In this document: one piece after another, positions 1 to 64,000 of the stretch
Layout of the letters: each line of letters starts with the position of its first letter
How positions within the stretch are numbered: position 1 is the stretch's first letter
NCBI GenBank assembly: GCA_964410135.1
Contig: CAYPFQ010000001.1
Coordinates: forward strand, 22,560-86,559
Reading direction: 5' to 3'
DNA length: 64,000 nt
Source of the DNA: an uncultured Candidatus Bathyarchaeia archaeon
Lineage (GTDB): Archaea; Thermoproteota; Bathyarchaeia; RBG-16-48-13; CAYPFQ01
Notes under the pieces: model-generated
What the model saw: the letters and a program-made list of their open reading frames with translations, nothing else
The model's database searches: none
What the model was told of the DNA's origin: nothing
Made by a program: the position numbers and the translations under genes

Positions 1-2443
1 TTGGTCCACAGGTTTTGCTTTTCCGAGTATGCCCGCCGCTTCATGTTTTGCCAGTTCTTCTCTGAGTTTTGCGATTTCCCGCTTCGCCTCTCTCAATTCC
101 ACCTCAATTCTCTGAGCAGCCTCTGGAACCTTTTCTAGATGGGTTTCATGGATTTCAGCTGCTCTTCGTAGTGCGGTTTCTCTATGCTGGACGAGTTTAA
201 TTGCAGGCACCCCCGCCGAAAATATTAGTCTTTCAACACCGTCCTGAATTCTGTCCGTGCGCATAATTTTGATTAGGCCCACCTCGCCAGTCGAACGACA
301 ATGGGTTCCTCCGCAAGCTTCGACTTCCCAGTCTTTGGTCCTAACTACTCGGATCTCTCTGCCTGGCACCACTCCACCCTGGTACAACCTAAATCCATAG
401 GCGGCTTCAGCTTTCTCTCGGGGCATCCAGGACACTTCGACAGGCATGTTCTCCATTACAATCATGTTGGCCAGGCTTTCAATTTCAGCCAGTTCATCTG
501 GAGCTATTCGCTTATAGTGTGAGATGTCAAGACGAGTGGCATCAATGCCTTTCTGCGCACCAGCTTGCCACACATGTTCTCCTAGAACCCTCCTTGCAGC
601 GCCCATTAGGATATGGGTTGCCGTGTGATGGCGCATGAGGCTGATTCGTCGAGTCCAGTCGAGTTCGCCCTCAACTTGGGCGCCTACATTTGGAGCGTTG
701 CCCTTGACTGCGTGCACGATTACATTGCCAACCTTCTGCGCATCTGTGATTTTAGCCTCTCCACTCTTCCAAGAAATGCGGCCATGATCTGCAGGCTGTC
801 CTCCGCCTTCAGGATAAAAGGCTGTTTGGTTTAGCACAAGATATTTGCCGTCTATGACATGGGAGACACGTGCCTTGAACTTGCGGGTATACGCATCTTC
901 ATAGTAAAGGGATCTAGTTGGTTTTTGGTCAGCCACCTTATCCTTTAATTTCTTCTCAAAGGATGTGACGGCAGGTTTAGGCGCAGTAACATGTCGTCTT
1001 GCCACGGTGGTGTAGAAATCATCTGGTACATTGACCTGTACATCCTCTTTGACAGCAATCTCCGAGACTAGAGTTGGCGGAATCCCGTGAGAGTCGTAGA
1101 GTTCAACAAGCTTGTTTACAGGGATGGTGTCTTCTCCTTTGGCTTTCAGATCACTGCAAATTTTTTTCACGAGCACAGTTCCACGTTCGAGAGTTCCGCG
1201 ATATTTTTCCTCCTCAATAGCTAGCACTTCTAAGATTTCGTTACGCACTCGTTTTAGGTGTGGAAAATCTGGAGACCAGAAATTAATTTGTAAATCTACT
1301 ATATCTGAGAGTCTGTTCTCGATGCCCAGCAATCTCAGTAGACGATAGGTCCTGCGGAGCACTAGCCTAGTTAGATAGCCTTCCCGTACATTTGAGGGGA
1401 CAATCCCTTCGGCAAGCATGAAGACTAGGCTTTTAGTGTGATCGAGAACTGCGAAAACGCTTTCAACTGGGGTTAGGATCTTGTGGAGCGTATCTAGATC
1501 CATGCCAATTTTTCTTGCGATTTGCTCCCGAAGTTTTTTGACATTGGCTACTTTTTCAACTCTCATGTCGCCTGAGTGCTTCGCATATTCGGATAATAGT
1601 TTTTCATCTGGCGACAGCGCGGCCATACGCATAACTTTGTCTAATGTGGATCCATATATGGCGTGAAAACAGCTTGGGGTACCTTGAGTCAGCCAAGTGT
1701 AGCGCTCTATTCCGTATCCAGTGTCGACAGTGCGGACTGGGAGTTTGATGAATTTTCCGTCTACTACTTTGTAGTTCATAAAGACAAGCGTGCAGACTTC
1801 GAAGCCTCCAATTATTCCTTCAACATCTGGTCCAGCGTTTCCGCCACCCGACCAAACACCTTCCTTGTAGGTTACGGCTTCTGATCTCACTCCCAGCTCC
1901 TTCACGACGAGTTCATGGTGGTATCGGACTGTCTGATCTTTCCAGTAGACTTCTTTCTTCGGATAGTTGAAAGCGTGATGCCCGCCCATCTCGAATATAG
2001 TGAGGTGTCTGCCGAACGTGAGCCCCACATTATCTATGTCCACAAATCTGATGCAGGGCTGGCTGATTACGAGCGGGTTGGCTGGGGGCGGAATAATTCC
2101 ATCCGTCACATAGGGCTGAAAGTCCACGATGCTGGCATCTGTGAAGTATAGGTCGTCTCTCCACCTCGACACGACTGGGTAGGGCGCGATCCGTTTATGC
2201 TTCTTTTTTTCGAAGAAGGATAAGAATAACTCTCGCATTCCTGGTATGTCATAGCGTTTTTTAGCTGGAGGATGCCCTATGAACTCATATTCTTGGCAGG
2301 GAGCTTCTCCACAAATTTCTTGATCGTGAATTTGAGTCCAATAAAATTCCCCGCATGTCTTACATTTTTTCCTAACGAATCCATGCTCATCGAAGAATGG
2401 GATGTGATACTCACTTTCAGGAAACTCTACCAAGGGCGATCCT
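1..2443 (-). CDS. alaS: alanyl-tRNA synthetase, N-terminal ~814 codons (C-terminus lies beyond window start); probable TTG start at 2441-2443
   Basis: Reverse translation near 2300-2443 gives (M)VEFPESEYHIPFFDEHGFVRKKCKTCGEFYWTQIHDQEICGEAPCQEYEFIG, the archaeal AlaRS N-terminus. The region ~300-640 gives the editing-domain motifs HTATHIL and CGGTH. It runs off the window edge, so the ORF track did not list it. Confidence 0.85.
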
Positions 2444-2639
2444 CCAACTATGACAAGCGTAGGGCTTTCAAACAGAAAAGGTTAGGGATAATTTTTAACC
2501 CTTTGCACATGCCAATATGCGCACGCTTAAGGCTTGAGCTAGAACATTAGATCTCTTAAAAAAGTGGTTAAGAAATCGGCGAGGAAGAGAAAATTTAATG
2601 CCTCTAACTTATAGAGGGCCCAAATAGAGCTGATAGGCT

Positions 2640-2930
2640 TTAACCGAAGAGCGCTCCAAGTCCAGCTACAGCTTCTTCCTCTTTTTTCTCTTCCTTCTTT
2701 TCCTTCTTCTTCTCGGCGGTTGGTGCACCTGCAGGTGCTGAGGCGAGAGCTAATGCGGGACCTGCTTTTATTGCCTCATCAATGTTCACTTCAGATAATG
2801 CGGCTACCAGCGATCTTACTCGGGCTTCATCGATTTTAACGCCAGCGGATGTCAACAGTTTCTTCAGGTTCTCTTCGTTAACTGGCTTTTTTGTAGAGTG
2901 TAGAAGCATAGCAGCGTATACATATTCCAT
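2640..2930 (-). CDS. rpl12: 50S ribosomal stalk protein L12 (P1)
   Basis: 96 aa. The Ala/Glu/Lys-rich C-terminal tail ends in GLGALFG, typical of archaeal P1. It sits downstream of L10/P0. Confidence 0.9.
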
Positions 2931-3832
2931 TACTTTGTTTCACCTTTCTCCTTCTTTTCTTCCCCCTCCACCTTTTCAACTTTTTCTTCTACAGGAGGAG
3001 TTGGAGCCATCATTGCACGGTAGGCTTCACTAATTGAATCTGAAACCGGGTCTTTCACCTGAACCTTTGCTTTGAGGGCTACCGCATAACCATCCATTCT
3101 TGCCTTCATCAGCAGAACACCTGCCGTTTCCTTCGTGGCAAAGGCGCTGTTTAAGGCCAGATTCAATGCGTAATTATGTGCGTCTTCAATCTGTTTTTTC
3201 AGAGCATCAAGGTCTATTCGCAGCGCGTCTGATGTTAAGATGGATCCATTTTCATAGGCAGCGTTAAGCATAAGCCCTACCTCAATTGGCTTTACTCCAA
3301 GTTTTGAGAGGACGCTGGCAAGTTTCGGAGAGATCACATCGCCTCTCTTAGCTACAACCGTATCCCTTGTGATTATAACGCTTCCAGCTTCAATTTTGGT
3401 CGGCAAACCTACCTCGGTTAATTCGGAGATAACTGGTCCCGGAGGCAACCCTGTATTTCCAGCTGGGATAACTATGTCGTCGGGAGCTATGTCTCCGGCT
3501 TTGGCCGCGGTTTTTATCTTACTTTTCTCCAAGAGGATTGCCAGTCTGAACGGGTCAATGTTTGTAAACATGAAGATGCTTGCGCCGGCTATGTGCAGGG
3601 GCAGTTCTTTTATGTTTGGCTTTGTTTTTTCGCATTTTTCTATAGCTCTTTGCATCAGAGTATTTTTTGAAACTTTGATTGTCACTTCGCCTCGCAGCTT
3701 TTTCCTTAATGCCTGAAGCTGGGGAGCTCTTACTTTATACGAGCTGGCAATGGTGGTTACCTTGCACTGATCTATGAGGCGGGAGAGTGCTTCTACTTCC
3801 TGCACCTTCCAATTAGCTTTTTCTTCACCCAT
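2930..3832 (-). CDS. rpl10: 50S ribosomal protein L10 (acidic stalk protein P0)
   Basis: 300 aa with a P0-like L10 domain and a KE-rich tail, in conserved L11-L1-L10-L12 order. Confidence 0.9.
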
Positions 3833-3842
3833 TAGTCGTCAC

Positions 3843-4493
3843 CTATAATTTGAATTTGACATTTTGCCCCATCGTAGTTTTTAGATAGACTTCTTTGATG
3901 TTCTTTAGACCTTTTTCCAGTTTTACCTCTAGCCTAGTTAGCACTGTTTGAGCATTTTCCGCTATTTTATCGTTCGGCATATCTTCTGTTCCAATTCGGC
4001 TTTGAATGACTGGCTGATCTTTGATTCTGGCGCGTATCATCTTTCGATGTTTCGTCAAAATTGGTTCAATTGGAGCGTTAGGTGGGACAGGGCTCGGCAT
4101 TTTTCCACGTGGACCTAAAAACGCGCCGAGGATTTTGCCGACGGTTGGCATAAGCGGGGCTTCTGCAATAAAAAAGTCATACGTATCTGCTAATTCCCTT
4201 GCAGCTTTCTTATTTGTACCTAGTTTTTCAAGGGCTTCTTTTTCAATTACAAAATCCGCGCCAGCTCTTTTCGCATCTAGAGCGAGGGCGCCAGAAGCAA
4301 CCACGCAGACTTTAACGGTCTTTCCAATCGGGTGTGGGAGCTCTATCAACTCATTGATCCGGCTCTCCGGCTTTTTCATGTCGATGTCACGTAGTTTCAC
4401 AACTAGATCTACAGATTGTGTGAACTCTCGTTTTTTGGAGTTTTTCTTTGCATTTTCAACTGCGGCTACAAGATTTTTTATGTCAACCGGCAT
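3843..4493 (-). CDS. rpl1: 50S ribosomal protein L1
   Basis: 216 aa with a typical L1 fold sequence, in the conserved cluster. Confidence 0.9.
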   Translation of the reverse strand: MPVDIKNLVAAVENAKKNSKKREFTQSVDLVVKLRDIDMKKPESRINELIELPHPIGKTVKVCVVASGALALDAKRAGADFVIEKEALEKLGTNKKAARELADTYDFFIAEAPLMPTVGKILGAFLGPRGKMPSPVPPNAPIEPILTKHRKMIRARIKDQPVIQSRIGTEDMPNDKIAENAQTVLTRLEVKLEKGLKNIKEVYLKTTMGQNVKFKL

Positions 4494-4981
4494 TATTTCT
4501 CACCAAAAATCCCGTCAAATTTTCCCGCGTCGATTTCACGTTGAACTTCTCTGGGGTCCTTCCCTTCGACGGTGACTCCTATGGCTAGGCATGCGCCGAG
4601 CACTTCTTTTGCAGCCATCTTCAAATCCCTTGCGAGAAGTTTCTCGTACTTGACTTGGGCTATCTTTGCCACTTGCTCCATCGTGAGGTTGCCCACCTTC
4701 TCAGCCTTCGGGCTGCCGGAGCCCTTTGCAATACCTAACTCCTTTACGATTAATGCAGCCGTTGTCGGAACTCCTACCTGAACTTCAAATTCTTTGGTTC
4801 CTACGTCTACGATTATTTTGACCGGGACCTTCATTCCAACATAGTCCTTGGTCAGCTCGTTGATTTTTGTGACAATCGCCAAAACGTTGACTCCGAGCGG
4901 TCCTAAGGATGGACCTAAGGGCGGTCCAGCGGTGGCTTGCCCTCCCGCGATGAGGGCGTCAATTGTTTTCTTTTCACTCAA
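4493..4981 (-). CDS. rpl11: 50S ribosomal protein L11 (TTG start overlapping the spt5 stop)
   Basis: Carries the GGQATAGPPLGPSLGPLG L11 motif. The ORF-track ATG at 5035 would overlap spt5 by 62 nt. An in-frame TTG within ttgagtgaa overlaps the spt5 TGA stop and gives the usual MSEKKTIDALIAGG N-terminus. Confidence 0.85.
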   Translation of the reverse strand: MSEKKTIDALIAGGQATAGPPLGPSLGPLGVNVLAIVTKINELTKDYVGMKVPVKIIVDVGTKEFEVQVGVPTTAALIVKELGIAKGSGSPKAEKVGNLTMEQVAKIAQVKYEKLLARDLKMAAKEVLGACLAIGVTVEGKDPREVQREIDAGKFDGIFGEK

Positions 4982-5486
4982 CCACTTTTGCCCCCTCAGC
5001 TTTTTCCTTTGCCCTGGCTTTACTCGATCTTTCAAGTAGCTTAACGTAGTCAGCGTGAACGGTGATGGGTAGGGTAAACGTTGCTTCTAATAGCTCAAGA
5101 GTAACCTCGTTCTTCACCCGATCCAACCGCGTGATGCTTGCCTTCATTCCCTTAAAGGGGCCGCCTACAACCTCCACGGTATCTCCAATATCAATCTCTT
5201 CAATAACTGGCTTTGTAACAATGAAATGCTCAACATCTGAAGCTTCCACAATCCCTGGCACACGGGATTTGAGATGTTTAATCCCAGCAATCGCTTCTTC
5301 CACAAAGTGTGCTCCGGGAGCTTCTAGGAAAATGTAGCCTCGTAGAATTTCAGGTGCGAGAATAGCTTTTAATGGTAGCTTACTGGCCCGAGCTCTTACA
5401 GCAATGACGCCTACCACATTCCTTTCTTGACCAGCCGTAGTTCTAACCGCAAAAAAAGCGGTGGAACCCCTTTTCTCCTCGGTCAA
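4974..5486 (-). CDS. spt5: transcription elongation factor Spt5 (NusG homolog, NGN + KOW)
   Basis: 170 aa with an NGN domain and a C-terminal KOW region (GDTVEVVGGPFKGMKASI), in the conserved secE-spt5-L11 arrangement. Confidence 0.85.
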   Translation of the reverse strand: MTEEKRGSTAFFAVRTTAGQERNVVGVIAVRARASKLPLKAILAPEILRGYIFLEAPGAHFVEEAIAGIKHLKSRVPGIVEASDVEHFIVTKPVIEEIDIGDTVEVVGGPFKGMKASITRLDRVKNEVTLELLEATFTLPITVHADYVKLLERSSKARAKEKAEGAKVVE

Positions 5487-5498
5487 TATCTTTAACCT

Positions 5499-5678
5499 CT
5501 ATGTCGGGACAAAACCTTGTAACATCGCTGAAATAAACCGGATCATGAACCCAATTATGCCGATTATGGCTATGCCTGCGGCACACAGCTTTATCGATAG
5601 CCAAAGCTCATCACGACTCGGTCTTGTAGCGAGTTTTAACAAGCGATCGCAGGATTCAAGGAATGCACGGGCATTCAT
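5499..5678 (-). CDS. secE: preprotein translocase subunit SecE (Sec61 gamma)
   Basis: About 59 aa counted from the internal Met (MNARAF...), with a single C-terminal TM helix (AAGIAIIGIIGFMIRFI). It lies immediately upstream of spt5. Confidence 0.7.
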   Translation of the reverse strand: MNARAFLESCDRLLKLATRPSRDELWLSIKLCAAGIAIIGIIGFMIRFISAMLQGFVPT

Positions 5679-5740
5679 GCCTTGGACACCTCGATTCTTC
5701 TGACACAACTAAACTGAGCATATCTTTTAAGTTTACGGTT

Positions 5741-6553
5741 CTAAACTCTTAACACTTCGATGTCCATTTCTTCTAAAATTTCAAGCACCATTCTTCTCGG
5801 CTGACCGCGAGTCCCTTTCCAATCTATGACCGCATGTTTACAGCCGCCCCAAGTTTTCTGGAAACACATTCTAACCATCTCAGCATCCATTTTTTCGAGT
5901 GCGTATTTTGACATTATATGTCCTACAGCAAGATCTTGTTCCAAAGTCACTCGGGTATGAGATGGAGCATAATGTCCGGCGCCAAAACCCACTGCAGATG
6001 GGCTTTTTGATGGGCTGGTTATCGCTGTCCAGATAGCTTCTGCAACTGCTTCGCCAGCTTTTGGGTCTATCCACTGCGCTTCAGAGCTCCCGATCTCCAT
6101 GAATGTAATTGGAACGCTCATTTCGGTTGGACCATGATGGGTGACTTCAAGCGAGATTGAGTAGTCTAGGTTGAGTTTTTTCCCGAGGTGGGCTAGGGTT
6201 AAGAGTGCAGCTTTCATGCGTTGAGGATTTGCCCATGCAATTTCTCTAGGGTGCCCGCCATAAAGGGCTTGGTCGGTTAGATTGCCGGGAACGTGCACTG
6301 TCAGGGTTGGCTGGCCGGTTTCACTTTTATGGCGTGAGGCAAAAATTATCTCATCAATTTTAAATTGTTGGTCTAATTTGTTTGCATGGATGCACTCTGA
6401 GTTAGGAAATGTCAGCAGAACATCTTGGCATTTATAGACGAGCTTTCCATCGAAGACTTCTTCGGTTTCAACAAAATTGTGACGCTTGATCAGTTTGTCC
6501 GCGATGTTGAGGGCTGCTTTATCTAAATACGAGGCAACAACTAGAATTGTCAT
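5741..6553 (-). CDS. dtdA: D-aminoacyl-tRNA deacylase, archaeal type (DtdA)
   Basis: 270 aa. Motifs IFASRHKSETGQPTLTVHVPGN, EVTHHGPTE and GHYAPSHT match the archaeal D-Tyr-tRNA(Tyr) deacylase family. Confidence 0.75.
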   Translation of the reverse strand: MTILVVASYLDKAALNIADKLIKRHNFVETEEVFDGKLVYKCQDVLLTFPNSECIHANKLDQQFKIDEIIFASRHKSETGQPTLTVHVPGNLTDQALYGGHPREIAWANPQRMKAALLTLAHLGKKLNLDYSISLEVTHHGPTEMSVPITFMEIGSSEAQWIDPKAGEAVAEAIWTAITSPSKSPSAVGFGAGHYAPSHTRVTLEQDLAVGHIMSKYALEKMDAEMVRMCFQKTWGGCKHAVIDWKGTRGQPRRMVLEILEEMDIEVLRV

Positions 6554-6562
6554 GAGAAAGCC

Positions 6563-7501
6563 TCAGAGAAGTAGAGCGAGTAACGCCTTTTGTAAATGCA
6601 ATCTATTTTCAGCTTGGTCCCAAACAATTGATTGAGGGCCGTCAATAACTTCGGCTACAACCTCTTCTCCACGGTGTGCGGGAAGGCAGTGCATGAAGAC
6701 CGCGTCTTTCTTTGCGTATTTGAAGAGTTTTGGGGTGACTTGATATTTTGGTAGGAAAACTTTCAGTCGCTTCTTACGTTCATCCTCAGTGCCCATTGAG
6801 ATAAAAGTGTCTGTGTAAATTATATCAGCATTCTTCACAGCCTCTTTGGGCTCAGTGGTAATCTTGATTGTTGAGCCGCTTTTCTCAGCATTTTGCTTTG
6901 CCCAGCCGAGAACAGTCTTACTTGGCTCGTATCCTTTTGGACAGGCGGCACTCATGTCCATGCCGAATTTAGAGCAACCTATTAACAGCGAGTTGCAGAC
7001 ATTGTTTCCATCTCCCACCCACGCCAGTTTCAATCCCTTAAAATCGCCTTTATGCTCACGAATTGTAAGGAGATCGGAGAGACCTTGACATGGGTGATGT
7101 AGATCGGATAGTCCATTTATGACTGGGACTGAGGCATGTTTCGCTATTTCTTCTATGTCAGAATGAGCGAAGACTCTTGCCATGATTCCATGTGCATAAC
7201 GACTGAGCACCCTTGCGGTATCTCCGATTGTTTCGCCTCTTCCTAGTTGCAATTCATTCCAGCTTAGATAGAGTGCGTGTCCACCTAGCTGTTTCATGGC
7301 CACTTCAAATGAAGCTCTTGTACGTGTAGATGGCTTCTGAAAGATCATCGCTAAGACCTTGTCTCGCAGTAGCTCGCGCTTCCGTCCTGCTAGCAGAGCC
7401 CGCTTCAATTGCTCAGCTGTTTTCAGAAAGAGTTGTAGCTCGTTCACATCGTATTCCTGCGTCGTCAAAAAATCGCGGCCTCTAACACTCAACATGTCCA
7501 C
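6563..7501 (-). CDS. argF: ornithine carbamoyltransferase
   Basis: 312 aa with the STRTR carbamoyl-phosphate motif, DGNNV and HCLPAHRGEEV, the OTC signature rather than ATCase. Confidence 0.8.
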   Translation of the reverse strand: MDMLSVRGRDFLTTQEYDVNELQLFLKTAEQLKRALLAGRKRELLRDKVLAMIFQKPSTRTRASFEVAMKQLGGHALYLSWNELQLGRGETIGDTARVLSRYAHGIMARVFAHSDIEEIAKHASVPVINGLSDLHHPCQGLSDLLTIREHKGDFKGLKLAWVGDGNNVCNSLLIGCSKFGMDMSAACPKGYEPSKTVLGWAKQNAEKSGSTIKITTEPKEAVKNADIIYTDTFISMGTEDERKKRLKVFLPKYQVTPKLFKYAKKDAVFMHCLPAHRGEEVVAEVIDGPQSIVWDQAENRLHLQKALLALLL

Positions 7502-7504
7502 CCG

Positions 7505-8410
7505 CTAATCAAGTATCTTATCTACAATAAATTTAGGATCAAACGGCACCAGATCTTCGTATTTCTGACCGTTTCCGAGAAATATAATAGGTTTTTTTGT
7601 GATATACGCAACTGAGATCGCCGCTCCGCCTTTTGCATCTGCATCCATTTTTGTTAGGATAGATGCGCTTACAGCAACATGTTTATTGAACTCTTCGGCT
7701 TGAGCGACCGCATCATTACCAGTTAGCGAGTCGCCAACAAAGATAACGAGATCGGGTTTAGTAACCCTAACTATCTTCTCCATCTCATTCATCAAGTTCA
7801 CATCGGTCTCCATCCGTCCAGCTGTGTCAATGAGCACGGCGTTAATTCCATGTGCTTTCGCGTGACTGATTGCATCGAATGCCACAGAGGCTGCGTCCGA
7901 ACCATAGGGACGTTGAATCAGCCGTACTCCGAGGCGTTTAGCATGTTCTTCAAGCTGTTCAATGGCACCAGCCCTATACGTATCACTGCACGCGAGCACC
8001 ACCGAGTAATCATGATTCATCAGGAATCTCGCAACCTTACCGATCGTGGTTGTTTTTCCGGTTCCATTTATTCCCACAAAGACTATGAGTGTGGGTTTTT
8101 TTGATTTCACGTTCTCTTTAACGGTTTGAAGCAGGTCGACCATTTGCTCAGTTGTCAATATGCTGGTCAATGCGCTTCGTAACGCCTCTTTAACTATTTT
8201 TTTACGGTCCGTAAACCTATCCACCGAAATGCCGTGAAGCCTGTTCTTCAGCTCATTGCAAATCTTGTCAGCAACTGAGACAGCGACATCGTTCTCGATG
8301 AGAGTTAAACTAAATTCCTTTAAAATTGGATCCAGCGATTCCGCTTTCAAATCAACCTTTGTTACCTTGTCGAGAAGTGAGTCAATGCCTTTACGAAGCT
8401 TTTCAAACAC
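7505..8410 (-). CDS. ftsY: signal recognition particle receptor FtsY
   Basis: 301 aa with an SRP GTPase NG domain (GINGTGKTTTIGK, DTAGR). Confidence 0.9.
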   Translation of the reverse strand: MFEKLRKGIDSLLDKVTKVDLKAESLDPILKEFSLTLIENDVAVSVADKICNELKNRLHGISVDRFTDRKKIVKEALRSALTSILTTEQMVDLLQTVKENVKSKKPTLIVFVGINGTGKTTTIGKVARFLMNHDYSVVLACSDTYRAGAIEQLEEHAKRLGVRLIQRPYGSDAASVAFDAISHAKAHGINAVLIDTAGRMETDVNLMNEMEKIVRVTKPDLVIFVGDSLTGNDAVAQAEEFNKHVAVSASILTKMDADAKGGAAISVAYITKKPIIFLGNGQKYEDLVPFDPKFIVDKILD

Positions 8411-8852
8411 TCTTCCCTTCGCCCTCAGTTAACCTGCTAGACATCTCAGTGGCCTTTGCTCTAACTTCCTCCATCCTATATGCAACTTGAACCAGTTGTT
8501 GTTGAATAGCTACACGTACCTTCTCAAGCTCTTCTGACCGGTTTCTAATACTTTCCTTGGCTGCATCAACAGTTTTCTCCACAGCAACACCAGCACCAAC
8601 TCCAACTATAACTTTTTCAGAGTCGCTGAGCTGCGCTTTCGCGTAGGATCCTCCGCCAATGGGGACGAGGATGGAAGATCCTGGCTTCTTGTCTTTCGTA
8701 CCCTCCAATGCTGTAGTGGCCAACTTGAACTCCATGAGCCCCGCATCGACTAAATTAAGCCTGGACTGAAGCTCTTCAAAGGTGCCTTCTAACAAACGGA
8801 GTTCTATGATCAAACGTCTGAGAGCTTCCTCTTCAGTTGCCAATTGCCTCAA
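8403..8852 (-). CDS. pfdA: prefoldin alpha subunit
   Basis: 149 aa coiled-coil protein with a prefoldin-alpha pattern, in the conserved LX-pfdA-ftsY context. Confidence 0.8.
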   Translation of the reverse strand: MRQLATEEEALRRLIIELRLLEGTFEELQSRLNLVDAGLMEFKLATTALEGTKDKKPGSSILVPIGGGSYAKAQLSDSEKVIVGVGAGVAVEKTVDAAKESIRNRSEELEKVRVAIQQQLVQVAYRMEEVRAKATEMSSRLTEGEGKSV

Positions 8853-9088
8853 CCCTCACTTTCAGAGAGCTTCCTTATGATTAGGCTTTTAGCCTCTTCT
8901 GGCTTAATTTCCTCGATTTGAGAGATGCGAATATGATGACGTTTTACCCTGTGACGGCTTCCGAGCTCGGCATAAAGCTTCTCAGCCACATCTTCAGGTT
9001 TAAGTGCTCTAAACTCCTTCACGAACGAGGTCCGCATCTTCGGATCGACGATCTCGCCTTTAACTCGAAATATTTTCACTCTATTCAT
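8849..9088 (-). CDS. rplX: 50S ribosomal protein L18Ae / LX
   Basis: 79 aa small basic protein in conserved position between eIF6 and pfdA. Confidence 0.7.
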   Translation of the reverse strand: MNRVKIFRVKGEIVDPKMRTSFVKEFRALKPEDVAEKLYAELGSRHRVKRHHIRISQIEEIKPEEAKSLIIRKLSESEG

Positions 9089-9100
9089 ACACTATACCAC

Positions 9101-9775
9101 TCATGCTGTGACATTTAGTGCTTGTCCAACTATGACTAACTCAGGTCCAGTAGTAATTGAGCCTACTACAGCCCCGTGCCTATTTGCTATGATTCCCGAC
9201 CTTATATATGGTACACCGCAATTAACCGTTCCTACATCTACCGGAACCTTCAGAATTTTATCCAAAATTTTTCGCTCATCCTCCCTCAGCATTGGATGTG
9301 CCAACACTCCGCTGTTTGTCGCGATAGCGAGCGAGCCCACATATGGAAACCCTGCAATTTCGCCATGAACCACTTCTACGCCAAGTACATCGCTTACTGC
9401 TCTGATCGCGCCTTGAGATAACCTAGGATCAGCAACGGCGCCATAATCGTTGGTTAGTATGAGGTTACCTAGCGCATTTTGTTTAGAGGCGATCCTCTCT
9501 ATGTTAACATCTCTGAGTGCTGACTTTAGGACTTTGACGTCCTCATCATGCGTGAAATTGGGAAGTACTATGCCATGAGAATTGGCGGTAGCAAGGACGC
9601 CAATTAGGAGGGAGGATCCTATGTTAACGCGGATTGCTTTGACGTTTAGAAAACGCTTAATTTTCTCAATTTTAGTTTTTGGAACACTTACTGGAACTAG
9701 AACATATTCGTCGGTTGCAAGAGAGAAGACACCGATGTTTGGGCTACCGAGAAGATCGTAACGGAAGACCGCCAA
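9101..9775 (-). CDS. eif6: translation initiation factor 6 (aIF6)
   Basis: 224 aa with pentameric eIF6 repeats (for example GSSLLIGVLATANSHGIVLP). Confidence 0.85.
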   Translation of the reverse strand: MAVFRYDLLGSPNIGVFSLATDEYVLVPVSVPKTKIEKIKRFLNVKAIRVNIGSSLLIGVLATANSHGIVLPNFTHDEDVKVLKSALRDVNIERIASKQNALGNLILTNDYGAVADPRLSQGAIRAVSDVLGVEVVHGEIAGFPYVGSLAIATNSGVLAHPMLREDERKILDKILKVPVDVGTVNCGVPYIRSGIIANRHGAVVGSITTGPELVIVGQALNVTA

Positions 9776-9778
9776 ACT

Positions 9779-10189
9779 TTAGTCTCCCTTCACCTCAACG
9801 GGATAGACTGTGACTACCCCTTCCTTGTCCTTTGCAGCCTTAACACGAATTCTTCTAGGAGGCTTTTGAATACCTCTGCTCCATAACGCCTCATTTATCT
9901 CGTTGGTTATCACAACGGATTCAGCCTTCATATGTCTAACCATAAAATTCCGTAGGATCCTAACTGCCTTTGGCGCCCGTTTACGCCTGGAAACGAGCCA
10001 GGCTCTACGAAGAGGCACTGTGTAAATTCTCTCCTCAAGCTCCTTTTTTGCTGGCTTTTCTTCTTTGGCAACCTCCCTCTTCTCTGCTGACGCCGCCTTC
10101 TTTTTAGGCTCTTCTTCCGCCTTCTTCCCAGGTTTCACTGCCTCAGCCGGCTCAGCCTTTTTTTGTTCAGCTTTCTCTTTTTCAGTCAT
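9779..10189 (-). CDS. rpl31e: 50S ribosomal protein L31e (with KE-rich N-terminal extension)
   Basis: The C-terminal 80 aa match L31e (IYTVPLRRAWLVSRRKRAPKAVRILRNF...). Confidence 0.85.
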   Translation of the reverse strand: MTEKEKAEQKKAEPAEAVKPGKKAEEEPKKKAASAEKREVAKEEKPAKKELEERIYTVPLRRAWLVSRRKRAPKAVRILRNFMVRHMKAESVVITNEINEALWSRGIQKPPRRIRVKAAKDKEGVVTVYPVEVKGD

Positions 10190-10203
10190 CCGCTAATAAT
10201 CTC

Positions 10204-10359
10204 CTAGATCCTCAGTTTTCTCCGTCTCCAATGCCGTCTCGTAGGGCTTCTTCGTACGCGTCCCAAAGTTTTTGCAATAATCCACGCCGGGACAGGTCTA
10301 GCCTGCTTAATGGCTTTAGCCAATTTTCTCTTTTTCGCGGAAGACTTAGCTCCAGGCAT
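10204..10359 (-). CDS. rpl39e: 50S ribosomal protein L39e
   Basis: 51 aa counted from the internal Met. [31 protein letters not shown]...HWRRRKL matches L39e. The longer ORF-track start would overlap the upstream gene. Confidence 0.8.
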
Positions 10360-10360
10360 G

Positions 10361-10702
10361 TCACATCCTCCGAATCCTCGTTTCACGCCTTTGAGATTGC
10401 AATCTAATCAGAACTTCTTTTAGCTGTTCATCTGTGATTGGAAGTTTTACTTTTCCAGTTTGGGCTGCTTGTATGAGTTGGAGCTCAATTTGTTCAGCGA
10501 ACTCGGGTCTAACTAGTTTGAGGTTGTTTAAGCGTTGTCGGGCCTCAGGGGTCATGATCACTCGTAACGCTGCCTGTTTCTGTGCTTCAACCTGAAGTTT
10601 CTTCTGCTGCTCAGCCATTCTGCGTTGAAGGGAGAGCAGTTTACGTTTCTGAATTGCGGCGAGCTCTGCATCTTCGGTGCTCATCTCAAACAACCTACTC
10701 AT
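10361..10702 (-). CDS. DNA-binding protein, PDCD5/TFAR19-like
   Basis: 113 aa, helical and Gln/Lys-rich. It is the conserved archaeal PDCD5 homologue found between S19e and L39e. Confidence 0.65.
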
Positions 10703-11162
10703 ATTTCTTTAGCTCGGGAATCTTCTTCTCAAGCGCCTGCTTCACTTCACTAGACAAACTATCCAGCAAGTCTTGTCCCTCTTTTGTGACGACCCTTCCT
10801 CGAGCAGTGGCTTGCTTTACGAGTCCAGCTGTTTCCAGCTGGTGCACTATTTTTCTGACAACAGTTCCGCTTCCTCTATGAAAATGTTCTGGGCCGCTTC
10901 TCTGCCCAGTTCTACCGCCATATGCAAGACGAAGTTTTGAAATGCCTATCGGCCCGTCGATGTAAATTTTGCGCAGAATAGAGGCAGCCCGAGTATACCA
11001 CCAATCCACATTTTCCGGAGGGCGTTCACGGTCGGACCCTGTCTTAGCAAACTTAACCCATGACGGTGGAGTGACTGCGCTAACATTCTTCTTCATGTAA
11101 TGTGCCAATTTTTCTATGAGCGCCTCAGCCTTCACATCGTAAACCGTTGGCATTAGTATCAC
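10695..11162 (-). CDS. rps19e: 30S ribosomal protein S19e
   Basis: 155 aa with S19e motifs (PPSWVKFAKTGSDRERPPENVDWWYTRAASILRKIY). Confidence 0.85.
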   Translation of the reverse strand: MILMPTVYDVKAEALIEKLAHYMKKNVSAVTPPSWVKFAKTGSDRERPPENVDWWYTRAASILRKIYIDGPIGISKLRLAYGGRTGQRSGPEHFHRGSGTVVRKIVHQLETAGLVKQATARGRVVTKEGQDLLDSLSSEVKQALEKKIPELKKYE

Positions 11163-11223
11163 TTCAATAAGACTTTCCTCACCTATCAGTAAGGCACCTT
11201 ATAAAGTCTTTTTAAATAATCCC

Positions 11224-11547
11224 TCAACCTCGATCTCCGAGCGGGATCCGCATTATTCCTCCGCACTCTAGACATGTTATCGTCACATGAGGCATTCTAC
11301 GCTGTCGGATCCGTACGCGGCAGTTCACGCTGGGAAGAATAAAGCTTTTGCAATGTCTGCAAACTAGCCTCCTATATTCTACTGGGATTCGAACCTTGTG
11401 GCGCATCCCTATCTCACGGGCAAGGGTGGCATACCGCTTAGCTAATGCAGGATTCTTTGAGAAGGTTTTTTTTGCATACTCGAACAGTAATTCCATTCTT
11501 TCACGAGCAATTTTCTCCTCGCTCGTCGCTCTCCGCCGAGCAGTCAT
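11224..11547 (-). CDS. rnp4: RNase P protein subunit Rpp21 (Rnp4)
   Basis: 107 aa with a helical N-terminus and a C-terminal Zn-ribbon (CRHC...CLEC), the Rpr2/Rpp21 pattern. Confidence 0.75.
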   Translation of the reverse strand: MTARRRATSEEKIARERMELLFEYAKKTFSKNPALAKRYATLAREIGMRHKVRIPVEYRRLVCRHCKSFILPSVNCRVRIRQRRMPHVTITCLECGGIMRIPLGDRG

Positions 11548-11554
11548 CCACAGG

Positions 11555-12157
11555 TCACTTCTTTAATCCAACATTAAATTTCCGAAAGACCGCGACAATC
11601 GCAAGGAACAGCGTTACCGCAATTAAGCTTACGAGAAATGGGGTGAGCCTAATCCCCCATGGGGTGAAGTTTAACACGAGCAATATTAAGGGGCTTATTG
11701 CGAGGCTCAGCCCAATGCTTAGCGCTATCTTCTCAATGTCATCAAGCTCACCCTTTGAAGGATACAATGCTTCTACAAGGCAGTACCCTGGAATATAGAG
11801 AACTAGCAATGCACCGAAGATCCATCTGAAAACCATTAGACTTACATGGGCAGTCTCTGCAATTACCATAACTAGCATGGCTGTTAGAAACACTAAAAAT
11901 ATAACTATCCAGAACCATCTGCACCAGCGGGATACCAAAAATCTGAGTAATTCTTTTGGTTGAGGCACCGGTTCTTCAAGAACAATTTTCCCAGCGTCAC
12001 GAAGTTGGAGGACATGTGCTACGATCGTTTCCTTCGGAGCCCTGCTCTGTTTTTGAACGATTTCCACAAGCGCCTCTACATTGGCGGGCCGCTTAGTCTT
12101 GACAGTTTTAACTATCAATTCGTTGATGCTTGCCTGTCTTCCTCGTCGACTTACCAT
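11555..12157 (-). CDS. membrane protein with N-terminal winged-helix-like segment (DUF1616-like)
   Basis: 200 aa. A soluble N-terminal ~60 aa segment is followed by 4 predicted TM helices. No catalytic motif is visible. Confidence 0.4.
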   Translation of the reverse strand: MVSRRGRQASINELIVKTVKTKRPANVEALVEIVQKQSRAPKETIVAHVLQLRDAGKIVLEEPVPQPKELLRFLVSRWCRWFWIVIFLVFLTAMLVMVIAETAHVSLMVFRWIFGALLVLYIPGYCLVEALYPSKGELDDIEKIALSIGLSLAISPLILLVLNFTPWGIRLTPFLVSLIAVTLFLAIVAVFRKFNVGLKK

Positions 12158-12245
12158 AGTGTTTCCTTTGCCCTATGGAAGTTTAAATCAATTTTTAAAT
12201 ACTCATTAAATCTCTCTGCAAATAGACTTTTTCTATGCAACAGGG

Positions 12246-12968
12246 ATGATTATGCTTATCCTCATAATTGCCGAGTCAGCGTTAGAGATGGTGCCAAAAA
12301 GCATATGGGATGATCCAGCTATTCAAAGAGACGTTAAGAGAAGAGGGAAAAGTCCTAGCAAAATCCTGTTAGATAGATCGTACCATCACTCAGCGATGAT
12401 TAAACTAAAAAATTCGGGAAAACGTGGAAGGCCCGACATCGTACACTTCACCTTACTTGAGGCGTTAGGATCCCCATTAAACAAAGAGGGATTTCTTCAA
12501 ACCTATGTGCACACCATTGACGACCATGTAATAGATGTGGACCCACAAGCCCGACTGCCCAGAAACTACAACCGATTTGTGGGGCTAATGGAACAGTTAT
12601 TCGAACTCGGCAAAATCCCGCCAACTGGAAAACCCCTCATGATGATAAGAAAGCAGTCAATCGCCCAGCTCCTCACTGAATTAAAGCCAACATATACGAT
12701 TGCCTTCACCCGGCTGGGCAAACTTATGCAACTGGACGAAGCCGTGGCTAAGCTGGTCAAAGAAGAGAAGCCTATAGCAATTGTAGGCGGTTTTCCAAGA
12801 GGTCATTTTGCTGGTGAGCTATTGAAACTTGTAGATGAAACTGTATGTTTCGATCCAGAAATGCTTGATACGTGGACAGTAACATCGCGATTGATCAATG
12901 AGTATGAAAAAGCCATCGGACTGCCTGCTAAACGACTCGCAAAAACCTCTTATCAAAGCAAACAATAA
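12246..12968 (+). CDS. nep1: ribosomal RNA small-subunit pseudouridine methyltransferase Nep1 (Emg1)
   Basis: 240 aa with a SPOUT fold. The LIIAESALEMVP and RGRPDIVHFTLL motifs are characteristic of Nep1. Confidence 0.8.
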   Translation: MIMLILIIAESALEMVPKSIWDDPAIQRDVKRRGKSPSKILLDRSYHHSAMIKLKNSGKRGRPDIVHFTLLEALGSPLNKEGFLQTYVHTIDDHVIDVDPQARLPRNYNRFVGLMEQLFELGKIPPTGKPLMMIRKQSIAQLLTELKPTYTIAFTRLGKLMQLDEAVAKLVKEEKPIAIVGGFPRGHFAGELLKLVDETVCFDPEMLDTWTVTSRLINEYEKAIGLPAKRLAKTSYQSKQ

Positions 12969-13003
12969 AGGACTGGATTACATCTTGCCTACGGTAGAGA
13001 AAC

Positions 13004-13636
13004 TTGATTCCGCTAAGAGATGAAAACCCTTCTAGAACAACCCCCTTTGTCACTAGGATTATAATTTTGGTTAACATACTGGTCTATGTTTTCATGTGGA
13101 TCACTAGGTCAATGGACGCGATGACCCTTGCTTACGGCATGAGGCCTGCCTTAATTCTTCAAGGTAAGCAGCTTTACACTTTGCTCACATCGATGTTTAT
13201 ACATGGCGGAATCGTTCACATCGGAGGAAACATGCTTTATCTCTTTATTTTCGGCGACAATGTGGAAGATGCGTTTGGGCATCTAAGGTTTCTATTGTTC
13301 TATGGTTTCTGCGGGCTAATCGCAGATTTGACCCATGTGGCAACTACCAATGATCTCATGATTCCAACTATAGGAGCGTCAGGAGCCATTTCAGGAGTCT
13401 TAGGCGCATACTTCATCCTTTACCCCCGAGCTAGAGTTCTAACACTTATAATCGCGGGATGGATCTTCATGACTAGAATCCCAGCAATATTGCTCTTAGG
13501 CTTCTGGTTTATACTTCAACTCTTCTCAGGTATGCTAACTTTGACAGCGGAAATTTCAAGCGGAGTAGCATACTGGGCGCACATCGGAGGCTTCGCAGCC
13601 GGCATGATAATAGCACTAATCTTCAGAAGACTGTGA
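13004..13636 (+). CDS. rhomboid family intramembrane serine protease
   Basis: 210 aa polytopic protein with the catalytic GASGAISGVLGAYF serine motif and a downstream AHIGGF histidine. Confidence 0.8.
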   Translation: MIPLRDENPSRTTPFVTRIIILVNILVYVFMWITRSMDAMTLAYGMRPALILQGKQLYTLLTSMFIHGGIVHIGGNMLYLFIFGDNVEDAFGHLRFLLFYGFCGLIADLTHVATTNDLMIPTIGASGAISGVLGAYFILYPRARVLTLIIAGWIFMTRIPAILLLGFWFILQLFSGMLTLTAEISSGVAYWAHIGGFAAGMIIALIFRRL

Positions 13637-13657
13637 GCTTAAGAATATGCCATTAAA

Positions 13658-13755
13658 TGGTGCGGTCGCCGGGATTTGAACCCGGGTTAGGAGCTTGGAG
13701 GGTTCAGGCAGTTTTCAACTGTCTCCTGTCCTAGACCAGTCTAGACCACGACCGC
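13658..13755 (-). tRNA. intron-containing tRNA, probably tRNA-Trp(CCA); CCA encoded; ~22-nt intron apparently 5' of the anticodon (non-canonical position)
   Basis: The minus-strand reads GCGGTCG...TTCAAAT...CGACCGC-A-CCA. The acceptor has 7 perfect base pairs, the T-arm is CCGGG/TTCAAAT/CCCGG, and the D-loop contains GG. Only one anticodon loop fits, CTCCAAG adjacent to the 3' stem strand CTCCT pairing with AGGAG. That leaves about 22 extra nt (hairpin CAGTTGAAAACTG) upstream of the loop. Exact splice sites are unresolved. Confidence 0.6.
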
Positions 13756-13798
13756 TGCATTTCTCCAAATACAATCGGATAGATAATTATTATGAGAG

Positions 13799-14215
13799 TT
13801 AGGATTTTCGTTTGCTTAAAAGCTTCTCAATTTGGGATAGATGGCGGGCAGTTTTCACAGCCTCAGGAGATACCTTGACTAATTCGTCGTGTTCAACAAT
13901 ATAGTGCGTAACTCTCACCTTCGACTTGGTCATGTTTTTCGCTTGTTGTACAGCTAAGTGAAGTTGAACGCAGTGGGGAGATCCGTCTATGGTTAGGACG
14001 CTTATTTCTTTAGGCTTCGAAGCCATGAGTATGGTGGCTAATTTGAATCCCACTTTGTCCATATGTTCCTTCTCTAGGCAAACTTGAAGCGGAACCCGCC
14101 CCTTGCTGAATTCTTCGAAGACTCGCGGGGCTTCTATAGGCACGCAGCTTCCGTGCAATAATATAGAGCCTCCCCGAAGCTTCGCATGGTTTACGTTTGT
14201 GCTCAACAGCTCCAT
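13799..14215 (-). CDS. hypothetical protein (138 aa, Cys/His-containing)
   Basis: Clean ORF with no domain I can name confidently. Confidence 0.3.
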   Translation of the reverse strand: MELLSTNVNHAKLRGGSILLHGSCVPIEAPRVFEEFSKGRVPLQVCLEKEHMDKVGFKLATILMASKPKEISVLTIDGSPHCVQLHLAVQQAKNMTKSKVRVTHYIVEHDELVKVSPEAVKTARHLSQIEKLLSKRKS

Positions 14216-14325
14216 AGTAGCACCCTAAAATGAACACAATAAACACAATAACGCAGTTGCTTTAAGTGTTGTTCTCAAAAAAGTATAGGCGTGCGCGTGC
14301 ATAATATGTTAGAGGATGGAAAAAG

Positions 14326-15516
14326 ATGAGTTGGCGGACTATTTCCGAGATCTCGAAAGATGTCTACTGGGTAGGAATCAGAGACTGGAACCGAAGACTT
14401 TTTGATGCTTTAATCACGCTTCCGAATGGAACAACCTATAACGCGTACCTGATAATTGGCGCGGAGAAAAAGGCATTAATTGACACAGCAAACCCAGGTT
14501 TTGAAAAGGAGTTGGAAGAAAAAATCAGTAAGGTCGTAAGTCCCGCCGACATCGATTATGTGATAATGAATCATGCCGAACCTGATCATGCGGGCTCCAT
14601 TCCATACATTATGTCAATAAATAGCAAAGCCAAACTGGTGACCACCAGCAAAGGCGCCGAAATGGCGCAAATATTCTACAAAGTGCCAGGAGAACGAATA
14701 AGAGTAGTTCATGACCAAGAAACCATAAATCTCGGCGGCAAGACTCTTCGCTTCATCGAAGCACCTATGTTGCATTGGCCTGAAACGATGTTTTCATACC
14801 TACAGGAAAATAAGATTCTTTTTTCATGTGATTTTTTTGGTTCGCATTTGGCGAAGGGACTCTACGATGACGAAGCAGAAGATCTGCTCAGTCACGCGCA
14901 GAGATATTTTGGCGAGATAATGATGCGGTTCAGAACCATGGGCCAAAATGCTTTGGAAAAGATAAAGAGTTTGGAAATTCAAATGATCGCGCCGAGTCAT
15001 GGACCGATACATAGGAACACTGACCGCATTCTTAAGGCGTACAGCCAATGGGTAAACGGAGAAACTAGACCAAAAGCCACTATCGCTTATGTGACTATGT
15101 GGAACAGCACAGAGAAAATGATTCGACCAATTGCCGAAACGCTAGCTTCTGAAGGCATCGAGATCGCAATGTATAATCTGTCTTTTTCTGACATAGGCGA
15201 TTTAGCGAAGGATCTCGTTGACTCGAGAGCCATTGTGTTGGGGGCGCCGACAGTGTTAGGTGGGGCGCATCCTCTAGCCGTTTACGCAAGTTACTTAGTC
15301 AAGGTGTTACGGCCACCGACAAAGTTTGGAGTTGTTTTAAGTTCTTATGGTTGGAGTGGAGGCGCGGTGAAGCATCTTCAGGAAATTCTTGGGCCCGCAA
15401 AGATTGAAGTTGTTGGAGCGGTTGAAATAAACGGTCCGCCAACTGAGAACGATGTCAATCAAATCATTGAATTAGGTAAGACTCTTGCTAGGAAGATAAA
15501 GGGAGAAGAGCATTGA
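14326..15516 (+). CDS. fprA: flavodiiron protein (FprA-type: metallo-beta-lactamase-like di-iron domain + flavodoxin domain)
   Basis: 396 aa. The di-iron ligand motif NHAEPDHAGS sits in the N-terminal half and a flavodoxin-like fold in the C-terminal half. Confidence 0.8.
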   Translation: MSWRTISEISKDVYWVGIRDWNRRLFDALITLPNGTTYNAYLIIGAEKKALIDTANPGFEKELEEKISKVVSPADIDYVIMNHAEPDHAGSIPYIMSINSKAKLVTTSKGAEMAQIFYKVPGERIRVVHDQETINLGGKTLRFIEAPMLHWPETMFSYLQENKILFSCDFFGSHLAKGLYDDEAEDLLSHAQRYFGEIMMRFRTMGQNALEKIKSLEIQMIAPSHGPIHRNTDRILKAYSQWVNGETRPKATIAYVTMWNSTEKMIRPIAETLASEGIEIAMYNLSFSDIGDLAKDLVDSRAIVLGAPTVLGGAHPLAVYASYLVKVLRPPTKFGVVLSSYGWSGGAVKHLQEILGPAKIEVVGAVEINGPPTENDVNQIIELGKTLARKIKGEEH

Positions 15517-15716
15517 GTGATTCGGCTGAGAATTATGCAAATAGGCTTTTTCGCAGTAAGAGACAAAAATGGAAAATGCTTGGAAACCATGGAAGTAACA
15601 CAAGACCTGACCGACATCAAGAAAATTGAGGACAGAAGAGGCTTCTAGACTGGGAAGCCTGATCCATTTTTCTAAAATCAAATAAGGCTTAATAGCCGAC
15701 TTCAGACGGTAAAAGC

Positions 15717-16490
15717 CTATTTTACGCAAATATGCATTGCAACTACTCCAAAAGCCATATGTTTGAATGATGCTTCTCGAAATCCAGCGCTTAACAGCAT
15801 TTCCGCAATCTCTTCTGCAGGAGGAAAATTCGCTGCCGACATTCCGAGGTGGCGGTAGGCGTTTTTGCATCCCGACATAAGTCCACCGACAAGGGGTACA
15901 ACTTTTCTGAGGTATAATTGATACAGAGTCCTCAAGGGGAACCATCTTGGCTGGCTGGTTTCGATGCATACGAACTTTCCTCCGGGGCGCAATACTCTTA
16001 GTACTTCTCTCACACAGGCTTTCGCTATGGGATTTCTATAGACAAGATTGCGGAAGGAGAAGGAGATACCTATTCGGTCAATACACTCGTTTTTAAAAGG
16101 GAGGTGAGCTGCATCCCCATGGATGAAATTTATGTTGTATGTACCCACCCCGATCTTTGCTTGCTTACTCCTGATTTGGGTTGGTTTTTTCCCCTTCGCT
16201 TCAGCCTTTTTATTTACCGCCTTATTTAGCATCACTTCGCTGAAGTCAAGTCCAATTACTTGCGCTCCTGGGGATGCGTGCTCTGAGATATGCAATGTAA
16301 GATCACCTGTTCCACAGCAGAGATCAAGTAAAACACCGCTAGACGCGCATTCTTTAGCACAAGACTCACGCCAAAGCTCGTCAAGTCCCAAGCTCAGTAG
16401 GCGATTGAGCAGATCGTACTTTTCCACTACGCTGGTAAACATCCGCTGGAGCGGTGTTTGAGTACGTTCCTCCATGTTTGTTACCCCCAA
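15717..16490 (-). CDS. SAM-dependent methyltransferase, UbiE/MenG family
   Basis: 257 aa with the N-terminal YDLLNRLLSLGLDELWR signature of the UbiE family and the SAM motif LDLCCGTGD. Confidence 0.7.
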   Translation of the reverse strand: MGVTNMEERTQTPLQRMFTSVVEKYDLLNRLLSLGLDELWRESCAKECASSGVLLDLCCGTGDLTLHISEHASPGAQVIGLDFSEVMLNKAVNKKAEAKGKKPTQIRSKQAKIGVGTYNINFIHGDAAHLPFKNECIDRIGISFSFRNLVYRNPIAKACVREVLRVLRPGGKFVCIETSQPRWFPLRTLYQLYLRKVVPLVGGLMSGCKNAYRHLGMSAANFPPAEEIAEMLLSAGFREASFKHMAFGVVAMHICVK

Positions 16491-16597
16491 TCGTATGCCA
16501 AAAGCGTCTGCTATTAATGATCCGAGGACGCGAACAAAGGTATGAGGCCAACCCGTGCGCTTTAGCCGAATGCTTCACAGTATAGGAAGGCGTAGCA

Positions 16598-17371
16598 CTA
16601 TGAAAATTTCCTTGGTTTAACTGGCACTCTAAACAGCGCGACTGTTGCCGCCAGAATGACGAAGAGGATTATCTGAGCGGCTGGGAATTCTGGGATTACG
16701 ACGCTTGAGATCGATATGTTTCCCCAGTCGTTTGGAATTGACTCTGATGCCATTGGCCAAGTCAGTTGGTTAACTGGAACATTATCGTATACTACAACGT
16801 AGAATCCAATGTTGGTGGCGTTGAGAACTCTCAGCGGTATTTGAAACTCGTAGATTACGTGCGATACGGTTGAATATGGGTCGTCTACAGCGTTAACTGA
16901 AGTACGTCCTTCAAATTCGGATGGGATTGTGGGTTCCCAGCCGCCCCACGTACCTCCGCCACCTGCTGCGTAAAGTGTGTTAAACATTGTGGGACCCCCC
17001 CATCTTTCCAGTAGGATGAAGTCGTCTGCCTGAGGGGCTGCGCCGCCATCATGTTTGCCATCCACATATAGCGCGCAGTAGTCTCCCCCCTCTCCGCTCA
17101 CGTCAGAGAGAACATCGACTAAGATGTAAAGGTGGTTGGGATCATGTTTTGTCCGCATGTATGCTACGCCCGAACCTTGGACAACTAACAGTTTAACTTC
17201 CGCCGCATCCGCCCACTCAGTGGAGTTCGTCCACTTTCCATCTACAGTAACAGGGTTTATGGCTAGGTATGCGGTTGTAGTAGGGCCTGATCCTGCTTTA
17301 ACTATGTTTGTTGGAAATACTGTTAGACAGAGAAGAGTAATTGTGGCGATTACCAAACCAAGTCTTTCCAA
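16598..17371 (-). CDS. secreted surface protein with signal peptide and PEF-CTERM-like sorting tail
   Basis: 257 aa. The N-terminal signal peptide is MERLGLVIATITLLCLTVFPTNIVKAG. The C-terminus is IPEFPAAQIILFVILAATVALFRVPVKPRKFS, a PEF tripeptide followed by a TM helix and a basic tail, which is the archaeosortase-target architecture. Confidence 0.5.
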   Translation of the reverse strand: MERLGLVIATITLLCLTVFPTNIVKAGSGPTTTAYLAINPVTVDGKWTNSTEWADAAEVKLLVVQGSGVAYMRTKHDPNHLYILVDVLSDVSGEGGDYCALYVDGKHDGGAAPQADDFILLERWGGPTMFNTLYAAGGGGTWGGWEPTIPSEFEGRTSVNAVDDPYSTVSHVIYEFQIPLRVLNATNIGFYVVVYDNVPVNQLTWPMASESIPNDWGNISISSVVIPEFPAAQIILFVILAATVALFRVPVKPRKFS

Positions 17372-17454
17372 TTTTTCGTCTCCATCATTGGATTAGTAAA
17401 CTTTAGATTTTGATTTATGCGTTGCTATGGCTTGAGTCTTTTGTCATGCGAACA

Positions 17455-18066
17455 TTAAATCAAAGGGATATTGGATTCAAGCAACTTCCAAGCTGGAAGC
17501 AACTTCAGAGTGCTGGCGTCGCATTTTATGCTTTTAGGCTTGGCGTTTTTGTTCGCCTCTCTTTTGATGAGATCAAGTTTCACTGTTTTGCCTAGGGCAT
17601 AATTACCTATCATTAGGTCTGATGGTACTACTCGATGGCATGGGATTAATAGTAAAAACGGATTGGTGGCGACGGATTTGGCCACTGCGCGGGCTGCCCT
17701 GCCTCCGCCCACAGCCTTTGCGAGTTCGCTGTAAGTTGTAACGTATCCACATGGAATACGTGAAACTATATTTAAGACTCTTTGAGTAAAGCGGGGGAGC
17801 TCATTTAGTGCCAGAATAAAGCTTGGCTTCGCTGGCTTGCCCTCTAACAGATTTTCTAGCGTATCCACAACTTTCTTAGCAAAATCTAAATGACTATTCT
17901 TAAGGTCTCCGGTAACGGTTGCGCCAAGTGATAAACGCGCTAAAAGGAGTTGTAATGCTTCGGCTCTGTTTTTGACCGAAAACGTTGTGCCAAAAATTCT
18001 CAAGTTATCATCAAATGCTGTGGAAAACCAGGCCGATGCTCTATTCTCAGAATAAACAAATACCAT
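17455..18066 (-). CDS. ogt: methylated-DNA--protein-cysteine methyltransferase (Ogt/MGMT)
   Basis: 203 aa with the active-site motif IPCHRVV and a helix-turn-helix upstream of it. Confidence 0.8.
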   Translation of the reverse strand: MVFVYSENRASAWFSTAFDDNLRIFGTTFSVKNRAEALQLLLARLSLGATVTGDLKNSHLDFAKKVVDTLENLLEGKPAKPSFILALNELPRFTQRVLNIVSRIPCGYVTTYSELAKAVGGGRAARAVAKSVATNPFLLLIPCHRVVPSDLMIGNYALGKTVKLDLIKREANKNAKPKSIKCDASTLKLLPAWKLLESNIPLI

Positions 18067-18134
18067 TTAAGCGACCTGCTCGGTATCTTAACTTACAATT
18101 TTAAAGCCTTCTTGTATTTAGAGAAATTGAGAAA

Positions 18135-19232
18135 ATGGAGGTAAACCGTATCTCGGAAATTGCTATTGACGGAAGTTATGGGGAAGGCGGGGGACAGATT
18201 CTACGTGTTTCAATATCTCTCTCCGCCGTAACTGGAAAGCCAGTTAGAATTTATAATATCCGAGCGAAGCGTTCTCCCTCTGGTCTGCGAACCCAACATG
18301 CAACTGCAGTAAAGGCAGTGGCGCAGGTCGAGGATGCCGAAGTCAGAGGATTGAAGGTCGGGTCCTCGGAGGTTAGTTTCTATCCGAAATCTCCGAAGGC
18401 TGGAGATCTCATTTTTGATGCTGGAACCGCTGCTAGCACAACTTTGATTCTTCAGAGCTTGATGCCTGCGATGGCGTTTTCCCCTGGTAGAGTTTCTGTT
18501 GAAGTTCGGGGCGGGACAAATGCGCCTTGGGCTCCTGCCGTTGACTATCTCCAAGGAGTTCTGCTTCCTATGCTCAGCAAAATGGGTTTGAAGGGGAATG
18601 TAACGCTCATTTGCAGAGGCTTCTATCCGCGGGGCGGAGGCGTGGTTAAGGCTTCTGTAGAACCCGTGAAAAAACTCCAGCCAATTGTACTGACCGACTT
18701 CGGCGAGGTTAAGCGGATCAGCGGGCTCTCATATAGCTCGAGGTTGCCTTCTCACGTGGTTGAGCGGATGGCTAGGAGCGCGGAACAAGCTCTCAAAGAG
18801 AAGGGTTACGGGAACATTTCGATTGGGTTAGAGAATCTTCAAGCCGGATACTCTAAATGCGCGATTGATGTGGGCTGCGGAATCATCTTGTTTGCAGAGC
18901 TCTCCTCAGGCGCTATTGTTGGGAGTGATAGCTTGGGAACGTTAGGGAAACCCGCAGAAAAAGTTGGAAGAGAAGCTGCAATGAGACTCCTAGCCCAGCT
19001 GAGGACAAAGGCTCCTGTGGATAGGCATCTGGGCGATCAGCTAATCGTCTACATGGCGCTGGCAGACGGGTATTCGAAGATTCGAGTGAGCGAGTTGACC
19101 TTGCACACAATCACCTGCATTCATGTTTCTGAGAAAATAGTTGGGGCAAAATTTGAGGTAGACGGTGAACAGGGTAAACCAGCTACAATCGCCTGTAATG
19201 GAATAGGGCTGGTTAACTGCTCCCTAAGCTAG
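18135..19232 (+). CDS. rtcA: RNA 3'-terminal phosphate cyclase
   Basis: 365 aa. The N-terminal IDGSYGEGGGQILRVSISLSAVTGKPVRI and overall length match RtcA. Confidence 0.85.
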   Translation: MEVNRISEIAIDGSYGEGGGQILRVSISLSAVTGKPVRIYNIRAKRSPSGLRTQHATAVKAVAQVEDAEVRGLKVGSSEVSFYPKSPKAGDLIFDAGTAASTTLILQSLMPAMAFSPGRVSVEVRGGTNAPWAPAVDYLQGVLLPMLSKMGLKGNVTLICRGFYPRGGGVVKASVEPVKKLQPIVLTDFGEVKRISGLSYSSRLPSHVVERMARSAEQALKEKGYGNISIGLENLQAGYSKCAIDVGCGIILFAELSSGAIVGSDSLGTLGKPAEKVGREAAMRLLAQLRTKAPVDRHLGDQLIVYMALADGYSKIRVSELTLHTITCIHVSEKIVGAKFEVDGEQGKPATIACNGIGLVNCSLS

Positions 19233-20225
19233 TGCTAGTTTTAATGCTGTCTCGAAGATTTCTTCGGTCCCCTTCTTCTGTGAACTAACCGCCTCAAACA
19301 AATCTCCGCTCAAGCCTTTTTTGGCTTCTTCAACCTGTGACTGGCTGGCGATATCCATCTTATTCAGGACTTTGAGTATGGGCACATCCTTAAACTCGCC
19401 TAGGATTTCTCTATAGAGGTTTACCTGGCTATTGAGGGGGTAGCCGCAGGTTTCCGAGGGATCCACCATAAATACGATGGCATCTGCCAAGTGTTTTAGG
19501 GCTGTGATTGCCTGTAACTCCATTTTATTTCGTTCGCTTAGGGGTCTGTCCAGCAGTCCCGGGGTGTCAATAATTTGGCATCTTCCATGCACTGTATCTC
19601 TATGCCCCACTATGACCTCCTTTGTAGTGAAGGGATAGGCAGCTACTCTGGGCTTAGCCGTTGAGACTGCCTTCACAAAGGTGCTCTTTCCCACGTTGGC
19701 ATAGCCTGCGACAACAATTGTAGCCATTTCAGGGTCGATTGAGGGGAGTTCCACTAGCTTCTCACGGGCTTCCTGTAGAAAATCAAGCTCGCCTGAAATC
19801 TGTTTAATAATTGAGGCTATTCTGCCGTAGGCTTCTCTTCTAATGTTAGCTGCGGCGGTTATTGTTTTTGCTCCACGCATCCCCCAAATACATTGGTCAG
19901 CTATCTCACCTATCTTTTCAGCCGCCCATTTTAATGCCCCGAGACTTTTCTTAAGCCTATCCACTCCAACTAGGACATCGGCTAACTCACGGTAAAACGG
20001 ATGAAGGTCTCCAAGCATGGGCATATCCTCGACCGTCCTCATAAGGCGGTCTACTAAGACATGTTTCACAGAAGTGATGCGCGCTGTCTCCTTTCGCTTA
20101 ACCTTTACAATGGTTGGAACACGCTTAGCAACCTTAACTTCGACCTTAGAAGCACGGCTGAACGCCAGATCAATCAGCTCATCAGCAGACATGACAGTTC
20201 GAACATCTGAAAAAGGCTGTCTCAA
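19224..20225 (-). CDS. nog1: NOG1-family GTP-binding protein
   Basis: 333 aa with the G motifs AGYANVGKST and DTPG in a NOG1-type arrangement, plus an N-terminal NOG1 N domain. Confidence 0.8.
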   Translation of the reverse strand: MRQPFSDVRTVMSADELIDLAFSRASKVEVKVAKRVPTIVKVKRKETARITSVKHVLVDRLMRTVEDMPMLGDLHPFYRELADVLVGVDRLKKSLGALKWAAEKIGEIADQCIWGMRGAKTITAAANIRREAYGRIASIIKQISGELDFLQEAREKLVELPSIDPEMATIVVAGYANVGKSTFVKAVSTAKPRVAAYPFTTKEVIVGHRDTVHGRCQIIDTPGLLDRPLSERNKMELQAITALKHLADAIVFMVDPSETCGYPLNSQVNLYREILGEFKDVPILKVLNKMDIASQSQVEEAKKGLSGDLFEAVSSQKKGTEEIFETALKLALA

Positions 20226-20494
20226 GGCTTCTTACCCCATAGGAGTCGATCAGTCTTCACATTTCTAATTTCTATAATCCTGTGAAATGGGATTATGGCT
20301 TCCTCTTCCCTGCTTTTATAGGTGAACCATGATGGACCAATCTTGGTGATGATGCTGCATGGCACAGTCATACGGTCTCTGGGCGCTCCTCTATGGATGA
20401 ACGTGATCTCATACTCCACTAGCCTTTCCCGCTCATCCCAAACGAGTTTGTTAAGGATCTGACGCAATGTCCTCGGGGGAGGCATTAGGCGCAC
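20222..20494 (-). CDS. small conserved hypothetical protein (UPF0248/DUF504-like), translationally coupled to nog1
   Basis: 90 aa, overlapping the nog1 start by 4 nt. It resembles small archaeal proteins commonly paired with Nog1 GTPases. Confidence 0.35.
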   Translation of the reverse strand: MRLMPPPRTLRQILNKLVWDERERLVEYEITFIHRGAPRDRMTVPCSIITKIGPSWFTYKSREEEAIIPFHRIIEIRNVKTDRLLWGKKP

Positions 20495-20558
20495 CTTTAA
20501 ACATAGTTCTAAGGGCGAATTTATATCATCATTTAATTAATCTTGAAATGATTAGCCT

Positions 20559-22652
20559 ATGCCTATCGCTAAAATAAGGAAGCGAGACGGAAGAATCGTC
20601 GATTTTGATTCCTCCAGAATTAGGGACGCGATTCACAAAGCTTTCATCGCAGTTGAACTTAAGGACGGAGAAAGGGCTGAAAGCATAACAAGCGAAGTGG
20701 TTAAGCTTTTAGAGGAAAAGTTTGAGGAAAGAATCCCATCGGTTGAAGATGTCCAAGACCTTGTCATCGAAGTTCTAAAGAAAAATGGCTACGCCAAAGT
20801 TGCAGCGGAATATCAAGATTACAGGAAGAAGAAAAAGGAAATAAGAGAATTAAAAGAGAAGCTTGGAATAGTAGCACCCAAGCTAACAGTAAACGCTCTC
20901 GAAGTTTTAAAGAAAAGATACCTTTTGAAAGATGAGACTGAAAGAATCATAGAAACTCCAGCTCAACTGTTCATGAGAATCGCCAAAGCCATAGCCGAAA
21001 TTGACGGAAAATATGGCGGAGACCAAGGGGAAAACGAAAAGATTTTCTATGAAATGCTGGCGGGGCTTAAATTTATCCCTAACTCTCCAACCCTTTTCAA
21101 TGCAGGGACAGAGATCGGCCAGTTATCAGCATGTTTCGTTTTACCTGTTGAGGATTCTCTGGAAAGCATTTTCACAACAGTAAAAAACATGGCGCTAATT
21201 GAACAGACTGGCGGAGGAGTCGGCTTCGACTTTTCTAGGCTAAGACCAAGTGGAGATATCGTCAGATCAACTAAGGGCGTTGCATCTGGTCCTGTAAGTT
21301 TCATGCGGGTTTTTGATATGGCTACTGAGATCATAAAGGCTGGAGGAAAAAGAAGGGGCGCTATGATGGGAATTCTAAGGGTTGACCACCCGGATATTAT
21401 TGAGTTTATAACTTCCAAACAAAAGCCGGGAATTCTTTCAAACTTCAATATTTCGGTTGCTGTCACTGATGAGTTCATGAAAACTCTTGAAGAAAACGGA
21501 GAATACTGGTTGATCAACCCGCGAAACAAAGAGAAAGTGCGGAAGCTTAAAGCCAGAGATGTTTGGAACTTGATGGCGAAGTCCGCATGGGAGAGCGGAG
21601 ACCCCGGAGTGGTTTTTATCGATGAAATTAACAGACATAACCCAACTCCTGAAATTGGAAGGATAGAAGCGACGAATCCTTGTGGAGAGCAGCCGTTGCT
21701 TCCCTATGAATCCTGTAATTTAGGTTCGATAAACCTTTCAAGGATGGTTGAAGATGGAAAAATTAACTGGGAAGAACTGAGAGAAACAGTGAGAAATGCT
21801 GTTCACTTTCTTGACAATGTTATAGACGTAAACAAGTATCGTTTGAAAGAAATAGAGGCGATAACCAAAGGCAACAGAAAAATAGGCTTAGGTGTTATGG
21901 GATTTGCCGACCTGCTCATAAAACTTGGGATTCCCTACAACTCTGAAAAAGCTCTGCAACTCGCTGAAGAGTTAATGAAATTTATTGAAGAAGAAGCTCA
22001 TAAGAAATCTGCAGAGATTGGTGAAGAAAGAGGTTTTTTCCCGAACTTTGAAAAAAGTATTTGGAAAGACAAGTATCGGGCTATGAGGAACGCTACAGTA
22101 ACAACCATAGCGCCAACAGGAAGCATAAGCATAATCGCAGGCTGCTCTTCCGGGATTGAGCCAATCTTTGCAATTTCCTTCATCAGAAATGTTTTAGGCG
22201 GAACCCGACTTTTCGAAACTAATCCCCTGTTCGAGATAATTGCAAAGGAAAGAGAGTTCTACAGCGCCAAACTTTTGGAAGAAATAGCGAGAACAGGTTC
22301 GGTTCAGAAGATCGAGAGGGTTCCTGAAGATGCTAAAAGCCTTTTTGTTACAGCTTTGGATATTCCGCCAGAATGGCATGTTAGAATGCAAGCCGTCTTC
22401 CAAAAGTATACCGACAACGCAGTGTCAAAAACAGTTAACCTGCCCTCCGAGGCGAGCGTTGAAGATGTCCGAAAGATTTTCGAGCTTGCTTGGAAACTGA
22501 AATGTAAGGGAGTCACCATATTCAGGTATGGAAGCAAGCCAGAGCAAGTTCTATACATTGGAGAAATAAAAACTGAGGAGAAACAATTTGTGGCTGCAGA
22601 ATCAGAGTATGCGGGTGGTTGCCCAACTAAAACTTGCCCATTCCCAGGCTAA
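20559..22652 (+). CDS. nrdJ: ribonucleoside-diphosphate/triphosphate reductase, adenosylcobalamin-dependent (class II) with N-terminal ATP-cone
   Basis: 697 aa. The ATP-cone is at the N-terminus (KIRKRDGRIVDFDSSRI). The catalytic NPCGEQPL motif and a class II C-terminal Cys-rich tail are present. Confidence 0.9.
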   Translation: MPIAKIRKRDGRIVDFDSSRIRDAIHKAFIAVELKDGERAESITSEVVKLLEEKFEERIPSVEDVQDLVIEVLKKNGYAKVAAEYQDYRKKKKEIRELKEKLGIVAPKLTVNALEVLKKRYLLKDETERIIETPAQLFMRIAKAIAEIDGKYGGDQGENEKIFYEMLAGLKFIPNSPTLFNAGTEIGQLSACFVLPVEDSLESIFTTVKNMALIEQTGGGVGFDFSRLRPSGDIVRSTKGVASGPVSFMRVFDMATEIIKAGGKRRGAMMGILRVDHPDIIEFITSKQKPGILSNFNISVAVTDEFMKTLEENGEYWLINPRNKEKVRKLKARDVWNLMAKSAWESGDPGVVFIDEINRHNPTPEIGRIEATNPCGEQPLLPYESCNLGSINLSRMVEDGKINWEELRETVRNAVHFLDNVIDVNKYRLKEIEAITKGNRKIGLGVMGFADLLIKLGIPYNSEKALQLAEELMKFIEEEAHKKSAEIGEERGFFPNFEKSIWKDKYRAMRNATVTTIAPTGSISIIAGCSSGIEPIFAISFIRNVLGGTRLFETNPLFEIIAKEREFYSAKLLEEIARTGSVQKIERVPEDAKSLFVTALDIPPEWHVRMQAVFQKYTDNAVSKTVNLPSEASVEDVRKIFELAWKLKCKGVTIFRYGSKPEQVLYIGEIKTEEKQFVAAESEYAGGCPTKTCPFPG

Positions 22653-22726
22653 CTTTAGGAGCTAAGTGTCTATTGTCCATTTCAATTAGATCGGAGAGAA
22701 TTGGAAGATGAGGAAGGAAACCAGGG

Positions 22727-23317
22727 GTGAAATACAATTTTACACCGCGCCGCCGAATATTCAGGCGGCTGTCCGGCACTATACTGTCCAATAGGTCGGA
22801 GACTGTGGGATATATCTACCTTTATACGGGTACTGGTGGTGGAAAGACCACAAATGCTTTAGGCTTGGCCCTAAGGTCTATCGGTCACAAGCGCAAAGTT
22901 GTGATCATCCAGTTTCTGAAATGGTGGAAAAATACTGGAGAATATAAAATAATGAAGCGACTTTCCCCCTACTATGAAATCTACCTATTTGGCAGAAAAG
23001 GTTGGAAAGGATTAGGAACGCTGGGGGAGAAAGACAAGAAACTGGCAAAAGAGGGCTTAAAATTTGCGGAGAAGGTACTCAAGGAAAAAAAGCCTCATCT
23101 TCTAGTTTTGGATGAGGTAAACTTGGCTGTGCACTGCAAACTTTTAGATGTTGACGAAGTAATAAAATTCCTGGATAAAATTCCAAAGAAGACCGATGTT
23201 GTCCTAACAGGAAGGTACGCTCCTAAGGAGCTTATAGAAAAGGCCGATTTTGTCAACGAAGTTGTGGGTGTAAAGCATCCAAAGGAATTAGTACTCACAA
23301 GAGGCATCCAATATTAA
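22727..23317 (+). CDS. cobO: cob(I)alamin adenosyltransferase (CobA/CobO/BtuR family)
   Basis: P-loop YTGTGGGKTTNALGLALRSIGHKRKVVIIQFLK matches the CobA family. It sits directly downstream of B12-dependent nrdJ. The true start may be internal. Confidence 0.75.
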   Translation: MKYNFTPRRRIFRRLSGTILSNRSETVGYIYLYTGTGGGKTTNALGLALRSIGHKRKVVIIQFLKWWKNTGEYKIMKRLSPYYEIYLFGRKGWKGLGTLGEKDKKLAKEGLKFAEKVLKEKKPHLLVLDEVNLAVHCKLLDVDEVIKFLDKIPKKTDVVLTGRYAPKELIEKADFVNEVVGVKHPKELVLTRGIQY

Positions 23318-23353
23318 CCTTAGTTGAATCCTCGATTTTAAGGGAACCTGGTA

Positions 23354-24055
23354 TTAGACTACTGTTGGCATATCTGTAGATGCCCTTTGTGCCTCTAACA
23401 CTTTATCAGCCATACGTTCTTCTGGAGCAGCTCCCAGAACCTCGACTTTCTCGTTGATGACTGTCTTAGGCACGCCCATCACAGCATATTTCTGTGTCAG
23501 CTGCGGGAACTCGGAGGCCTCAATCATATCCGCCTTTATCAACTCGTTCTCAATTGCAAACTGGTGCACAGTCCTCACAACGCTTGGGCAGTAGGGGCAG
23601 GTGGGTAGAACAAAAACTTGAATGTGAATTGGCCTATCTACTGTTTTCAATTTCGCCTTTGTTGTATCCAAAAGACTGGTGGTTCCTTTTGAGACATCTA
23701 TAATGTCATGTATAAATGCTGTGAACTCATAGCCAGAGGGAATTCCATAAAATCTTATTCCATAATCCCTTTTGCCGACAATTGCGATAGCTGGAATCCT
23801 GACAATTCCAAATTCCTTAACTTTTTCAGCGTGTTTCACAAAATCGTAGGCTTCAACCTTGATTTTTGGCGAGAGACTTGCAGCTTCCTCCACAATCTCT
23901 CTCGTTTCTTTACAAAAAGGGCACTCTATCTCCTGCGTAAATAAAACAACTCTGACCTCATCTACCATCGCTTGTTCAAGCTCTTTTTTCAAATGCTCCT
24001 TGACTTCATCAGGTATGATCCCCATCGTAATCACCATTAAACGGTTTAGGAACAT
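23354..24055 (-). CDS. pdo: protein disulfide oxidoreductase (two thioredoxin-fold units, CPFC and CPYC)
   Basis: 233 aa with two CxxC motifs (ECPFCKET and PTCPYCPS) in tandem thioredoxin folds, like Pyrococcus PDO. Confidence 0.75.
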   Translation of the reverse strand: MFLNRLMVITMGIIPDEVKEHLKKELEQAMVDEVRVVLFTQEIECPFCKETREIVEEAASLSPKIKVEAYDFVKHAEKVKEFGIVRIPAIAIVGKRDYGIRFYGIPSGYEFTAFIHDIIDVSKGTTSLLDTTKAKLKTVDRPIHIQVFVLPTCPYCPSVVRTVHQFAIENELIKADMIEASEFPQLTQKYAVMGVPKTVINEKVEVLGAAPEERMADKVLEAQRASTDMPTVV

Positions 24056-24078
24056 CCACCATAATAATATCTACTTTT

Positions 24079-25464
24079 TTATGAGGCGGGAGCAGCCTTT
24101 ACGCCCTCAATTTTAACCGCAGGGGTTATAGTTGGAAGCGCATGCCACGCCATTGCTTGAACAGCTTCTTTTCCAATTCCTCCAACATTGATAAGCCATC
24201 TAGGTAGGTTGTCGTAGATCCGCATCATCCCAACCGGATATTTGATCTCACCATTCTCAATTAGGAAGTTACCGCTTCTAGCGGTCGTTGAGAAGTCGCC
24301 CCGCTCTGGGTTAATTGGATATGTGTACCAAAGCCTACCTACAAGAATCCCATGCTTTGTTTCCTCAATTAGCTCTTCCATCGAATAACTGCCCGGCTTA
24401 ATGACAATGTTATGGGGGACAGGGAAGGGTATAGGATCATAACTTCTACCTATCGGATTGCCCATCCTGACGGCGTTTCCAGTGCTCTGTGTTTTGTCTT
24501 TGCTTGCGTAGAAAGTGTCATAGAGAAGGTTCTTGAAAATCCCCTCTTCTATGAGAGGGGTCCTTCTACTCGGAACTCCTTCATCATCAAAACTCTTGCT
24601 TCCAAGTCCGCCTGCGACTCGAGGGTCATCATATACCGTAACGCTGTCATCCGCGATTTTCTTGCCCAATTTTCCATAAAAACAACTAACTCTATCCTGA
24701 TAACCCTTGGAAATGAAGTGGGATGAGAATACGAAGGCTAAGACTTCACTAAAGGCAAGTGGTGTTAGCACGATACTATAACTATCTTCGTTAATGCGTT
24801 TGGGTTCAAGTGATTTCAAAGCCATATCTGCTGCGTTAATTCCCACTTGTTCAGCATTAAACTCTGAAAGAATTCGAGCGCCATCAAACCAGAATCCGCT
24901 CGCAACCGCAGACCCATCTCTAGCTTCGGCAGTAATTGTGCCAAGCACATAGCTAGCTTCTTCTTCAGCGTTTAATCCATGACTATTTGTGATCAGCACA
25001 TTTTCACGGACAACGTTCAGACTTCCGGATACATCTTTTATCTTCGCACCGCTCCCTAACGTTGAGTCCAGCATTTTAGATGCAATTACAACTGCCTCAT
25101 CTTCTGTCAACCTTGAAATCCTTTGATCCCAACACTCTGGGACTTTCTCGCACTTCTTAGGTTTAGGTAGCGATGTCCAATGCCCAGCTGGTCCACGAAT
25201 AATTGCCGAAGCTAACGCGTACTCAAGACTCTTCTTCAGATTATCTGAGGCCAGATTGGTCGTTGTAACTGATCCTATCGCTTTATTTTTAACTACGCGA
25301 ATCGCAATGCCTCGATCTCTGATACCTTTACTCTCAACGATCTGGCTATTCGCAATTCGAATCGTTAGAACCTCTTTATTCAGCGCGTAAACTTCTACTT
25401 CATCGAGCCCAAGGCTTTTGCCAATCTTCAAAGCATTCGAGCAAGCAATTTCCATCTCAACCAT
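24079..25464 (-). CDS. pmbA: TldD/PmbA-family metalloprotease component (PmbA/TldE-like)
   Basis: 461 aa with the TldD/PmbA fold and no HExxxH motif. It pairs with the adjacent tldD. Confidence 0.8.
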   Translation of the reverse strand: MVEMEIACSNALKIGKSLGLDEVEVYALNKEVLTIRIANSQIVESKGIRDRGIAIRVVKNKAIGSVTTTNLASDNLKKSLEYALASAIIRGPAGHWTSLPKPKKCEKVPECWDQRISRLTEDEAVVIASKMLDSTLGSGAKIKDVSGSLNVVRENVLITNSHGLNAEEEASYVLGTITAEARDGSAVASGFWFDGARILSEFNAEQVGINAADMALKSLEPKRINEDSYSIVLTPLAFSEVLAFVFSSHFISKGYQDRVSCFYGKLGKKIADDSVTVYDDPRVAGGLGSKSFDDEGVPSRRTPLIEEGIFKNLLYDTFYASKDKTQSTGNAVRMGNPIGRSYDPIPFPVPHNIVIKPGSYSMEELIEETKHGILVGRLWYTYPINPERGDFSTTARSGNFLIENGEIKYPVGMMRIYDNLPRWLINVGGIGKEAVQAMAWHALPTITPAVKIEGVKAAPAS

Positions 25465-25465
25465 A

Positions 25466-26893
25466 TTAAGTACTCCTAGTGCCTTGAACTATCGCAATCC
25501 CACGAATATGCGGCCCACCGTTTCCTACATGTAATCCCTGCATTGGATCTCCCTTGCCGCAGCTTGGGACTGGTCTGATCTGAAAATCTTTTCCAACGGC
25601 ATCAATTGACTTAAAGAATTCAGGCGCTATGCCTGCCACCGTGACATCTCTCAAAAGTTTTGTCAACTCGCCCTTCTCTATCATGAAACCCCATTGGGCG
25701 CTAATCTGCCAATTATATCGCCTCATATCGATGCTAGGTATCTTGTTACCTACCACGTAGACCCCTCGATGTACATCTTCCAGCATTTCCTCAAAAGTCC
25801 AGTCGCCAGGCTTGATGAAGGTGTTGCTCATCCGAATCAAAGGGACAAAGCGATAGGATGAGGCGCGCATACCCGCATTTGGTTTCACCCCGAAAATTGC
25901 GGCTGTTTCACGGCTGTGCATGTGGTTAGTTAGAATTCCGCCTTTAATCAGTTCTTTCTCCTCGGCTGGAACTCCCTCATCATCATATCTGTAATAGCCT
26001 AGGCCCCCCTCAATCCGAGGGTCATCTGACGCATTCAAAAACTCTGAGCCTACCTGCTGATAGAGCATGCCCTTCCACCAAGCCACCCCCGCCCAAGCCG
26101 CTTCTCGCCCAAGCACTCTGTCCGCCTCGGATGGATGCCCAAGAATCTCATGAGTAAGTAGCGCCACATAGTCCTGATCCAAAATCACTGGTAACCTCTC
26201 TGCTGATGGTGTGGGGGCTTTCAAAAGTGCAATCGCTTTCTTTGCGATATTTTCAGAAATCTCTATAGGGTCCGGCTCTATGATTCTCTCAACTCCGCCA
26301 GTACCGCCTTCTTCACGACCTACGGATTCGGTTAATCCGATCTGATGCGCGATAGCCTCGAGTCTTATGTAGCTTTTCGAATAATCGTAGCTTATGCGAG
26401 TGCCTTCAGTGCTATGGAAGAGTTTTAGGAGTCTATCCGTTCCTATGGCTACAGCCGCCTTATGGATCCTATCGCTTGTTTTTCGCATAGCCGAATCGCA
26501 GTCTTTCGCAAGTTTAACTCGTTCCTCGAGGGGATAGTCCTCAGGCTTTTGCTTCACTTTAACTATGTCTTTGTCTTCGACTACTTTCACGTCAGCAAGC
26601 CTAACTACTTCTCTAATCCGCGTATCTGATGCTTTCGCTAGCTTTACAGCCAGCTCGACTGCTTTCAAAACATCATTTTCTGTGAGCTTTGAAGTTGCAT
26701 AAAAACCCCAAGCGCCATGAGTTAATGCCCTTATTCCAGCGCCTTCATCTGTTCCTACAGCTACATGTTCAACTTTGCCATTTTCCAGTAGAAAGCTCTC
26801 GCCTACAGATTTTTCGATCCGTATATCTGCATAGCGCGCCCCCAGTTTTGATGCGTACGTCATCGCCTTTGAGGCTAAGTCTTCCAGCGACAA
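25466..26893 (-). CDS. tldD: metalloprotease TldD
   Basis: 475 aa carrying the HEILGHPSEADR catalytic motif of TldD. Confidence 0.85.
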   Translation of the reverse strand: MSLEDLASKAMTYASKLGARYADIRIEKSVGESFLLENGKVEHVAVGTDEGAGIRALTHGAWGFYATSKLTENDVLKAVELAVKLAKASDTRIREVVRLADVKVVEDKDIVKVKQKPEDYPLEERVKLAKDCDSAMRKTSDRIHKAAVAIGTDRLLKLFHSTEGTRISYDYSKSYIRLEAIAHQIGLTESVGREEGGTGGVERIIEPDPIEISENIAKKAIALLKAPTPSAERLPVILDQDYVALLTHEILGHPSEADRVLGREAAWAGVAWWKGMLYQQVGSEFLNASDDPRIEGGLGYYRYDDEGVPAEEKELIKGGILTNHMHSRETAAIFGVKPNAGMRASSYRFVPLIRMSNTFIKPGDWTFEEMLEDVHRGVYVVGNKIPSIDMRRYNWQISAQWGFMIEKGELTKLLRDVTVAGIAPEFFKSIDAVGKDFQIRPVPSCGKGDPMQGLHVGNGGPHIRGIAIVQGTRST

Positions 26894-26981
26894 TGTATGC
26901 TCCTCGATTTTGAGCTCTACTTAGAGTTATGAATATGAGATTTGCTTTAGGTTAAAAAAAGGAAAGATTTGGAAGTTGACG

Positions 26982-27425
26982 TCACTTCTTTTTAGCCAAC
27001 ACTGTTTCCCATGTGTATGCGTGATTTTCCTCGTCGGTTAGAATCTCTTCGAGCATCAGCCTAGTGGTCGTGTCTCCGATCTCCGCGGCGAGTTTAATGT
27101 GTTCTTTGTACAGTCTGATGGCGTCATTTTCGCTGCCTAAGTCATCTTGAACCATCTTCTTGAGGTCACCGCCCGTTTTGACTGGAGCCATCTTTATGGT
27201 GGGCACGCCTCCTAGATAATCGATCCTTTCAGAAAGCTTTTCCATGTGCCTCATCTCGTCTTTCGAGGTCTCCTCAAAGAGATCTGCTATTGCGGGGCTC
27301 TCCATGCCTGAAGCTAGTACATGATGGTATACATACTGCACTATAGCTCCTATCTCGCGGCTAAGATCCTCATTCAAAGCATCAATAATCCTTTTTTTGT
27401 CATTAGCACTCAGCAAGAAACTCAT
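26982..27425 (-). CDS. ferritin-like di-iron protein (bacterioferritin-like)
   Basis: 147 aa four-helix ferritin pattern with paired E...E..H ligand motifs (DEMRHMEKL, DEENHAYTWE). Confidence 0.6.
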   Translation of the reverse strand: MSFLLSANDKKRIIDALNEDLSREIGAIVQYVYHHVLASGMESPAIADLFEETSKDEMRHMEKLSERIDYLGGVPTIKMAPVKTGGDLKKMVQDDLGSENDAIRLYKEHIKLAAEIGDTTTRLMLEEILTDEENHAYTWETVLAKKK

Positions 27426-27551
27426 AGCTCAAACCTCCTTTGGATTAGAGTGTTATCAACCGCGATATTTTTGGCTTATCCCATTGGCTGAAAAAGTATA
27501 AGATTTTAATAGCCGCCCAGCATAAAAGCCCATGAAGTAGGAGGCGTAAGG

Positions 27552-28166
27552 TTGGCTCAAGCACCCGAAATGCCTTTGATTCCAGGTGCCACAACTATTG
27601 GGGTCGTCTGTGAAGATGGCGTAGTTTTGGCATCTGAAAAACGGGTGTCATATGGGTATCTCGTGCTCAGCAAGGCTGGAAAAAAAGTTTTCAAAATCAC
27701 TCCTAGCATAGGCGCTGCATGCGCAGGGCTTGTTTCAGACATGCAAATCCTAATCAACGAGATAAAAGCCTACGCCCACCTATTCGAACTTGATTACAAT
27801 AGACCGATCTCGGTCAAATCAACTGCTAAAATTATGTCAAACCTGCTTTTCTCAAGCAGATATTTTCCACTTCTAACTCAAACCATCGTCGGAGGCATGG
27901 ATGACGATGGTGCAAGCGTCTATGTTTTAGACCCTTTAGGCTCGCTGATTCCAGATAAATTTGCAGCCGTAGGCTCTGGCGCTGAGATAGCGGTTGGTGT
28001 GCTCGAATCCGCCTATAAAGATGGGCTAACAGTTGATGAAGCCAAAGAAATTGTGTTAAGAGCAGTTAAGTCGGCTATTTCTCGGGATGTAGCAAGTGGA
28101 GATGGTATAGATCTCCTGGTTATCACGAAAGAAGGAGTCGAAGAAGAGTCAAGGGAATTTAAGTGA
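27552..28166 (+). CDS. psmB: proteasome subunit beta (with propeptide)
   Basis: 204 aa. A propeptide is followed by the TTIGVVCEDGVVLASEKR catalytic Thr region. Confidence 0.9.
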   Translation: MAQAPEMPLIPGATTIGVVCEDGVVLASEKRVSYGYLVLSKAGKKVFKITPSIGAACAGLVSDMQILINEIKAYAHLFELDYNRPISVKSTAKIMSNLLFSSRYFPLLTQTIVGGMDDDGASVYVLDPLGSLIPDKFAAVGSGAEIAVGVLESAYKDGLTVDEAKEIVLRAVKSAISRDVASGDGIDLLVITKEGVEEESREFK

Positions 28167-29121
28167 ATGCCAAGCACTTCCCAAGCAGCTAGCTCAGGCT
28201 CTTAGAAAACAAAAATACCAGATAGTTGGAAGGCATTCTGCTGTTAAGAAATGTCGTTGGCTACATGAAAGCCTCGTTCATGAAAGAACATGCTACAAAC
28301 AAAAATTCTATGGAATCCAAAGCCATCGTTGCCTTCAGATGACGCCTGCTGTTGCCAATTGCACTATGCATTGCGTGTTCTGCTGGAGAACCCAGCCAGA
28401 TGACATAGGAGTAAACTGGAACGAGACTCGGAGGATGGCTTGGGACGGGCCAGAGCAAATTGTTGAAGGCTGCATTAAAGCCCAACAACGGATCCTAAGC
28501 GGATACAAGGCTCAAACACATATTGATAAAAAGAAACACGCTGAATCCCTGGTTCCAAAACATGTTGCCATTAGCCTAGCTGGCGAACCCACGTTATATC
28601 CCATGTTAGGTGGGTTAGTGAGCTTATTTCACAAAAAAGGAATGACTACGTTTATTGTCAGCAACGGCACAATTCCCAAAGCGTTAGAAGGTCTAGAGGG
28701 GGAGCCTACTCAACTCTATATCTCAGTTTGTTCACCAGATGAGAAGACATTCCGGGAAACCTGTCGCCCTCAAATTCCAAGCGCTTGGCAAAAACTAAAC
28801 CAGACATTAGAGCTTCTCAGAAGCTTCAAATGCCCAACTGTACTGAGGCTAACTCTAGTCCGCAACCATAATCTGAAGAACCCAAAAGGCTACGGCAAAC
28901 TCATCGAGAAAGCTAACCCAATCTATGTCGAGCCAAAAGCATTCTTTTACGTCGGCTACTCTAGAATACGGCTCACATATGAAGATATGCCGACTTACGA
29001 TGAGATAAAAAAATTTGCAAAACAGTTGTCAGACGAAACTGGATACAAAGTCATTGATGAATCTGCTGACAGTCGTGTCTTGTTGCTAAGTCGTCTGGAA
29101 AAGGCTATTAGGTTAGCCTAG
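28167..29121 (+). CDS. taw1: 4-demethylwyosine synthase Taw1/TYW1-like radical-SAM protein; the 5' ~57 codons are in the +1 frame with no in-frame canonical start (apparent frameshift)
   Basis: The ATG ORF at 28339 starts at MTPAVANCTMHCVFCW. The same frame upstream encodes LPKQLAQALRKQKYQIVGRHSAVKKCRWLHESLVHERTCYKQKFYGIQSHRCLQ, which matches the Taw1 N-terminus. That frame has no ATG, GTG or TTG back to its stop at 28108. The ATG at 28167 sits in the adjacent frame 7 nt before LPKQ. I do not see a confident CxxxCxxC radical-SAM motif. Confidence 0.6.
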
Positions 29122-29151
29122 TTTCAACATTCTTTCGGCGAGTGAAACACA

Positions 29152-29784
29152 ATGTCACTAAAGCGGGTTATCCATGACATACGCGTTGAACTAAAGGCGA
29201 AGGATCGTGTTAGGGAAGAGGTTCTAGCAGTTTCCCGTGAAATTGTCCGCTTATCTTCCGAAGCAATACTCTCAACTCATCGAAACGATTACGCTGGTGC
29301 GAAGAGGAGGCTGGTTCAAATTAAGAAGAAGATTGACCGTATGGATAAGCTGTTGCAGGGCTGGCCCGAAATAGCCCACAGCGGCGCAGTCTATGCGGCG
29401 TATCAAGAGTTCGCTGAAGCCGCCCTCCTTCTAAACTTCATTGCAGAAGATAAATTTCCAAGCCCTGAGGAACTGGGCATACCTTCCATACCATATGTTC
29501 TAGGATTAGCTGATATGGTCGGTGAACTGAGGCGAAAGGCCCTAGACTCGATAAGGGTTGGAGATCTGAAAACAGCGGAAAAATGCCTCGTTGTCATGGA
29601 AGATGTACAGAATCTGCTCATGACTCTCGAACATGCACATGTAATAGCTAAAGGATTAAGGAGAAAAATCGATGTAGCCAGAAAACTTATCGAAGAAACG
29701 AGGGGAGATGTCACAACAGAAGCGAGACGTAGCCTACTTGAAAAATCTATTAAAAAATTAGAGAAAACGGTTTGGCGAGGATAA
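29152..29784 (+). CDS. translin-family protein (archaeal translin homologue)
   Basis: 210 aa, all-helical, with the LGLADMVGELRR motif resembling the translin/TRAX core. Confidence 0.5.
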   Translation: MSLKRVIHDIRVELKAKDRVREEVLAVSREIVRLSSEAILSTHRNDYAGAKRRLVQIKKKIDRMDKLLQGWPEIAHSGAVYAAYQEFAEAALLLNFIAEDKFPSPEELGIPSIPYVLGLADMVGELRRKALDSIRVGDLKTAEKCLVVMEDVQNLLMTLEHAHVIAKGLRRKIDVARKLIEETRGDVTTEARRSLLEKSIKKLEKTVWRG

Positions 29785-31391
29785 AGATGGGTAAGCTGAA
29801 CCCAAATAAAATTTTGAAATGGGTTGAACGGGAAGGCTTTGAAAAAGTTTGGGCTCAAAGTGCCAGCCTTCTGCCACCGAAGAAGAAAGGTGCTAAACCA
29901 GCTCCAGCCAAAGCTGGAAAAACCCATCCGATCTTCGATCTTGTGCAAAAATTCCGTCAAGCCTTCATAAAATTAGGTTTTAATGAGATACTTAATCCTC
30001 TTGTGGTTGATGAGACAGAAGTCTATAAGCAGTACGGGCCTGAAGCTGCAATCATACTAGACAGATGCTACTACCTAGCCTCTCTTCCACGCCCAGAAAT
30101 TGGGCTCGGACTAGACAAGACTGAGGAGTTAGCGAAACTAAGTATAGCATTAACTCCAGAAAAAACCGAAAAACTCCAAGCCGTGCTACGGAGATACAAG
30201 AAGGGCGAGATCGACTCAGACGATCTAGTGCAAAGTCTCGCCGAATCTTTAGGGGTCTCGGATGCTGACGCTATCGCGGTAATTGAAAAAGTCTTCCCAG
30301 AGTTCGCGGCTCTCAAGCCTCAGCCCTCAACCCTGATCCTCCGTTCCCACATGACCAGTGCCTGGTTTAATACACTTAAATCACTACAATACAAAACCGA
30401 GCTACCCATCAAACTTTTCTCGGTCGATTACAAGTTTAGACGTGAACAGCAGGAGGATGCCACCCATCTAAGAAGTTCCTACGTAGCCAGCTGTGTGGTA
30501 ATGGACGAAGAAGTCGATGTAAAAGATGGCGAGGAAATTACAAAAGCCATACTTCAGCCACTAGGCTTTAAACGTTTCAAATTCGTCAAAAAGAAAGTCA
30601 CATCCCGATACTATGCACCTGGAACCGAATACGAAGGCTTCGTCTATTTCCCAGCGATGAAGCAATGGGTTGAGGTGGTGGATTACGGCATATACAACCC
30701 GATCGCCCTCGCAAAATATGGGATAGAATATCCAGTATTAAATGTGGGAATTGGCGTAGAACGTGTAGCAATGCTCCTACAGGGAGAGACTGACATTCGG
30801 CGATTAGCCTACCCATACGAATATGCCGAATGGGTTATGTCGGATACGCAGATAGCCAGCATGGTTCAAATCGCCAAACAACCCAAGACCCCCCAAGGCG
30901 AGAAACTGCAAAAAGCCATCATAAAAACCGCTATAAAATACGCTAAAAAACCAAGCCCCTGCGAGTTCACAGCTTTCAAGGGCAAAGTCTTTGGACGAAC
31001 ACTCGAAGTTTCAGTATACGAGCCAGATGTAGGCACAAAACTCCTAGGTCCCGCCGCCCTCAACTCAGTGTACGTCTACGACGGGAACATACTGGGAATC
31101 CCAGCCAAAGGACTAGAAGACAAGCCTCTTGTCAAAGAAGCACGGAAAAAAGGAATCTCAACTAAAATCAGGTATCTCGACGCTGTGGCCGCTCAGGCAG
31201 CAGCTGAGATTGAGCAAGCCGCACGGGTGGGCAGGCCTAAAATAATTAGTGTTCGAACAAAGATGGCTAAGCTCCCAAGCGATGTCAACATCCAGATTAG
31301 CGATGTTGCACAACGCTATGTCACAGGCAAAAACAGAATTATTTCAGTGAAAGGGCCAGTGTTCGTGGGAGTCAAAGCAAAAATTGTCTAG
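29772..31391 (+). CDS. sepS: O-phosphoserine--tRNA(Cys) ligase (SepRS)
   Basis: 539 aa collinear with methanogen SepRS. Matching blocks are THPIFD..RQAFIKLGF, VDE..VYKQYGPEA..LDRCYYLASLPRPEIGLG, TLILRSHMTSAWF, FRREQQED, SPCEF, LLGPAALNSVYVYDGNILGIP, IRYLDA and VKGPVFVGVKAKI. Confidence 0.9.
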   Translation: MARIKMGKLNPNKILKWVEREGFEKVWAQSASLLPPKKKGAKPAPAKAGKTHPIFDLVQKFRQAFIKLGFNEILNPLVVDETEVYKQYGPEAAIILDRCYYLASLPRPEIGLGLDKTEELAKLSIALTPEKTEKLQAVLRRYKKGEIDSDDLVQSLAESLGVSDADAIAVIEKVFPEFAALKPQPSTLILRSHMTSAWFNTLKSLQYKTELPIKLFSVDYKFRREQQEDATHLRSSYVASCVVMDEEVDVKDGEEITKAILQPLGFKRFKFVKKKVTSRYYAPGTEYEGFVYFPAMKQWVEVVDYGIYNPIALAKYGIEYPVLNVGIGVERVAMLLQGETDIRRLAYPYEYAEWVMSDTQIASMVQIAKQPKTPQGEKLQKAIIKTAIKYAKKPSPCEFTAFKGKVFGRTLEVSVYEPDVGTKLLGPAALNSVYVYDGNILGIPAKGLEDKPLVKEARKKGISTKIRYLDAVAAQAAAEIEQAARVGRPKIISVRTKMAKLPSDVNIQISDVAQRYVTGKNRIISVKGPVFVGVKAKIV

Positions 31392-32043
31392 GCTAAGAAA
31401 GCCCAAAGAATTCTCCGTTAAAAAAGCTCGTAGTTTACAGCTTGCCCTGTCAAAGCGTGTAATCGCCGAGGATAGGTTGCCAACAACTCTTCGCTACGTT
31501 GCCGGTGTAGATGCTGCCTACCGAGGCGAGTATGCGGTTGCCGCTGCAGCAGTCTTAGATTGGAATACGCTGAAAGTTCTAGAAACTAAGACGGCGCGCA
31601 TGAAATCCAGATTCCCGTATATTCCAACATTGCTCTCATTTCGTGAAGCACCAGTCATCTTCAGGGCAATCAACAAACTGAAACTCAGACCAAACGTGTA
31701 TTTAGTCGATGGACATGGATGGGCTCATCCGTACCGTTGTGGACTAGCCACCCATGTAGGCGTAACCGCGCATATTCCAACAATCGGAGTGGCAAAGAGT
31801 CTGCTATACGGGGAGGTTAAAGAATCTGCAGGTAAATGGGCTCCAATTGTTGAGGGAGACACCATTATCGGGGCAGCGGTATTCGCAAAAAATGGAAGGA
31901 AGCCTATCTATGTTAGTGTTGGACATATGGTGAGTCTTAATAGAGCAATTGACATCGTTTTACATTGCATTAAGAAGGGGCGTATTCCAGAGCCAATCAG
32001 AGCAGCACATTTGACAGCTAACGAGGCGATCAAGACACGTTGA
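31384..32043 (+). CDS. nfi: endonuclease V (TTG start overlapping the sepS stop)
   Basis: 219 aa with the motifs YVAGVDAAY, FPYIPTLLSFREAP, LVDGHGWAHPYRCGLATHVGV and PTIGVAKSLL. Confidence 0.85.
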   Translation: MSRLRKPKEFSVKKARSLQLALSKRVIAEDRLPTTLRYVAGVDAAYRGEYAVAAAAVLDWNTLKVLETKTARMKSRFPYIPTLLSFREAPVIFRAINKLKLRPNVYLVDGHGWAHPYRCGLATHVGVTAHIPTIGVAKSLLYGEVKESAGKWAPIVEGDTIIGAAVFAKNGRKPIYVSVGHMVSLNRAIDIVLHCIKKGRIPEPIRAAHLTANEAIKTR

Positions 32044-32735
32044 AACCAATTCTTTGGTTTACATTGTATCGGCTTGCTGAAATGGGCGCCCATGGGAGGG
32101 CGATCCATGTTTCCACAACCACCCTAGCTAAGAAGTTGGGCATAGCTCAACAGACTGTTTCAAGGCATTTAATCGAGCTTGAGCGTCTTGGTCTAGTTGA
32201 GCGACATATGATTGCACGTGGGGAACTTATTAAGATCACTGGTGCTGGTATCGAAGAGCTCAGGAACGTGCAGCTTGGTCTGCGCTCTATCTTAGAAACA
32301 GGCGCTCCAACTGTTATATCGATCGAAGGTGAGGCATTCACAGGTTTAGGCGAAGGCGCCTACTACCTGAGCCAAAAGGTATATCGCCAGCAAATCCTCG
32401 AAAAACTCGGATTTGAACCCTACCCCGGGACTCTTAACCTTAGATTAAAGTCGAACATCGACCTGCAGGCGAGAAAGGAGCTCGACGCATATCCCTTCAT
32501 AGAACTTAAAGGTTTCAAAAGCGGAGGGAGGACATTCGGAACGGTCAGATGCTACAGGGCAATAATCAATAACAAATTGGAAGGCGCCGTTGTCACCGCT
32601 CTGCGCAGCCACTATGACGCAACTGTAGTCGAAGTTATCGCACCAACCAACATCCGTGACCGATTCAAAATAAACGACGGAGACAAAGTACATGTTAAAA
32701 TCGTCATTTCCAGCTCTCAACGATCTTCCGCTTAA
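32040..32735 (+). CDS. ribK: CTP-dependent riboflavin kinase (archaeal RibK) fused to N-terminal wHTH domain
   Basis: 231 aa. The N-terminal HTH is LAKKLGIAQQTVSRHLIELERLGLV. The C-terminal archaeal RibK domain carries the PYPGTLNL signature. Confidence 0.8.
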   Translation: MKPILWFTLYRLAEMGAHGRAIHVSTTTLAKKLGIAQQTVSRHLIELERLGLVERHMIARGELIKITGAGIEELRNVQLGLRSILETGAPTVISIEGEAFTGLGEGAYYLSQKVYRQQILEKLGFEPYPGTLNLRLKSNIDLQARKELDAYPFIELKGFKSGGRTFGTVRCYRAIINNKLEGAVVTALRSHYDATVVEVIAPTNIRDRFKINDGDKVHVKIVISSSQRSSA

Positions 32736-33150
32736 TCTTAGATGAACTGTTCAAAGCCTCAGCCTCAAACTTTCCTACTCTCACAACATCGACCTTCCAT
32801 TTTTTCTCAGCAATAATTTTCTTCACACCATCTTCAATGGCCCTCTGATCGTATCCAACCACAATTATATCTGGCTTAATCTTTTCAATAACCCGTGCAT
32901 AATCCAGATCCTCATAGCCTAGTAGCGCAACATCAACTGGCTTCAACGCCTCTATGAGTGCTCTTCTCTGGTTTTCCGGGATAACGGGCTTGGCTCCTTT
33001 CAGCCGTTCTACAGTAGAGTCGCGTGCAACAATCACAACTAGCTTCGCGTTATTTCCTCCAGCCTTCTTTGCCTCTTCAAGAAATTTCAAATGCCCATAA
33101 TGAGGAAGATCGAACGTCCCTGAAGCCAATACTACTTTGATCTTTCTCAT
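32704..33150 (-). CDS. ribL: FAD synthase, archaeal type (RibL, nucleotidyltransferase)
   Basis: 148 aa with the cytidylyltransferase-family motif GTFDLPHYGH. It is convergent with ribK. Confidence 0.8.
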   Translation of the reverse strand: MRKIKVVLASGTFDLPHYGHLKFLEEAKKAGGNNAKLVVIVARDSTVERLKGAKPVIPENQRRALIEALKPVDVALLGYEDLDYARVIEKIKPDIIVVGYDQRAIEDGVKKIIAEKKWKVDVVRVGKFEAEALNSSSKIKRKIVESWK

Positions 33151-33178
33151 CTAATTACCCGTCCAACTGGCTTCCCAT

Positions 33179-33985
33179 TTAATCTATTTGTTCTCCTTTT
33201 AGGATTTCTTTAGGAGCTTCAGCGAGTACGACAAGCGCCTCTGCCTCCATGAAGTGGAGTTCCCCAGGCACGATCAAGATGTGGGGCGGCTCTCCAAATT
33301 TATATCTCATTAACTCGCAAACCGAGCCTGCTTTCACTATCGGCCTCTTTGCGCCAGCTCTAGCAATCCCTATGGCAAGCGTGTCCTCTACGATGATGCC
33401 TTCTTGCCTCCTTTCTTCTATTGTCCTAATAAACTCAAGCGCTTCTTTTATGGTCATGTAGCGCTTATCCGCCCTAACTCCAAGAAAAACAAGCGTGTGC
33501 AGCCCAAGCCGCTTATTCTCCTTTATGACATCGTAGGCTGTTTCAGGCATATATCCCAGCTCAGGATACGCCACAGTCACAGCCCTTCCAAACTTGTAAT
33601 TCTGCAACCCCGCCAAGCCAGGAGCAGCCGAAGCAATCGAAGCACCATGAACAATCCGCGTCTTGATCCCAGCTTTAGCCGCACGAATCCTAAGCGCCAT
33701 ATGGGTAGTAGCTATCATCGGATCCCCCGGCGTAAATAAAACAACCTTCTTTCTCCTAGCATCCTCGATAACCTGTCTTCCCGCCTCATCTTCCAAATTC
33801 TTTCTCGTAAGCACAGCGATCCGCTTCCCGACAAGTTCCTGCAACTTCCCTAACGAGAACTTGGGCATAGGACTTGAATAGAGCTCAATGTAAACCGCAT
33901 CCGCCGAGATCGCCTCTTCAAGCCCCTCTAGCGATACGCCCAACGCATTATTCAAGCCCAGCCCAACGAACACAAGCTCACCCAA
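33179..33985 (-). CDS. dphB: diphthine synthase (Dph5)
   Basis: 268 aa tetrapyrrole-methylase-like protein. The N-terminal LVFVGLGL and overall pattern match diphthine synthase. Confidence 0.85.
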   Translation of the reverse strand: MGELVFVGLGLNNALGVSLEGLEEAISADAVYIELYSSPMPKFSLGKLQELVGKRIAVLTRKNLEDEAGRQVIEDARRKKVVLFTPGDPMIATTHMALRIRAAKAGIKTRIVHGASIASAAPGLAGLQNYKFGRAVTVAYPELGYMPETAYDVIKENKRLGLHTLVFLGVRADKRYMTIKEALEFIRTIEERRQEGIIVEDTLAIGIARAGAKRPIVKAGSVCELMRYKFGEPPHILIVPGELHFMEAEALVVLAEAPKEILKGEQID

Positions 33986-34060
33986 ATGCTGAACCCTCTA
34001 TGCTTATCTAATGACGCAAAAAATATTAGTTAGGCTTTTCATCAAGCCAAGCGATAACCC

Positions 34061-34151
34061 GGGCCCATAGCTCAGTCAGGTAGAGCGGTGGACTCTTAGC
34101 CTTGAGTGGGAGATCCAAAGGTCGGGGGTCCAATTCCCCCTGGGCCCGCCA
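34061..34151 (+). tRNA. tRNA-Lys(CUU) with 14-nt intron at the canonical 37/38 position (intron ~34099-34112); CCA encoded
   Basis: GGGCCCATAGCTCAGTCAGGTAGAGCG, then GTGGA-CTCTTA[GCCTTGAGTGGGAG]A-TCCAA, then AGGTC-GGGGG-TCCAATT-CCCCC-TGGGCCC-G-CCA. Without the intron the loop is CUCUUAA, anticodon CUU. The T-loop TCCAATT has an unusual C at position 55. Confidence 0.8.
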
Positions 34152-34184
34152 AAAATTAATCCCGCGTTGTTTAGGGGCATGTAA

Positions 34185-35258
34185 ATGCTAGAAGGATCAT
34201 GTCTAAAAGTTAAACGCCGTTTGGCTGAGAGGGCAATTTCAGCAGCCAGCAAGCTAGGGCTCTTCAACAAGGATCTACGCGTGCAGCAAATCGGAGAATA
34301 TGTGATGATTCCCCTGAATCGGGCGCCTTCAGGCCAAGCCCTAGCTGAGCTGAAGAAAAGCCTTGAAGAGTTCAAGGTTGCAACCGCTGATTTTGTGTCA
34401 AAAGAGAGATATCTCAAGTCGCTTATCGAAGCCCTAGAGGGCAAGCTCCCCCCTCACCTACTCGCTTCCTTACCGAAGTCAATCGACATAATTGGCGGAG
34501 TAGCGGTTGTAGAAATCCCAAAAGAACTTGAGCAATACCGAAGCCAAGTCGGTGAGGCATTTCTAGCCATGCACAAAAATGTTCGCACTGTATTGGCAAA
34601 GTCAAGTGCTATCGGTGGGCCCTATCGGGTTAGAGAGTTTGAGGTCATTGCTGGAGCGAATGAAACTGAAACAGTTTATCACGAGCATGGATGTGCTTAT
34701 CGTTTGGATGTGGCAAAAGTTTACTTCAGTCCAAGGCTTGCCTACGAACGCGAGCGTGTTTCAAATCAGGTGAAGGAGAATGAACTCGTGTTAGACATGT
34801 TCGCAGGGGTAGGGCCTTTTTCTATTCTAATCGCCAAAAAACATGCGCAGGTCAAGGTTTATGCCATAGACATCAATCCAGAGGCAGTCAACTACCTGAA
34901 ACAAAACATAGTCCTAAACAAGGTTCAAGACAGAGTGATCCTATTGCAAGGCGATGCTAAGAAACTGGTAAAAGGAAAGCTCGTGGGTAGTTTTGATCGA
35001 GTTATAATGAATCTTCCAGCTGAAGCTATTGCCTATGTTGACACTGCCTGTGAGACCCTTAAACCTGAGGGAGGCGTCATTCACTTCTACGATTTTGTTG
35101 CTGAACCTCAGCCATTAGAAAGGGCAGAAGAACGATTTTCATTAGCAGTAGCAAAGACTGGAAGGAAAATTGAAAAGATTTTAACCGCCCGACTTGTTAA
35201 GCCGACAGCTCCACACGAATGGCAGGTGGGGATTGATGCGGTTATTCGCCAGGTTTAA
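34185..35258 (+). CDS. trm5: tRNA (guanine37-N1)-methyltransferase Trm5 (Trm5/TYW2 family)
   Basis: 357 aa. The class I MTase core with DMFAGVGPFSI and NLPA motifs matches Trm5/Taw2, and the length fits Trm5. Confidence 0.8.
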   Translation: MLEGSCLKVKRRLAERAISAASKLGLFNKDLRVQQIGEYVMIPLNRAPSGQALAELKKSLEEFKVATADFVSKERYLKSLIEALEGKLPPHLLASLPKSIDIIGGVAVVEIPKELEQYRSQVGEAFLAMHKNVRTVLAKSSAIGGPYRVREFEVIAGANETETVYHEHGCAYRLDVAKVYFSPRLAYERERVSNQVKENELVLDMFAGVGPFSILIAKKHAQVKVYAIDINPEAVNYLKQNIVLNKVQDRVILLQGDAKKLVKGKLVGSFDRVIMNLPAEAIAYVDTACETLKPEGGVIHFYDFVAEPQPLERAEERFSLAVAKTGRKIEKILTARLVKPTAPHEWQVGIDAVIRQV

Positions 35259-35682
35259 CGGTTAAGGTTATTTTCAATTTCTGGTTTGGGTTTTGTAGGG
35301 CTTGGATCATTTCTGGTGAGAAATCGCATGCAGCCCTATTTGAGCGGATCATAAGCGTCCTTTCACAGACAAAGTCGCTTTTGCGTGCAACTAGGTCTGT
35401 TGGGTGAGTTAGTAAAAGTCTGGGATCCCCGTAGCCAACAGCCACATCTTCTAGCCGTCCTGCTCTGATTTTAACAGTTATTTTTGAGCCAGGTTTCTTT
35501 GCCTGCTCCTTAAACTTTGGGCTGAGGTCAATCGCTCCTTTTGACGCCTTTACCGCGACTACACAGTTCCCCTTCAGGGTCAAGTGGGAATCCTTTGTAA
35601 ATTCGAAGGTAGTTTTATGAGTACCTCTAATATTCAGATGCCCAAAGGCTTCTAAAATCTCAGTAACTATGTTAAGGGTCAT
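35242..35682 (-). CDS. conserved hypothetical protein (146 aa)
   Basis: Clean ORF overlapping the trm5 stop. No motif I can name. Confidence 0.3.
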   Translation of the reverse strand: MTLNIVTEILEAFGHLNIRGTHKTTFEFTKDSHLTLKGNCVVAVKASKGAIDLSPKFKEQAKKPGSKITVKIRAGRLEDVAVGYGDPRLLLTHPTDLVARKSDFVCERTLMIRSNRAACDFSPEMIQALQNPNQKLKITLTVKPGE

Positions 35683-35882
35683 TTTTCTAAAGTTTTGATG
35701 ACGGCTTGTCCTAAGGGGATGTACCAGACATCCTTGCCCTCAATCGACTTTACCACAATAAAATTCTCGTTGACATTTAGAACGGTGCCTTTTAGAGTTC
35801 TGAGTTTTACCCATGGTAGAAATACTTCAATTTTCTTTCCAAGTCCACTTCTTAAAAACAGGTCAGAGCTCATGTCCGCCAC
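35679..35882 (-). CDS. small beta-rich protein (67 aa), possibly Sm/KOW-like barrel
   Basis: 4-nt overlap with the downstream ORF. GTVLNVNENFIVVKSIEGKDVWYIPLGQAV resembles a small SH3-like barrel. Weak. Confidence 0.25.
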   Translation of the reverse strand: MADMSSDLFLRSGLGKKIEVFLPWVKLRTLKGTVLNVNENFIVVKSIEGKDVWYIPLGQAVIKTLEK

Positions 35883-35955
35883 CTTAGTATTGGCTAAATT
35901 TTATTCATAGCTATTGTATTTAAATTTAGATACTAAGCTCTCTTCGCACACTCTC

Positions 35956-36975
35956 TCATTTTGATTCAGCCACCCATTTCGAGAATATGATTCCCACTCC
36001 ATGTTTTGCTTCACTCGCGATTCTCTCTAAACTGAAGTGGCTGGCTATTCCAGCATAAACAGCATAGGGAGTTACCGTGGCGTACGCTTCTGCTTCTTCC
36101 TGTCTGCGGGGGGGCTGTCTGAATGTTAGGGCTACGTCTGCAAAAGAGTCTGGGATGGCAGTGAGTTCGCATCTAAAGCCAAAGGCTTTTTCAGCAGCGC
36201 CATCCGCACGCTTCCGTGTGCCAACTCCCCAAAAATTATGAAATTTACGTAAGGATGGCGTGGCATTATTTCCCAACGACTTAAAAAATAGAAATAGATC
36301 TTCAACCTCATCCATCTTAATTTTTAGAGGGAGTCTCTCTTCTCTCGCTATGAATGGTTTTCTAGCAGGCATATGCCAAGGCCTTAGATTCAGTCTAGGC
36401 GGAGCACCGAGGCGCATGGTTTTCATATAGGAAAGCATAAACGCCATCACTGAAACCATCCAAGCGGATATCATGTACATTGCGAACTCTCCTAGGCTAA
36501 GTTTAGATGGTAAAGAGGACAGAGTTGGCACGCTGAAGGCCCTTGCTATTAGTAGTGAGAATCCAGCGATAAAATAGCCCAGTAAACTTCCAGCGATTCC
36601 AAGAACCACAGATTCAGTAATACCGATGGTGATTATGTCTGAAGGGCTTGCTCCGAGAGCAACCCAGACAGTTGCATTGGCAGATTTGCTGTATACCGAA
36701 CTGGTAAGGGAGCTGAATATAGTTAGAAGTGCGAGGAATAGGATGAGAAGCGTTAGCCATATCCCTGCTAAAATGAGGGGATCGCTTCCGAAAAGAACGG
36801 TGATGGATGGAGATGAAATAGAGGCTGTGAGGCTCTCGATAAGCGATGTTGCGATCATGGTGCTTGCGACCATAAATCCGATGCTAGTGATGGCGATAAT
36901 TGTTCTAAGTCTACTGCTGGTTAGATCTCGGTAAGCGACGAGGAATAGCAGATTTAGTTTGTTTAAGCGGCCCAT
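35956..36975 (-). CDS. integral membrane protein (polytopic N-terminal half + soluble C-terminal domain)
   Basis: 339 aa with about 6 hydrophobic helices in the first 200 aa, then a charged C-terminal domain. It may be permease-like. Confidence 0.35.
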   Translation of the reverse strand: MGRLNKLNLLFLVAYRDLTSSRLRTIIAITSIGFMVASTMIATSLIESLTASISSPSITVLFGSDPLILAGIWLTLLILFLALLTIFSSLTSSVYSKSANATVWVALGASPSDIITIGITESVVLGIAGSLLGYFIAGFSLLIARAFSVPTLSSLPSKLSLGEFAMYMISAWMVSVMAFMLSYMKTMRLGAPPRLNLRPWHMPARKPFIAREERLPLKIKMDEVEDLFLFFKSLGNNATPSLRKFHNFWGVGTRKRADGAAEKAFGFRCELTAIPDSFADVALTFRQPPRRQEEAEAYATVTPYAVYAGIASHFSLERIASEAKHGVGIIFSKWVAESK

Positions 36976-37026
36976 CGATAGTCACTGTCATACTTAAGAA
37001 GTTACGTGAGGTCATTAAAAATTTGG

Positions 37027-37902
37027 TTACGGTTTTTTTAATAGCGCTACGTTCGAGTCTCTAGCTACTCCCACGCTGTGTGCTACAGGATAGCATTTCG
37101 CTCTAAATAGATATGCTACTGGCATCTTTAGTTTTAATTCTGTTATCGTTTCATAGTGGGCCATGCCCTTGGCGATTAGGAGGTCTGCCTGAGATAATTT
37201 TTTGCGGAACTGTTGCGAAGTGTCTTTAATTATCAATCCAATCGAGTCTGTTCCAATCGTCATAAGTTCGTTAGCAATCCTATGCATTCCAACTTCTTTT
37301 GCATCGTTCATAGTTGCATCGTTTAGGATAGGGGCATCTTTGACAGCCACAGTAACCTTCGAGCCTAAATTTTGAAGTTCTTTTACTAGGAGTGTGTCGA
37401 AGGCTATTTCTCCGGCGTTGTCCAGCAGGAAAAGGATTTGTTTGGCCTTCTTTGTCAGTTCATAAATCTGCCTAGTGTGGTCGATTGCCAGCCGCATCTC
37501 GAAAACTATCTTGTCCAATTCTTCAAAATTGAAGTCGTGTCCGAGCACATCGAATTCGATTATGTTGCCAGCTATCGCAATCATACATGCCCTCTTAAAA
37601 CGTTCATAACCCGTTTTGCTGCGTTCTATTATGGACTCAGCTCTTGGTAACAGCTTTAGGGCTATCTGGTTTGATTGGTGGCGCTCGCCCTTGTAGGGGT
37701 CGCTTCCTGTCAGCTGTTTAATTGCGCGGTCTCTCAATGTTCCGATATATGCTGGGACGGCTTCTGGACCAAATTTATTGCTAACAATCCTCAGAATGCG
37801 TTTCATTGCTCTAGCACGGAGCACCTGATCCTTTGTTGCCTTAAGAATCTCTCTACGGCCTCTTTCTAAAAGACAAACTGCGCATTCCAGCTCAGCTTTC
37901 AA
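37027..37902 (-). CDS. DUF89-family damage-control phosphatase (ARMT1-like)
   Basis: 291 aa with the characteristic FLLDNAGEIAFD metal-binding motif of DUF89. Confidence 0.7.
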   Translation of the reverse strand: MKAELECAVCLLERGRREILKATKDQVLRARAMKRILRIVSNKFGPEAVPAYIGTLRDRAIKQLTGSDPYKGERHQSNQIALKLLPRAESIIERSKTGYERFKRACMIAIAGNIIEFDVLGHDFNFEELDKIVFEMRLAIDHTRQIYELTKKAKQILFLLDNAGEIAFDTLLVKELQNLGSKVTVAVKDAPILNDATMNDAKEVGMHRIANELMTIGTDSIGLIIKDTSQQFRKKLSQADLLIAKGMAHYETITELKLKMPVAYLFRAKCYPVAHSVGVARDSNVALLKKP

Positions 37903-37940
37903 GAGAATTCTTCAGCTCCAAGCAAGCAATCAATTTTGTG

Positions 37941-38627
<687 letters not shown>

Positions 38628-39746
38628 TCATGCAACCTTCTTGAAGCGATCTTTCAGCTTTTCTAAGACGCTGGGAAGGGTAGTATACTCCATTTCTTCG
38701 GGTCCAAGTCTATGCGGCATAAACGGTCCATGTAGGCGTAGGTAATCCGCCATTTCATTAGCCATAGATCGTGCACGGTCAAATGCCGGGTCCGCAAACA
38801 AATCAGCTGGGCCTATTAACTTGCCCTCTGAAACTTGAAAGCCTAATGCCACAACTCTTGGAGGGCCATCGAATCTCGTGCATCTGGCATTGTTAAGGCC
38901 TACTGGCATTAGAGGCCCATGATGCGACCCCCTCATCCATCCTGCAACGATATGGGGGAAGGCGAATGCCTCAAGGGCTTCACCTACTGCTGGCAAACCA
39001 TGCTGAGCTCGGACAATACAAACTGGGTCATCTTTACCAACATATTTTCCAGCTATCAATGAAAGTCTCGCAGTGCTTGCCGCCGCCGCAGGCATTTCGT
39101 CGTATCTAGAAACTTTTGCAATTACATACCTGCTTGGGGTGCCTATTAGTGCCAATAAGTCATACATTTCCTCAGGGCATTTCAGGTCCACCATCTTGTT
39201 CTCTGTCAAATCTAACACCTGAAAGTGAAAGCCTCCATGCAATGCTGGATCGATGATTAATCCAGCCGTATTAAACGGGTCAGCGAAGATCTTGAACAAA
39301 GGCAGATTCCATGCACCAGGCTCGGTCTTATCAGCTGCAAATATGACTATAGGATCGCTCTTTCTCTCCTCAAATTCGAGCTCAGCCACACCTGGACCCA
39401 TCCCTCTCACATTGCCAGAGAAAGATTCAACCAAAAGGTCTTGACCAGCGGCGTACAGCTTCAGCTTCTTCGAAACTTTTTCTGTAACTTCTTTGAAGAT
39501 GTTCCAAGCTAGTTCGTGGATTTTTGGGTTGTTCTCTCCTTTGTGGTGGGTCATTGCTAGTTCTAGGTCGTCTCCACAGCTGAATACATAGTAGTCGGTG
39601 ACGAGTCCGCTTTTCTTTGCTTTAGCTAATGATTGCTTTGCAACTTTAATTTGCTCTGGATGGACCATGTGGTGTCCTGCTAGGCTTCCAACATCCGCCT
39701 TAATCACACTAACAGTACTCTTAACTGTTCCAGCCATTTTTACCAC
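38628..39746 (-). CDS. fbp: fructose-1,6-bisphosphate aldolase/phosphatase (class V FBPase)
   Basis: 372 aa. The N-terminal KSTVSVIKADVGSLAGHH is the hallmark of the bifunctional archaeal FBP aldolase/phosphatase. It abuts tpiA. Confidence 0.9.
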   Translation of the reverse strand: MVKMAGTVKSTVSVIKADVGSLAGHHMVHPEQIKVAKQSLAKAKKSGLVTDYYVFSCGDDLELAMTHHKGENNPKIHELAWNIFKEVTEKVSKKLKLYAAGQDLLVESFSGNVRGMGPGVAELEFEERKSDPIVIFAADKTEPGAWNLPLFKIFADPFNTAGLIIDPALHGGFHFQVLDLTENKMVDLKCPEEMYDLLALIGTPSRYVIAKVSRYDEMPAAAASTARLSLIAGKYVGKDDPVCIVRAQHGLPAVGEALEAFAFPHIVAGWMRGSHHGPLMPVGLNNARCTRFDGPPRVVALGFQVSEGKLIGPADLFADPAFDRARSMANEMADYLRLHGPFMPHRLGPEEMEYTTLPSVLEKLKDRFKKVA

Positions 39747-39808
39747 TCTGCTACTTTCGTGCTTGCCTTGGGTTATTAAGCATTTTCAGAAGTGCCTTAT
39801 ATTTCGTG

Positions 39809-41614
39809 CTACTCAGATTCTTTTTCGCTTATAGTTGTGTAGTAGTATTCTCCGATGTCTTTCTGGTGCTTATCGAGGCGTGACCCTTCCTTGTTTACGC
39901 GGGGGCGTCTTGTGGTGGAGTCTCGCCGAAACGTGACCGCCATATCTTTCAGGAAGGCATTCATTCCATCTCTGAGGCTCACTGGCTGGTTTGCCTGTCC
40001 TTTGACGCCTGGCTCGCCTGTGAACACCATTATGCGGTCGGCGATGAAGTCCTCGGCTACCACATCATGTTCAACTACGAATGCGGTTGCACCCTTACTT
40101 TCTACTATTCTCCGTATTGTCCTAGCCATCGCTAATCGTTCTTCAACATCCAGGTAGGCGCTTGGCTCGTCGAGAAGATATATCTGGGATCCTCTTGATA
40201 GACAGGTAGTGATTGCGACTCGTTGCAGCTCTCCTCCGCTAAGCTCCTTCACCTGTCTGTCTAGAAGTCTCTGGATGTTTAATGGCTGGGCAAGTTCGGA
40301 TTTGAACCAGCTCGATCCATATTCGTCTTTAGCTACTGTTCGGAGGAGCGATTCGACTGTGCCGTCATATTCGGGCGCGATGTATTGAGGCTTATAGCTG
40401 ACCTTTTGGGCATTCCTCAGTGGAGCGCCTTTATCTGGTTTTTCGATTCCAGCTAGAAGCTTGACGAACGTGGTTTTCCCAATTCCGTTAGGTCCAAGTA
40501 TCCCGATTACTTCTCCTTGGTGGATCTCTCCATGCTTGGTGGTTAGGGTGAAACCGTCGTAGGTTTTCTCCATCGCCTTCCATTTTAGCACGACCCTGTG
40601 GGCAGCCCACGCGGTTACTGGTGGGTGAAGTGGGAACTTTATTGGCGTCTCTCTGAATCGCACATTCTCGTCGGCAATATAGCCTTCTAGATAGATGTTT
40701 ATCCCAACCCGTACTCCATGTGGATGGGAAACGATTCCATAGATACCGGGCTCACCATACAATACGCATACTTGATCTGAAAGATAGTCTAGAACTGCTA
40801 GGTCGTGCTCAGCTACAAACACGGTCTTACCATCATCCTTGAGGCTACGAATTGCTTTAGCTACTTGGAGGCGCTGTTTCACGTCTAGATAGCTTGACGG
40901 CTCATCGAAAAAGTATACATCCGCTTCTCGGCACATAGCCGCTGCAATCGCTACTCTCTGCAACTCTCCTCCGCTTAATTGGTCGAGGCTTCGAGTCCAA
41001 ACCGGGGTTAATTGAAGTTGCTCCGCGATCGTACTTAATTTTCCACGGTCATCCGCCTTTTCGAGAAGTTTCTTTACATTTCCTGAGACTGCCTTGGGCA
41101 ACGCATCGACATACTGAGGTTTGTGGACAACTTTCAATTTGCCTTGGCTTAATCGATTAAAATATTCTTGAATAACTGAACCCCTATAATGTTGGATTAT
41201 CTCTTGCCAGCTTGGAGGGTTCTCATATTTTCCTAGGTTTAGCCTGACTTCGCCAGTCAAGATTTTTATGACCGTTGTCTTTCCGATGCCGTTTCTACCG
41301 ATAAGCCCTGTAACTGCTCCTTTTTGCGGTACTGGGAGCCTGAAAAGCTCAAATGTGTTAGGTCCAAATCTGTGGCTTGTTTCTCCAGCTAATTTGTCTG
41401 GAAGGTTGACGATGTATATGGCAGAGAAGGGGCATTTTTTAATGCAGATTCCGCATCCGACACACAGGTTTTCAACTATTGTTGGCTTCTTTTCGCCTTC
41501 TTTGAATTCTATGGCGAAGACCCTGCTCCTCACTTTAGGGCAAAACTTGTAGCAAACTATGCCACAGTCTTCAGGTCTACATCGGTCTTTGTCAAGAACT
41601 GCTACGCGAATCAT
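39809..41614 (-). CDS. abcE1: ribosome-recycling ATPase ABCE1 (RNase L inhibitor homologue)
   Basis: 601 aa. The N-terminal FeS domain (CRPEDCGIVCYKFCP, CVGCGICIKKCP) is followed by two ABC cassettes (GIGKTT, LSGGELQR twice). Confidence 0.9.
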   Translation of the reverse strand: MIRVAVLDKDRCRPEDCGIVCYKFCPKVRSRVFAIEFKEGEKKPTIVENLCVGCGICIKKCPFSAIYIVNLPDKLAGETSHRFGPNTFELFRLPVPQKGAVTGLIGRNGIGKTTVIKILTGEVRLNLGKYENPPSWQEIIQHYRGSVIQEYFNRLSQGKLKVVHKPQYVDALPKAVSGNVKKLLEKADDRGKLSTIAEQLQLTPVWTRSLDQLSGGELQRVAIAAAMCREADVYFFDEPSSYLDVKQRLQVAKAIRSLKDDGKTVFVAEHDLAVLDYLSDQVCVLYGEPGIYGIVSHPHGVRVGINIYLEGYIADENVRFRETPIKFPLHPPVTAWAAHRVVLKWKAMEKTYDGFTLTTKHGEIHQGEVIGILGPNGIGKTTFVKLLAGIEKPDKGAPLRNAQKVSYKPQYIAPEYDGTVESLLRTVAKDEYGSSWFKSELAQPLNIQRLLDRQVKELSGGELQRVAITTCLSRGSQIYLLDEPSAYLDVEERLAMARTIRRIVESKGATAFVVEHDVVAEDFIADRIMVFTGEPGVKGQANQPVSLRDGMNAFLKDMAVTFRRDSTTRRPRVNKEGSRLDKHQKDIGEYYYTTISEKESE

Positions 41615-41683
41615 TGCAGACTCCCTGTCAATTTAAACGTAATAGTTTGGTACTAAAATAAATCGTAAGTTCATTTCGACATT

Positions 41684-41699
41684 GAAAATCTTTATATCC
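41684..41699 (+). promoter_or_regulatory. BRE/TATA-like element (GAAAATC-TTTATATCC) upstream of the acidic micro-ORF
   Basis: An A-rich BRE-like stretch and a TTTATATC box sit about 40 nt before ATG 41740. SD GAGGAGG is at about 41726-41732. Confidence 0.35.
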
Positions 41700-41739
41700 T
41701 TGTAGGGTTGTTCATGTTGCGAAACGAGGAGGACACTTC

Positions 41740-41805
41740 ATGAGCGAAGAATGGGAGGAAGAAGGTACAGAAGAAGGAGAAGAAGCCGAAGAAGAGGAAT
41801 GGTAA
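41740..41805 (+). CDS. candidate micro-protein, 21 aa, poly-acidic: MSEEWEEEGTEEGEEAEEEEW
   Basis: ATG is preceded by a perfect GAGGAGG Shine-Dalgarno 8 nt upstream and a TTTATATCC TATA-like box about 40 nt upstream. The TAA stop is followed by T-rich tracts. It lies in a 250-nt gap between abcE1 and the next gene. Confidence 0.4.
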   Translation: MSEEWEEEGTEEGEEAEEEEW

Positions 41806-41864
41806 AGATAGCCCCCTTACTAAATTTTTCTTGTTTAAATCTTAGCGTTTTTTAATTTATTTTT

Positions 41865-42617
41865 TTAAGATGCTGCAGTTATAGGTAAGATTTCAACGGA
41901 TCCTGTGCATCCGTTAATTTTGAGTACTCGCGCCTCATTTTTAGGTTCTCGGATGTATTCGGCGTAGTAGAATGGGAAATAGAGTGTCGTAATTTCGTTT
42001 ACATTGACCGTTTCATTTTTTATTTTTTCTATGTCCTTGGGTCTTTGCGTTATGTGTTTTTTAAGGAGATCTACAGCTTTTTCAGTTAGGATTTCAACAT
42101 TTAGGATTTCATGTTGGTGTTCATGGTAGAAGCTTTCGTGTATCTCCTCCATTTTCACTTTTGGTAGCTCCTTTGCTATTTCCCTGCCTTTGCGGTCCAA
42201 TATCATTGTGGCTGAATTCCTAAATTGAACCAGTTCTGTCGCCTCAATTTTAAGCCCCTTTGTTGCGCTTCCCTCTTTCTCTGGCTGGGGGGTTAGCTTT
42301 TTATTGAAAACCTCAACTTCCGCGACCTCGGAATTGACTGGAACTGCATACGTGCTTTTTCGGTAATAGTCCAGGCTGTAGCTTCCGCTGATTCGTAGGT
42401 ATGGTTCATAATATTTCACGAACCGGGTGCATTTCAACTCATCTGGTTTGGGTTTGTTGAAGAATCTGAGCCGGGCGAAGGCGGAGATTTTTCTTTTTTC
42501 AGCGATTTCCCATGCTTTCACGCGGGTGATGTCGACTGAGCTCATTAGGATTTTTGGTTTTGCTAACTCTTTTGATGGCTCTTTAGACACTCGGCTCAAA
42601 TTCGGAAACACAACCAT
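41865..42617 (-). CDS. hypothetical protein (250 aa)
   Basis: Clean ORF with no recognisable motif. Confidence 0.3.
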   Translation of the reverse strand: MVVFPNLSRVSKEPSKELAKPKILMSSVDITRVKAWEIAEKRKISAFARLRFFNKPKPDELKCTRFVKYYEPYLRISGSYSLDYYRKSTYAVPVNSEVAEVEVFNKKLTPQPEKEGSATKGLKIEATELVQFRNSATMILDRKGREIAKELPKVKMEEIHESFYHEHQHEILNVEILTEKAVDLLKKHITQRPKDIEKIKNETVNVNEITTLYFPFYYAEYIREPKNEARVLKINGCTGSVEILPITAAS

Positions 42618-42670
42618 CCTCTAAATACTTATTCTTAGCTTCCCTAAAAACTATTAAACATAAGCGCTCT

Positions 42671-43312
42671 TTGGTGAAACCTATGCGGATCGTCAGGGCA
42701 ACAGATGCTACTATCAACGAAGCAGTACAAATTGTCAAAGAAGGCGGGCTGGTCGTCTACCCAACTGATACCGTTTACGGGCTTGGATGCGACCCATTCA
42801 ACGTTAATGCAGTTAAACGAGTTATGAAAGTGAAGGGGCGGTCAAAAAAACCGCTTCCTGTTCTCGTAGCATCACTAGAGGAGGCGGGAGAGATTGCTCA
42901 TATTACTGATGAGGCCTACAGGCTTGCAAATAAATTATGGCCAGGAGCTCTGACCATGATTCTTAGAAAGAAACCAGCTTTGTCGAATGTCGTGACATGC
43001 GGTTTAAACAGTGTTGGCATACGTAGTCCTAATCATGCCACTGCGTTGAAGTTAATTCAACTTTCAGGGGGCTTCCTGATTGGCACAAGTGCTAATCTTA
43101 CTGGCAAAAAGTCTCCTCGAACTGCTGAGGAGGCAGCAAAACAGGTTGGAAAGCATGTCGATCTGATTCTTGACGCGGGCGCCAGCCCCATCGGCATAGA
43201 CTCAACTATCATAGATCTGGCCTCTAGAAGCCCGAGGATCGTTAGACCTGGTCCAGTGGGAGCGAGGGAGATAGCTGAGGCTTTATGCATAGAGGAGAGC
43301 AGAATTTGTTAA
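42671..43312 (+). CDS. tsaC: L-threonylcarbamoyladenylate synthase (TsaC/YrdC-type, t6A biosynthesis)
   Basis: 213 aa YrdC domain with YPTDTVYGLGCDP and ANLTGKKSP motifs. There is no Sua5 C-terminal extension. Confidence 0.8.
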   Translation: MVKPMRIVRATDATINEAVQIVKEGGLVVYPTDTVYGLGCDPFNVNAVKRVMKVKGRSKKPLPVLVASLEEAGEIAHITDEAYRLANKLWPGALTMILRKKPALSNVVTCGLNSVGIRSPNHATALKLIQLSGGFLIGTSANLTGKKSPRTAEEAAKQVGKHVDLILDAGASPIGIDSTIIDLASRSPRIVRPGPVGAREIAEALCIEESRIC

Positions 43313-43833
43313 ACGATTTCAATCTTTTACTCTCATCCCCTAGGGGGCGTGAACGTGAAACTTGCTCTGAAATTTGGGCGCTTTTTAATGAGCTTGGAGA
43401 CGTGGCCTTCAAAGTTGACCGAACCAATGTCATTGGCTTAGTAGTAGCGAAGACAAGGCTGAATCCTTTTGAAGCGGTGGAAAAGCTTCGAGCCATCTTA
43501 GCTGAGAGACCTGAAGCGTTTCATTACACATTGAAAGTCACTCCGATCGAGCGTGTAGTGCCAACCGACTTGAATGCGATTAAAAATGCTGTAGGCGAGC
43601 TATCCACAAAGATTGGGAAAGATGAGAAGTTCAGAGTAACCGTTGAAAAGAGACATAGCGAGCTTCCGACGATCGATATTGTGGAAGCTGCAGCGTCAGT
43701 AATAGATAGAAAAGTTGACTTAGAGCATCCGGATAAAATTGTATTGGTTGAAGTACTGGGAAAGCTTACTGGGATATCTGTCATCAAGCCCTCAGACATT
43801 TTGGCTATTGCAAAAGAGAGAATGAGTTTCTGA
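43285..43833 (+). CDS. THUMP-domain RNA-binding protein
   Basis: 182 aa. The N-terminal NLLLSSPRGRERETCSEI is the typical THUMP-protein opening. The C-terminal RVTVEKRHS...DIV pattern is THUMP-like. No catalytic domain. Confidence 0.55.
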   Translation: MHRGEQNLLNDFNLLLSSPRGRERETCSEIWALFNELGDVAFKVDRTNVIGLVVAKTRLNPFEAVEKLRAILAERPEAFHYTLKVTPIERVVPTDLNAIKNAVGELSTKIGKDEKFRVTVEKRHSELPTIDIVEAAASVIDRKVDLEHPDKIVLVEVLGKLTGISVIKPSDILAIAKERMSF

Positions 43834-44400
43834 CTATTTTGATATGCGTAGTAAAGCGCCACGTTCAATTATGAGATAGGTTAAGGCCTCTTTCTCTGCG
43901 TTTTTTGTTTCAGCCTTAGCCTCCACTTCTTTGTCAGTAATTTCAAACAATTTCTTCAGAGTAACGTATTTCTCGTCGGTCACCCGCATTACATCGTCAT
44001 CCGGTTTGCCGCCTAGGATCTCAGAGACTATGTTAAAAGCTGTCTTGACCTCATTTTCGCTGCTCGCTATGATGAGAACTGCTACGTTACGTGTTTTTGG
44101 CATTACTCCTAGCATATCAAACGATCTTTGGATCTGTCTCTGTCCAGAAGCATAGAGAATCGCCTCAGTTGCTAGTCCATGGGTCAACTCCGACTTATCA
44201 TGGAATGCTTTGAGTGCATTTAGCGTGGCGAAGTATATGTGCTGCCAGCCTGCAACCTTGGCTGCATTGAAAATTTGAACATGTGCCTCGGTTTTATTTC
44301 GGATTTTATCGAATACCATGTCCACATTAGTGATTTTTACGTCTTTTAAACCAGCAATTACTACAAATTTGCCGAATTCCTCGGCTTCTTTAAGCAGCAC
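43834..44400 (-). CDS. cgi121: KEOPS complex subunit Cgi121
   Basis: 188 aa. ILYASGQRQIQRSFDMLGV aligns with the conserved LVRASGQRQI motif of archaeal Cgi121. It is next to tsaC. Confidence 0.7.
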   Translation of the reverse strand: MLLKEAEEFGKFVVIAGLKDVKITNVDMVFDKIRNKTEAHVQIFNAAKVAGWQHIYFATLNALKAFHDKSELTHGLATEAILYASGQRQIQRSFDMLGVMPKTRNVAVLIIASSENEVKTAFNIVSEILGGKPDDDVMRVTDEKYVTLKKLFEITDKEVEAKAETKNAEKEALTYLIIERGALLRISK

Positions 44401-44405
44401 TTTCT

Positions 44406-45038
44406 CTATTTGCGCTCCCTAAAAATATCTTTTATAAAATGCCTTACATGCTGCCGCTTTATCCCAATCTTAACTAAGGTATTTTCTATTTCCTTGAGCG
44501 ATTTGCCTTCATTCTTCAATTTTTGTCCTATTTTTGCGCTGGCCTCTTTTCGTTCCCAGGGAAATACCACCCATGCATCGGTTTTCTTAGCATAGTAGTC
44601 TGGGATGACTATGGACCACGGTTTGTAATAGATTGTGCAGATTCTGACATTTGATGCACCTTCTTCTAGAAGATGTTTTCGTATAAGTTCAAGACTTTTC
44701 CCAGAGTCTGCGACATCATCAGCTACAAGCACGTTCTTGCCCTTTACTGAAGCTGAAATTGGCTGAGTTATTCTGGGTTCTTCAGTAGTCTTGTAAATGT
44801 CCACATAGAATTCAGCTTTGATATTTGCAAGATTTGGGTTCTGTAGGAAATCGGATAGTATCCTCGCTGGAGGCCAACCACCTCGAGCTACTCCAACTAT
44901 TATATCTGGTTTAAATCCACTCTGCCCTATTCTCTCAGCAAGCTCGATAAGAAACTCATAGATATCTTCCCATGTCGGGACATCATACTTGATGGTTTTC
45001 GGCAGAGGAGACTCCCTCGTAAGAATGAAAATAACCAA
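44406..45038 (-). CDS. phosphoribosyltransferase (purine PRTase-like)
   Basis: 210 aa with the PRPP-binding motif NVLVADDVADSGKSL. Confidence 0.6.
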   Translation of the reverse strand: MVIFILTRESPLPKTIKYDVPTWEDIYEFLIELAERIGQSGFKPDIIVGVARGGWPPARILSDFLQNPNLANIKAEFYVDIYKTTEEPRITQPISASVKGKNVLVADDVADSGKSLELIRKHLLEEGASNVRICTIYYKPWSIVIPDYYAKKTDAWVVFPWERKEASAKIGQKLKNEGKSLKEIENTLVKIGIKRQHVRHFIKDIFRERK

Positions 45039-45146
45039 GGGCTTTCATTTAAGTTGTTTCATCAAAAACTGGCTAAGCTCTTCTTGAAAATCCTTAATCT
45101 TAATTTAGGAGTTTTTGAAATTCAATAGGTTACGGCTGGTGGCGCA

Positions 45147-45875
45147 GTGATTAAGGCTGTTCTAATTGACTTTGGGCACACTTTAGTTAAGCAGCGAACT
45201 GAGGAAGAGCTATTGCTAAAACGAGGTGTAAGGCAACTGGCGAATTACTTGAAGATGAAGGGCTATCCGCTACCGGTTGATCAGTTTGAACGTGTAGAGA
45301 AGGCATCGAGGAACGAAGCAGATCGCTTCCGAGAAAAAACATTGATTGAAGTAAAGGCGCTTAATAGGATGACTGTTCTGCTGAATAGATTTGGAGTGCC
45401 AGTTAGCCCGGATGACGAACTAGCCCAGAAAGCTTTGCTCCTATTTTATGAGCCAATTGTAAAAGATATGAGGCTTTATCCCGATAGTATAAGGTTCCTC
45501 AGGGCTTTGAAGAAAGAAGGATATAAGCTGGCTTTAGTTAGCAACGCTGCCAATGACATCGCCGTGAAAGAGGCTGCGAAACGATTAGGAGTAGCTAAGT
45601 TTTTCGATACTCTCGTCATCTCAAGCCAAGTGGAAATCAGAAAGCCTGGCTTGGCAATCTTCATGCGAGCACTAAAAGACCTGAAAGTAAAACCCAGTGA
45701 AGCCGTCTTCATCGGCGACTCGATGAGCAAAGACGTAATAGGTGCAAAAAAAGTTCCAATGAAAACTATTCTCATAATAAGGCAATTCAAGAAGATTAAG
45801 CAAAGCATTTCCGATGCAAATGTTAAGACCTTAACCGAAGCTGCTGAAGTCCTAGCTGCGTGGAAGAAAGCTTAG
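45147..45875 (+). CDS. HAD-superfamily hydrolase
   Basis: 242 aa with GTG start. Motif I is LIDFGHTL and motif IV is IGDSMSKDV. Confidence 0.7.
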   Translation: MIKAVLIDFGHTLVKQRTEEELLLKRGVRQLANYLKMKGYPLPVDQFERVEKASRNEADRFREKTLIEVKALNRMTVLLNRFGVPVSPDDELAQKALLLFYEPIVKDMRLYPDSIRFLRALKKEGYKLALVSNAANDIAVKEAAKRLGVAKFFDTLVISSQVEIRKPGLAIFMRALKDLKVKPSEAVFIGDSMSKDVIGAKKVPMKTILIIRQFKKIKQSISDANVKTLTEAAEVLAAWKKA

Positions 45876-45877
45876 AA

Positions 45878-46813
45878 TTACTTTGAAATTGCTTCGAACA
45901 TTCTTTCTAGTGAAACTCTCGCCCTTTTGGCCATTGGTTCTGGAACGGTTACCCGATATCGTTCCTCTTTTAGCGCCATGTAGACCCGAGTGAGGTTGTT
46001 AAGTTTCATGTTGACGCACCACGCATCCTCATAGGCTGGGATAAACGTCTTATTAGGGTTCTCTCTATTAAGCCGGTGCAGGAGTCCCACTTCGGTTGCC
46101 ACGATGAATTTTTTGGCATTTGATTGTTTTGCATACTGGCACATCTGGGTCGTAGATCCTATGAAGTCAGCTGTCTGCTGGACATCAGGGGTGCATTCCG
46201 GATGCACCATCACTGTTGCGTCTGGGTTTAGCTCTTTTTGGATTAGTATATCTTCTTTTAAGAATAGGATGTGCGTTTGGCAGAAACCCCTCTCCGGTAT
46301 GGGAATTATCCTCTTGCCAGTTCTTTGTTCTAGATACCACGCAAGATTAATGTCGGGGCCGAAGATTATAGTGTCTGAATCCAATGAATCTACAATCTTG
46401 ACTGCGTTTGCAGAAGTGCAACAAATATCACACATTGCTTTCGCTTCAGCGAGGGTATTTACATACAAAACAATCGGGATGTTAGGGTACTTTTCTTTCC
46501 AAACTTTGATTTGTATTGCTGGAAGCATGGATGCCATTGGGCATTTGGCACCTAGGCTTGGAATTAGAACTTTTTTATCGGGATTTAGAATTACAGCTGT
46601 TTCAGCCATGAAGTCTACTGAGCAATGGACAATAATCTTTGCCTCTTTTTCCTCGATAGCCTTTTTTGCAAGTCCCACACTGTCGTCGACATAATCTGCC
46701 AGATCCTGAATCTCAGGTCTCTGATAGTTGTGGGCAAGTATAATTGCATGTTTCTCTTTCTTGAGTTTCTTGATTCGTTCGACTAGTTCTTCTGTCTTCA
46801 TTTTAACCACCAT
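45878..46813 (-). CDS. nadA: quinolinate synthase
   Basis: 311 aa. ILAHNYQRPEIQDLADYVDDSVGLA is conserved, and three Cys residues provide the FeS cluster ligands. Confidence 0.9.
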   Translation of the reverse strand: MVVKMKTEELVERIKKLKKEKHAIILAHNYQRPEIQDLADYVDDSVGLAKKAIEEKEAKIIVHCSVDFMAETAVILNPDKKVLIPSLGAKCPMASMLPAIQIKVWKEKYPNIPIVLYVNTLAEAKAMCDICCTSANAVKIVDSLDSDTIIFGPDINLAWYLEQRTGKRIIPIPERGFCQTHILFLKEDILIQKELNPDATVMVHPECTPDVQQTADFIGSTTQMCQYAKQSNAKKFIVATEVGLLHRLNRENPNKTFIPAYEDAWCVNMKLNNLTRVYMALKEERYRVTVPEPMAKRARVSLERMFEAISK

Positions 46814-47135
46814 GCGATACCGGGATGACTACTATCGTGTCATCTTCCCCAACTCTCGTTTCCAATCCTTGTAGGGCGCTTATTTCCACATCGTTTACGA
46901 GGATCAAGGTGTTGGGTCTTGGGTCGTTTAGTTCTGGATCGATAACGGCTCGTTTGAATGCGAGTCCAAGGCTCTCTGATAAGTCTTGTATTAGTTGTTT
47001 AATGGTTACAGGTGTTTCTGATTTTACCGAGATCTCGTTTTTTCCAGCGAGCCCTCTAAGAACCCCGACAAGCTTAACTTTAACTTTGCATGTCTCCGAA
47101 GACGTAGACATCTTCTTCGTAACTTCGTCCCCCAA
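46803..47135 (-). CDS. MoaD/ThiS-family ubiquitin-like beta-grasp protein ending in Gly-Gly (SAMP-like)
   Basis: 110 aa with the C-terminal ...DDTIVVIPVSHGG and a beta-grasp pattern. It overlaps the nadA start, so it is coupled to it. Confidence 0.55.
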   Translation of the reverse strand: MGDEVTKKMSTSSETCKVKVKLVGVLRGLAGKNEISVKSETPVTIKQLIQDLSESLGLAFKRAVIDPELNDPRPNTLILVNDVEISALQGLETRVGEDDTIVVIPVSHGG

Positions 47136-47952
47136 CCGTACTCCCTGGCGGTAGGTGTTTCAAATGTTTCTTTCGAAAGAGCTCTTTTAATTTAGCTCTT
47201 ATCACGGTGAGGTTTCGGTTTCTTAGGATTTCTAGCGGGATAAATAAGTTTAGTGGTCTCGCTGGAATGATGTGTCTTGTCGCCTTTCTGGCGAAAAACT
47301 GTTTCTTTGAGGCTACGGTGATTACGGATTTTTTATCGATTTGTGGAACTACGATTACGGCGTCTATTGTGCCATTATTCAGGGCATGTTTGGCATCTTC
47401 TGGTGTGGCATACTCGATGGTTGCGCCAGCTTTTCTTGTGGCTTCTTCAATCCGTTTAACCAAGTCATACTGGCGTCTAATGTCCATGGGCTTTGAATTG
47501 ACTATGAAGCCGCTTTGGCTGGTTAGGATAGATGCAGGGACCAGTTTAGATCCAACTGCCGACTCCGCGGCTTTTTGAGTGGTCTTGGTGATGCCTACTC
47601 TGAAGCTTTTCAAGATTGTAGGTAACTGGTTCTCTGTTTTTAGATCAGAGATTGTTCTGTACCAGCTGCTGAGGTGAATTTGAGGGCTTTTGTAGTTTAC
47701 TAGGCAGACTGGAACCCATTTACAGCCAAGCCTTTTTAATGCTACAAAACGGTGTGTGCCATCTAAGATCACGAGCGTCTTTTTATCGACTATAACTGGG
47801 TGTTTGACGTATCCATCATTGTGGATTCGTTTCATCATCTTGTCTACAAGGGACGGCAATGCTTCTTCGTGTGGGCGGATGGCATTAGTATTGGCTATGT
47901 CTATATCAAATCTGAGATCTCTGTGGTGGATTGTAACTAGTGGGGCGGCCAT
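47080..47952 (-). CDS. ParB/sulfiredoxin-like (DGxHR) domain protein with C-terminal uncharacterised domain
   Basis: 290 aa. The N-terminal HPVIVDKKTLVILDGTHRFVALKRLG resembles the ParB/Srx nuclease-like fold. The rest is unassigned. Confidence 0.45.
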   Translation of the reverse strand: MAAPLVTIHHRDLRFDIDIANTNAIRPHEEALPSLVDKMMKRIHNDGYVKHPVIVDKKTLVILDGTHRFVALKRLGCKWVPVCLVNYKSPQIHLSSWYRTISDLKTENQLPTILKSFRVGITKTTQKAAESAVGSKLVPASILTSQSGFIVNSKPMDIRRQYDLVKRIEEATRKAGATIEYATPEDAKHALNNGTIDAVIVVPQIDKKSVITVASKKQFFARKATRHIIPARPLNLFIPLEILRNRNLTVIRAKLKELFRKKHLKHLPPGSTVGGRSYEEDVYVFGDMQS

Positions 47953-48341
47953 TATGCGTGCTCCTCTGCCTCCTCGCCTGTAACTGCTTCTACGATGTCT
48001 GTAGTTACCTCGATGACGGCGTGCGCCTCTCTCAGGGCTACTTCTTTGATTATGTTTTCAGTCATCTCGCTGTGTGCTCGTATTTTTCGCTCAATCTTAA
48101 CTAAACAATGGAGTAGCGGGTCGGGGATGTGGTTTTTTCCTTCGGCGATCTGACGGATCATCGGTTCTAAGTATACGGGATCTCCGAGGCTGTAATATAC
48201 TGCGGCCTGGGCTTTTTTCATCGCTAATATTGCTACGCTTATCGCCATTAGTGGAGGGCTTTTTTCAGCTGTTGATAGATCAGCTTTCGCCTCTCGTAGG
48301 TATCGAAATGCCCAGCCTTTTCTGTATTCGTCAACAAACAA
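47952..48341 (-). CDS. HEPN-like helical protein
   Basis: 129 aa, all-helical, with an R-x4-H motif (ERKIRAH). It is tightly coupled to the ParB/Srx-like gene. Confidence 0.4.
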   Translation of the reverse strand: MFVDEYRKGWAFRYLREAKADLSTAEKSPPLMAISVAILAMKKAQAAVYYSLGDPVYLEPMIRQIAEGKNHIPDPLLHCLVKIERKIRAHSEMTENIIKEVALREAHAVIEVTTDIVEAVTGEEAEEHA

Positions 48342-48392
48342 AATCGTCAGCCCCTATCCCAATCTATCTGACTGAGCCATAATAAAACCTAA

Positions 48393-48611
48393 TTAGACAG
48401 TAGCTGCGGCTGAAGCTTCTTTCTTCTGTTCAATGCGCTTAATTCTTGCCGCATAACCTGCAATTCTGTTTCTTAGTCTTTTTGAGGAGACGGTTGCAAA
48501 TTGTTCTACCAGCTTTTTGTTGGTCTCGTAGTCGGCGGTGAATTTATCGGGATATGTTTCTACGAGTTCCCTCGCTAGCTTCTTGACTGCTTCTGGGCGT
48601 ACTCTCCCCAT
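48393..48611 (-). CDS. rps17e: 30S ribosomal protein S17e
   Basis: 72 aa. [25 protein letters not shown] matches S17e. Confidence 0.85.
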
Positions 48612-48690
48612 TCAAATGCCTCTTGATTATTGCCTCCATAAAGGTTAATAGATTAATGAAGGTTTTGTCGGCTCTTGCCAGCATTTTTAA

Positions 48691-48700
48691 GCTTTATAAT
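48691..48700 (+). promoter_or_regulatory. TATA-like box (GCTTTATAAT) ahead of the histone gene
   Basis: Located about 50-70 nt upstream of the histone start codons. Position is approximate. Confidence 0.3.
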
Positions 48701-48766
48701 GTAGAAGTTATAGAAAACCATTCAATGATTTCTATAAAATTCTAAAATTAGATGGAAGTGGTTGAG

Positions 48767-48985
48767 ATGACTTCAGAAGAGCTTCAGCTAGCGCCTATGC
48801 ACAGGATAATTAAGAAGGCTGGCGCTGAACGGGTGAGCGAGGAGGCTGCGGGCGAGTTACGTAAAGTGCTTGAAGAGGTCGGCATAAAAATCGCAAAAGA
48901 AGCTTTGGATTTTGCCACGCATGCTGGCAGAAAAACCGTTAAGGCCGAAGACATTAAGATAGCCGCTTCGAAAGTTACTAAATGA
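48767..48985 (+). CDS. archaeal histone (HMf-like, histone fold)
   Basis: [62 protein letters not shown] aligns along its length with archaeal histones. The ORF track starts 5 codons earlier, at 48752. Confidence 0.85.
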
Positions 48986-49072
48986 TAGTCTTATAGCATA
49001 ACGCTGACTAAAAATACTTATATCTATCCTCTAATTTTGATTTTTAGATGAAATTTTATCGGAGGGAGCTTC

Positions 49073-50722
49073 ATGAGTGTAGCGGTTCCAGGTGAATTGA
49101 GCGGTCAACCCATAATCATTCTAAAAGAAGGTACTGCGCGTAGACGAGGGCGAGAAGCCCAAAGAAACAATATTATGGCTGCGAAAATAATCGCTGAGGT
49201 TTTGAGGTCTACTCTTGGTCCACGTGGGATGGATAAACTGCTTGTGGACAGCCTTGGCGATGTTGTAATTACGAATGATGGCGCTACAATTCTTGACGAG
49301 ATTGATGTGCAACATCCCGCTGCAAAGATGCTTGTAGAAACAGCGAAAACCCAAGACAAAGAAGTAGGAGATGGAACTACTACTGTTGTTGTTTTGGCTG
49401 GTGAACTGTTGAAGAAAGCTGAAGAGCTTTTGGATCAGAATATTCACCCTACAACAATAGTGAGCGGATATAGGAAGGCGACTGACAAAGCCTTAGAAGT
49501 TCTATCAAAATTAGGGGTCACTACTGATATAAACGATCGTGCAACATTGAAGAAAATCGCTGTTACTTCAATGCACAGCAAGTCTATCGGGGCTGCGAAG
49601 GAACACTTCGCCGATATAGCACTTGAAGCTGTTAAGCAGGTTGCGGAGAAACGGGGTGACCACTGGATTACTGACATTGACCAGATTCAAATTGTAAAGA
49701 AAGCTGGTGAAAGCCTCATCGATACGCAGCTCATCAGAGGGATTGTTGTCGATAAGGAAGTTGTGCACTCAGAAATGCCTAAGCGAGTTGAGAAGGCAAA
49801 AATTGCACTGCTAGATTGCCCATTAGAAATTGAAAAAACCGAGTTTAGCGCAGAAATCCGAATTCGTGACCCAACTCAGATGAAAGCATTTCTCGACGAA
49901 GAGACGCATATGCTGAAAGCTATGGTTGACAAGATCAAGTCTTCAAATGCGAATGTCATCTTCTGCCAGAAGGGAATCGATGACATGGCACAGCACTTTT
50001 TAGCCAAAGAAGGAATCCTGGCTGTTAGAAGAGTGAAGAATTCTGACATGGAGAAACTTGCTAGAGCCACAGGCGCCCGGCTTGTTACAAATCTCGATGA
50101 TCTTAAACCTACTGACTTAGGTTCGGCAAACCTTGTATATGAGCGGAAGATCGGTGAAGACAAAATGGTGTTCGTTGAGGGATGCAAAGATCCCAAGTCG
50201 GTCAGCATACTCATTCGCGGCGGTCTGGAACGAATGGTAGATGAAGCGGAAAGAGCTATGCACGATGGGCTAAGCGTTGTTGCGGACGTGATTAAAAATA
50301 ACAGGATGGTGGCTGGTGGAGGCTCGATAGAGGCCGAAATAGCAAAACAATTACGTGACTACGCCCCTAAGGTCGGAGGAAGGGAACAACTCGCTATCGA
50401 AGCATTTGCCGAAGCTTTAGAGGTCATCCCCAAAACTCTGGCTGAAAATGCTGGGTTAGATCCAATCGACATAATGGTGTCTCTGAAAGCCGCTCATGAG
50501 AAGGCAAAGGGCACCTGGATGGGTGTAGGAATATTCAGTGGCAAAGTAGTTGATATGATGGAGAGTGGCGTAGTTGAACCCCTGAGCGTTAAAGAACAAG
50601 CAGTTAAGTCGGCGACGGAAGCTACCTCAATGATTATGAGGATAGACGACGTAATCGCAGCCTCGAAACCCTCTAAGAGAGAGATGCCGCCCATGCCTCC
50701 AGGTGGAATGGAAGGCTACTAG
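49073..50722 (+). CDS. ths: thermosome subunit (group II chaperonin)
   Basis: 549 aa with [17 protein letters not shown] and [16 protein letters not shown] motifs. The C-terminal tail is Met/Gly-rich. Confidence 0.95.
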
Positions 50723-50772
50723 TGGGTTCTCTAAAAATACTTAAATCCATTTTTACCTATTTTGTTGCTGAT

Positions 50773-50880
50773 GCTCCGGTGGTGTAGCCCGGTTAAGCAT
50801 AAGGGCCTCTCGAGTCCTCGACGCGGGTTCAAATGTGAGAGGTGCAACTTCCTCTACTGAAATTCCCGCCCGGAGCACCA
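50773..50880 (+). tRNA. tRNA-Glu(CUC) with ~30-nt intron inserted in/after the T-loop (non-canonical position); CCA encoded
   Basis: GCTCCGG...CCGGAGC-A-CCA forms the acceptor. The anticodon arm is AGGGC-CTCTCGA-GTCCT. The T-arm 5' strand and loop GCGGG-TTCAAAT are separated from the 3' strand CCCGC by a 30-nt insert, GTGAGAGGTGCAACTTCCTCTACTGAAATT, at about 50835-50864. Confidence 0.65.
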
Positions 50881-51047
50881 GTACCTCTCCTCGTGATATG
50901 AAATAGTTAAAGAAACCAGTATCTATGGAAAACTCATTTGTAATACGAGGAATTTTATTCCAAGCACAATACATGTTCATTAGGAATTACGAAAAATGCT
51001 GTATATTTCCCTAAACCTTACTGATTGCATATAGTGGGCATCTGCCA

Positions 51048-51647
51048 TTGAGGTGGTCTAGGTTTAACAAAGTCATACTGATCACTGGGACACCTGGAAC
51101 AGGTAAGACAACTGTCTCAAGATTGCTGGCTTCTAAGCTGAATATTTTGCATGTTGATATTGGTGAGTTAGTGGCTAATGAAAATCTTGCTTCCGGCATG
51201 GATAAGGAGCGAAAAAGCTTGGTAGCTGACATTCCTAAAGTAGCTAAACGTGTAGAAGAGATTCTGCGGAAATCAAGGGGAGACATCATAGTTGATGGAC
51301 ATTATGCTGCTGATGTGGTTCCGAAAAAACTTCTTTCTTTTGCTTTTGTATTGAGGTGTGATCCTGATGAATTGAAGAAACGATTGGAGAGGGCTGGTGT
51401 AACTGGGAGAAAAAACCTGGAGAATGTAGCTGCTGAGATTTTAGATGTTTGTCTGAGCGATGCTGTAGGCGCCTATGGTACCAATAAGGTCTGCGAAATT
51501 GACACCAGCGGCAAAATTCCCAGAAGGGTAGTGGATGAAATCCTTGCTGTGGTACATGGGGAGACTGAGGCATCTGTTGGAAATGTAGATTGGTTAAAAA
51601 AATTGGAAGTAGAAGGGCGCGTTGAAGAATTTTTGGGGTGGATGTAG
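51048..51647 (+). CDS. putative adenylate kinase, Fap7/AK6 family
   Basis: 199 aa with TTG start. The P-loop ILITGTPGTGKTT and overall size match the archaeal AK6/Fap7 kinase. Confidence 0.8.
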   Translation: MRWSRFNKVILITGTPGTGKTTVSRLLASKLNILHVDIGELVANENLASGMDKERKSLVADIPKVAKRVEEILRKSRGDIIVDGHYAADVVPKKLLSFAFVLRCDPDELKKRLERAGVTGRKNLENVAAEILDVCLSDAVGAYGTNKVCEIDTSGKIPRRVVDEILAVVHGETEASVGNVDWLKKLEVEGRVEEFLGWM

Positions 51648-51842
51648 GCTCTGTATTTAATAATTGCTTGCTATAATTGTGGGCAACTTTTATTGGTAAA
51701 AAGTGGGCAAAAAACTAAGGTTTGCTCTTATTGTGGGTCAAGTTTTCATGTTATTCGAGCTAAGATTATTGCACGCGAGCGCTCTGCAAGGAGAGCTTCT
51801 CTTGTGCTTAGATCGTTGAAAAGGGCAAGAAAAGAGGGCTAA
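51648..51842 (+). CDS. zinc-ribbon reading frame (C-x2-C-x15-C-x2-C plus basic tail) directly in-frame after the TAG stop of the kinase gene; no canonical start before the first CxxC
   Basis: Translation continues ...GWM*ALYLIIACYNCGQLLLVKSGQKTKVCSYCGSSFHVIRAKIIARERSARRASLVLRSLKRARKEG*. The only in-frame ATG, GTG or TTG is a TTG lying between the two CxxC pairs. Confidence 0.35.
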   Translation, partial: ALYLIIACYNCGQLLLVKSGQKTKVCSYCGSSFHVIRAKIIARERSARRASLVLRSLKRARKEG

Positions 51843-53389
51843 GATGTGTTCTGAGCTTCATCTAGATGTGTTTGTATCAGGGTGTACCTAGTCTGCCCAG
51901 TTTTTTCATCGAGTTCTTTTTTGATTATGCCCTTCTCTGATAGCTCATTTAGAATTGGTACCGCTATTGGGTAAAACTCTGAGGTGGATACGACAGTCTT
52001 AATTTCATCATCGGTAAGAGATCCGTATTCTTTGAATAGCTGGTACAGCTTTGTTTGCATAATCAATTTTGCCATGGGCGGTTGCGAAGGTTTCTCTGCA
52101 ATTTCTATGTGGTATTCATAAAATCTTTTTTGCATTGTATTTTTCAGTTGGTCGTCAGATAACTGTGATAGGATTGAGGATTCTGTTTCTACATAGATTG
52201 GGAATGCGTAGGGGATTAGTGGCATGTTTACGATGGCTTCACCAAGTTTGAGATAGTGAAGATAACTTGCCTGTCTCTCAGTGAGCTTCATTGCTCCCTG
52301 CAGAATTTTTCGGTCATCCTCTGTCTTTATTTGGTGACAAATCCTTGTTGCAGCATTTTTCAGAATCTCATAAGAAACCTGTGTTGGAAACTGTGAGATT
52401 ATCACTAATCCTTCACCAAATTTTCTAAGCTCTGAAATCATCTTCTCTCCGATTGATGGCGGGTCTTCAGGGCGTCTGGCTGGGATTATATTGCGGGCTT
52501 CTTCGATTATTGTCACATGTTGGAGTTTAGAAAATTTCTCTTTCGTACGGTAATCATATAGGAGCTTAAGAAAGATTGAAGTGAAAATTTTTCTAATTTC
52601 CTGTTCCTTAAAGTGTCCCAGTTCTACAGACACTATGTCACTTAGAATATCTTCAATTGGGATTGTTGTTTGCCCGTTCAATGCTTTACCTGCCTGTCCC
52701 TCTGTTAGTGGTTTCAGCCTCCTAAGCAGGGCCAATTTGGTTTCATTGTCGTAGGCTGAGCGTATCGGAGCGCGTTCTATCTCCTGAACGATATCTGAGA
52801 CTATAGGTGGCAGCGATGGTTTCTCGCTAAAATAGCCGCATCTTCTATATGTACTCCGCAGTGCTTCCCTAAACATGTACCCTTGCGGCGGTGTGAAGTT
52901 GAATATATCCGTAAAAATATCTGTCACGAGACTCATGTGTTCGCTCAGATCTCCGGAAAGCGAGGGATCCAACGGGTTCACAGTTAATGGTGCTACATCT
53001 TTTCCAGGCGTGAAAACTAACCCATTTTTATGAGATACTATATTCCTGTACTCATTGTGCCAATCAATCACTAATACCTTTATTCCGAGTTCCACAAGTC
53101 TCGATAGAATCACACTGGCAGTTGTTGATTTTCCCGATCCGGTCATTCCGAAGATCGCGATGTGCGTATTCAAGTCTTCGAGACTTAGATGCACCCCGTA
53201 GAGATTGTTCCCATGTTTCTTAACCCAGCCTAAAAATGGACCGTCCCTTCGCACTTCACTTGGTCTTGGGAGATTAAAATAAGGTTCGACTACAAGATCG
53301 ACGGTCGTAGGTGTTGGCATGATAAAATTAGTCAGGGTAACAATTTCAGGTGCGATTAATGTTGAGGTTGAGGAACTGGAAAAGGGCAT
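51839..53389 (-). CDS. DUF87 ATPase (HerA/FtsK/VirB4-like) with C-terminal wHTH-like segment
   Basis: 516 aa. Walker A is FGMTGSGKST. The DWHNEY motif is typical of HerA/VirB4-type ATPases. It is the last gene of the operon. Confidence 0.7.
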   Translation of the reverse strand: MPFSSSSTSTLIAPEIVTLTNFIMPTPTTVDLVVEPYFNLPRPSEVRRDGPFLGWVKKHGNNLYGVHLSLEDLNTHIAIFGMTGSGKSTTASVILSRLVELGIKVLVIDWHNEYRNIVSHKNGLVFTPGKDVAPLTVNPLDPSLSGDLSEHMSLVTDIFTDIFNFTPPQGYMFREALRSTYRRCGYFSEKPSLPPIVSDIVQEIERAPIRSAYDNETKLALLRRLKPLTEGQAGKALNGQTTIPIEDILSDIVSVELGHFKEQEIRKIFTSIFLKLLYDYRTKEKFSKLQHVTIIEEARNIIPARRPEDPPSIGEKMISELRKFGEGLVIISQFPTQVSYEILKNAATRICHQIKTEDDRKILQGAMKLTERQASYLHYLKLGEAIVNMPLIPYAFPIYVETESSILSQLSDDQLKNTMQKRFYEYHIEIAEKPSQPPMAKLIMQTKLYQLFKEYGSLTDDEIKTVVSTSEFYPIAVPILNELSEKGIIKKELDEKTGQTRYTLIQTHLDEAQNTS

Positions 53390-54327
53390 AAAAAATTTCC
53401 TATAGTCTCGAGAAGTTCCACATTTTTGAGTTGTAACGCCTCCATTTCGGGAAAGACGGCGACTATCGCTGCAAGAACGCTGTTCACATTTTCCGCGAGC
53501 CTATTAAGAAGATTATCTAATTCGTTTTTGTCACCATCAGCCCATATGAAAAATAGTACTTCTGTTTGGAAGAATCCTACCTTGCTACCAAGATAAAGCC
53601 TCTTCAACTCAGATTTCTCTTCTTCGAGCATTCTCTCATCCACCGCTCCTAACGTGGCTTTTGAATCTCCTATGTATTTCACATCAGATTCTAATTGCCT
53701 TAGTTTTGACTTGAGTAGTTTTGATTCTGTACTGATTGGGTTAAGAGAAACGACGTAAATGCACGGTATGCCGCGTTTCTGAATACCTGAGAAGAAATCA
53801 CGTAGCTTATAGAATGTGGAAATGTACTCTAGCCGATTTGAGTAGGCCTCATCGCTTATTTCAACCTCAGGAATTCTAGGTCTGCCAGTAAGCCGTATCA
53901 CGGCCATTGCCCTAGCCCTCGATTTTGATTCAAATATCAGCGATCTTCCTTGCATAAGTTTGGCAGCTGTAACATTTAGTGCTTGAAAAATTTCTATTTC
54001 ATTTTTACCAACTACTCTTAACCGAATACCTGCTCGCCGTAGTATTCCAGTAACCTCCGAGGAAAAATGTCGCAGGAGAAGTGCACCGCCAAATAGGAAT
54101 GCGCTTCCTACGATAAGGGGGAGGTCTATCCCGCCAATTTTAGATGGAATTTTAATGCTTGATGACGTAAGCAACCAGCGTAAGTCAAGCAGTATGATAA
54201 TTGCCATGATGATTGGTATGCTAATCTGCATCAATCTGCCATCAGGCTTAGGCATAGGACTACCTTCGGCTAACCGGTCCACATCCAGCTGAATAAGCCT
54301 TGAGCGATCTCTTGTATCTCCTTCCAA
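53356..54327 (-). CDS. membrane-anchored protein (N-terminal TM segments + cytoplasmic domain), unknown family
   Basis: 323 aa with a hydrophobic N-terminal region (IPIIMAIIILLD, LPLIVGSAFLFGGALLL). It overlaps the DUF87 ATPase gene by 34 nt. Confidence 0.35.
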   Translation of the reverse strand: MEGDTRDRSRLIQLDVDRLAEGSPMPKPDGRLMQISIPIIMAIIILLDLRWLLTSSSIKIPSKIGGIDLPLIVGSAFLFGGALLLRHFSSEVTGILRRAGIRLRVVGKNEIEIFQALNVTAAKLMQGRSLIFESKSRARAMAVIRLTGRPRIPEVEISDEAYSNRLEYISTFYKLRDFFSGIQKRGIPCIYVVSLNPISTESKLLKSKLRQLESDVKYIGDSKATLGAVDERMLEEEKSELKRLYLGSKVGFFQTEVLFFIWADGDKNELDNLLNRLAENVNSVLAAIVAVFPEMEALQLKNVELLETIGNFLCPFPVPQPQH

Positions 54328-54491
54328 GTCTGACCGAAAAAGCTGGTGACCATGTTTATGACATTATGTACTAGTCCCAGCATCACGGTCAACATGAATA
54401 GTGCTATGACAAGCAGTAATCCCTCTTCCACTAACTGGGTTGCCGAGGTATTTCTGATCAGATCTAGGATTCGTTTGATTATGCGTTTCAC
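54270..54491 (-). CDS. Flp/type-IV-pilin-like small protein (candidate prepilin)
   Basis: 73 aa. The charged N-terminus MKRIIKRILDLIRNTSATQLVEEG is followed by a hydrophobic helix LLLVIALFMLTVMLGLV, which resembles the Flp prepilin pattern. Confidence 0.4.
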   Translation of the reverse strand: MKRIIKRILDLIRNTSATQLVEEGLLLVIALFMLTVMLGLVHNVINMVTSFFGQTWKEIQEIAQGLFSWMWTG

Positions 54492-54546
54492 TAAAACTCC
54501 TTCCTATGCAAATTTTTCAAGATCTATTTAAGCACCACATCTCACA

Positions 54547-55374
54547 TCAGTAAACAAGAAGCATCGGTAAAAATGAGGTAGCCACAATGAATATCCCCCA
54601 AAAAACTATCAGGGATGCGACAGAGTACATGTACGGGTTTTCAGCAAACGACATCAACCCAGCATAGTATGCAGAGATGCTAGATGTTACTGAAATGGCT
54701 ATTGCAAGAAGCCAGTGCACATTGAATGCTAAATTTGATCTAACAGCTAGATGTGAGATGATGATCGCCGAGAATAGCGGCAGCATGGCTAATAAGATAG
54801 CTGATGATGCCGAACAAGCAACTATTAGAATCTTAATCTTGAAAGACAGCCCCTTTGCTACATGCTCTCTCTCTTCTAGAAGCCTGCGGTTCTCTCGATG
54901 TCTTAAAATAGCTTGTGCCAGATGCTCTCCTGCTTTTTTTGAGTCGGTTTCAATAAGTCTGCAGACCATGAACATCAATGGACGGAGTTTTTTTAAGTTT
55001 GGCTGAGATGCCATATAATCGAACACTGAAACAAGTGGCAAACCACTCGCGATTCTGTTAGATACCTCGAGTAGTTTAGCACGTAATGGTCCGGCATAAT
55101 GGCTAATTGTGTTTTCATATGCAAGCTCTGGGCTGTTGCCTCGTTTTAGTTCCTCAGCAAGAAGCGTCAGAAACGATTCAAATTCACTCACTGCTTGACT
55201 TTCATTAATCTCTTTTTTTGTAAATATGGTCGGTAGCAAAGCCAAGATGGTTATCGTAATTGCAACGAAAGTAATGATGGCTATAGATGGGGTATACGTA
55301 ACTATGTAGATCGCTAGAGCTGCGAGAAAACCACACATAATTCCTGTAATCGTTTGGAACCGAGAGCCTCTCAT
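54547..55374 (-). CDS. TadC/GspF-like pilus platform membrane protein (T2SSF-like domain)
   Basis: 275 aa. TM helices at the N-terminus, a central cytoplasmic helical domain and C-terminal TM helices give the T2SSF topology. Confidence 0.55.
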   Translation of the reverse strand: MRGSRFQTITGIMCGFLAALAIYIVTYTPSIAIITFVAITITILALLPTIFTKKEINESQAVSEFESFLTLLAEELKRGNSPELAYENTISHYAGPLRAKLLEVSNRIASGLPLVSVFDYMASQPNLKKLRPLMFMVCRLIETDSKKAGEHLAQAILRHRENRRLLEEREHVAKGLSFKIKILIVACSASSAILLAMLPLFSAIIISHLAVRSNLAFNVHWLLAIAISVTSSISAYYAGLMSFAENPYMYSVASLIVFWGIFIVATSFLPMLLVY

Positions 55375-56180
55375 CCTAATAGATGCGCCTCGTTTCGCGT
55401 TAATCTATGGAATGTAAGATCCATCAATATGGTGTGAAGTGGAACTATTAAGAAAACATAGGGTGAACTGAATAAGCCCAGCATGGTTATGCCGAAAGAG
55501 AACACTAATGGTAAGAAGAAGCCTGAAGCTATGAAAACAAGTGCCTGACTTTCAAATTGAAGTGAAAACTCCTGGAAATAGCCTCTAACCTCAAACTCAG
55601 ATAAATCAATTAAATGTCGCAGAGTCCCTTCAGTTAGCATGCGCGAGGAGAGAATCTCAATAAGGCCGTGTCGAAATGCTATTGAAGGTTGGCTGTGCGC
55701 ATAATCCATCAATAATTTATCTGGATCTCGCCCGCTAAGAGTCTGAAAACTGACCTCCTTGATTTTCTCAGAGACATAGGGATAGTTTCCCAGTATAATT
55801 GCCTGTAATGCGTCGAATATCGATCCCGTTGATTTAAGAATGAAGTAAAATTCTTGAAGTATCAAGCTTGTATAGCTTGAGATCGTTATTCGTTCTACTC
55901 TTAGTTTATTCGGCAGATAATTGATAAGAAGTAAGAATGAAATATAGCCAAGCGTGATGGAAATGACTGTTGCAATTAAAGAATTTAAATAGAATAGAAT
56001 TGAGAACGTAGCTAACCCAATTGTTGTGGATATGCCCAAGGCGCCGGCTATCACGTCTTCTGGTTTAAATTTATAATAAATCGCGGCATTTTTTGTTAGT
56101 TCACTCAGAGGGATTCTCCTAACAACCTTGAGTGGAATTACTGGCGCAAAAAATGTGAAAGCAGTCCTTATCAGATTCAA
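55371..56180 (-). CDS. TadB/GspF-like pilus platform membrane protein (T2SSF-like domain)
   Basis: 269 aa with the same topology as its neighbour. The two are coupled by 4-nt overlaps, looking like a split FlaJ/TadBC. Confidence 0.55.
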   Translation of the reverse strand: MNLIRTAFTFFAPVIPLKVVRRIPLSELTKNAAIYYKFKPEDVIAGALGISTTIGLATFSILFYLNSLIATVISITLGYISFLLLINYLPNKLRVERITISSYTSLILQEFYFILKSTGSIFDALQAIILGNYPYVSEKIKEVSFQTLSGRDPDKLLMDYAHSQPSIAFRHGLIEILSSRMLTEGTLRHLIDLSEFEVRGYFQEFSLQFESQALVFIASGFFLPLVFSFGITMLGLFSSPYVFLIVPLHTILMDLTFHRLTRNEAHLLG

Positions 56181-57751
56181 TGTTCAAATCTCGCATCGTG
56201 CTGTCTAAGAAACTCAAGGAATTCATCCCAGTCGGCGGATCCATCTTGTTCCCATCCTATTTTTGTGGCGTGTAGATAATGGAATATCTCTACATTTTCT
56301 CTAACTCCAAAAATCTGGTTTTGAGCGAGCATCTTGAAGAGTTTTTTGTAAGCATTGTATTCGTCATAAAATTTTGCGCTATCAATATGCTCTATTTTTA
56401 TAATTTTTTGAAATACGGGAGCTTCAGTTAGATCGCATGCCAACTTTAATGTGGAGTCAGCTGGATCCCATGAGAAGATGTCCTGTAAATTTATTGTCGA
56501 GATGTCTAGGCAAACCGGTTTATTAGGTAAAGCAACTTCACAAATCTTTATAACTCTTCGCACATCTTTTCCAGAGATACGTAGCTTTTTAGTTTGAACG
56601 ATTAAATCTAAGTCAAAGAAGCATATGACTGGAACTTTGTGATGGGTAGCCCATCGGACGATCGCCTGTTCAGGTGATGCCGCATGACAGGTTTGAAGCC
56701 CTTTTAGACCTGCTGCGAGAGCATGAAACATGGCTAAACTATGCTCAGCTGTTTGGATTTCTCCCAGATAGATCCAATCAGGTGCCCTATGCAGTAATTT
56801 TATAATCTCAACGCTCTTTGTTAGGCCTTCGCGGTCGAGGGATTCGAACGGTTTAACTTTGAGCCGGATTTGGTGATTGCCAAATTTGGTTTGCGGAATG
56901 CTTTCAACCACATCTTCTACAGTTATTTTTCGCCACTCAGGGGGAGTCAGCAGGTCTATCGTATTAATCAGCGTGGTTTTTCCAGATCCGGGTTCGCCGA
57001 TGACAGTTATATTCCGTTTTCTCGTCAAGCAAAAGTAAAGGTAGGCCGCTGCTTCAGAGGTTAGTGTACCGTTAAAGATCAATTCTGGTAGAGTGAAATA
57101 TTTTCTCCGTAATTTTCTGATATCTAGATGTGCACCGTCAACCGATAATGGAGGGATATCGATCGAGAATCTGGCTTGGAAATCGTTTGCGAATAGCTCT
57201 GTTTTTAAAGAAGGGTTTATGGCATCTAGCCGTAGCCCACTTTCTGCTCTTAGTCTAGTCTTTAGAGCCGAGACTTCTCTCCCAGATAAGTGTATGTTTG
57301 TTCGGCAACGTCCCCATCGCCGGTGATCTATGTATAAAAACCCATCCGGATTGTCCAAGAAGATCTCGTCAACATCTTCGTCAAGCAAGAAGGGCATTAT
57401 CTTCAAAAGACGCATTGATCTGTAGGCCGCTAGAATTGAGAGGGTATTAACTTTACCCTCCGGTAAGACTGGGTATTTCAGCTTCAATTGATTTTTAGCT
57501 TCGGTAATCCTTTCTGCTGTTAAATCTTGAAATTTTGGAAATTGACAGTTTGACAAATTAGAATTTAACCTAAGTGCCTTAACTAGCTCATCGATGATTC
57601 CCTTTAATTGGTAATAACTGGCATCGGGGGATATATGGTAAAAACATTCAGACATCTTAGGTAATTGAGGTTCGTAGATTCTAATCCTATACGGTCCAAC
57701 AGCATGTTCTTCTACAAAATTACACGAATTCAAAATTGAATCCGACATCAA
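56177..57751 (-). CDS. type II/IV secretion-family ATPase (TadA/FlaI/VirB11-like)
   Basis: 524 aa. Walker A is VIGEPGSGKTTLINTI. The downstream GEI...His-box region is WIYLGEIQTAEHSLAMFHALAAGLKGLQTCHAAS. The N-terminal domain has the typical length. Confidence 0.8.
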   Translation of the reverse strand: MMSDSILNSCNFVEEHAVGPYRIRIYEPQLPKMSECFYHISPDASYYQLKGIIDELVKALRLNSNLSNCQFPKFQDLTAERITEAKNQLKLKYPVLPEGKVNTLSILAAYRSMRLLKIMPFLLDEDVDEIFLDNPDGFLYIDHRRWGRCRTNIHLSGREVSALKTRLRAESGLRLDAINPSLKTELFANDFQARFSIDIPPLSVDGAHLDIRKLRRKYFTLPELIFNGTLTSEAAAYLYFCLTRKRNITVIGEPGSGKTTLINTIDLLTPPEWRKITVEDVVESIPQTKFGNHQIRLKVKPFESLDREGLTKSVEIIKLLHRAPDWIYLGEIQTAEHSLAMFHALAAGLKGLQTCHAASPEQAIVRWATHHKVPVICFFDLDLIVQTKKLRISGKDVRRVIKICEVALPNKPVCLDISTINLQDIFSWDPADSTLKLACDLTEAPVFQKIIKIEHIDSAKFYDEYNAYKKLFKMLAQNQIFGVRENVEIFHYLHATKIGWEQDGSADWDEFLEFLRQHDARFEH

Positions 57752-57764
57752 TAGTCCTCAATAG

Positions 57765-58211
57765 TCATCTGGGCGCTCTAAGGCGCTCAACTATTGCGGG
57801 CACGTATTCGCTGATAGCGTCTATGATGCCATTGACACTAGCCTCTAGTGATGCAATCCTAGCTTCAAGATCGCTTTGAATTGGGCCATCAGGCGCGATT
57901 CTAACTTCCTGGGATAGTTTAGAAAATGCTAGAGCTAGTTTATTTACCTCCTCCTGCAGCGACTGGATAAACAACCTTTGCCTTTCAAATTCCTCCTGTA
58001 ATAACGTCAAACTCTCCTTATCCGAGGTAGATATTTGATCAGCCGCCGAGTTATTCGACATAGTGTCAGCATGGATCTCGTTGATTGCCTGCTCTACTTT
58101 CTCACCTGGAAATCCTAATTCTAGTAGCACATTTTTAATTGCGGTGGTTGAAACTCCGCTTCGAAGCATGGCATTTGCCAATTCGTCAACTGTTTTTTTG
58201 ATGGTCTTCAC
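57765..58211 (-). CDS. coiled-coil protein (148 aa)
   Basis: Helical, heptad-rich protein in the same operon. Confidence 0.3.
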   Translation of the reverse strand: MKTIKKTVDELANAMLRSGVSTTAIKNVLLELGFPGEKVEQAINEIHADTMSNNSAADQISTSDKESLTLLQEEFERQRLFIQSLQEEVNKLALAFSKLSQEVRIAPDGPIQSDLEARIASLEASVNGIIDAISEYVPAIVERLRAPR

Positions 58212-58504
58212 CCAGCCCTCTGAAACTCTCTTTGCAATTCTATCCTGTTCACGATCTTCACATAGGTTTTCAGAGACGCTATTTTCAGCTCAAATAAGCG
58301 TTGAGTGAACTCTATGCGAGATTTTATAGATGCGACGGCTTCCTCCATCAACAGTAGTTGAGACTTCAAAGAACGTAGCTCACTGCATAGGCTGTTGAAT
58401 CCAAGCTTTAGATCTGCGATTTCTTCCGCAATCTCAAAAAAAGAATCATTGTGGTTTAGCTTAGATTGTGAGTGCAATGAATGGCGCCTAACGTTCATCT
58501 GCAA
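58208..58504 (-). CDS. coiled-coil protein (98 aa)
   Basis: Helical protein with a 4-nt overlap onto the downstream gene. Confidence 0.3.
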   Translation of the reverse strand: MQMNVRRHSLHSQSKLNHNDSFFEIAEEIADLKLGFNSLCSELRSLKSQLLLMEEAVASIKSRIEFTQRLFELKIASLKTYVKIVNRIELQREFQRAG

Positions 58505-58542
58505 GGCACCTTTAAAGAACCACGAATTAGAATACGCGAAAT

Positions 58543-58758
58543 CTAAGCGACTGTTTCTGCTGTTGCGAATCTATTGCCAACTTGAGTAACCTTAATTCTC
58601 ACATGGTCGCCAGGCTTTGTATTAGGCACAAATATTACGAACCCTTGGATCCTAGCAATGCCTTCTCCCCGTCGACTCAGCTCCTGTATATCCACTTCGT
58701 ATTCCTTTCCTACTTCTACTGGCTTTGGACCGCCAAAGCTTCGCCTTCTGTAGCTCAC
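58543..58758 (-). CDS. TRAM-domain nucleic-acid-binding protein
   Basis: 71 aa. VGKEYEVDIQELSRRGEGIARIQGFVIFVPNTKPGDHVRIKVTQV is the stand-alone archaeal TRAM pattern. Confidence 0.7.
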   Translation of the reverse strand: MSYRRRSFGGPKPVEVGKEYEVDIQELSRRGEGIARIQGFVIFVPNTKPGDHVRIKVTQVGNRFATAETVA

Positions 58759-58759
58759 T

Positions 58760-59065
58760 TTATTTCCCTCCTTTGACTACGTTTAATTTACCGTACTTTT
58801 TACCGACACTAAGCTGAATTTCGCCTCTGAAGGCTGTCACATAACCGTTCTCAATTTGCACAGTATCACCAACTGAAACCCCGTCTATTTGCTCGTTCCA
58901 CAAAACTAGTTTAATGGAGCCAGTCGCATCGGATATTACGGCATTTGCTACCCTATGTACATTGTAACCATATCTTGAGTAAACTTCTCGGCTCGCGGAT
59001 TTTTCAACAACTTTTCCGGTTACATTGACCTGTTTCATTCCAGTTTTTAATTCCTTAATCTGCAT
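58760..59065 (-). CDS. OB-fold nucleic-acid-binding protein (SSB/RPA-like single OB domain)
   Basis: 101 aa. MQIKELKTGMKQVNVTGKVVEKS...ISDATGSIKLVLWNEQ...GDTVQIENGYV is a typical tRNA_anti/RPA-type OB-fold sequence. Confidence 0.55.
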   Translation of the reverse strand: MQIKELKTGMKQVNVTGKVVEKSASREVYSRYGYNVHRVANAVISDATGSIKLVLWNEQIDGVSVGDTVQIENGYVTAFRGEIQLSVGKKYGKLNVVKGGK

Positions 59066-59142
59066 ATGATCTAGCGACTTCCATAATTATGGGTAGCAGC
59101 TTAAAGTGTGATATCTCTAATATTAAAGTGTGAGGGTTAAGT

Positions 59143-60219
59143 TTGGTGAGGAAGGAAATTAGAATTGGAATTGCTGGTGTGGGGAACTGCTGCTCTGCAC
59201 TAGTTCAGGGGCTAATTTACTATCGTAAAACTGGTGAAGGCGAGCGCTCTGAAGGGTTAACTCTAACAAATGTTGGAGGATATCTGCCACGCGATATCAA
59301 ACTAACAGCTGCATTTGACGTTGATCGAAGAAAGATAGGTCAAGATTTAGGTAAAGCGATCTTTGCCGAGCCTAATAGTTGCATGAAGGTTTGTGAAATC
59401 GGAGTTCTTGGCGTAGAGGTGCTTAAGGGTCCAGCATTGGATGGCGTAGGGCGTGATATGCGTGAGTACATCTTAGTCGATGAGTCTTCCCCTGTTAACG
59501 TGGCTGAAGCATTAAGAGGGTCAAAAACTGAGATATTATTGAATCTTTTACCAGTTGGAGCCAGCATAGCATCCAAATTTTATGCAAATGAGGCTCTGAA
59601 AGCTAACTGTGCCTACGTAAACTGTTCACCAGCAAAAATCGTCACCGACAAAGCCATCGCAACCAGATTTAAGAGGGCTAGATTGCCCCTCATAGGCGAT
59701 GACCTGATGAGCCAGATAGGCGGAACAATTTTCCACAAAAATCTCCTAGAATTTTTAAACAGCCGCGGAGTTAAAGTCCAAAACTCATACCAATTAGATG
59801 TAGGTGGAGGAACCGAATCCCTCGCAACAATTGAGGAGTCCAGAAAGATGCTAAAACGAAACATCAAAACTGACTCGATCAAAAGCGCACTGCCATACAA
59901 ATTTAACGTAGTTTCCGGCACAACCGACTATGTCGAATTCTTAGGCAATCAAAGAGTCAGCTACTATTGGCTGAGCGGGAAGTACTTTCTTGGCGCACCG
60001 GTACTCATGGACATCTACCTCAGGACCCTCGACGGGCCGAACAGCGGAGCAATTCTTTTCGATATCATACGCGCTTGCAAACTAGCCTTAGAGCGAAAAA
60101 TCGGAGGACCGTTAGTCAGCGTGTCGGCATACGGCTTCAAGAATCCGCCTGAAAGGATGCCAGTAAACCTTGCGAAACAGCGCTTTATAGAATTCGTAGA
60201 AGGCAGGAGAAGAAACTAA
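59143..60219 (+). CDS. myo-inositol-1-phosphate synthase-family protein (archaeal short MIPS)
   Basis: 358 aa with TTG start. The NAD-binding N-terminus is IRIGIAGVGNCCSALVQG, and length and pattern fit archaeal MIPS. Confidence 0.65.
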   Translation: MVRKEIRIGIAGVGNCCSALVQGLIYYRKTGEGERSEGLTLTNVGGYLPRDIKLTAAFDVDRRKIGQDLGKAIFAEPNSCMKVCEIGVLGVEVLKGPALDGVGRDMREYILVDESSPVNVAEALRGSKTEILLNLLPVGASIASKFYANEALKANCAYVNCSPAKIVTDKAIATRFKRARLPLIGDDLMSQIGGTIFHKNLLEFLNSRGVKVQNSYQLDVGGGTESLATIEESRKMLKRNIKTDSIKSALPYKFNVVSGTTDYVEFLGNQRVSYYWLSGKYFLGAPVLMDIYLRTLDGPNSGAILFDIIRACKLALERKIGGPLVSVSAYGFKNPPERMPVNLAKQRFIEFVEGRRRN

Positions 60220-60227
60220 GCGAAATC

Positions 60228-60731
60228 CTAGCTGATATAGGTCTGATTTGATCGGTCAAAATCGGATACAAGCTCAGGGCTCCCAGCCTTCTCCACATAG
60301 TCATTCGGCATTTCAGAGACAGACAGAGCTCGCACTGGTCCACTTATTGCTATGGCTGTAGCCTCATGCTCTTCTCCTAGGATCCTTCTTGTCACCTCAT
60401 ACACAAGCCTTCTAACTCGTCCCTCATCTAGGTATCCCAAAGAATGGAGATACTCATGCATCAGAATTGAGAATACGAACGAGTTTATCTGCCTAATCGA
60501 CTTAGTAGTCCTCACGACCATGTTCAAGAGCCTCCTATTCATGACGATAGCATTCGAGCCTACTCCATGGAACGCTCCAATGTGAAGAGGCAGATCTGCC
60601 ATGTATAGCATCAGCCCTCCCCGCTCGTATCCTAGTAGCTCTTTGACCGCTCTTTTCACTAGGACAAATATGTCTCCGAAGTCCTTGCAACGGTCTAATG
60701 CCGCTACATAGTCTGAGCTAAAGCCCACCAT
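60228..60731 (-). CDS. putative zinc metallopeptidase (HExxH)
   Basis: 167 aa with an HEYLH motif. Confidence 0.4.
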   Translation of the reverse strand: MVGFSSDYVAALDRCKDFGDIFVLVKRAVKELLGYERGGLMLYMADLPLHIGAFHGVGSNAIVMNRRLLNMVVRTTKSIRQINSFVFSILMHEYLHSLGYLDEGRVRRLVYEVTRRILGEEHEATAIAISGPVRALSVSEMPNDYVEKAGSPELVSDFDRSNQTYIS

Positions 60732-60733
60732 AC

Positions 60734-61354
60734 TTACCTTTCCTCTTCTTTCGCTCGCTTGGCTATTACTTCAAGCACACCATTCTTGTAGGACATTGTT
60801 AGGCTGTTTGCGTCAACCTCAGCTGGCAACATGACTTCCTTGTAGTATTTCCGTTTGGGAGTGTCTGTTGAAATTGTTAGCTTCTTTCCAGTGCACTTTA
60901 GGTTTATTTCCGACTTCTCAACGCCTGGAAGTTCAGCTATAACCCTGACATGACCGTCTTCAACAATGGTGTCCACTAGAGGCTCGCGTTCTCTCTCAAC
61001 GTTCAATTCTGGCTGCGGTGTCGCCGTGACAAGCTCTGATCCAATTCCAGGTCTTTCAGGTCTGGCTGGGAAAGGTCTCCTAGACGGTTTAAAGTTGCCG
61101 AACTCTCTGACGACAGTCTTTCCATCCGGCCCTCTGACCATCGAATAGCCATATACAAACGGACCGAGCTCTCTGACTATGCTGCCGTCTGAAAGCCTTC
61201 GCTCCCGATAAGCCCCTCCCGGGATTTTTTCAGGTATACCGCTGAACATGTCTTCAGCCATCTTAGCCATATCATCAAGCAGTTTGCTGAACATTGAAGC
61301 CCTGTCTCGTCTGCCAAAACCAAGCCACTCAGCAAAATCGTCTTCAAACCCCAT
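60734..61354 (-). CDS. hsp20: small heat-shock protein, Hsp20/alpha-crystallin family (with N-terminal extension)
   Basis: 206 aa. The C-terminal alpha-crystallin domain reads DGHVRVIAELPGVEKSEINLKCTGKKLTIS...YKNGVLEV. Confidence 0.85.
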   Translation of the reverse strand: MGFEDDFAEWLGFGRRDRASMFSKLLDDMAKMAEDMFSGIPEKIPGGAYRERRLSDGSIVRELGPFVYGYSMVRGPDGKTVVREFGNFKPSRRPFPARPERPGIGSELVTATPQPELNVEREREPLVDTIVEDGHVRVIAELPGVEKSEINLKCTGKKLTISTDTPKRKYYKEVMLPAEVDANSLTMSYKNGVLEVIAKRAKEEER

Positions 61355-61384
61355 TTCTCAAACATTCCCTCCTTCGACTCTTTT

Positions 61385-62137
61385 TTATGTCTCTTCCAAT
61401 GCTCTCTTCACCTTTTCAAGGAAAGTCAAATACTCCGCGAGCAGCCGTCTGCCCAAAGGACTTAGCTCATATTGATTGTCCAGGCTTTCGCTGATTAGCC
61501 TATTAGCCAGAAATGAGGACAGATTCTCGTACACGAGTTTCGGATTGATCTCAACACGATACTGTTTCTTTCCGCGCGGGCGTTCAAGCAGCTGAAGCAG
61601 CATTCTTATCCTTGTCTCATTGGATAACAGATCCAAAATATCTATTGCCTCCCTGAACGGTTCCTCCAGCCTAGAGTCCAGCCAGCAGACACGCTCAATA
61701 GTGAGCTTGCCGGATGCAACCTCGTCTTGAAAATCTTTGCCAATAACAGTAGGGTCGATCGAAAACGGATAGAGCACAATCGCCCTAGCGTTGCTGGCTT
61801 TGGCTAGTATGCCTAGGTCTCGGTAGAGCTGTTCTGTTGGAGGGGCTGTCTCGCAAAATACAACTTTCAACTCGTCATCCAACTTCCCGCAAACATCCGC
61901 AACAACCCAGTTGCCCAGAGGATCCCTTGACCGCGGGACACGGAGCAGGGTGCTCTCAACAAATGTTTCCATGCAACCGTTCTCAATCAGCGACCGCGCG
62001 GCATGATACTTCTCCAGCAGATGAAGCCCGCTTTCCCGTGGATCTCTGCCGAAACGTAGCTTGAACGCTTCGTAATCAACGATATGCTGGGGAAGCACCC
62101 TGGCTTTCCTTGAATTTGGATGAAGTAGTAGGCGCAT
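61385..62137 (-). CDS. putative transcriptional regulator with C-terminal winged-helix (ArsR-like) domain
   Basis: 250 aa. The C-terminal LDLLSNETRIRMLLQLLERPRGKKQYRVEIN is a wHTH. It lies upstream of hsp20, and palindromic operators sit in its own promoter. Confidence 0.45.
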   Translation of the reverse strand: MRLLLHPNSRKARVLPQHIVDYEAFKLRFGRDPRESGLHLLEKYHAARSLIENGCMETFVESTLLRVPRSRDPLGNWVVADVCGKLDDELKVVFCETAPPTEQLYRDLGILAKASNARAIVLYPFSIDPTVIGKDFQDEVASGKLTIERVCWLDSRLEEPFREAIDILDLLSNETRIRMLLQLLERPRGKKQYRVEINPKLVYENLSSFLANRLISESLDNQYELSPLGRRLLAEYLTFLEKVKRALEET

Positions 62138-62144
62138 ATTAATC

Positions 62145-62193
62145 TGTTACCAAAAGTAACAAAACCTGCTTATAAATGTTACCACTGGTAACA
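62145..62193. promoter_or_regulatory. two palindromic operator-like sites (TGTTAC-N5-GTAACA and TGTTACC-N3-GGTAACA) flanking a TTATAAAT box in the promoter of the wHTH regulator gene
   Basis: 62145-62161 reads TGTTACCAAAAGTAACA and 62177-62193 reads TGTTACCACTGGTAACA. The TATA-like cttataaatg lies between them. The start codon of the minus-strand gene is at 62137. Confidence 0.4.
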
Positions 62194-62247
62194 TGGACGA
62201 CCCTCCAGCCTTCGCATAAGGTTGCAGAGGTCAAAACCCAGACAAAA

Positions 62248-63963
62248 CTAAGCTATCTTTGGTTCAACCTCTATTTTCTTCAGCTGGCGATTGTACATTT
62301 TAATGATCTCATCAACGGTAGTGGCATCTTCAGGAGCTCTATCCTTCCGCCAATTTCCCGTAAACCTTGGAAATCTAATTGCAAGTCCTGCTCCCTTTTT
62401 AATTGCGTTCCATCCCGTCGTATGTGATGGACTTAATGTCAGTTCGGCTCCGATTACCTCTAATACGACGGTTGGAACAAACCAGACGTCAGCCTTAATC
62501 TTCGAATCAATCCTTGCATGTACATGCGGTATTTTGTATTGGGCGAACATCTTCGGCATATTAGCCAGATCTTCGTCAGTGAATCCTGAGCCGAGCTTAC
62601 ATACAGTCTTAAACATGTCACTCTCATGGTCGTAAGCTGCCATCAGTAACGCGCCATAACTTCCAGCACGTCTTCCCCGCCCAGCAAAAGCACCAACTAC
62701 AACCAAGTCAACTGCGTCAGCCATCTCACTCTTGTATTCACGTTTATACTTGATCCATTTGAACTGCCTAGCCCCCGCTGTGTAGAACGACTCAGGACCC
62801 AGATCCTTAACCATTAGCCCCTCACAACCATCAGCGATTGCCTGATCCATGTATTCGTCGAGTTTTGAGGGGTCACTCGTAATAATTTGCTCTGCGATTT
62901 TTACATGGTCAGTTGGCTTAACGATTTTCTGTAACTCCCTCCTTCTTTCGGGGTACTGTTCCATGGTGTAGTCTTTCCCATTTACATACAGCGCGTCAAA
63001 TAGGAAGAGAGTTATAGGGATTTCTTTAGCTGTAGATTCAATCTCATATTTTCTTCCTCTACGATGTGATACCATTTGAAATGGCAGCATTTCGCCAGTG
63101 TCGGGATCAACTCCAACAGCCTCTCCCTCAACTATGGCCTCTTTTGCAACTATGGCTTCTCTTAACGCCCTCACTACGTCTGGAAACTGGTCGGTCAGAT
63201 TCTCGATTCTTCGGGAATAGAGCTGAATCGATTTAGGCGATATATGTGCTTGTAAACGAAGCCCATCATATTTGTATTCAGCTACACCCTTGCCTCCCAT
63301 CTTGGCGAGAATTTCCTGCGAGCTGGATAAGCGTTCAGCCAGCATAGGTCTAATCGGTTTTCCGACAGCAATCTTGAAGTGCTCTACTGCGCCGAGCCCC
63401 TCTTCGGCTACGGTTTTTGCCACATACCCTAAATCGGATGTCAAGTTGTAGGCTCTTTCAATTTCTTCTCTGAACTTTTTCCCTCCACCATAGGCGACTG
63501 CTAAAGCATCTAAAACAGTCATATCGGCTATGCCTATCCTAAGCCTCCCGGTAATCATGCGGATAATATATTTCGCCTCTTTCGGGCTTGCATCATTTAG
63601 GAGACTTGATAGAAGCCTGATCTTAGTTTCCTGCGCACCGCCTCCAGTGGATCGAGCGATTTTCGCGAATGTGTCATAGACCCCTTCAACAGTTAACGGT
63701 TGACGGAAAAAAGTTGCCTGCGTCTTTTTGGTTATGAATTTTTCAACAGTGGTTCCAAGATCCCCTGTGTTCTGATAGTCATCTAGAATTGCCTTTTCAG
63801 TTTTCCCAGTAACACTGGATATTGCATGGATGGCTAACTTTTCCGCGATGCCAAGCTCAACTCCCTCGAATGGAGGGTACAGTTCACCGATTGTTAGGTA
63901 GACTACCTTATCGATAATGTGCTTCGGTGTATTCTTAATTAGCTCAACAAGGTAGTCAGTCAT
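62248..63963 (-). CDS. lig: ATP-dependent DNA ligase
   Basis: 571 aa with the adenylation motif KYDGLRLQAH (KxDG), followed by OB and DNA-binding domains. Confidence 0.9.
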   Translation of the reverse strand: MTDYLVELIKNTPKHIIDKVVYLTIGELYPPFEGVELGIAEKLAIHAISSVTGKTEKAILDDYQNTGDLGTTVEKFITKKTQATFFRQPLTVEGVYDTFAKIARSTGGGAQETKIRLLSSLLNDASPKEAKYIIRMITGRLRIGIADMTVLDALAVAYGGGKKFREEIERAYNLTSDLGYVAKTVAEEGLGAVEHFKIAVGKPIRPMLAERLSSSQEILAKMGGKGVAEYKYDGLRLQAHISPKSIQLYSRRIENLTDQFPDVVRALREAIVAKEAIVEGEAVGVDPDTGEMLPFQMVSHRRGRKYEIESTAKEIPITLFLFDALYVNGKDYTMEQYPERRRELQKIVKPTDHVKIAEQIITSDPSKLDEYMDQAIADGCEGLMVKDLGPESFYTAGARQFKWIKYKREYKSEMADAVDLVVVGAFAGRGRRAGSYGALLMAAYDHESDMFKTVCKLGSGFTDEDLANMPKMFAQYKIPHVHARIDSKIKADVWFVPTVVLEVIGAELTLSPSHTTGWNAIKKGAGLAIRFPRFTGNWRKDRAPEDATTVDEIIKMYNRQLKKIEVEPKIA

Positions 63964-64000
63964 CTCTAGCCGCTTAGTTGTAGCCTCAATCTTCTCATAG

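Follow-up and report, generated by a model that had tools for sequence, protein, structure and literature searches.

Few proteins of archaea and eukaryotes are as conserved and as essential as ABCE1. We know of no dedicated small cofactor of the archaeal protein, and none was found in the literature searched. Among the closest described systems are acidic tails that reach ABCE1 at NBD1. The C-terminal 18-mer peptide of the stalk protein aP1 binds the NBD1 cavity and activates the ATPase, with contacts made by L103, L106 and F107 of an L-x-x-L-F-G motif (PMC6125642). The N-terminus of eIF3j is found near ABCE1 NBD1 in a position similar to that of the aP1 tail, at a "multivalent interaction patch", and eIF3j stimulates ABCE1-dependent splitting (PMC7780240). 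The acidic motif of eIF3j acts by insertion of a Trp into a hydrophobic pocket, together with charge complementarity (PMC2824034).

The window (the whole 64-kb stretch of Bathyarchaeia DNA that was analysed) harbors, next to abcE1, a micro-ORF for a short acidic peptide that can be compared with these tails. The features concerned are the following.

2640-2930, minus strand: aP1, with a canonical tail that ends AGLGALFG
39809..41614, minus strand: abcE1, encoding the ribosome-recycling ATPase ABCE1/RLI (Fer4 and two ABC_tran domains; 61-69% identity to Bathyarchaeia RLI)
41654..41662, minus strand: candidate abcE1 TATA box TTTATTTTA, 40-48 nt 5′ of the abcE1 ATG, assigned by analogy with tandem relatives
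41684..41699, plus strand: candidate promoter of the micro-gene from sequence reading, a purine-rich BRE-like GAAAAT followed by a TATA box
41726..41732, plus strand: Shine-Dalgarno GAGGAGG, with a 7-nt spacer to the ATG at 41740
41740..41805, plus strand: micro-protein gene of 21 sense codons and TAA, peptide MSEEWEEEGTEEGEEAEEEEW (ORF listing and direct reading)
41825-29, 41848-53 and 41860-66, plus strand: oligo-T tracts T5, T6 and T7, a likely archaeal intrinsic terminator
41865-42617, minus strand: 250-aa ORF, convergent with the micro-ORF (ORF listing)

With eIF3j/Hcr1 the micro-protein shares an acidic disordered stretch, a Trp-centred motif and a tie to ABCE1, a likeness of composition and pattern only. 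eIF3j/Hcr1 is a dimeric protein of ~260 aa with a helical bundle, a basic C-terminus and an internal Trp, whereas the micro-protein and its relatives comprise 17-44 aa, have no fold and carry their invariant Trp at the very end; the two share no sequence homology, and the likeness is a predicted one. The aP1 stalk tail is likewise an acidic flexible tail with an aromatic-containing end, but its L-x-x-L-F-G motif is absent from the micro-protein, which is the product of a separate gene rather than part of a ribosomal protein. A mimic of the stalk tail was ruled out, given that the window's own aP1 tail is canonical and that the micro-peptide has no L-x-x-L-F.

DSS1 is a tiny, highly acidic and disordered protein with aromatic anchors. 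Small acidic disordered subunits of the DSS1/Sem1 and CSNAP type are anchored by a few aromatics in basic or hydrophobic grooves (PMC8442969). The micro-protein is similarly tiny and acidic and is predicted to be disordered, with few aromatics. DSS1/Sem1 and CSNAP, however, are eukaryotic proteins of 57-90 aa whose partners are PCI-domain complexes or BRCA2, and no homology to the micro-protein was detected; a Pfam search of five family members, which covered DSS1_SEM1, gave nothing at E<=1.

Other searches for described relatives gave a similar result. Six family peptides had no match in Pfam and NCBIfam, two had none in a PDB sequence search, and exact look-up in a collection of 15 billion proteins recovered 0 of 8 family peptides, an absence explained by gene callers skipping ORFs so small. 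A homology search with a 42-aa variant found two near-identical ORFs and nothing else. The literature on "EEEEW" and on small ORFs of Bathyarchaeia or ABCE1 yielded nothing relevant. On the sequence evidence, we take this to be a new gene family, encoded as a free micro-protein and coupled to ABCE1, that probably works like the known acidic-aromatic tail ligands.

The micro-ORF and its signals

The elements first read from the sequence in the earlier note (a TATA-like box, GAGGAGG, an ATG, 21 sense codons, a TAA and T-rich tracts) are all present. The TATA-like box is CTTTATATCC at 41690-41699 (+), ~42-50 nt 5′ of the micro-ORF ATG, and the TAA stop occupies 41803-41805 (+). Two of the numbers given for these elements need correction: the spacer between the Shine-Dalgarno and the ATG is 7 nt, not 8 nt, and Glu makes up 13 of the 21 residues (11 GAA and 2 GAG codons), not 15. 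Trp had been placed at both ends of the peptide. The C-terminal Trp21 is indeed the last residue; the second Trp is found at position 5 and not at the N-terminus. Cys is absent from the micro-peptide, and the terminal residue in the family is always Trp.

The location in the upstream gap of abcE1 was given correctly, but the micro-ORF is found on the opposite strand and reads away from abcE1, the two start codons being separated by 125 nt. The candidate promoters of the two genes stand back-to-back in the window, ~30 nt apart. We infer from the sequence that the BRE/TATA element 5′ of the micro-ORF functions as its promoter and that the T5, T6 and T7 tracts act as its terminator. The T-runs are on the micro-ORF strand and so would end the micro-ORF transcript rather than that of the convergent 250-aa gene.

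A family of micro-ORFs beside ABCE1

By its ABCE1 the window belongs to the Bathyarchaeia: this protein is 61-69% identical to named Bathyarchaeia proteins and 71-91% identical to those of closer relatives. An ABCE1-anchored set of loci was retrieved through ABCE1 alone and is thus unbiased with respect to the peptide. The set contains 11 Bathyarchaeia loci (L001, L002, L003, L005, L006, L008 and L205-L209), whose ABCE1 is 61-91% identical to that of the window, and in 11/11 a Glu/Trp ORF of 21-29 codons ending in EEEEW-stop adjoins ABCE1. Examples of the relatives' peptides are MEEEEWEEEDIGEEEEWEEEEW, MPEEEEEWEEDWEEEEWEEEEW, M(TTG)FEEEEEWEEEWEEEWEEEEW and MAEDWEEEWSDEEWGEEEGEEEGWEEEEW. In four metagenome contigs, both ABCE1 and the micro-ORF are identical to those of the window. 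One member, the 27-codon version at L208, had been called in the JGI annotation, without a name.

The expression signals recur along with the ORF. GGAGG(TGA) is found 5-12 nt 5′ of an ATG, GTG or TTG in all relatives retrieved through ABCE1, a BRE/TATA-like box lies ~50-60 nt 5′ of the start in each Bathyarchaeia relative (AAA..YTTAAA/TTTATA in those with tandem orientation), and T-runs occur 16-30 nt 3′ of the stop in 11/11 Bathyarchaeia relatives.

The micro-ORF is also found beyond the Bathyarchaeia. Of four Methanomethylicia loci likewise retrieved by their ABCE1 only, three have a version of 41-44 codons, with C-termini reading ...DETDEDEEW, ...EDFEEEEW and ...EEWEEEEEEW; the ABCE1 at the loci with this version is 95-98% identical to proteins named Verstraetearchaeota or Methanomethylicia, and a TFS-like zinc-ribbon gene lies between micro-ORF and ABCE1. 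L182, from a more distant lineage still, has the micro-ORF as well. No ORF with an acidic tail was found within 4 kb of ABCE1 in 72 loci from Thermoplasmatota, Halobacteriota, Hadarchaeota and Poseidoniales. A syntenic micro-ORF with its SD and ATG, which the earlier note had proposed looking for at abcE1 homologues, is thus present in Methanomethylicia and in all Bathyarchaeia relatives that were informative. Promoter, SD, start codon, frame, C-terminal end and oligo-T tract are maintained over a class-level distance.

The most constant part of the peptide is its end. The last three residues are E-E-W in 14/14 ORF-bearing ABCE1-anchored loci, window included; C-terminal invariance was judged on these 14 loci only, since the invariance in the metagenome set described below is imposed by the search pattern. 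The internal Trp is variable, position 5 being W, F or V within the clade of the window.

Several lines of evidence bear on whether the micro-ORF is a coding sequence. No other stop-delimited segment in the six frames of the whole 64-kb window has an acidic C-terminus, and an ORF of this kind appeared in none of 200 windows simulated with an order-2 Markov model, which upholds the view, taken earlier, that the micro-ORF carries more signal than a random ORF. Length differences among relatives are of whole codons only. Substitutions across the family are GAA/GAG, Glu/Asp and Glu/Gly, while TGG-stop is constant across two classes. When five divergently oriented loci were aligned, conservation was concentrated in islands at the SD, at the ORF and at the TATA box, whose TTTATAT is invariant; the flanks had diverged, and the block GAAGAAGAGGAATGGTAA was almost invariant among the five loci. 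At the RNA level, an Rfam search of the whole window gave no match at the micro-ORF (the sole match is a tRNA at 34061-34148), and folding of the micro-ORF transcript region gave a z-score of -0.28, with no structure signal. The sequence comparison strongly supports the 21-codon ORF as a real small gene for a Glu-rich peptide ending in Trp, on account of the spacing of SD and start, the whole-codon length changes, the Glu/Asp exchanges, the constancy of TGG-stop and the lack of an RNA signal.

An Arg-rich ORF in another frame (41751-41855), without SD and with an unconserved frame, was set aside as a by-product of the GAA repeats. A scan of the window for sigma-70 promoters and hairpin terminators was uninformative for an archaeon.

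LysW has a zinc-ribbon domain and the tail EDWGE, the terminal Glu of which is loaded, and is encoded together with LysX/ArgX ATP-grasp genes. The micro-protein shares with LysW its small size and an acidic Trp-containing C-terminal tail, and could by this likeness be a modified carrier or primer peptide in the manner of LysW or of a RimK substrate. A LysW-like zinc-ribbon protein at L135, found in the metagenome scan described below, even ends in EEEW, but this match comes from an unrelated, bacterial-looking locus. Identity with LysW was rejected, as the micro-protein has neither zinc ribbon nor terminal Glu and there is no ATP-grasp gene among the inspected neighbours. The GAA repeats are a simple sequence, and in that respect the locus could alternatively be a chance ORF or a purine-rich RNA element without coding function. 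Against this are the correct spacing of SD and start, the exchanges GAA/GAG and Glu/Asp, the invariant TGG-stop and the negative Rfam, folding and simulation results given above. We consider this whole group of explanations, carrier, RNA element and chance, to be the most improbable of those discussed here.

The extent of the association with ABCE1 was also seen in metagenomes, which were scanned with a pattern blind to ABCE1 (GGAGG, 45-75 nt, then EEEEW-stop). The scan returned 120 loci, 95 of them with a family-like ORF. The distinct peptides number 74, mostly of 17-27 aa, with a composition of 61% Glu, 11.5% Trp and 6% Asp and usually three Trp; overall, the Bathyarchaeia members have 17-29 codons, ~60% Glu and 1-5 Trp, and the Methanomethylicia members ~40 codons. 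Across 93 family members the spacer between SD and start is mostly 7-9 nt. A T5+ run occurs within 60 nt 3′ of the stop in 60/93 members, at a median offset of 24 nt, compared to an A5+ run in 15/93, indicating that the tracts are strand-specific.

Most of these ORFs are found next to ABCE1. Of the 95, 54 directly precede ABCE1 on its own strand (gaps with a median of 127 nt, 47 of them at 100-155 nt), five lie on the same strand 0.9-1.6 kb upstream, and one is divergent. Another 12 are cut by a contig end, leaving 83 that could be judged for linkage, and 23 have at least 450 nt of readable downstream sequence without ABCE1. Linkage to ABCE1 holds for at least 60 of these 83 (72%); with 23 of 83 lacking a nearby ABCE1, it is strong and not obligatory. 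Some copies have a PIN-domain gene and a small partner, or other genes, inserted before ABCE1, and a sub-family of the form M-R-x-Y-S-EEEE...W is located away from ABCE1. The gene on the far side of the micro-ORF varies and may be an asparaginase, the 250-aa ORF or Sua5, and the adjacency to ABCE1 is kept with any of these.

The gene order PRTase-CGI121-THUMP-Sua5-[micro-ORF]-ABCE1 is common to the window clade and Methanomethylicia. As the block is shared with Methanomethylicia, the adjacency of micro-ORF and ABCE1 may in part be an old gene order that was inherited. It is conceivable, then, that the product is an acidic peptide of general function, with no action on ABCE1, and is co-located only through an old translation-gene neighbourhood; it could serve as a nucleic-acid mimic, as a chaperone for very basic proteins such as ribosomal proteins or histones, or as a cation or polyamine buffer. 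The copies that are not beside ABCE1, including the sub-family found elsewhere, are consistent with such a role. We nevertheless regard it as unlikely. Most Bathyarchaeia have lost the remainder of the block, with asparaginase or other genes upstream, and have kept the micro-ORF-ABCE1 pair; the adjacency is retained even through inversion; and the terminal E-E-W is strictly invariant. As judged from these gene arrangements, the evidence that the micro-protein family is genetically coupled to ABCE1 is strong.

Action in cis or in trans

Leader peptides such as TnaC, or MgtL with EttA, offer a second comparison. Like them the micro-ORF is very short, has an early acidic run and is usually found upstream of a twin-ATPase gene. 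EttA acting on the MgtL leader alters mgtA expression (PMC11282234), and ribosomes of bacteria and eukaryotes pause on, or are destabilised by, acidic runs at the N-terminus, in particular when these fall in the first ~30 residues, an effect relieved by twin-ATPase ABC-F proteins (PMC11282234, PMC9718836, PMC12673854). The micro-ORF of the window, with 13 Glu among its 21 codons, has its acidic run within this range. In a cis-acting sensor or leader of this kind, translation of the poly-Glu stretch or termination at EEEEW-stop would pause or destabilise the ribosome and so modulate transcript termination and read-through into ABCE1; a ribosome paused 16-27 nt from the oligo-T tract would place ABCE1 under feedback control, like TnaC or EttA-controlled MgtL. 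The arrangement in most relatives is compatible with this mechanism, as 54 of the 60 ABCE1-linked copies are directly upstream on the same strand with narrow spacing and the T-run follows at a median of 24 nt 3′ of the stop.

The arrangement in the window speaks against it. An inverted yet intact cassette, with promoter, SD, frame, EEEEW-stop and T-runs all kept, is found in the window, in L205-L208 (ABCE1 77-91% identical to that of the window) and in L120 from the metagenome scan, and in each of these the ORF points away from ABCE1. Elsewhere copies exist behind inserted genes or unlinked from ABCE1, and in Methanomethylicia the entire TFS-like gene intervenes. The downstream gene also appears to have a promoter of its own: in the tandem loci, a conserved GTTTAT(A/T)A box is found 35-45 nt 5′ of the ABCE1 ATG, downstream of the T-runs. 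The succession of T-runs and then the GTTTAT(A/T)A box of ABCE1 suggests two separate transcription units. Unlike leader peptides, the micro-ORF thus has a putative terminator of its own and a neighbour with its own putative promoter, is kept when inverted or unlinked, and has no attenuator structure that we could find; the fold z-score gives no indication of a conserved RNA structure.

The suggestion that the micro-ORF is a regulatory leader, which the earlier note had listed among several possible roles, is accordingly disfavoured by its opposite orientation in the window, in four ABCE1-retrieved relatives and in one scan locus, together with the terminator and promoter assignments, and we consider action in cis to be quite unlikely. 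That the cassette is intact although inverted, that some copies are separated or unlinked, and that ABCE1 probably has its own promoter point to an independent gene with a product that works in trans, and not to a leader peptide. Even when inverted, the cassette adjoins ABCE1, with the two candidate promoters back-to-back in the window, which suggests that co-regulation is what is kept. One property of the ORF keeps a translation-sensor role in play as a rival: since N-terminal acidic runs are hard to translate (PMC9718836, PMC12673854), the micro-ORF may be so too, and the yield of full-length peptide is uncertain.

Proposed function at ABCE1

The peptide has no hydrophobic core and is overwhelmingly negative; its internal aromatics are variable and its Glu-Glu-Trp with free carboxylate is invariant. 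This anatomy would suit a short linear ligand, in which electrostatic steering is followed by entry of the terminal aromatic and carboxylate into a pocket. The strictness of the terminal E-E-W argues for a specific pocket and not for bulk charge. Of the mechanisms put forward earlier, an acidic mimic or decoy is the most plausible class for the micro-peptide, as far as its sequence indicates; nothing in the analysis points to a proteasome- or chaperone-associated peptide. ABCE1 is the prime candidate for the target because of the genomic association and because ligands of this type are known to bind it.

The reading that we favour, tentatively and at somewhat less than an even chance, is that of a free-standing micro-protein from a previously unannotated ABCE1-coupled family, which would act in trans as an acidic tail on ABCE1 or a ribosomal partner and tune recycling. 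In this proposal the micro-peptide would be a disordered "free acidic tail". The Glu run would bind a basic surface, and the side chain and carboxylate of the terminal Trp would plug an adjoining hydrophobic pocket, as in other acidic-aromatic motifs. The target could be ABCE1 itself or a partner bound to the ribosome. Candidate sites on ABCE1 include the patch of NBD1 already used by the stalk aP1 tail and by the N-terminus of eIF3j, as well as the Lys/Arg-rich FeS domain. Binding could tune the recruitment of ABCE1, its ATPase activity or its release in ribosome recycling. About a dozen Lys/Arg residues of ABCE1, scattered over the protein, are specific to Bathyarchaeia, in a comparison with sequences that are all non-Thermoproteota, such that this basic-residue signal is inseparable from phylogeny.

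The invariant C-terminus also brings to mind a system of Fe-S protein maturation. Eukaryotic Rli1/ABCE1 uniquely requires Lto1, the C-terminal Trp of which binds the targeting complex (PMC4523923). The CIA signal has the form [LIM]-[DES]-[WF]-COO-, is conserved only at its last two positions, and is bound mainly through the aromatic and the carboxylate (PMC10245660; 10.64898/2026.04.06.716496). The micro-peptide resembles the signal on Lto1-Yae1 in having a terminal Trp carboxylate after an acidic residue, and Lto1 is dedicated to ABCE1 (PMC4523923, PMC10245660). Position by position, the C-terminal Trp or Phe with free carboxylate is matched by the W-stop in 14/14 ABCE1-anchored ORF-bearing loci, and the penultimate Asp, Glu or Ser by Glu at -2 in all members. 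The antepenultimate Leu, Ile or Met has no counterpart, all members having Glu at -3. To our knowledge no CIA-type receptor has been described in archaea.

By analogy, the micro-protein might be a minimal adaptor dedicated to ABCE1, in which the Glu run would clasp ABCE1 at its basic apo-FeS domain or at the NBD1 patch while the E-W-COO- end, invariant in this family found beside ABCE1, would dock into a delivery or regulatory protein and so bring ABCE1 to a cluster-delivery protein. It would then correspond, on the archaeal side, to the Lto1 signal and might even be its forerunner. The differences are considerable. The CIA system is eukaryotic, with a Cia1-Cia2-Met18 receptor and a signal that is carried on folded clients or adaptors and is aliphatic at -3, whereas the micro-peptide is free and has Glu at this position; the signal has been reported absent from archaeal homologues (PMC10245660). 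The antepenultimate Glu in place of an aliphatic residue, and the parallel being one of analogy only, make this adaptor role very unlikely in our estimation, and the acidic tail acting in trans on ABCE1 or a ribosomal partner is retained as the preferred reading.

The family indicates that deeply conserved micro-genes of ~20 codons are still absent from archaeal annotation. It bears on how ribosomes handle an ORF that is almost wholly an N-terminal acidic run, and on where the acidic-aromatic signals at protein C-termini in eukaryotic translation and in Fe-S biology originated. A product of ~20 residues that is kept next to ABCE1 in two archaeal classes would add a new component to ribosome recycling or to the maturation of ABCE1.

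Gene neighbourhood of the micro-ORF and ABCE1

The micro-ORF and the gene for ABCE1, the ribosome-recycling ATPase, are flanked in the window by an ORF convergent with the micro-ORF and by a block of genes for translation and tRNA modification:

41865-42617 (-), 250-aa ORF
42671-45038, block including Sua5, THUMP, the KEOPS subunit CGI-121 and a phosphoribosyltransferase

The block also flanks the pair in the Methanomethylicia loci L210-L212, and its gene order is identical between the window clade and Methanomethylicia. The 250-aa ORF belongs to no family in Pfam or NCBIfam. ORFs of 222-263 aa, none with a Pfam match, were seen in a like place only in the closest relatives (L081-L084 and L205-L207) and in L209.

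In Methanomethylicia, a protein of ~100 aa is encoded between the acidic micro-ORF and ABCE1:

L210, 2132-2437
L211, 2174-2476
L212, 2151-2441
L213, 2115-2444

Its only domain is an N-terminal TFS/RPB9 zinc ribbon (PF02150), followed by an acidic tail with the last residues ..DFE or ..EFE; a TFS-like protein of this kind is also found in L091 and L162. In three metagenomic loci (L132, L157 and L161), the micro-ORF and ABCE1 are separated by a gene of the PIN-domain (VapC-like) type and, upstream of that gene, its small partner, and in L132 and L133 two small genes of unknown family also lie within the interval.

The overlapping arginine frame

A second ORF overlaps the micro-ORF in a different frame, and a micro-ORF copy in locus L143, 135 nt upstream of ABCE1, has its first part in that Arg frame (..GGRRRGVGRGRRWEEEEW):

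Window 41751-41855 (+), 34-codon Arg-rich ORF, MGGRRYRRRRRSRRRG...
L143 6295-6399 (+), micro-ORF copy

The Arg-rich ORF was rejected as a gene; it lacks a Shine-Dalgarno sequence and is a by-product of GAA repeats. The L143 copy is either a pseudogene with a frameshift or an artefact of assembly.

Stalk proteins and a tRNA gene in the window

Three further features of the window were recorded:

2640-2930 (-), ribosomal stalk protein aP1, adjoining aP0/L10
2930-3832 (-), stalk base protein aP0/L10
34061-34151 (+), tRNA gene of ~90 nt (Rfam, 56 bits)

In many archaea aP0 and aP1 share the factor-binding tail GLGALFG. Here it is missing from the C-terminus of aP0/L10, whereas the neighbouring aP1 retains its own. 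ARAGORN assigned no anticodon to the tRNA, the gene for which probably contains an intron.

Similar acidic tails away from ABCE1

Acidic stretches with Trp also occur where ABCE1 is not a neighbour. One belongs to a LysW-like zinc-ribbon protein on a high-GC, bacterial-looking contig:

L135 5944-6200 (-), LysW-like protein (MARCPECNTILPIPPDVALYDRLYCEECGALLEVV...), acidic tail of ~40 aa ending in EEEW

Another case is a sub-family (L112, L149 and L153) in which an N-terminal M-R/P-x-Y/R-S precedes EEEE..W, with stops at oriented positions 2006 in L149 and 2282 in L153. Lrp/AsnC-like regulator genes lie near a member in two loci, and the sub-family may represent a second paralogue per genome.

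Follow-up and report, generated by a model that had tools for sequence, protein, structure and literature searches.

A long-form SerK/SbnI-related protein beside a Gly-Gly ubiquitin-like protein in a conserved archaeal housekeeping block

The 290-aa protein encoded in a compact four-gene cluster of an uncultured Candidatus Bathyarchaeia archaeon is related over its full length to SerK and SbnI, which phosphorylate free L-serine, and the locus is a conserved archaeal housekeeping operon, not a defence island. We refer to the protein as SerKL, and to the whole stretch of 64,000 nucleotides that we analysed (GCA_964410135.1 CAYPFQ010000001.1:22560-86559) as the window. Our overall reading, which we hold with moderate confidence, is that of a Bathyarchaeia-type archaeal housekeeping block with a SerK-family kinase inside it.

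Organization of the locus

Four tightly packed genes were read on the minus strand 3' of the S17e gene. The first-pass annotation had given their order as HEPN-like, ParB/Srx-like, MoaD-like and nadA, overlapping or abutting each other, and all four ORFs and their junctions are indeed found so in the sequence. The "HEPN-like" gene encodes a protein of 129 aa, here X129 (47952..48341), and is followed by SerKL, the long-form SerK/SbnI homologue (47080..47952). Next come a ubiquitin-like protein, here Ubl, which ends in IPVSHGG (46803..47135 from TTG, 110 aa, or 46803..47111 from ATG, 102 aa), and the quinolinate synthase gene nadA (45878..46813, or 45878..46801 from the second ATG, 307 aa). One base, in TAATG, belongs both to the stop codon of X129 and to the start codon of SerKL. 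SerKL and Ubl overlap in different frames, by 32 nt if Ubl starts at the ATG and by 56 nt if it starts at the TTG, and nadA begins 1 nt after the Ubl stop, or overlaps Ubl by 11 nt if the upstream nadA ATG is used. The likely nadA start is the ATG at 46801; the 307-aa form is the one picked by gene callers on near-identical contigs. S17e (48393..48611, minus strand; Pfam 5e-20; NCBIfam 97.7 bits, cutoff 72) lies 51 nt upstream of X129 and is the upstream anchor of the block. The genes are probably co-transcribed.

These ORFs are real genes rather than chance ones, as indicated by the homologues listed for the three proteins other than NadA (167, 516 and 83, the last for Ubl) and by the NadA-equivalog score of nadA (NF006878 395.9 bits, cutoff 294; TIGR00550 356.6 bits, cutoff 262.9; Pfam NadA 1.2e-111).

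The 290-aa protein is related to SerK and SbnI

The first-pass annotation assigned to the 290-aa protein a ParB/Srx-like N-terminal domain and an unassigned C-terminal domain. The former is confirmed by domain matches and by the DGxHR motif (DGTHR, residues 64-68). The latter description has to be given up, since the whole protein aligns with SerK (NCBIfam NF053625, 2.7e-23, profile positions 20-243 of 244), and the C-terminal domain is of the SerK type and carries a KATRH motif. A phmmer search matched SerKL to the SerK structure 5x0b at 8e-15 (query 21-242 against 22-240), the SbnI model NF033589 was matched at 3.9e-17, and all 18 aligned members of the SerKL family match both the SerK and the SbnI models. 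The AF2 model of SerKL has a pLDDT of 94.2. The top nine Foldseek matches of the model are all SerK or SbnI, with target-normalised TM scores of 0.73-0.83 to SerK and 0.68-0.81 to SbnI over ~230-258 alignment columns; ParB-N and Srx structures align with it over only ~90 residues. The predicted structure shows the SerK/SbnI fold over both domains, which argues against a DNA-modification or defence reading.

SerK of Thermococcus kodakarensis (TK0378, PDB 5X0B) and SbnI of Staphylococcus have in common with SerKL the two-domain architecture, a fold match that spans both domains, and the conserved elements H-E (E30), DGxHR and KxTRHxxP. Across 120 homologues the residues E30, D69, G70, H72, R73, Y92, W102, K205, K221, R224, H225 and P228 (T. 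kodakarensis SerK numbering) are invariant, and the position of T223 is T in 118 and S in two. The corresponding SerKL residues include the invariant E29, D64, G65, H67, R68, K223, R226 and H227 as well as T225 (S in two homologues, T in the other 118); each of these active-site positions aligns to a SerK residue (Glu30, Asp69, DGxHR, KTTRH). E30 is the residue mutated in the SerK substrate-complex entries 5x0e and 5x0j (E30A, E30Q); its active-site role is taken from these entries and, reportedly, from the work of Nagata et al. 2017.

SerKL nevertheless belongs to a sister family of SerK/SbnI and not to the same equivalog: its scores are below the cutoffs of both models (82.4 against 380 bits for SerK, 62.5 against 350 bits for SbnI), and no family member does better than E 3.4e-37. 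In the Foldseek alignments, only ~20% of the residues are identical to those of SerK. SerKL is also ~45 aa longer than SerK and SbnI, with a conserved, structured and family-specific C-terminal extension (residues ~245-290) that carries the motif LPPGSxxxGRxYEEDxYVF. R99, R232 and the tail residues G270, R276, Y278, E280 and F285 are invariant in the family (n=120) and absent from SerK. A score so far below the SerK cutoff, together with these family-specific invariant residues, means that the substrate or the partner of SerKL could differ from free serine. The most likely activity of SerKL is the phosphorylation of free L-serine to O-phospho-L-serine, with both the substrate and the nucleotide predicted.

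Distribution of the kinase family and its probable link to O-phosphoserine

We collected 80 species-level kinase loci, each from a different record. The SerKL family is widespread in uncultured archaea, covering Bathyarchaeia, Hadarchaeota, Methanomethylicia, Asgard archaea and Desulfurococcaceae, and is not in Thermococcales. Makino et al. 2016 reported no clear-cut SerK homologues outside four genera, and found bona fide serK to be neighboured by dehydrogenase and aminotransferase genes (PMC5120207). A genomic tie to cysteine and serine metabolism is common to SerK (PMC5120207) and the relatives of SerKL: cysK is directly upstream on the same strand in ~11 kinase loci (TIGR01139 359.5 bits, cutoff 350.95), a phosphoglycerate-dehydrogenase-like (PGDH-like) dehydrogenase and a class V aminotransferase neighbour the kinase in ~7, and seryl- and threonyl-tRNA synthetase genes are beside it in 13 and 5 loci, respectively.

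The window itself encodes an O-phosphoserine--tRNA ligase, SepRS (29772..31391, plus strand; Pfam tRNA-synt_2d and SepRS_C), 16 kb away, scoring 623.3 bits against a cutoff of 380.65 with TIGR00470 sepS (E 3e-187). SepRS needs free O-phosphoserine; a consumer of the predicted product is encoded in the same window. No SepRS was found near the kinase in the other 91 loci searched; of the lineages with SerKL, Bathyarchaeia, Hadarchaeota, Methanomethylicia and Asgard archaea overlap those listed as SepRS-bearing in PMC5424206. The cysK, PGDH-like, aminotransferase and seryl-tRNA synthetase neighbours in relatives and the SepRS of the window lend indirect support to a serine kinase role. SerKL would convert free L-serine to O-phospho-L-serine through a Glu/Asp/DGxHR/KxTRH active site as in Thermococcus SerK, and the product would be used by SepRS for tRNA-dependent cysteine formation in this organism, and by an adjacent CysK-type cysteine synthase in relatives.

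Unlike SerK, the SerKL family often follows S17e and, in some lineages, precedes a Ubl gene. S17e was found by tblastn in 38 of the 80 kinase loci. In 35 of these, all nine Asgard loci among them, it immediately precedes the kinase gene and has the same orientation. Such frequent adjacency is unexplained by a purely metabolic role.

A conserved archaeal neighbourhood

The window holds genes for a thermosome subunit, S17e, a HerA-like ATPase, Cgi121, FBPase, RLI and proteasome beta. The same neighbour set has been described for Sulfolobus Urm1 (PMC2948915, PMC4569737), and the HerA-like ATPase is part of the Sulfolobales Urm1 neighbourhood (PMC2948915). Common to both are S17e, a small uncharacterised protein, a divergent thermosome gene (49073..50722, plus strand, an ORF pointing away from the operon) and the HerA-like ATPase (51839..53389, minus strand; Pfam DUF87, the HerA central domain, 2.6e-22), with FBPase, RLI, the proteasome gene and the KEOPS subunit Cgi121 nearby (43834..44400, minus strand; Pfam CGI-121 7e-14, our downstream marker). 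Cpn60_TCP1 is at the same position in four related loci (L081, L083, L090, L091), and the order Ubl-PRT-Cgi121 is common to the window and the Methanomethylicia loci L077, L079 and L080.

The window differs from the Urm1 neighbourhood in that a SerK-like kinase gene lies between those of the small protein and Ubl, translationally coupled to both. No such kinase was reported in the published analysis of S17e-Ubl neighbourhoods, which covered lineages with a conserved S17e-Ubl placement (PMC2948915). In our reading, the window has an old archaeal block, consisting of the thermosome gene, then S17e, the small protein and Ubl and, further on, Cgi121, and the SerK-family kinase gene lies within it. 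In different phyla the locus stays in housekeeping surroundings, apparently as a single copy (80 loci in 80 different records), and no mobile-element or variable-island features were seen in the loci examined.

The ubiquitin-like protein and its possible tie to the kinase

Ubl is by its sequence a beta-grasp protein of the ThiS/MoaD/Urm1 superfamily, as the first-pass annotation had it, scoring above the Pfam gathering thresholds for Urm1 (7e-7, 30 bits against 21.8) and ThiS (1.2e-6, 29.4 bits against 22.5). It is below the NCBIfam cutoffs for SAMP1 (37.7 against 49.5 bits), Urm1_like (32 against 60) and moaD_arch (31.5 against 70). Its profile matches Ta0895 (6.6e-12), a SAMP1 homologue (3e-7), yeast Urm1 (1.6e-6) and MoaD structures in PDB. 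The archaeal Urm1/SAMP-type proteins (Makarova & Koonin 2010; Saci0669, Anjum et al. 2015) likewise have a beta-grasp fold and a Gly-Gly end; in sequence, Sulfolobus Urm1 (4wwm, 5e-3) is more distant from Ubl than Ta0895, SAMP1 and archaeal MoaD are. The Gly-Gly terminus is well conserved, with HGG ending 82 of the 83 homologues and GG ending 15 of the 19 syntenic copies; the remaining four end in R[IL], so that some relatives of Ubl have lost the Gly-Gly end that typical Urm1-type proteins have.

A motif scan of the window and Pfam/NCBIfam searches of ~45 of its ORFs turned up no E1-like gene (ThiF/MoeB/UbaA), which agrees with the earlier remark that no such partner is adjacent. That remark treated the absence as an oddity; E1 is, however, not among the linked genes in the published archaeal Urm1/SAMP-type neighbourhoods (PMC2948915, PMC4569737). 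It is only the conserved neighbourhood that suggests a Urm1-type role. By its position, Ubl probably corresponds to the Urm1/SAMP-type modifier and sulfur carrier of archaea, and an E1 encoded elsewhere in the genome would activate it.

A direct link between the kinase and Ubl, which the notion of independent neighbours leaves unaccounted for, is hinted at by one natural fusion, by the tight junctions and by the four relatives whose Ubl lacks Gly-Gly. The two proteins might form a two-armed cysteine or thiol module, an idea that we find conceivable but unlikely. The kinase would provide O-phosphoserine, and the Ubl thiocarboxylate would give sulfur to a PLP enzyme encoded elsewhere, either of the CysM/CysK type, comparable with the CysO-CysM route of Mycobacterium, or SepCysS acting on Sep-tRNA. 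In every syntenic locus the two genes overlap or are tightly joined, their adjacency is kept in Bathyarchaeia, Methanomethylicia and one Nitrososphaerota genome, and the fusion leaves a free HGG end. Such a module would also fit the weak detection of CysO-type carriers by the Ubl profile (4n6e_B 7.7e-5, 3dwg_C 4.9e-4), the link of the kinase family to cysK elsewhere and the SepRS of the window. An O-phosphoserine source and a ThiS/MoaD-type Gly-Gly carrier are common to the window and the CysO-CysM-Mec+ pathway of M. tuberculosis, but no gene for CysM, Mec+ (JAMM) or a MoeZ-type E1 adjoins the pair or turned up in those parts of the window that were checked. Mycobacterium obtains its O-phosphoserine through SerC and not through a serine kinase.

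Several further observations weigh against a two-armed module. Neither CysK (by tblastn) nor a JAMM motif was detected in the window, cysK-adjacent kinase loci are without Ubl and Ubl-bearing loci without cysK, and in none of the 91 Ubl- or kinase-bearing loci does a carrier gene have an O-phosphoserine-specific PLP synthase and a JAMM hydrolase as neighbours. The Ubl profile lies nearer to SAMP, MoaD and Urm1 than to CysO, Gly-Gly is absent from four of the 19 syntenic copies, and one locus (L082) retains X129 and Ubl without the kinase. The S17e-adjacent Ubl is also conserved where the published analysis reported no such kinase (PMC2948915).

A broader proposal, which we regard as distinctly improbable, takes the kinase, Ubl and the HEPN-fold protein as one sulfur-incorporation module. 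With O-phosphoserine made by the kinase, the Ubl thiocarboxylate would be the physiological sulfur donor that turns phosphoserine, free or tRNA-bound (SepCysS), into cysteine, and X129 would be an adaptor; in a variant, the kinase itself would activate Ubl without an E1. If this holds, Ubl would be a candidate for the sulfur donor of the SepRS/SepCysS pathway in vivo in non-methanogenic archaea, which has long been sought.

The kinase could instead act on or with Ubl, either by activating its C-terminal carboxylate as an acyl-phosphate, independently of E1, or by having Ubl, along with X129, as a non-covalent regulatory subunit; we give this little chance. The Ubls without Gly-Gly that still lie beside the kinase imply a Gly-Gly-independent function, and the family's own invariant arginines (R99, R232, R276) and structured extension, absent from SerK, would suit such a role, as would the fusion protein and the fact that no E1 was seen in the window. 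Sulfiredoxin, which has the same fold, phosphorylates an acidic sulfinate. However, 61 of the 80 kinase loci have no adjacent Ubl and yet conserve the extension and the extra arginines to the same degree, the fusion is found in a single contig only, and the active-site motif residues common to SerK are fully conserved. We know of no precedent for a kinase-type activation of a ubiquitin-like protein.

X129 and the defence reading

X129 is all-helical and has the HEPN helical-bundle fold, and to this extent its earlier label stands. The HEPN RNase motif is not conserved: the window copy carries RKIRAH (Rx4-6H), but only seven of 120 homologues have Rx4-6H in the helix-4 region, and most have V, A or L at position 90. 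None of 32 family members matches a Pfam HEPN model at E up to 1, and a profile search against PDB gave no HEPN match. X129 thus differs from the known HEPN proteins (AF0298/UPF0332, HEPN-MNT toxins, sacsin HEPN) in lying outside every Pfam HEPN model, in lacking a conserved Rx4-6H catalytic motif and in having invariant residues of its own (W10, R13, R16, E17, K43, S51 and P55, with Y6, Y49, G53, D54 and E84 nearly so). Nor does it have a nucleotidyltransferase partner. The family occurs only in Bathyarchaeota-labelled sequences. X129 is probably a lineage-specific accessory or binding subunit.

The first-pass annotation leaned towards a defence or DNA-modification context, in which a DndB/DGQHR-like ParB protein would be paired with a HEPN toxin and Ubl would serve as a conjugation component. 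The HEPN fold and RKIRAH of X129 and the ParB/Srx-type N-domain with DGxHR of the kinase are in its favour, the latter being common to DndB/DGQHR and other defence ParB-like proteins. This reading falls because the 290-aa protein matches a characterised metabolic enzyme, SerK: its C-domain is of the SerK type, its architecture is that of the two-domain SerK/SbnI proteins, and its gene is syntenic, of housekeeping character and apparently single copy, without mobile-element features. The scarcity of Rx4-6H among the X129 homologues also stands against it. We consider it extremely improbable.

We also rejected a defence or DNA-modification identity on the basis of a PADLOC search without a proper match, the SerK-type C-domain and the housekeeping synteny. 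PADLOC gave no match for X129 or Ubl; for the kinase only a methyltransferase model was matched, marginally (1.3e-3, 15.6 bits) and at its ParB-like N-terminus.

nadA as a clade-specific neighbour

The coupling to nadA, which had been pointed out as unexpected, is confined to the window's own clade. The same Ubl-nadA junction is found in L083, L084 and L086-L091, all of that clade; among the 80 species-level loci nadA is within 8 kb (~3 kb away) in three and adjacent in none. A functional tie of Ubl to NadA, e.g. sulfur delivery for the [4Fe-4S] cluster or modification of NadA, would explain the 1-nt junction and its persistence across the clade, even where a 544-aa gene lies between the kinase and Ubl (L083, L084). 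But nadA is absent from the block outside the clade, including Methanomethylicia, where Ubl-PRT-Cgi121 occurs without it, and to our knowledge no chemistry links a ubiquitin-like protein to quinolinate synthase; such a tie is very unlikely. nadA may rather be a clade-specific co-transcribed passenger than a functional partner. Co-occurrence of nadA and Ubl beyond one clade was largely not seen.

Implications

The locus cautions that a HEPN fold beside a ParB/Srx fold is not by itself a sign of a defence system. Members of the long-form SerK-like family either go unnamed or bear no other annotation than "ParB N-terminal domain-containing protein", and the family occurs in many uncultured archaea, Asgard lineages among them. 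If its members are serine kinases, they would supply O-phosphoserine in archaea that rely on SepRS/SepCysS or on an O-phosphoserine-type CysK, and would fill a gap in the cysteine and serine metabolism of Bathyarchaeia, Hadarchaeota, Methanomethylicia and Asgard archaea. Its conserved pairing with a Urm1/SAMP-like protein, with translational coupling and in one case a fusion, is testable, and bears on the route by which sulfur reaches phosphoserine-based cysteine synthesis.

Gene block and junctions

Five genes follow one another on the minus strand at 45878-48611 of the window. They encode the ribosomal protein S17e (48393-48611), a 129-aa protein which we call X129 (47952-48341), a 290-aa protein which we call SerKL (47080-47952), the beta-grasp protein Ubl, which ends in ...IPVSHGG (46803-47135 from a TTG start or 46803-47111 from an ATG start), and the quinolinate synthase NadA (45878-46813, or 45878-46801 if a second ATG is the start). 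The stop codon of X129 shares one base with the start codon of SerKL (TAATG), SerKL and Ubl overlap by 32-56 nt in different frames, and a single base separates the Ubl stop from the nadA ATG. The 307-aa form of nadA is the one picked by gene callers on metagenome contigs 99-100% identical to the window. The first-pass annotation had proposed this order and a tight coupling of the four genes from X129 to nadA, and both are confirmed by the junctions as read in the sequence and by the many homologues found for all the genes. A HAD-family hydrolase gene on the plus strand (45147-45875, TIGR02253-like at a score below the cutoff) is convergent with nadA, with 2 nt between the two stop codons, and the pair is kept together across the window's clade.

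A long-form relative of SerK and SbnI

SerKL is related over both of its domains to the free L-serine kinases SerK and SbnI. Pfam gives a weak ParB_N match alone (3e-3). Residues 21-243 align to positions 20-243 of the 244-position NCBIfam model of SerK, the ADP-dependent L-serine kinase (2.7e-23), and the N-terminal domain also aligns to the NCBIfam model of SbnI, the free serine kinase of Staphylococcus (3.9e-17); both models are matched by all of 18 diverse family members. In a phmmer search against the PDB, residues 21-242 match residues 22-240 of the Thermococcus kodakarensis SerK (5x0b, 8e-15), and the Pyrococcus orthologue is matched too. The AlphaFold2 model of SerKL has a pLDDT of 94.2, and its nine best PDB fold matches are all SerK and SbnI structures covering both domains with target-normalised TM scores of 0.68-0.83, while ParB N-domains and sulfiredoxin cover just ~90 residues. 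In SerK numbering, H29, E30, D69, G70, H72, R73, Y92, W102, K205, K221, R224, H225 and P228 are invariant in 120 homologues, and the T223 position holds T in 118 of them and S in two. E30 is the residue that was mutated to obtain the SerK substrate complexes 5x0e and 5x0j. Taken together, the model, PDB, fold and residue matches assign the C-terminal domain, which had been left unassigned in the first-pass annotation, to the SerK type.

SerKL agrees with SerK and SbnI in fold and active site, but not in equivalog score, since it reaches 82 bits against the NCBIfam SerK cutoff of 380. The family alone, and not the T. kodakarensis SerK, has invariant R99, R232, G270, R276, Y278, E280 and F285, as well as a C-terminal extension of ~45 residues (LPPGSxxxGRxYEEDxYVF), which is predicted with high confidence to form a helix plus beta-strands. 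SerKL is therefore a long-form sister family of SerK/SbnI and not a SerK orthologue. Its three extra arginines and structured tail could mean that it binds a further anionic ligand or another protein. We also considered the "SerK-like" CTP-binding protein of PMC12704722 as a relative and rejected it, as its Box I helix sequence is unlike that of the SerKL family.

Distribution and conserved gene order

The search listing holds 167 SerKL homologues of ~285 aa, and those that carry a name are called "ParB N-terminal domain-containing protein". A scan with one genome per species found 142 relatives, all at no more than 41% identity to the window's protein, and copies at 99%, 78% and 54-59% identity are found on metagenome contigs. 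The best 80 of the 142 loci were analysed, and they belong to Bathyarchaeia (45), Asgard archaea (nine, from Hermod-, Thor- and Promethearchaeota), Hadarchaeota (eight), Desulfurococcaceae (eight), Methanomethylicia (four) and other lineages (six).

The S17e gene is present in 38 of these 80 loci; in 35 of them, among which are all nine Asgard loci, it lies immediately upstream of the kinase gene and on its strand. In 15 loci, all from Bathyarchaeia, an X129 gene separates S17e from the kinase. Ubl follows the kinase in 19 loci (15 Bathyarchaeia, three Methanomethylicia and one Nitrososphaerota), always with an overlap or a gap of no more than 45 nt. Eight Asgard loci (L021, L032, L033, L039, L040, L042, L062 and L064; e.g. 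L021 8986-9993) have one conserved order across Hermod-, Thor- and Promethearchaeota, namely Lsm, archaeosine TGT, S17e, the SerK-like kinase, a 335-aa protein with no Pfam or NCBIfam match, and PAC2, and the Asgard kinase loci have neither Ubl nor X129.

The coupling to nadA, which the first-pass annotation had singled out as unexpected, is tight in the window and in its own clade and does not extend further. nadA is never adjacent to the kinase in the 80 loci and lies within 8 kb (~3 kb off) in just three, which rules it out as a general partner. Members of the window's clade (kinase identity of at least 54%) share the arrangement X129-kinase-Ubl-nadA-(HAD, opposite strand)-PRT-Cgi121, PRT being the gene next to Cgi121. 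The Methanomethylicia have S17e-kinase-Ubl-PRT-Cgi121, an order that differs from the window's by lacking X129, nadA and HAD. nadA thus joined an older block at the level of the clade, and we treat it as a co-transcribed passenger.

Two loci, L083 (4168-5802) and L084, have a 544-aa ORF without family match between the kinase and Ubl genes, and the Ubl-nadA junction is intact in both. The C-terminal part of the L083 ORF contains a LAGLIDADG-like stretch (PFLAGYVISDGNW), which suggests, from the sequence, a mobile insertion of the homing-endonuclease type.

Ubl and the Urm1-like neighbourhood

Ubl matches the Pfam families Urm1 and ThiS above their gathering thresholds, and NCBIfam moaD_arch, SAMP1 and Urm1_like below their cutoffs. 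The profile of its family matches Thermoplasma Ta0895 (6.6e-12), a SAMP1 homologue (3e-7) and yeast Urm1 (1.6e-6), and more weakly CysO-type carriers (7.7e-5 and 4.9e-4) and Sulfolobus Urm1 (4wwm, 5e-3). The Gly-Gly end noted in the first-pass annotation is conserved, with HGG in 82 of 83 homologues and IPVSHGG in 58.

The surroundings of Ubl are those of a known archaeal modifier. In Sulfolobales, the Urm1-like Ubl gene has around it those for S17e, a HerA-like ATPase and a small uncharacterised protein and, on the opposite strand, a thermosome gene, and in Thaumarchaeota a Cgi121-Ubl fusion is co-transcribed with S17e (Makarova and Koonin, PMC2948915). The same neighbourhood has been described with FBPase, RLI, PAC2 and proteasome subunits, the products of several of these neighbours having been detected as Urm1 conjugation targets (Anjum et al., PMC4569737). 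The window likewise has S17e, thermosome (49073-50722), HerA-like DUF87 (51839-53389, minus strand), Cgi121 (43834-44400), FBPase (38628-39746), RLI/ABCE1 (39809-41614) and proteasome beta (27552-28166) genes. With all these markers present, the best interpretation of Ubl is that it corresponds in position to the known archaeal modifier/sulfur carrier. The first-pass annotation was right that no E1 (Ubl-activating enzyme) gene lies beside Ubl. This is not anomalous, but expected from the published neighbourhoods, as Urm1 is activated by an E1-like enzyme that is absent from the neighbourhood description (Anjum et al., PMC4569737). Motif scans, tblastn and family searches over part of the window's ORFs gave no E1, JAMM or CysK/CysM.

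Several other genes of the window were noted. Three successive minus-strand ORFs of 323, 275 and 269 aa (53356-54327, 54547-55374 and 55371-56180) sit between the HerA-like ATPase gene and a T2SSE/VirB11-type ATPase gene (56177-57751); none of them has a Pfam match, and the 323-aa ORF has none in NCBIfam either. Tandem PmbA/TldD-family metallopeptidase paralogues of 461 and 475 aa lie at 24079-26893 on the minus strand. A tRNA gene of 88-91 nt (34061-34151, plus strand, Rfam 56 bits), followed closely by a Trm5/TYW2 methyltransferase gene (34185-35258), was assigned no anticodon by ARAGORN and probably has an intron.

X129 and the defence reading

X129 has no match in Pfam, NCBIfam or PDB, whether by single-sequence or by profile search, and the sole informative search was that by fold, which gave a HEPN fold. 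The window's copy has RKIRAH, consistent with the Rx4-6H motif. An Rx4-6H-type motif occurs at that place in just seven of 120 homologues, the histidine position being mostly V, A or L. The invariant residues of the family are W10, R13, R16, E17, K43, S51 and P55, and Y6, Y49, G53, D54 and E84 are almost invariant. A profile search of 1.84 billion proteins found just 82 representatives of this small family, and its named members are all from Bathyarchaeota. X129 is a HEPN-fold protein but probably not an RNase, and we infer a lineage-specific accessory or binding subunit. The profile search of the 1.84 billion representatives gave no link to arCOG07188, a small Sulfolobales protein whose gene separates those of S17e and Urm1. 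The defence or DNA-modification context favoured at first pass is contradicted by the absence of any real PADLOC match, by the non-conserved Rx4-6H motif and by the fixed housekeeping synteny.

Phosphoserine, cysteine and a possible kinase-Ubl link

The neighbour genes of the SerKL loci were clustered and representatives then named. A cysteine synthase gene (TIGR01139 cysK, 359.5 bits, cutoff 350.95) lies directly upstream of the kinase on the same strand in ~11 Bathyarchaeia loci, ~7 loci have genes for a phosphoglycerate-dehydrogenase-like protein and a class V aminotransferase as kinase neighbours, and a seryl- or threonyl-tRNA synthetase gene neighbours the kinase in 13 and five loci, respectively. 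In Desulfurococcales, serK was reported to have a dehydrogenase and an aminotransferase gene beside it, and clear-cut SerK homologues were not found in other archaea (Makino et al., PMC5120207). The kinase neighbours in our Desulfurococcaceae loci show no similarity to that context, giving an NCBIfam formamidase-like match alone, and so do not place the characterised ATP-dependent SerK of Staphylothermus relative to the SerKL family.

The window also encodes SepRS, the O-phosphoserine--tRNA ligase (29772-31391, plus strand, TIGR00470, 623 bits, cutoff 380.65). SepRS joins free O-phosphoserine to tRNACys, and its presence indicates that the organism uses tRNA-dependent cysteine formation, at least in part. 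Among the window's genes we recognised no PLP gene of SepCysS size. SepRS-bearing lineages include Bathyarchaeota, Hadesarchaea, Verstraetearchaeota and TACK and Asgard groups (PMC5424206), which the SerKL-family lineages overlap; SepRS was not found within 8 kb of the kinase in 91 loci of relatives. The most economical reading, in which we infer function from these data, is that SerKL phosphorylates free serine and that the resulting O-phosphoserine feeds cysteine formation. A simple metabolic kinase does not account for the S17e attachment across phyla, the extra invariant arginines or the conserved tail.

These unexplained features and three unusual arrangements keep two alternatives alive. 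The first arrangement is P0026, a 384-aa SerK-like kinase-Ubl fusion on a 779-kb contig (L081 8001-9155, JGI sample 3300051196), which ends in IPVSHGG with a free HGG and sits in the matching thermosome-histone-S17e-X129 context; coming from a single contig, it is weak evidence. Secondly, the Ubls after the kinase in four independent Bathyarchaeia genomes (L014 8816-9094, L022 5694-5975, L045 3762-4043 and L047 4764-5042) end in ...IPLMR(I/L) or ...PLVRL instead of ...HGG, in intact ORFs with a conserved core, and no frameshift restoring HGG was found in them. With such ends, these four cannot undergo thiocarboxylation or conjugation by the usual route, which implies a Gly-Gly-independent role, presumably in binding a partner. 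Thirdly, a Bathyarchaeota chromosome (L082 5552-6306, CP070730.1) has S17e-X129-Ubl with no SerK-like gene in between, so X129 and Ubl can stay adjacent without the kinase. One alternative is that the kinase may act on Ubl or be regulated by it. The other is that a Ubl thiocarboxylate may be the sulfur donor when cysteine is made from phosphoserine, as in the CysO-CysM route or via SepCysS; against it, the kinase-Ubl pair has no gene for a PLP synthase, a JAMM protein or an E1 beside it, and the cysK loci lack Ubl as the Ubl loci lack cysK.

We found no prior reports on how widespread the long-form kinase family is, on its link to cysK and, in this genome, to SepRS, or on its conserved coupling to Ubl. 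The locus joins a SerK/SbnI-type kinase to the archaeal Urm1/SAMP neighbourhood, together with a HEPN-fold protein that is probably non-catalytic. We consider a combined phosphoserine-plus-thiocarboxylate route to cysteine improbable, and it would be of high interest if true.

Follow-up and report, generated by a model that had tools for sequence, protein, structure and literature searches.

The locus described here raises the question of how an open reading frame should be read when it lies directly behind, and in frame with, the stop codon of a kinase gene and has no conventional start codon ahead of its first cysteine pair. The window, which is the whole stretch of DNA analysed (64,000 nt from an uncultured Candidatus Bathyarchaeia archaeon), carries on its plus strand a gene for a Fap7/AK6-type kinase (51048–51647), which comprises 199 codons when counted from the first TTG, its putative start, and ends with ATG-TAG. 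Behind this TAG the frame remains open for 64 codons (51648–51839) up to a TAA at 51840–51842 and encodes ALYLIIACYNCGQ...KRARKEG, with CxxC pairs at residues 8–11 and 26–29 of this 64-residue string. In these respects the locus was found to be as a preliminary description had presented it, and the same holds for the sole in-frame ATG, GTG or TTG, a TTG situated between the two CxxC pairs. Four readings had been left side by side in that description, namely read-through of the TAG to give a fusion protein, initiation at an ATA or ATT codon, a sequencing error at the stop and a degenerate gene. The explanation preferred here, held as a whole with modest confidence, is that the frame represents a separate gene of the DUF1922 family which has CTG as its start codon, is most likely still made and is coupled to the kinase gene.

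The assignment of the upstream gene to the Fap7/AK6 kinases was upheld. Its product scored 86.8 bits against Pfam AAA_18 and 127 bits against NCBIfam PRK03839, the latter being under the equivalog cut-off of 152. The closest solved relatives were the structures of P. abyssi Fap7 (4CVN/4CW7, E=2.8e-22), with human AK6 (1RKB/3IIJ/5JZV) also matching at approximately 2e-21, and the protein has the P-loop NMP-kinase fold. The TAG at 51645–51647 (plus strand) is a genuine stop of this gene. The kinase reading frame ends in ...EEFLGWM immediately before it, the nearest kinase relative (P0002) likewise ends in EFLGWM, and in the alignment the C-termini of all relatives fall no more than two residues from the end of the window's kinase. 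TAG also closes 18 of the 63 long ORFs in the window and is a common, ordinary stop codon in this genome. A pyrrolysine-like recoding of TAG was considered and rejected on account of this frequency.

The frame behind the stop was matched to the Pfam family DUF1922 (PF09082) with 38.5 bits (E=1.3e-9) against a curated gathering cut-off of 30, a match far beyond chance. The gene is placed at 51651–51842 on the plus strand, with 63 codons and a TAA encoding LYLIIACYNCGQ...KRARKEG, and residues 3–58 of the protein correspond to positions 2–55 of the 56 in the family model. The first zinc knuckle, Cys7-x2-Cys10 (51669–51680, plus strand), occupies columns that are invariant in an alignment of 20 family sequences, while the second, Cys25-x2-Cys28 (51723–51734, plus strand), has an invariant C28 and a C25 conserved to at least 90%. 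By analogy with the family, the two knuckles putatively hold one zinc ion. The Arg/Lys-rich tail that had been reported for this frame corresponds to a C-terminal helix of residues 46–62 (51786–51836, plus strand; DSSP on the predicted model), in which a motif A49...K57 is conserved in the family alignment.

An AlphaFold (AF2) model of the zinc-ribbon protein (pLDDT 95.1) predicted five short beta-strands, of which beta1 starts at residue 2, together with the two CxxC knuckles and the basic C-terminal helix. Its best PDB match with Foldseek was 1GH9 (probability 0.99, TM 0.61, with an E of only 0.09, a value in line with a query of 63 residues), an entry which the DUF1922 family profile matches at E=2e-12. 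This entry, MTH1184 of Methanothermobacter thermautotrophicus and the solved member of DUF1922, resembles the window protein in its length, its four-Cys zinc-ribbon core, the beta-strand right after Met1, the C-terminal helix and its archaeal distribution. It differs in having a CxC where the window protein has CxxC knuckles, and the CTG start codon is a further point on which the window gene departs from it. A structure for DUF1922 was solved in 2000, but to our knowledge the family has no known function, and membership therefore provides no mechanism; no papers on DUF1922 or MTH1184 were found in the literature searched. After 1GH9, the best solved fold neighbour was eS27, a zinc ribbon of the small ribosomal subunit (TM of approximately 0.54, rmsd 2.2–2.6 Å), which is of similar size and has a CxxC-x14-15-CxxC ribbon but is without the basic C-terminal helix of the window protein. 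Homology to eS27, which these fold matches had brought into consideration, was rejected at the sequence level, with an hhalign probability of 12% and hmmsearch E-values of 0.06–0.7; small zinc ribbons generically resemble one another.

A genome scan with a clade alignment located DUF1922 loci in Bathyarchaeia and in other archaeal MAGs. The DUF1922 relatives stand alone, nearly all of the 76 being 61–109 aa in length (63 codons for the window ORF), and the kinase relatives are all of 162–225 aa. No fused kinase-zinc-ribbon protein was present among the 888 kinase relatives or the 76 DUF1922 relatives, and what the related genomes hold is a separate small gene with a TTG, ATG or GTG start. Furthermore, the phase of the zinc-ribbon gene against the kinase is +1 in one related locus (L005) and +2 in another (L010), with two stops lying between the kinase and the zinc-ribbon frame in L006, L009 and L029. 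The in-frame placement in the window is a coincidence arising from 1-nt indels in a short spacer.

Read-through of the TAG would yield a Fap7-zinc-ribbon fusion, perhaps one newly evolved here after the gene had lost its own start. Such a fusion can draw on the two frames coinciding in this lineage only, on there being just two codons between them, on the zinc-ribbon gene having no canonical start of its own and on the kinase and DUF1922 genes being conserved neighbours, which makes a physical association of the proteins plausible. However, two frames coincide by chance in one case out of three, none of the near relatives has the same frame relation, fused homologues were absent from both sets of relatives, TAG is a frequent stop and the kinase ends at a C-terminus typical of its family, all of which make read-through highly improbable. 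We also know of no read-through-promoting context or structure for this group. A frame that stays open past a stop codon does not by itself imply read-through, and this one is almost certainly a separate small archaeal gene of the DUF1922 family whose start position is occupied by CTG.

This CTG (51651–51653, plus strand), a near-cognate start, is the second codon after the kinase TAG and is proposed as the initiation codon. Its counterpart is Met1 in 1GH9 and in 9 of the 15 database family members, and in the alignment Met1 of the family N-terminus, M-Y-[LIV]-[IV]-[IV]-x-C, falls on it. The product initiated there is predicted to begin with (M/L)YLIIACYNCGQLLLVK. At the same codon TTG is found in L005, whose kinase is 84% identical to that of the window, and in L006, L009/L028, L029, L038 and L011, while more distant relatives have ATG (L034/35/51/61) or GTG (L024/36/39/53). 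It follows that the ancestral TTG start changed to CTG in this lineage, which is a rare switch. Among more than 55 DUF1922 loci examined, the window-type locus alone has no canonical start before the first CxxC. Within the 64-kb window, no other gene without an early canonical start was convincing or comparable, so that this is not a habit of the genome as a whole.

CTG, ATT, ATA and ATC are all allowed as starts in translation table 11, and ATT is the start of E. coli infC. The locus resembles such rare non-canonical prokaryotic starts in having a near-cognate codon where its orthologues have a canonical one; it differs in that the use of CTG is here a proposal drawn from the sequence, and no natural CUG start in archaea was found documented in the searchable literature. 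Archaeal starts are documented as AUG, GUG and UUG (PMC4705826, PMC7531240). Switches from UUG to CUG have been recorded in prokaryotes but are rare, with one among 2,468 ancestral UUG starts, and switches to CUG are approximately 40-fold rarer than those to AUG or GUG (PMC5622118), from which it follows that CUG is strongly selected against and is a poor start.

Initiation at the ATA or ATT codons, as had been suggested, is retained with low weight, the CTG at the homologous start position being the better candidate. A start at ATA (51660) or ATT (51663) would give a product three to four residues shorter, with both CxxC pairs kept and an N-terminal Met on IACYNCGQLLLVK. Both codons are near-cognate and precede Cys7, and an ATT start has measurable activity in E. 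coli, at approximately 0.3% of that of ATG (as cited in PMC10666635). However, the residues they specify make up the conserved hydrophobic core of strand beta1 (L-I-I), and the presence of these codons in relatives with a TTG start means that nothing marks them as starts. They also lie 18–21 nt from the Shine-Dalgarno-like motif described below and 12–15 nt from the kinase stop, CTG being better placed on both counts, and no family member protein begins there, so that we regard this as very unlikely. Less probable still is a start at the TTG at 51693–51695 (plus strand), for which it can be said that it is the only canonical start codon in the frame. This codon (Leu15) lies inside the domain, between the knuckles, and the 49-residue product would be without the first CxxC, which removes strands beta1 and beta2 and half of a zinc site that is invariant in the family. 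Its equivalent in relatives is an internal Leu, no Shine-Dalgarno-like motif lies ahead of it and no gene caller reports its product.

An error in sequencing or assembly, affecting either the stop or the start codon, has nothing in its favour beyond the oddity of the locus itself. A 271-nt stretch is 100% identical in three independently assembled sequences (L001–L003; ENA ERZ781360, ENA ERZ27245483 and Logan SRR5215464) and a further one, L004 (Logan SRR5215466), matches at 100% as well, all four assemblies being from other samples. With identical DNA in four other assemblies the suggested error at the stop was discarded, its probability being negligible. It had also been held that a normally initiated gene in relatives would imply a local sequence error. 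Such a gene is indeed what the relatives have, but the error does not follow, because the CTG is reproducible. All CTG-bearing assemblies represent one strain population, with 99.5–100% DNA identity.

Conservation of the frame downstream of the kinase was evident, as it is intact and conserved in relatives. Comparison of the window with L005 gave a dN/dS of 0.205, with 12 synonymous and 10 non-synonymous changes against a neutral expectation of approximately 1:3.4. On the window's own branch there were approximately five synonymous and three non-synonymous changes (polarised; low power). The zinc-ribbon frame is under purifying selection, a signal that may predate or postdate the change from TTG to CTG. 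The notion of a degenerate gene thus fared unevenly, since 63 intact codons and this level of constraint reveal neither disabling mutations nor relaxed selection, while loss of the start codon stays as the main rival to a translated gene. In this rival the change from TTG to CTG silenced the gene, or nearly so, and left a young pseudogene without disabling mutations as yet. Although the near-cognate CTG still occupies the start position, no ATG, GTG or TTG precedes Cys7, a condition unique among the more than 55 DUF1922 loci, which speaks for silencing, as do the poor quality of CUG as a start (PMC5622118) and the restriction of documented archaeal starts to three other codons (PMC4705826, PMC7531240). 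The CTG contigs moreover represent a single strain population, and the change may thus be very recent; an inactivation of this kind would look the same, because the selection is undated relative to the start change and all CTG assemblies come from that one population.

On the other side, the 63 codons are without frameshift or stop, and the substitutions on the window's own branch lean towards synonymous ones, at approximately 5:3 where neutrality would give approximately 1:3.4. The gene is otherwise kept beside Fap7 across the Bathyarchaeia, which would make outright loss unusual. Several samples yielded the same sequence, and a start only 3 nt beyond the kinase stop is favourable for reinitiation. 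Silencing is considered possible but distinctly the less probable outcome, and we infer that the zinc-ribbon protein is, rather probably, still translated from the CTG.

Translation from the CTG may be aided by the kinase gene. The stop-to-start distance between the kinase and zinc-ribbon genes is +3 nt in the window and lies between −4 and +9 nt in the clade as a whole, with values in relatives of +4, +9, +9 and +8 (or a GTGA overlap). Distances of −8 to +10 nt are treated as predictive of termination-reinitiation in both archaea and bacteria (PMC10666635), and the two co-directional genes of the window lie within this range. Translationally coupled pairs are also enriched for interacting proteins (PMC6728339, PMC10666635; Huber et al. 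2019, 2023). The arrangement is like that of known coupled pairs in the direction and proximity of the genes, and in the downstream initiation region sitting inside the upstream gene. The classic cases differ in that they overlap (ATGA/TGATG) and have canonical starts, whereas the likeness here is one of spacing and the start is a CUG. This spacing suggests that translation of the zinc-ribbon gene is coupled to that of the kinase.

A Shine-Dalgarno-like stretch, GGGGTGG (51635–51641, plus strand), ends 9 nt before the CTG, and GGTG or GGAGG motifs commonly lie 8–14 nt ahead of the starts of genes in the window. This argument is weak, because the stretch also encodes the Gly-Trp of the kinase, its distance to the CTG exceeds the typical one by approximately 3 nt and conservation of the motif does not extend to L009 and L029. 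Another upstream motif, AAGCYTTTCGS, which precedes stand-alone DUF1922 genes in other lineages, was absent from the window and the clade, a further point in favour of coupling. In the mechanism proposed, the zinc-ribbon gene is presumably on the same transcript as the kinase gene, and initiation on the CTG with initiator tRNA would take place at reduced efficiency. Ribosomes fresh from termination at the kinase stop, 3 nt upstream, would assist this initiation, and the GGGGTGG stretch would perhaps also help.

The Fap7-(Mrr-like)-DUF1922 neighbourhood is conserved across the Bathyarchaeia. This conserved neighbourhood suggests that the function of DUF1922 is linked to Fap7 and to small-subunit ribosome maturation or RNA metabolism; we know of no earlier functional lead for the family, the Fap7 neighbourhood being the first. 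A more specific proposal, that DUF1922 is a dedicated partner of Fap7 in small-subunit ribosome maturation in Bathyarchaeia, produced in step with the kinase through termination-reinitiation and with a coupling strong enough to allow CUG reinitiation in this lineage, is speculative and on present evidence improbable. If true, it would represent a natural archaeal case in which initiation on CUG requires a ribosome terminating just upstream. More generally, should the CTG really serve as a start, this would be an uncommon natural instance of near-cognate initiation in an archaeon, and probably a coupling-dependent one.

It should also be noted that no gene finder calls the zinc-ribbon gene, because its ancestral TTG start became CTG. 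The 64-aa frame gave no match in a word-indexed protein search and a protein database look-up gave no exact record of the 49-aa product started at TTG, the gene being simply left uncalled in public annotations. Even where the start is a TTG, gene finders overlooked this conserved small archaeal gene in all assemblies examined. Its ORF exactly occupies the gap between the kinase gene and a convergent gene for a HerA-like ATPase (DUF87; 51839–53389, minus strand; 80.5 bits against Pfam DUF87), the 3' end of which overlaps the zinc-ribbon stop by 4 nt. Elsewhere in the window, positions 1–2600 had been suspected to be non-coding, and Rfam and repeat searches of this region were empty. The suspicion was rejected, as the region contains a long minus-strand ORF that runs off the left edge of the window.

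Directly behind the Fap7/AK6-type kinase gene (51048..51647, forward strand, 199 codons), which ends in ...EEFLGWM with a TAG at 51645-47, the same frame stays open for a further 64 codons (51648..51839, forward strand, closed by a TAA at 51840-42) and encodes ALYLIIACYNCGQLLLVKSGQKTKVCSYCGSSFHVIRAKIIARERSARRASLVLRSLKRARKEG. Its sole in-frame ATG, GTG or TTG is a TTG at 51693, between both CxxC pairs. These features agree with the preliminary description, as does the identity of the upstream gene, the best solved relatives of which were Fap7 of Pyrococcus abyssi (4CVN/4CW7, E=2.8e-22) and human AK6; absent from that description was a CTG (51651-53), the second codon past the kinase TAG. The frame is a real, ordinary small gene that had gone unannotated; it belongs to a known family, DUF1922, and carries a rare CTG at the start position. 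It scored 38.5 bits against the Pfam model (PF09082, curated cut-off 30 bits), covering model positions 2-55 of 56, and matched MTH1184, the only solved member of the family (PDB 1GH9), both directly and via the family profile at E=2e-12. In an exhaustive HMMER comparison against 1.84 billion representative proteins, 76 relatives came up, almost all of them standalone and 61-109 residues long.

An AlphaFold model of the protein (window 51651-51839), built from 24 family sequences, was confident (mean pLDDT 95.1), with five strands (residues 2-6, 13-17, 22-24, 31-33, 38-43) followed by a helix (46-62). The best fold match in the PDB was 1GH9 (probability 0.99, TM 0.61), followed among solved structures by small-subunit ribosomal proteins eS27 (7zhg_W, 6skf_Ax and others) at TM ~0.54. 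Homology to eS27 was rejected, as the profile comparison gave 12% and sequence-level support was lacking; this likeness is treated as a generic zinc-ribbon resemblance.

The family N-terminus reads M-Y-[LIFV]-[IV]-[IV]-x-C, and the CTG aligns with Met1 in nine of 15 database members and in 1GH9, with strand beta1 of the model starting one residue past the CTG-encoded position. Initiation at an ATA or ATT codon, as had been proposed earlier, is considered very improbable, and initiation at the internal TTG even more so. Relatives were gathered via the kinase, by running the zinc-ribbon alignment against reference genomes and by a metagenome scan. The reference-genome matches were nearly all Bathyarchaeia/Thermoproteota MAGs, which places the window in a Bathyarchaeia genome. 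The Met1 position is occupied by TTG in L005 (kinase 84% identical), L006, L009/L028, L029, L038 and L011, by ATG in L034, L035, L051 and L061, and by GTG in L024, L036, L039 and L053. Most other loci have an ATG 1-3 codons upstream, with N-terminal extensions from more distant starts in L030/L031/L033 (TTG 45 codons upstream) and L037 (ATG 13 codons upstream). CTG was found in the strain of the window and in L010, which also has in-frame GTGs two and four codons upstream; the window is the only locus of more than 55 examined in which no canonical start precedes the first CxxC. The codons of the relatives show that the CTG is derived, by a TTG-to-CTG change.

The preliminary description had also raised read-through of the TAG, giving a kinase-zinc-ribbon fusion, and a sequencing error at the stop. 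Read-through is regarded as refuted and is given hardly any credence. The kinase C-terminus is that of the whole family (consensus ...GRLxEFLxxx, with EFLGWM also in the nearest relative), kinase length is 162-225 aa in all of the best 120 of 888 relatives, and a kinase fusion was seen in none of the 76 DUF1922 relatives. In related genomes the small gene is separate and normally started. TAG ends 18 of the 63 long ORFs in the window (TAA 26, TGA 19) and is therefore an ordinary stop here. Nor is the phase relative to the kinase conserved, being +1 in L005 and +2 in L010, while in L006, L009 and L029 the zinc-ribbon gene shares the kinase phase, with two stops (TAA/TGA ATG TGA) in between; the spacer of 7-10 nt shows 1-nt indels in the junction alignment, and that both genes share a frame in the window is a one-in-three coincidence. 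A sequencing or assembly error is practically negligible, as 271 nt across the junction are identical in contigs from ENA ERZ781360, ENA ERZ27245483 and Logan SRR5215464 and the same junction is present in L004 (Logan SRR5215466). These CTG-bearing assemblies represent one strain population (99.5-100% DNA identity); they vouch for the sequence without adding evolutionary depth.

It should also be noted that an invariant ATGT(G/A)(A/G) lies at window 51639-51647 and at the junctions of L005, L006, L009, L029 and L010. In the latter four it forms an 'ATG-stop' mini-ORF located past the kinase stop and ahead of the zinc-ribbon start, whereas in the window and L005 the former kinase stop (TGA/TAA) has become TGG, the kinase having gained Trp-Met and now ending at ATG-TAG. 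The window and L004 differ at five of 5600 nt, all within 14 nt (51391-51404), changing kinase codons 115-119 from RAGVT to KVDAT; this cluster, in a variable loop of the kinase, resembles the outcome of a short recombination event or of one mutation affecting several nucleotides.

A degenerate gene, the remaining earlier proposal, is not supported in its simple form, as the frame is intact and constrained, but recent silencing is retained as a rival. Pairwise dN/dS was 0.15-0.42 across the clade and 0.205 against L005 (12 synonymous and 10 non-synonymous differences, neutral expectation ~1:3.4). When polarised with outgroups, the window's own branch carries ~5 synonymous and ~3 non-synonymous changes, a pattern which indicates constraint for most of that branch. 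Recent silencing would leave the same pattern. Continued translation from the CTG is the somewhat favoured reading: the codon is one base away from the ancestral TTG and 3 nt past the kinase stop, and stop-to-start spacing in the relatives stays within -4 to +9 nt, the range for termination-reinitiation coupling in Haloferax and E. coli being -8 to +10 nt (PMC10666635). A Shine-Dalgarno-like GGGGTGG ending 9 nt upstream of the CTG counts as weak evidence: it doubles as kinase coding sequence, its distance from the CTG exceeds that of typical Shine-Dalgarno sites in the window by ~3 nt, and L009/L029 do not conserve it. Against translation, documented archaeal starts are AUG/GUG/UUG (PMC4705826, PMC7531240), and of 2,468 ancestral UUG starts one changed to CUG, compared with 43 to AUG and 35 to GUG (PMC5622118); such switches are very rare and CUG is therefore a poor start. 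The other window genes were checked for the same peculiarity and none showed it. Silencing is a credible though distinctly less probable explanation than continued translation.

In lineages where the kinase and DUF1922 genes are not adjacent, a conserved motif, AAGCYTTTCGS (with AAAGCCTTTCGGAAG as a longer form), is found 25-40 nt upstream of the latter, exactly once per locus in 15 loci (for example L016 2465-2475, L034 1041-1051, L038 1472-1482 and L046-L050 ~1464-1474), and is probably that gene's own promoter or leader there. The motif was absent from the window and its clade, where the gene abuts the kinase, which fits expression from the kinase transcript.

We know of no function for DUF1922, and a literature search found no papers on it. 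In the modelled protein, the zinc ribbon and basic C-terminal helix suggest that it may bind nucleic acid. Among the 51 loci retrieved by the zinc-ribbon sequence alone (L012-L062), a Fap7-like kinase lies upstream on the same strand in 24, the flank being too short to judge in most of the others; Mrr-like (21), TtuA-like (23) and Lsm (7) proteins are also neighbours. The usual order is Fap7 (+), a small Mrr_cat protein (-), and DUF1922 (+), followed by either a TtuA-like tRNA thiolase (-) or an Lsm/Lsm_C protein (+). As far as we are aware, this conserved Fap7 neighbourhood is the first functional lead for the family; that the window encodes a Fap7 partner protein made by coupled CUG initiation is a speculative and rather unlikely possibility.

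Gene callers leave the DUF1922 gene uncalled in every public assembly examined (approximate ends: L005 2028-2219, L006 3122-3334, L009 3077-3271, L010 728-940, L011 3506-3700), TTG-started cases included, and the small gene is a systematic annotation gap in Bathyarchaeia. Elsewhere in the window, the apparent 2.6-kb gene-free stretch at 1-2600 (-), in which Rfam and repeat searches gave no matches, is an ordinary open reading frame, at least 827 codons long, that extends past the left edge. Upstream of the kinase (48393-50722) lie genes for ribosomal protein S17e (-), a histone (+) and a thermosome subunit (+), a typical archaeal housekeeping context with the same order in L004, L006 and L009; in L005 an IS605 OrfB/TnpB-type gene (Cas12f1-like_TNB, 301-1383) is directly upstream of the kinase, in the place of the thermosome gene.
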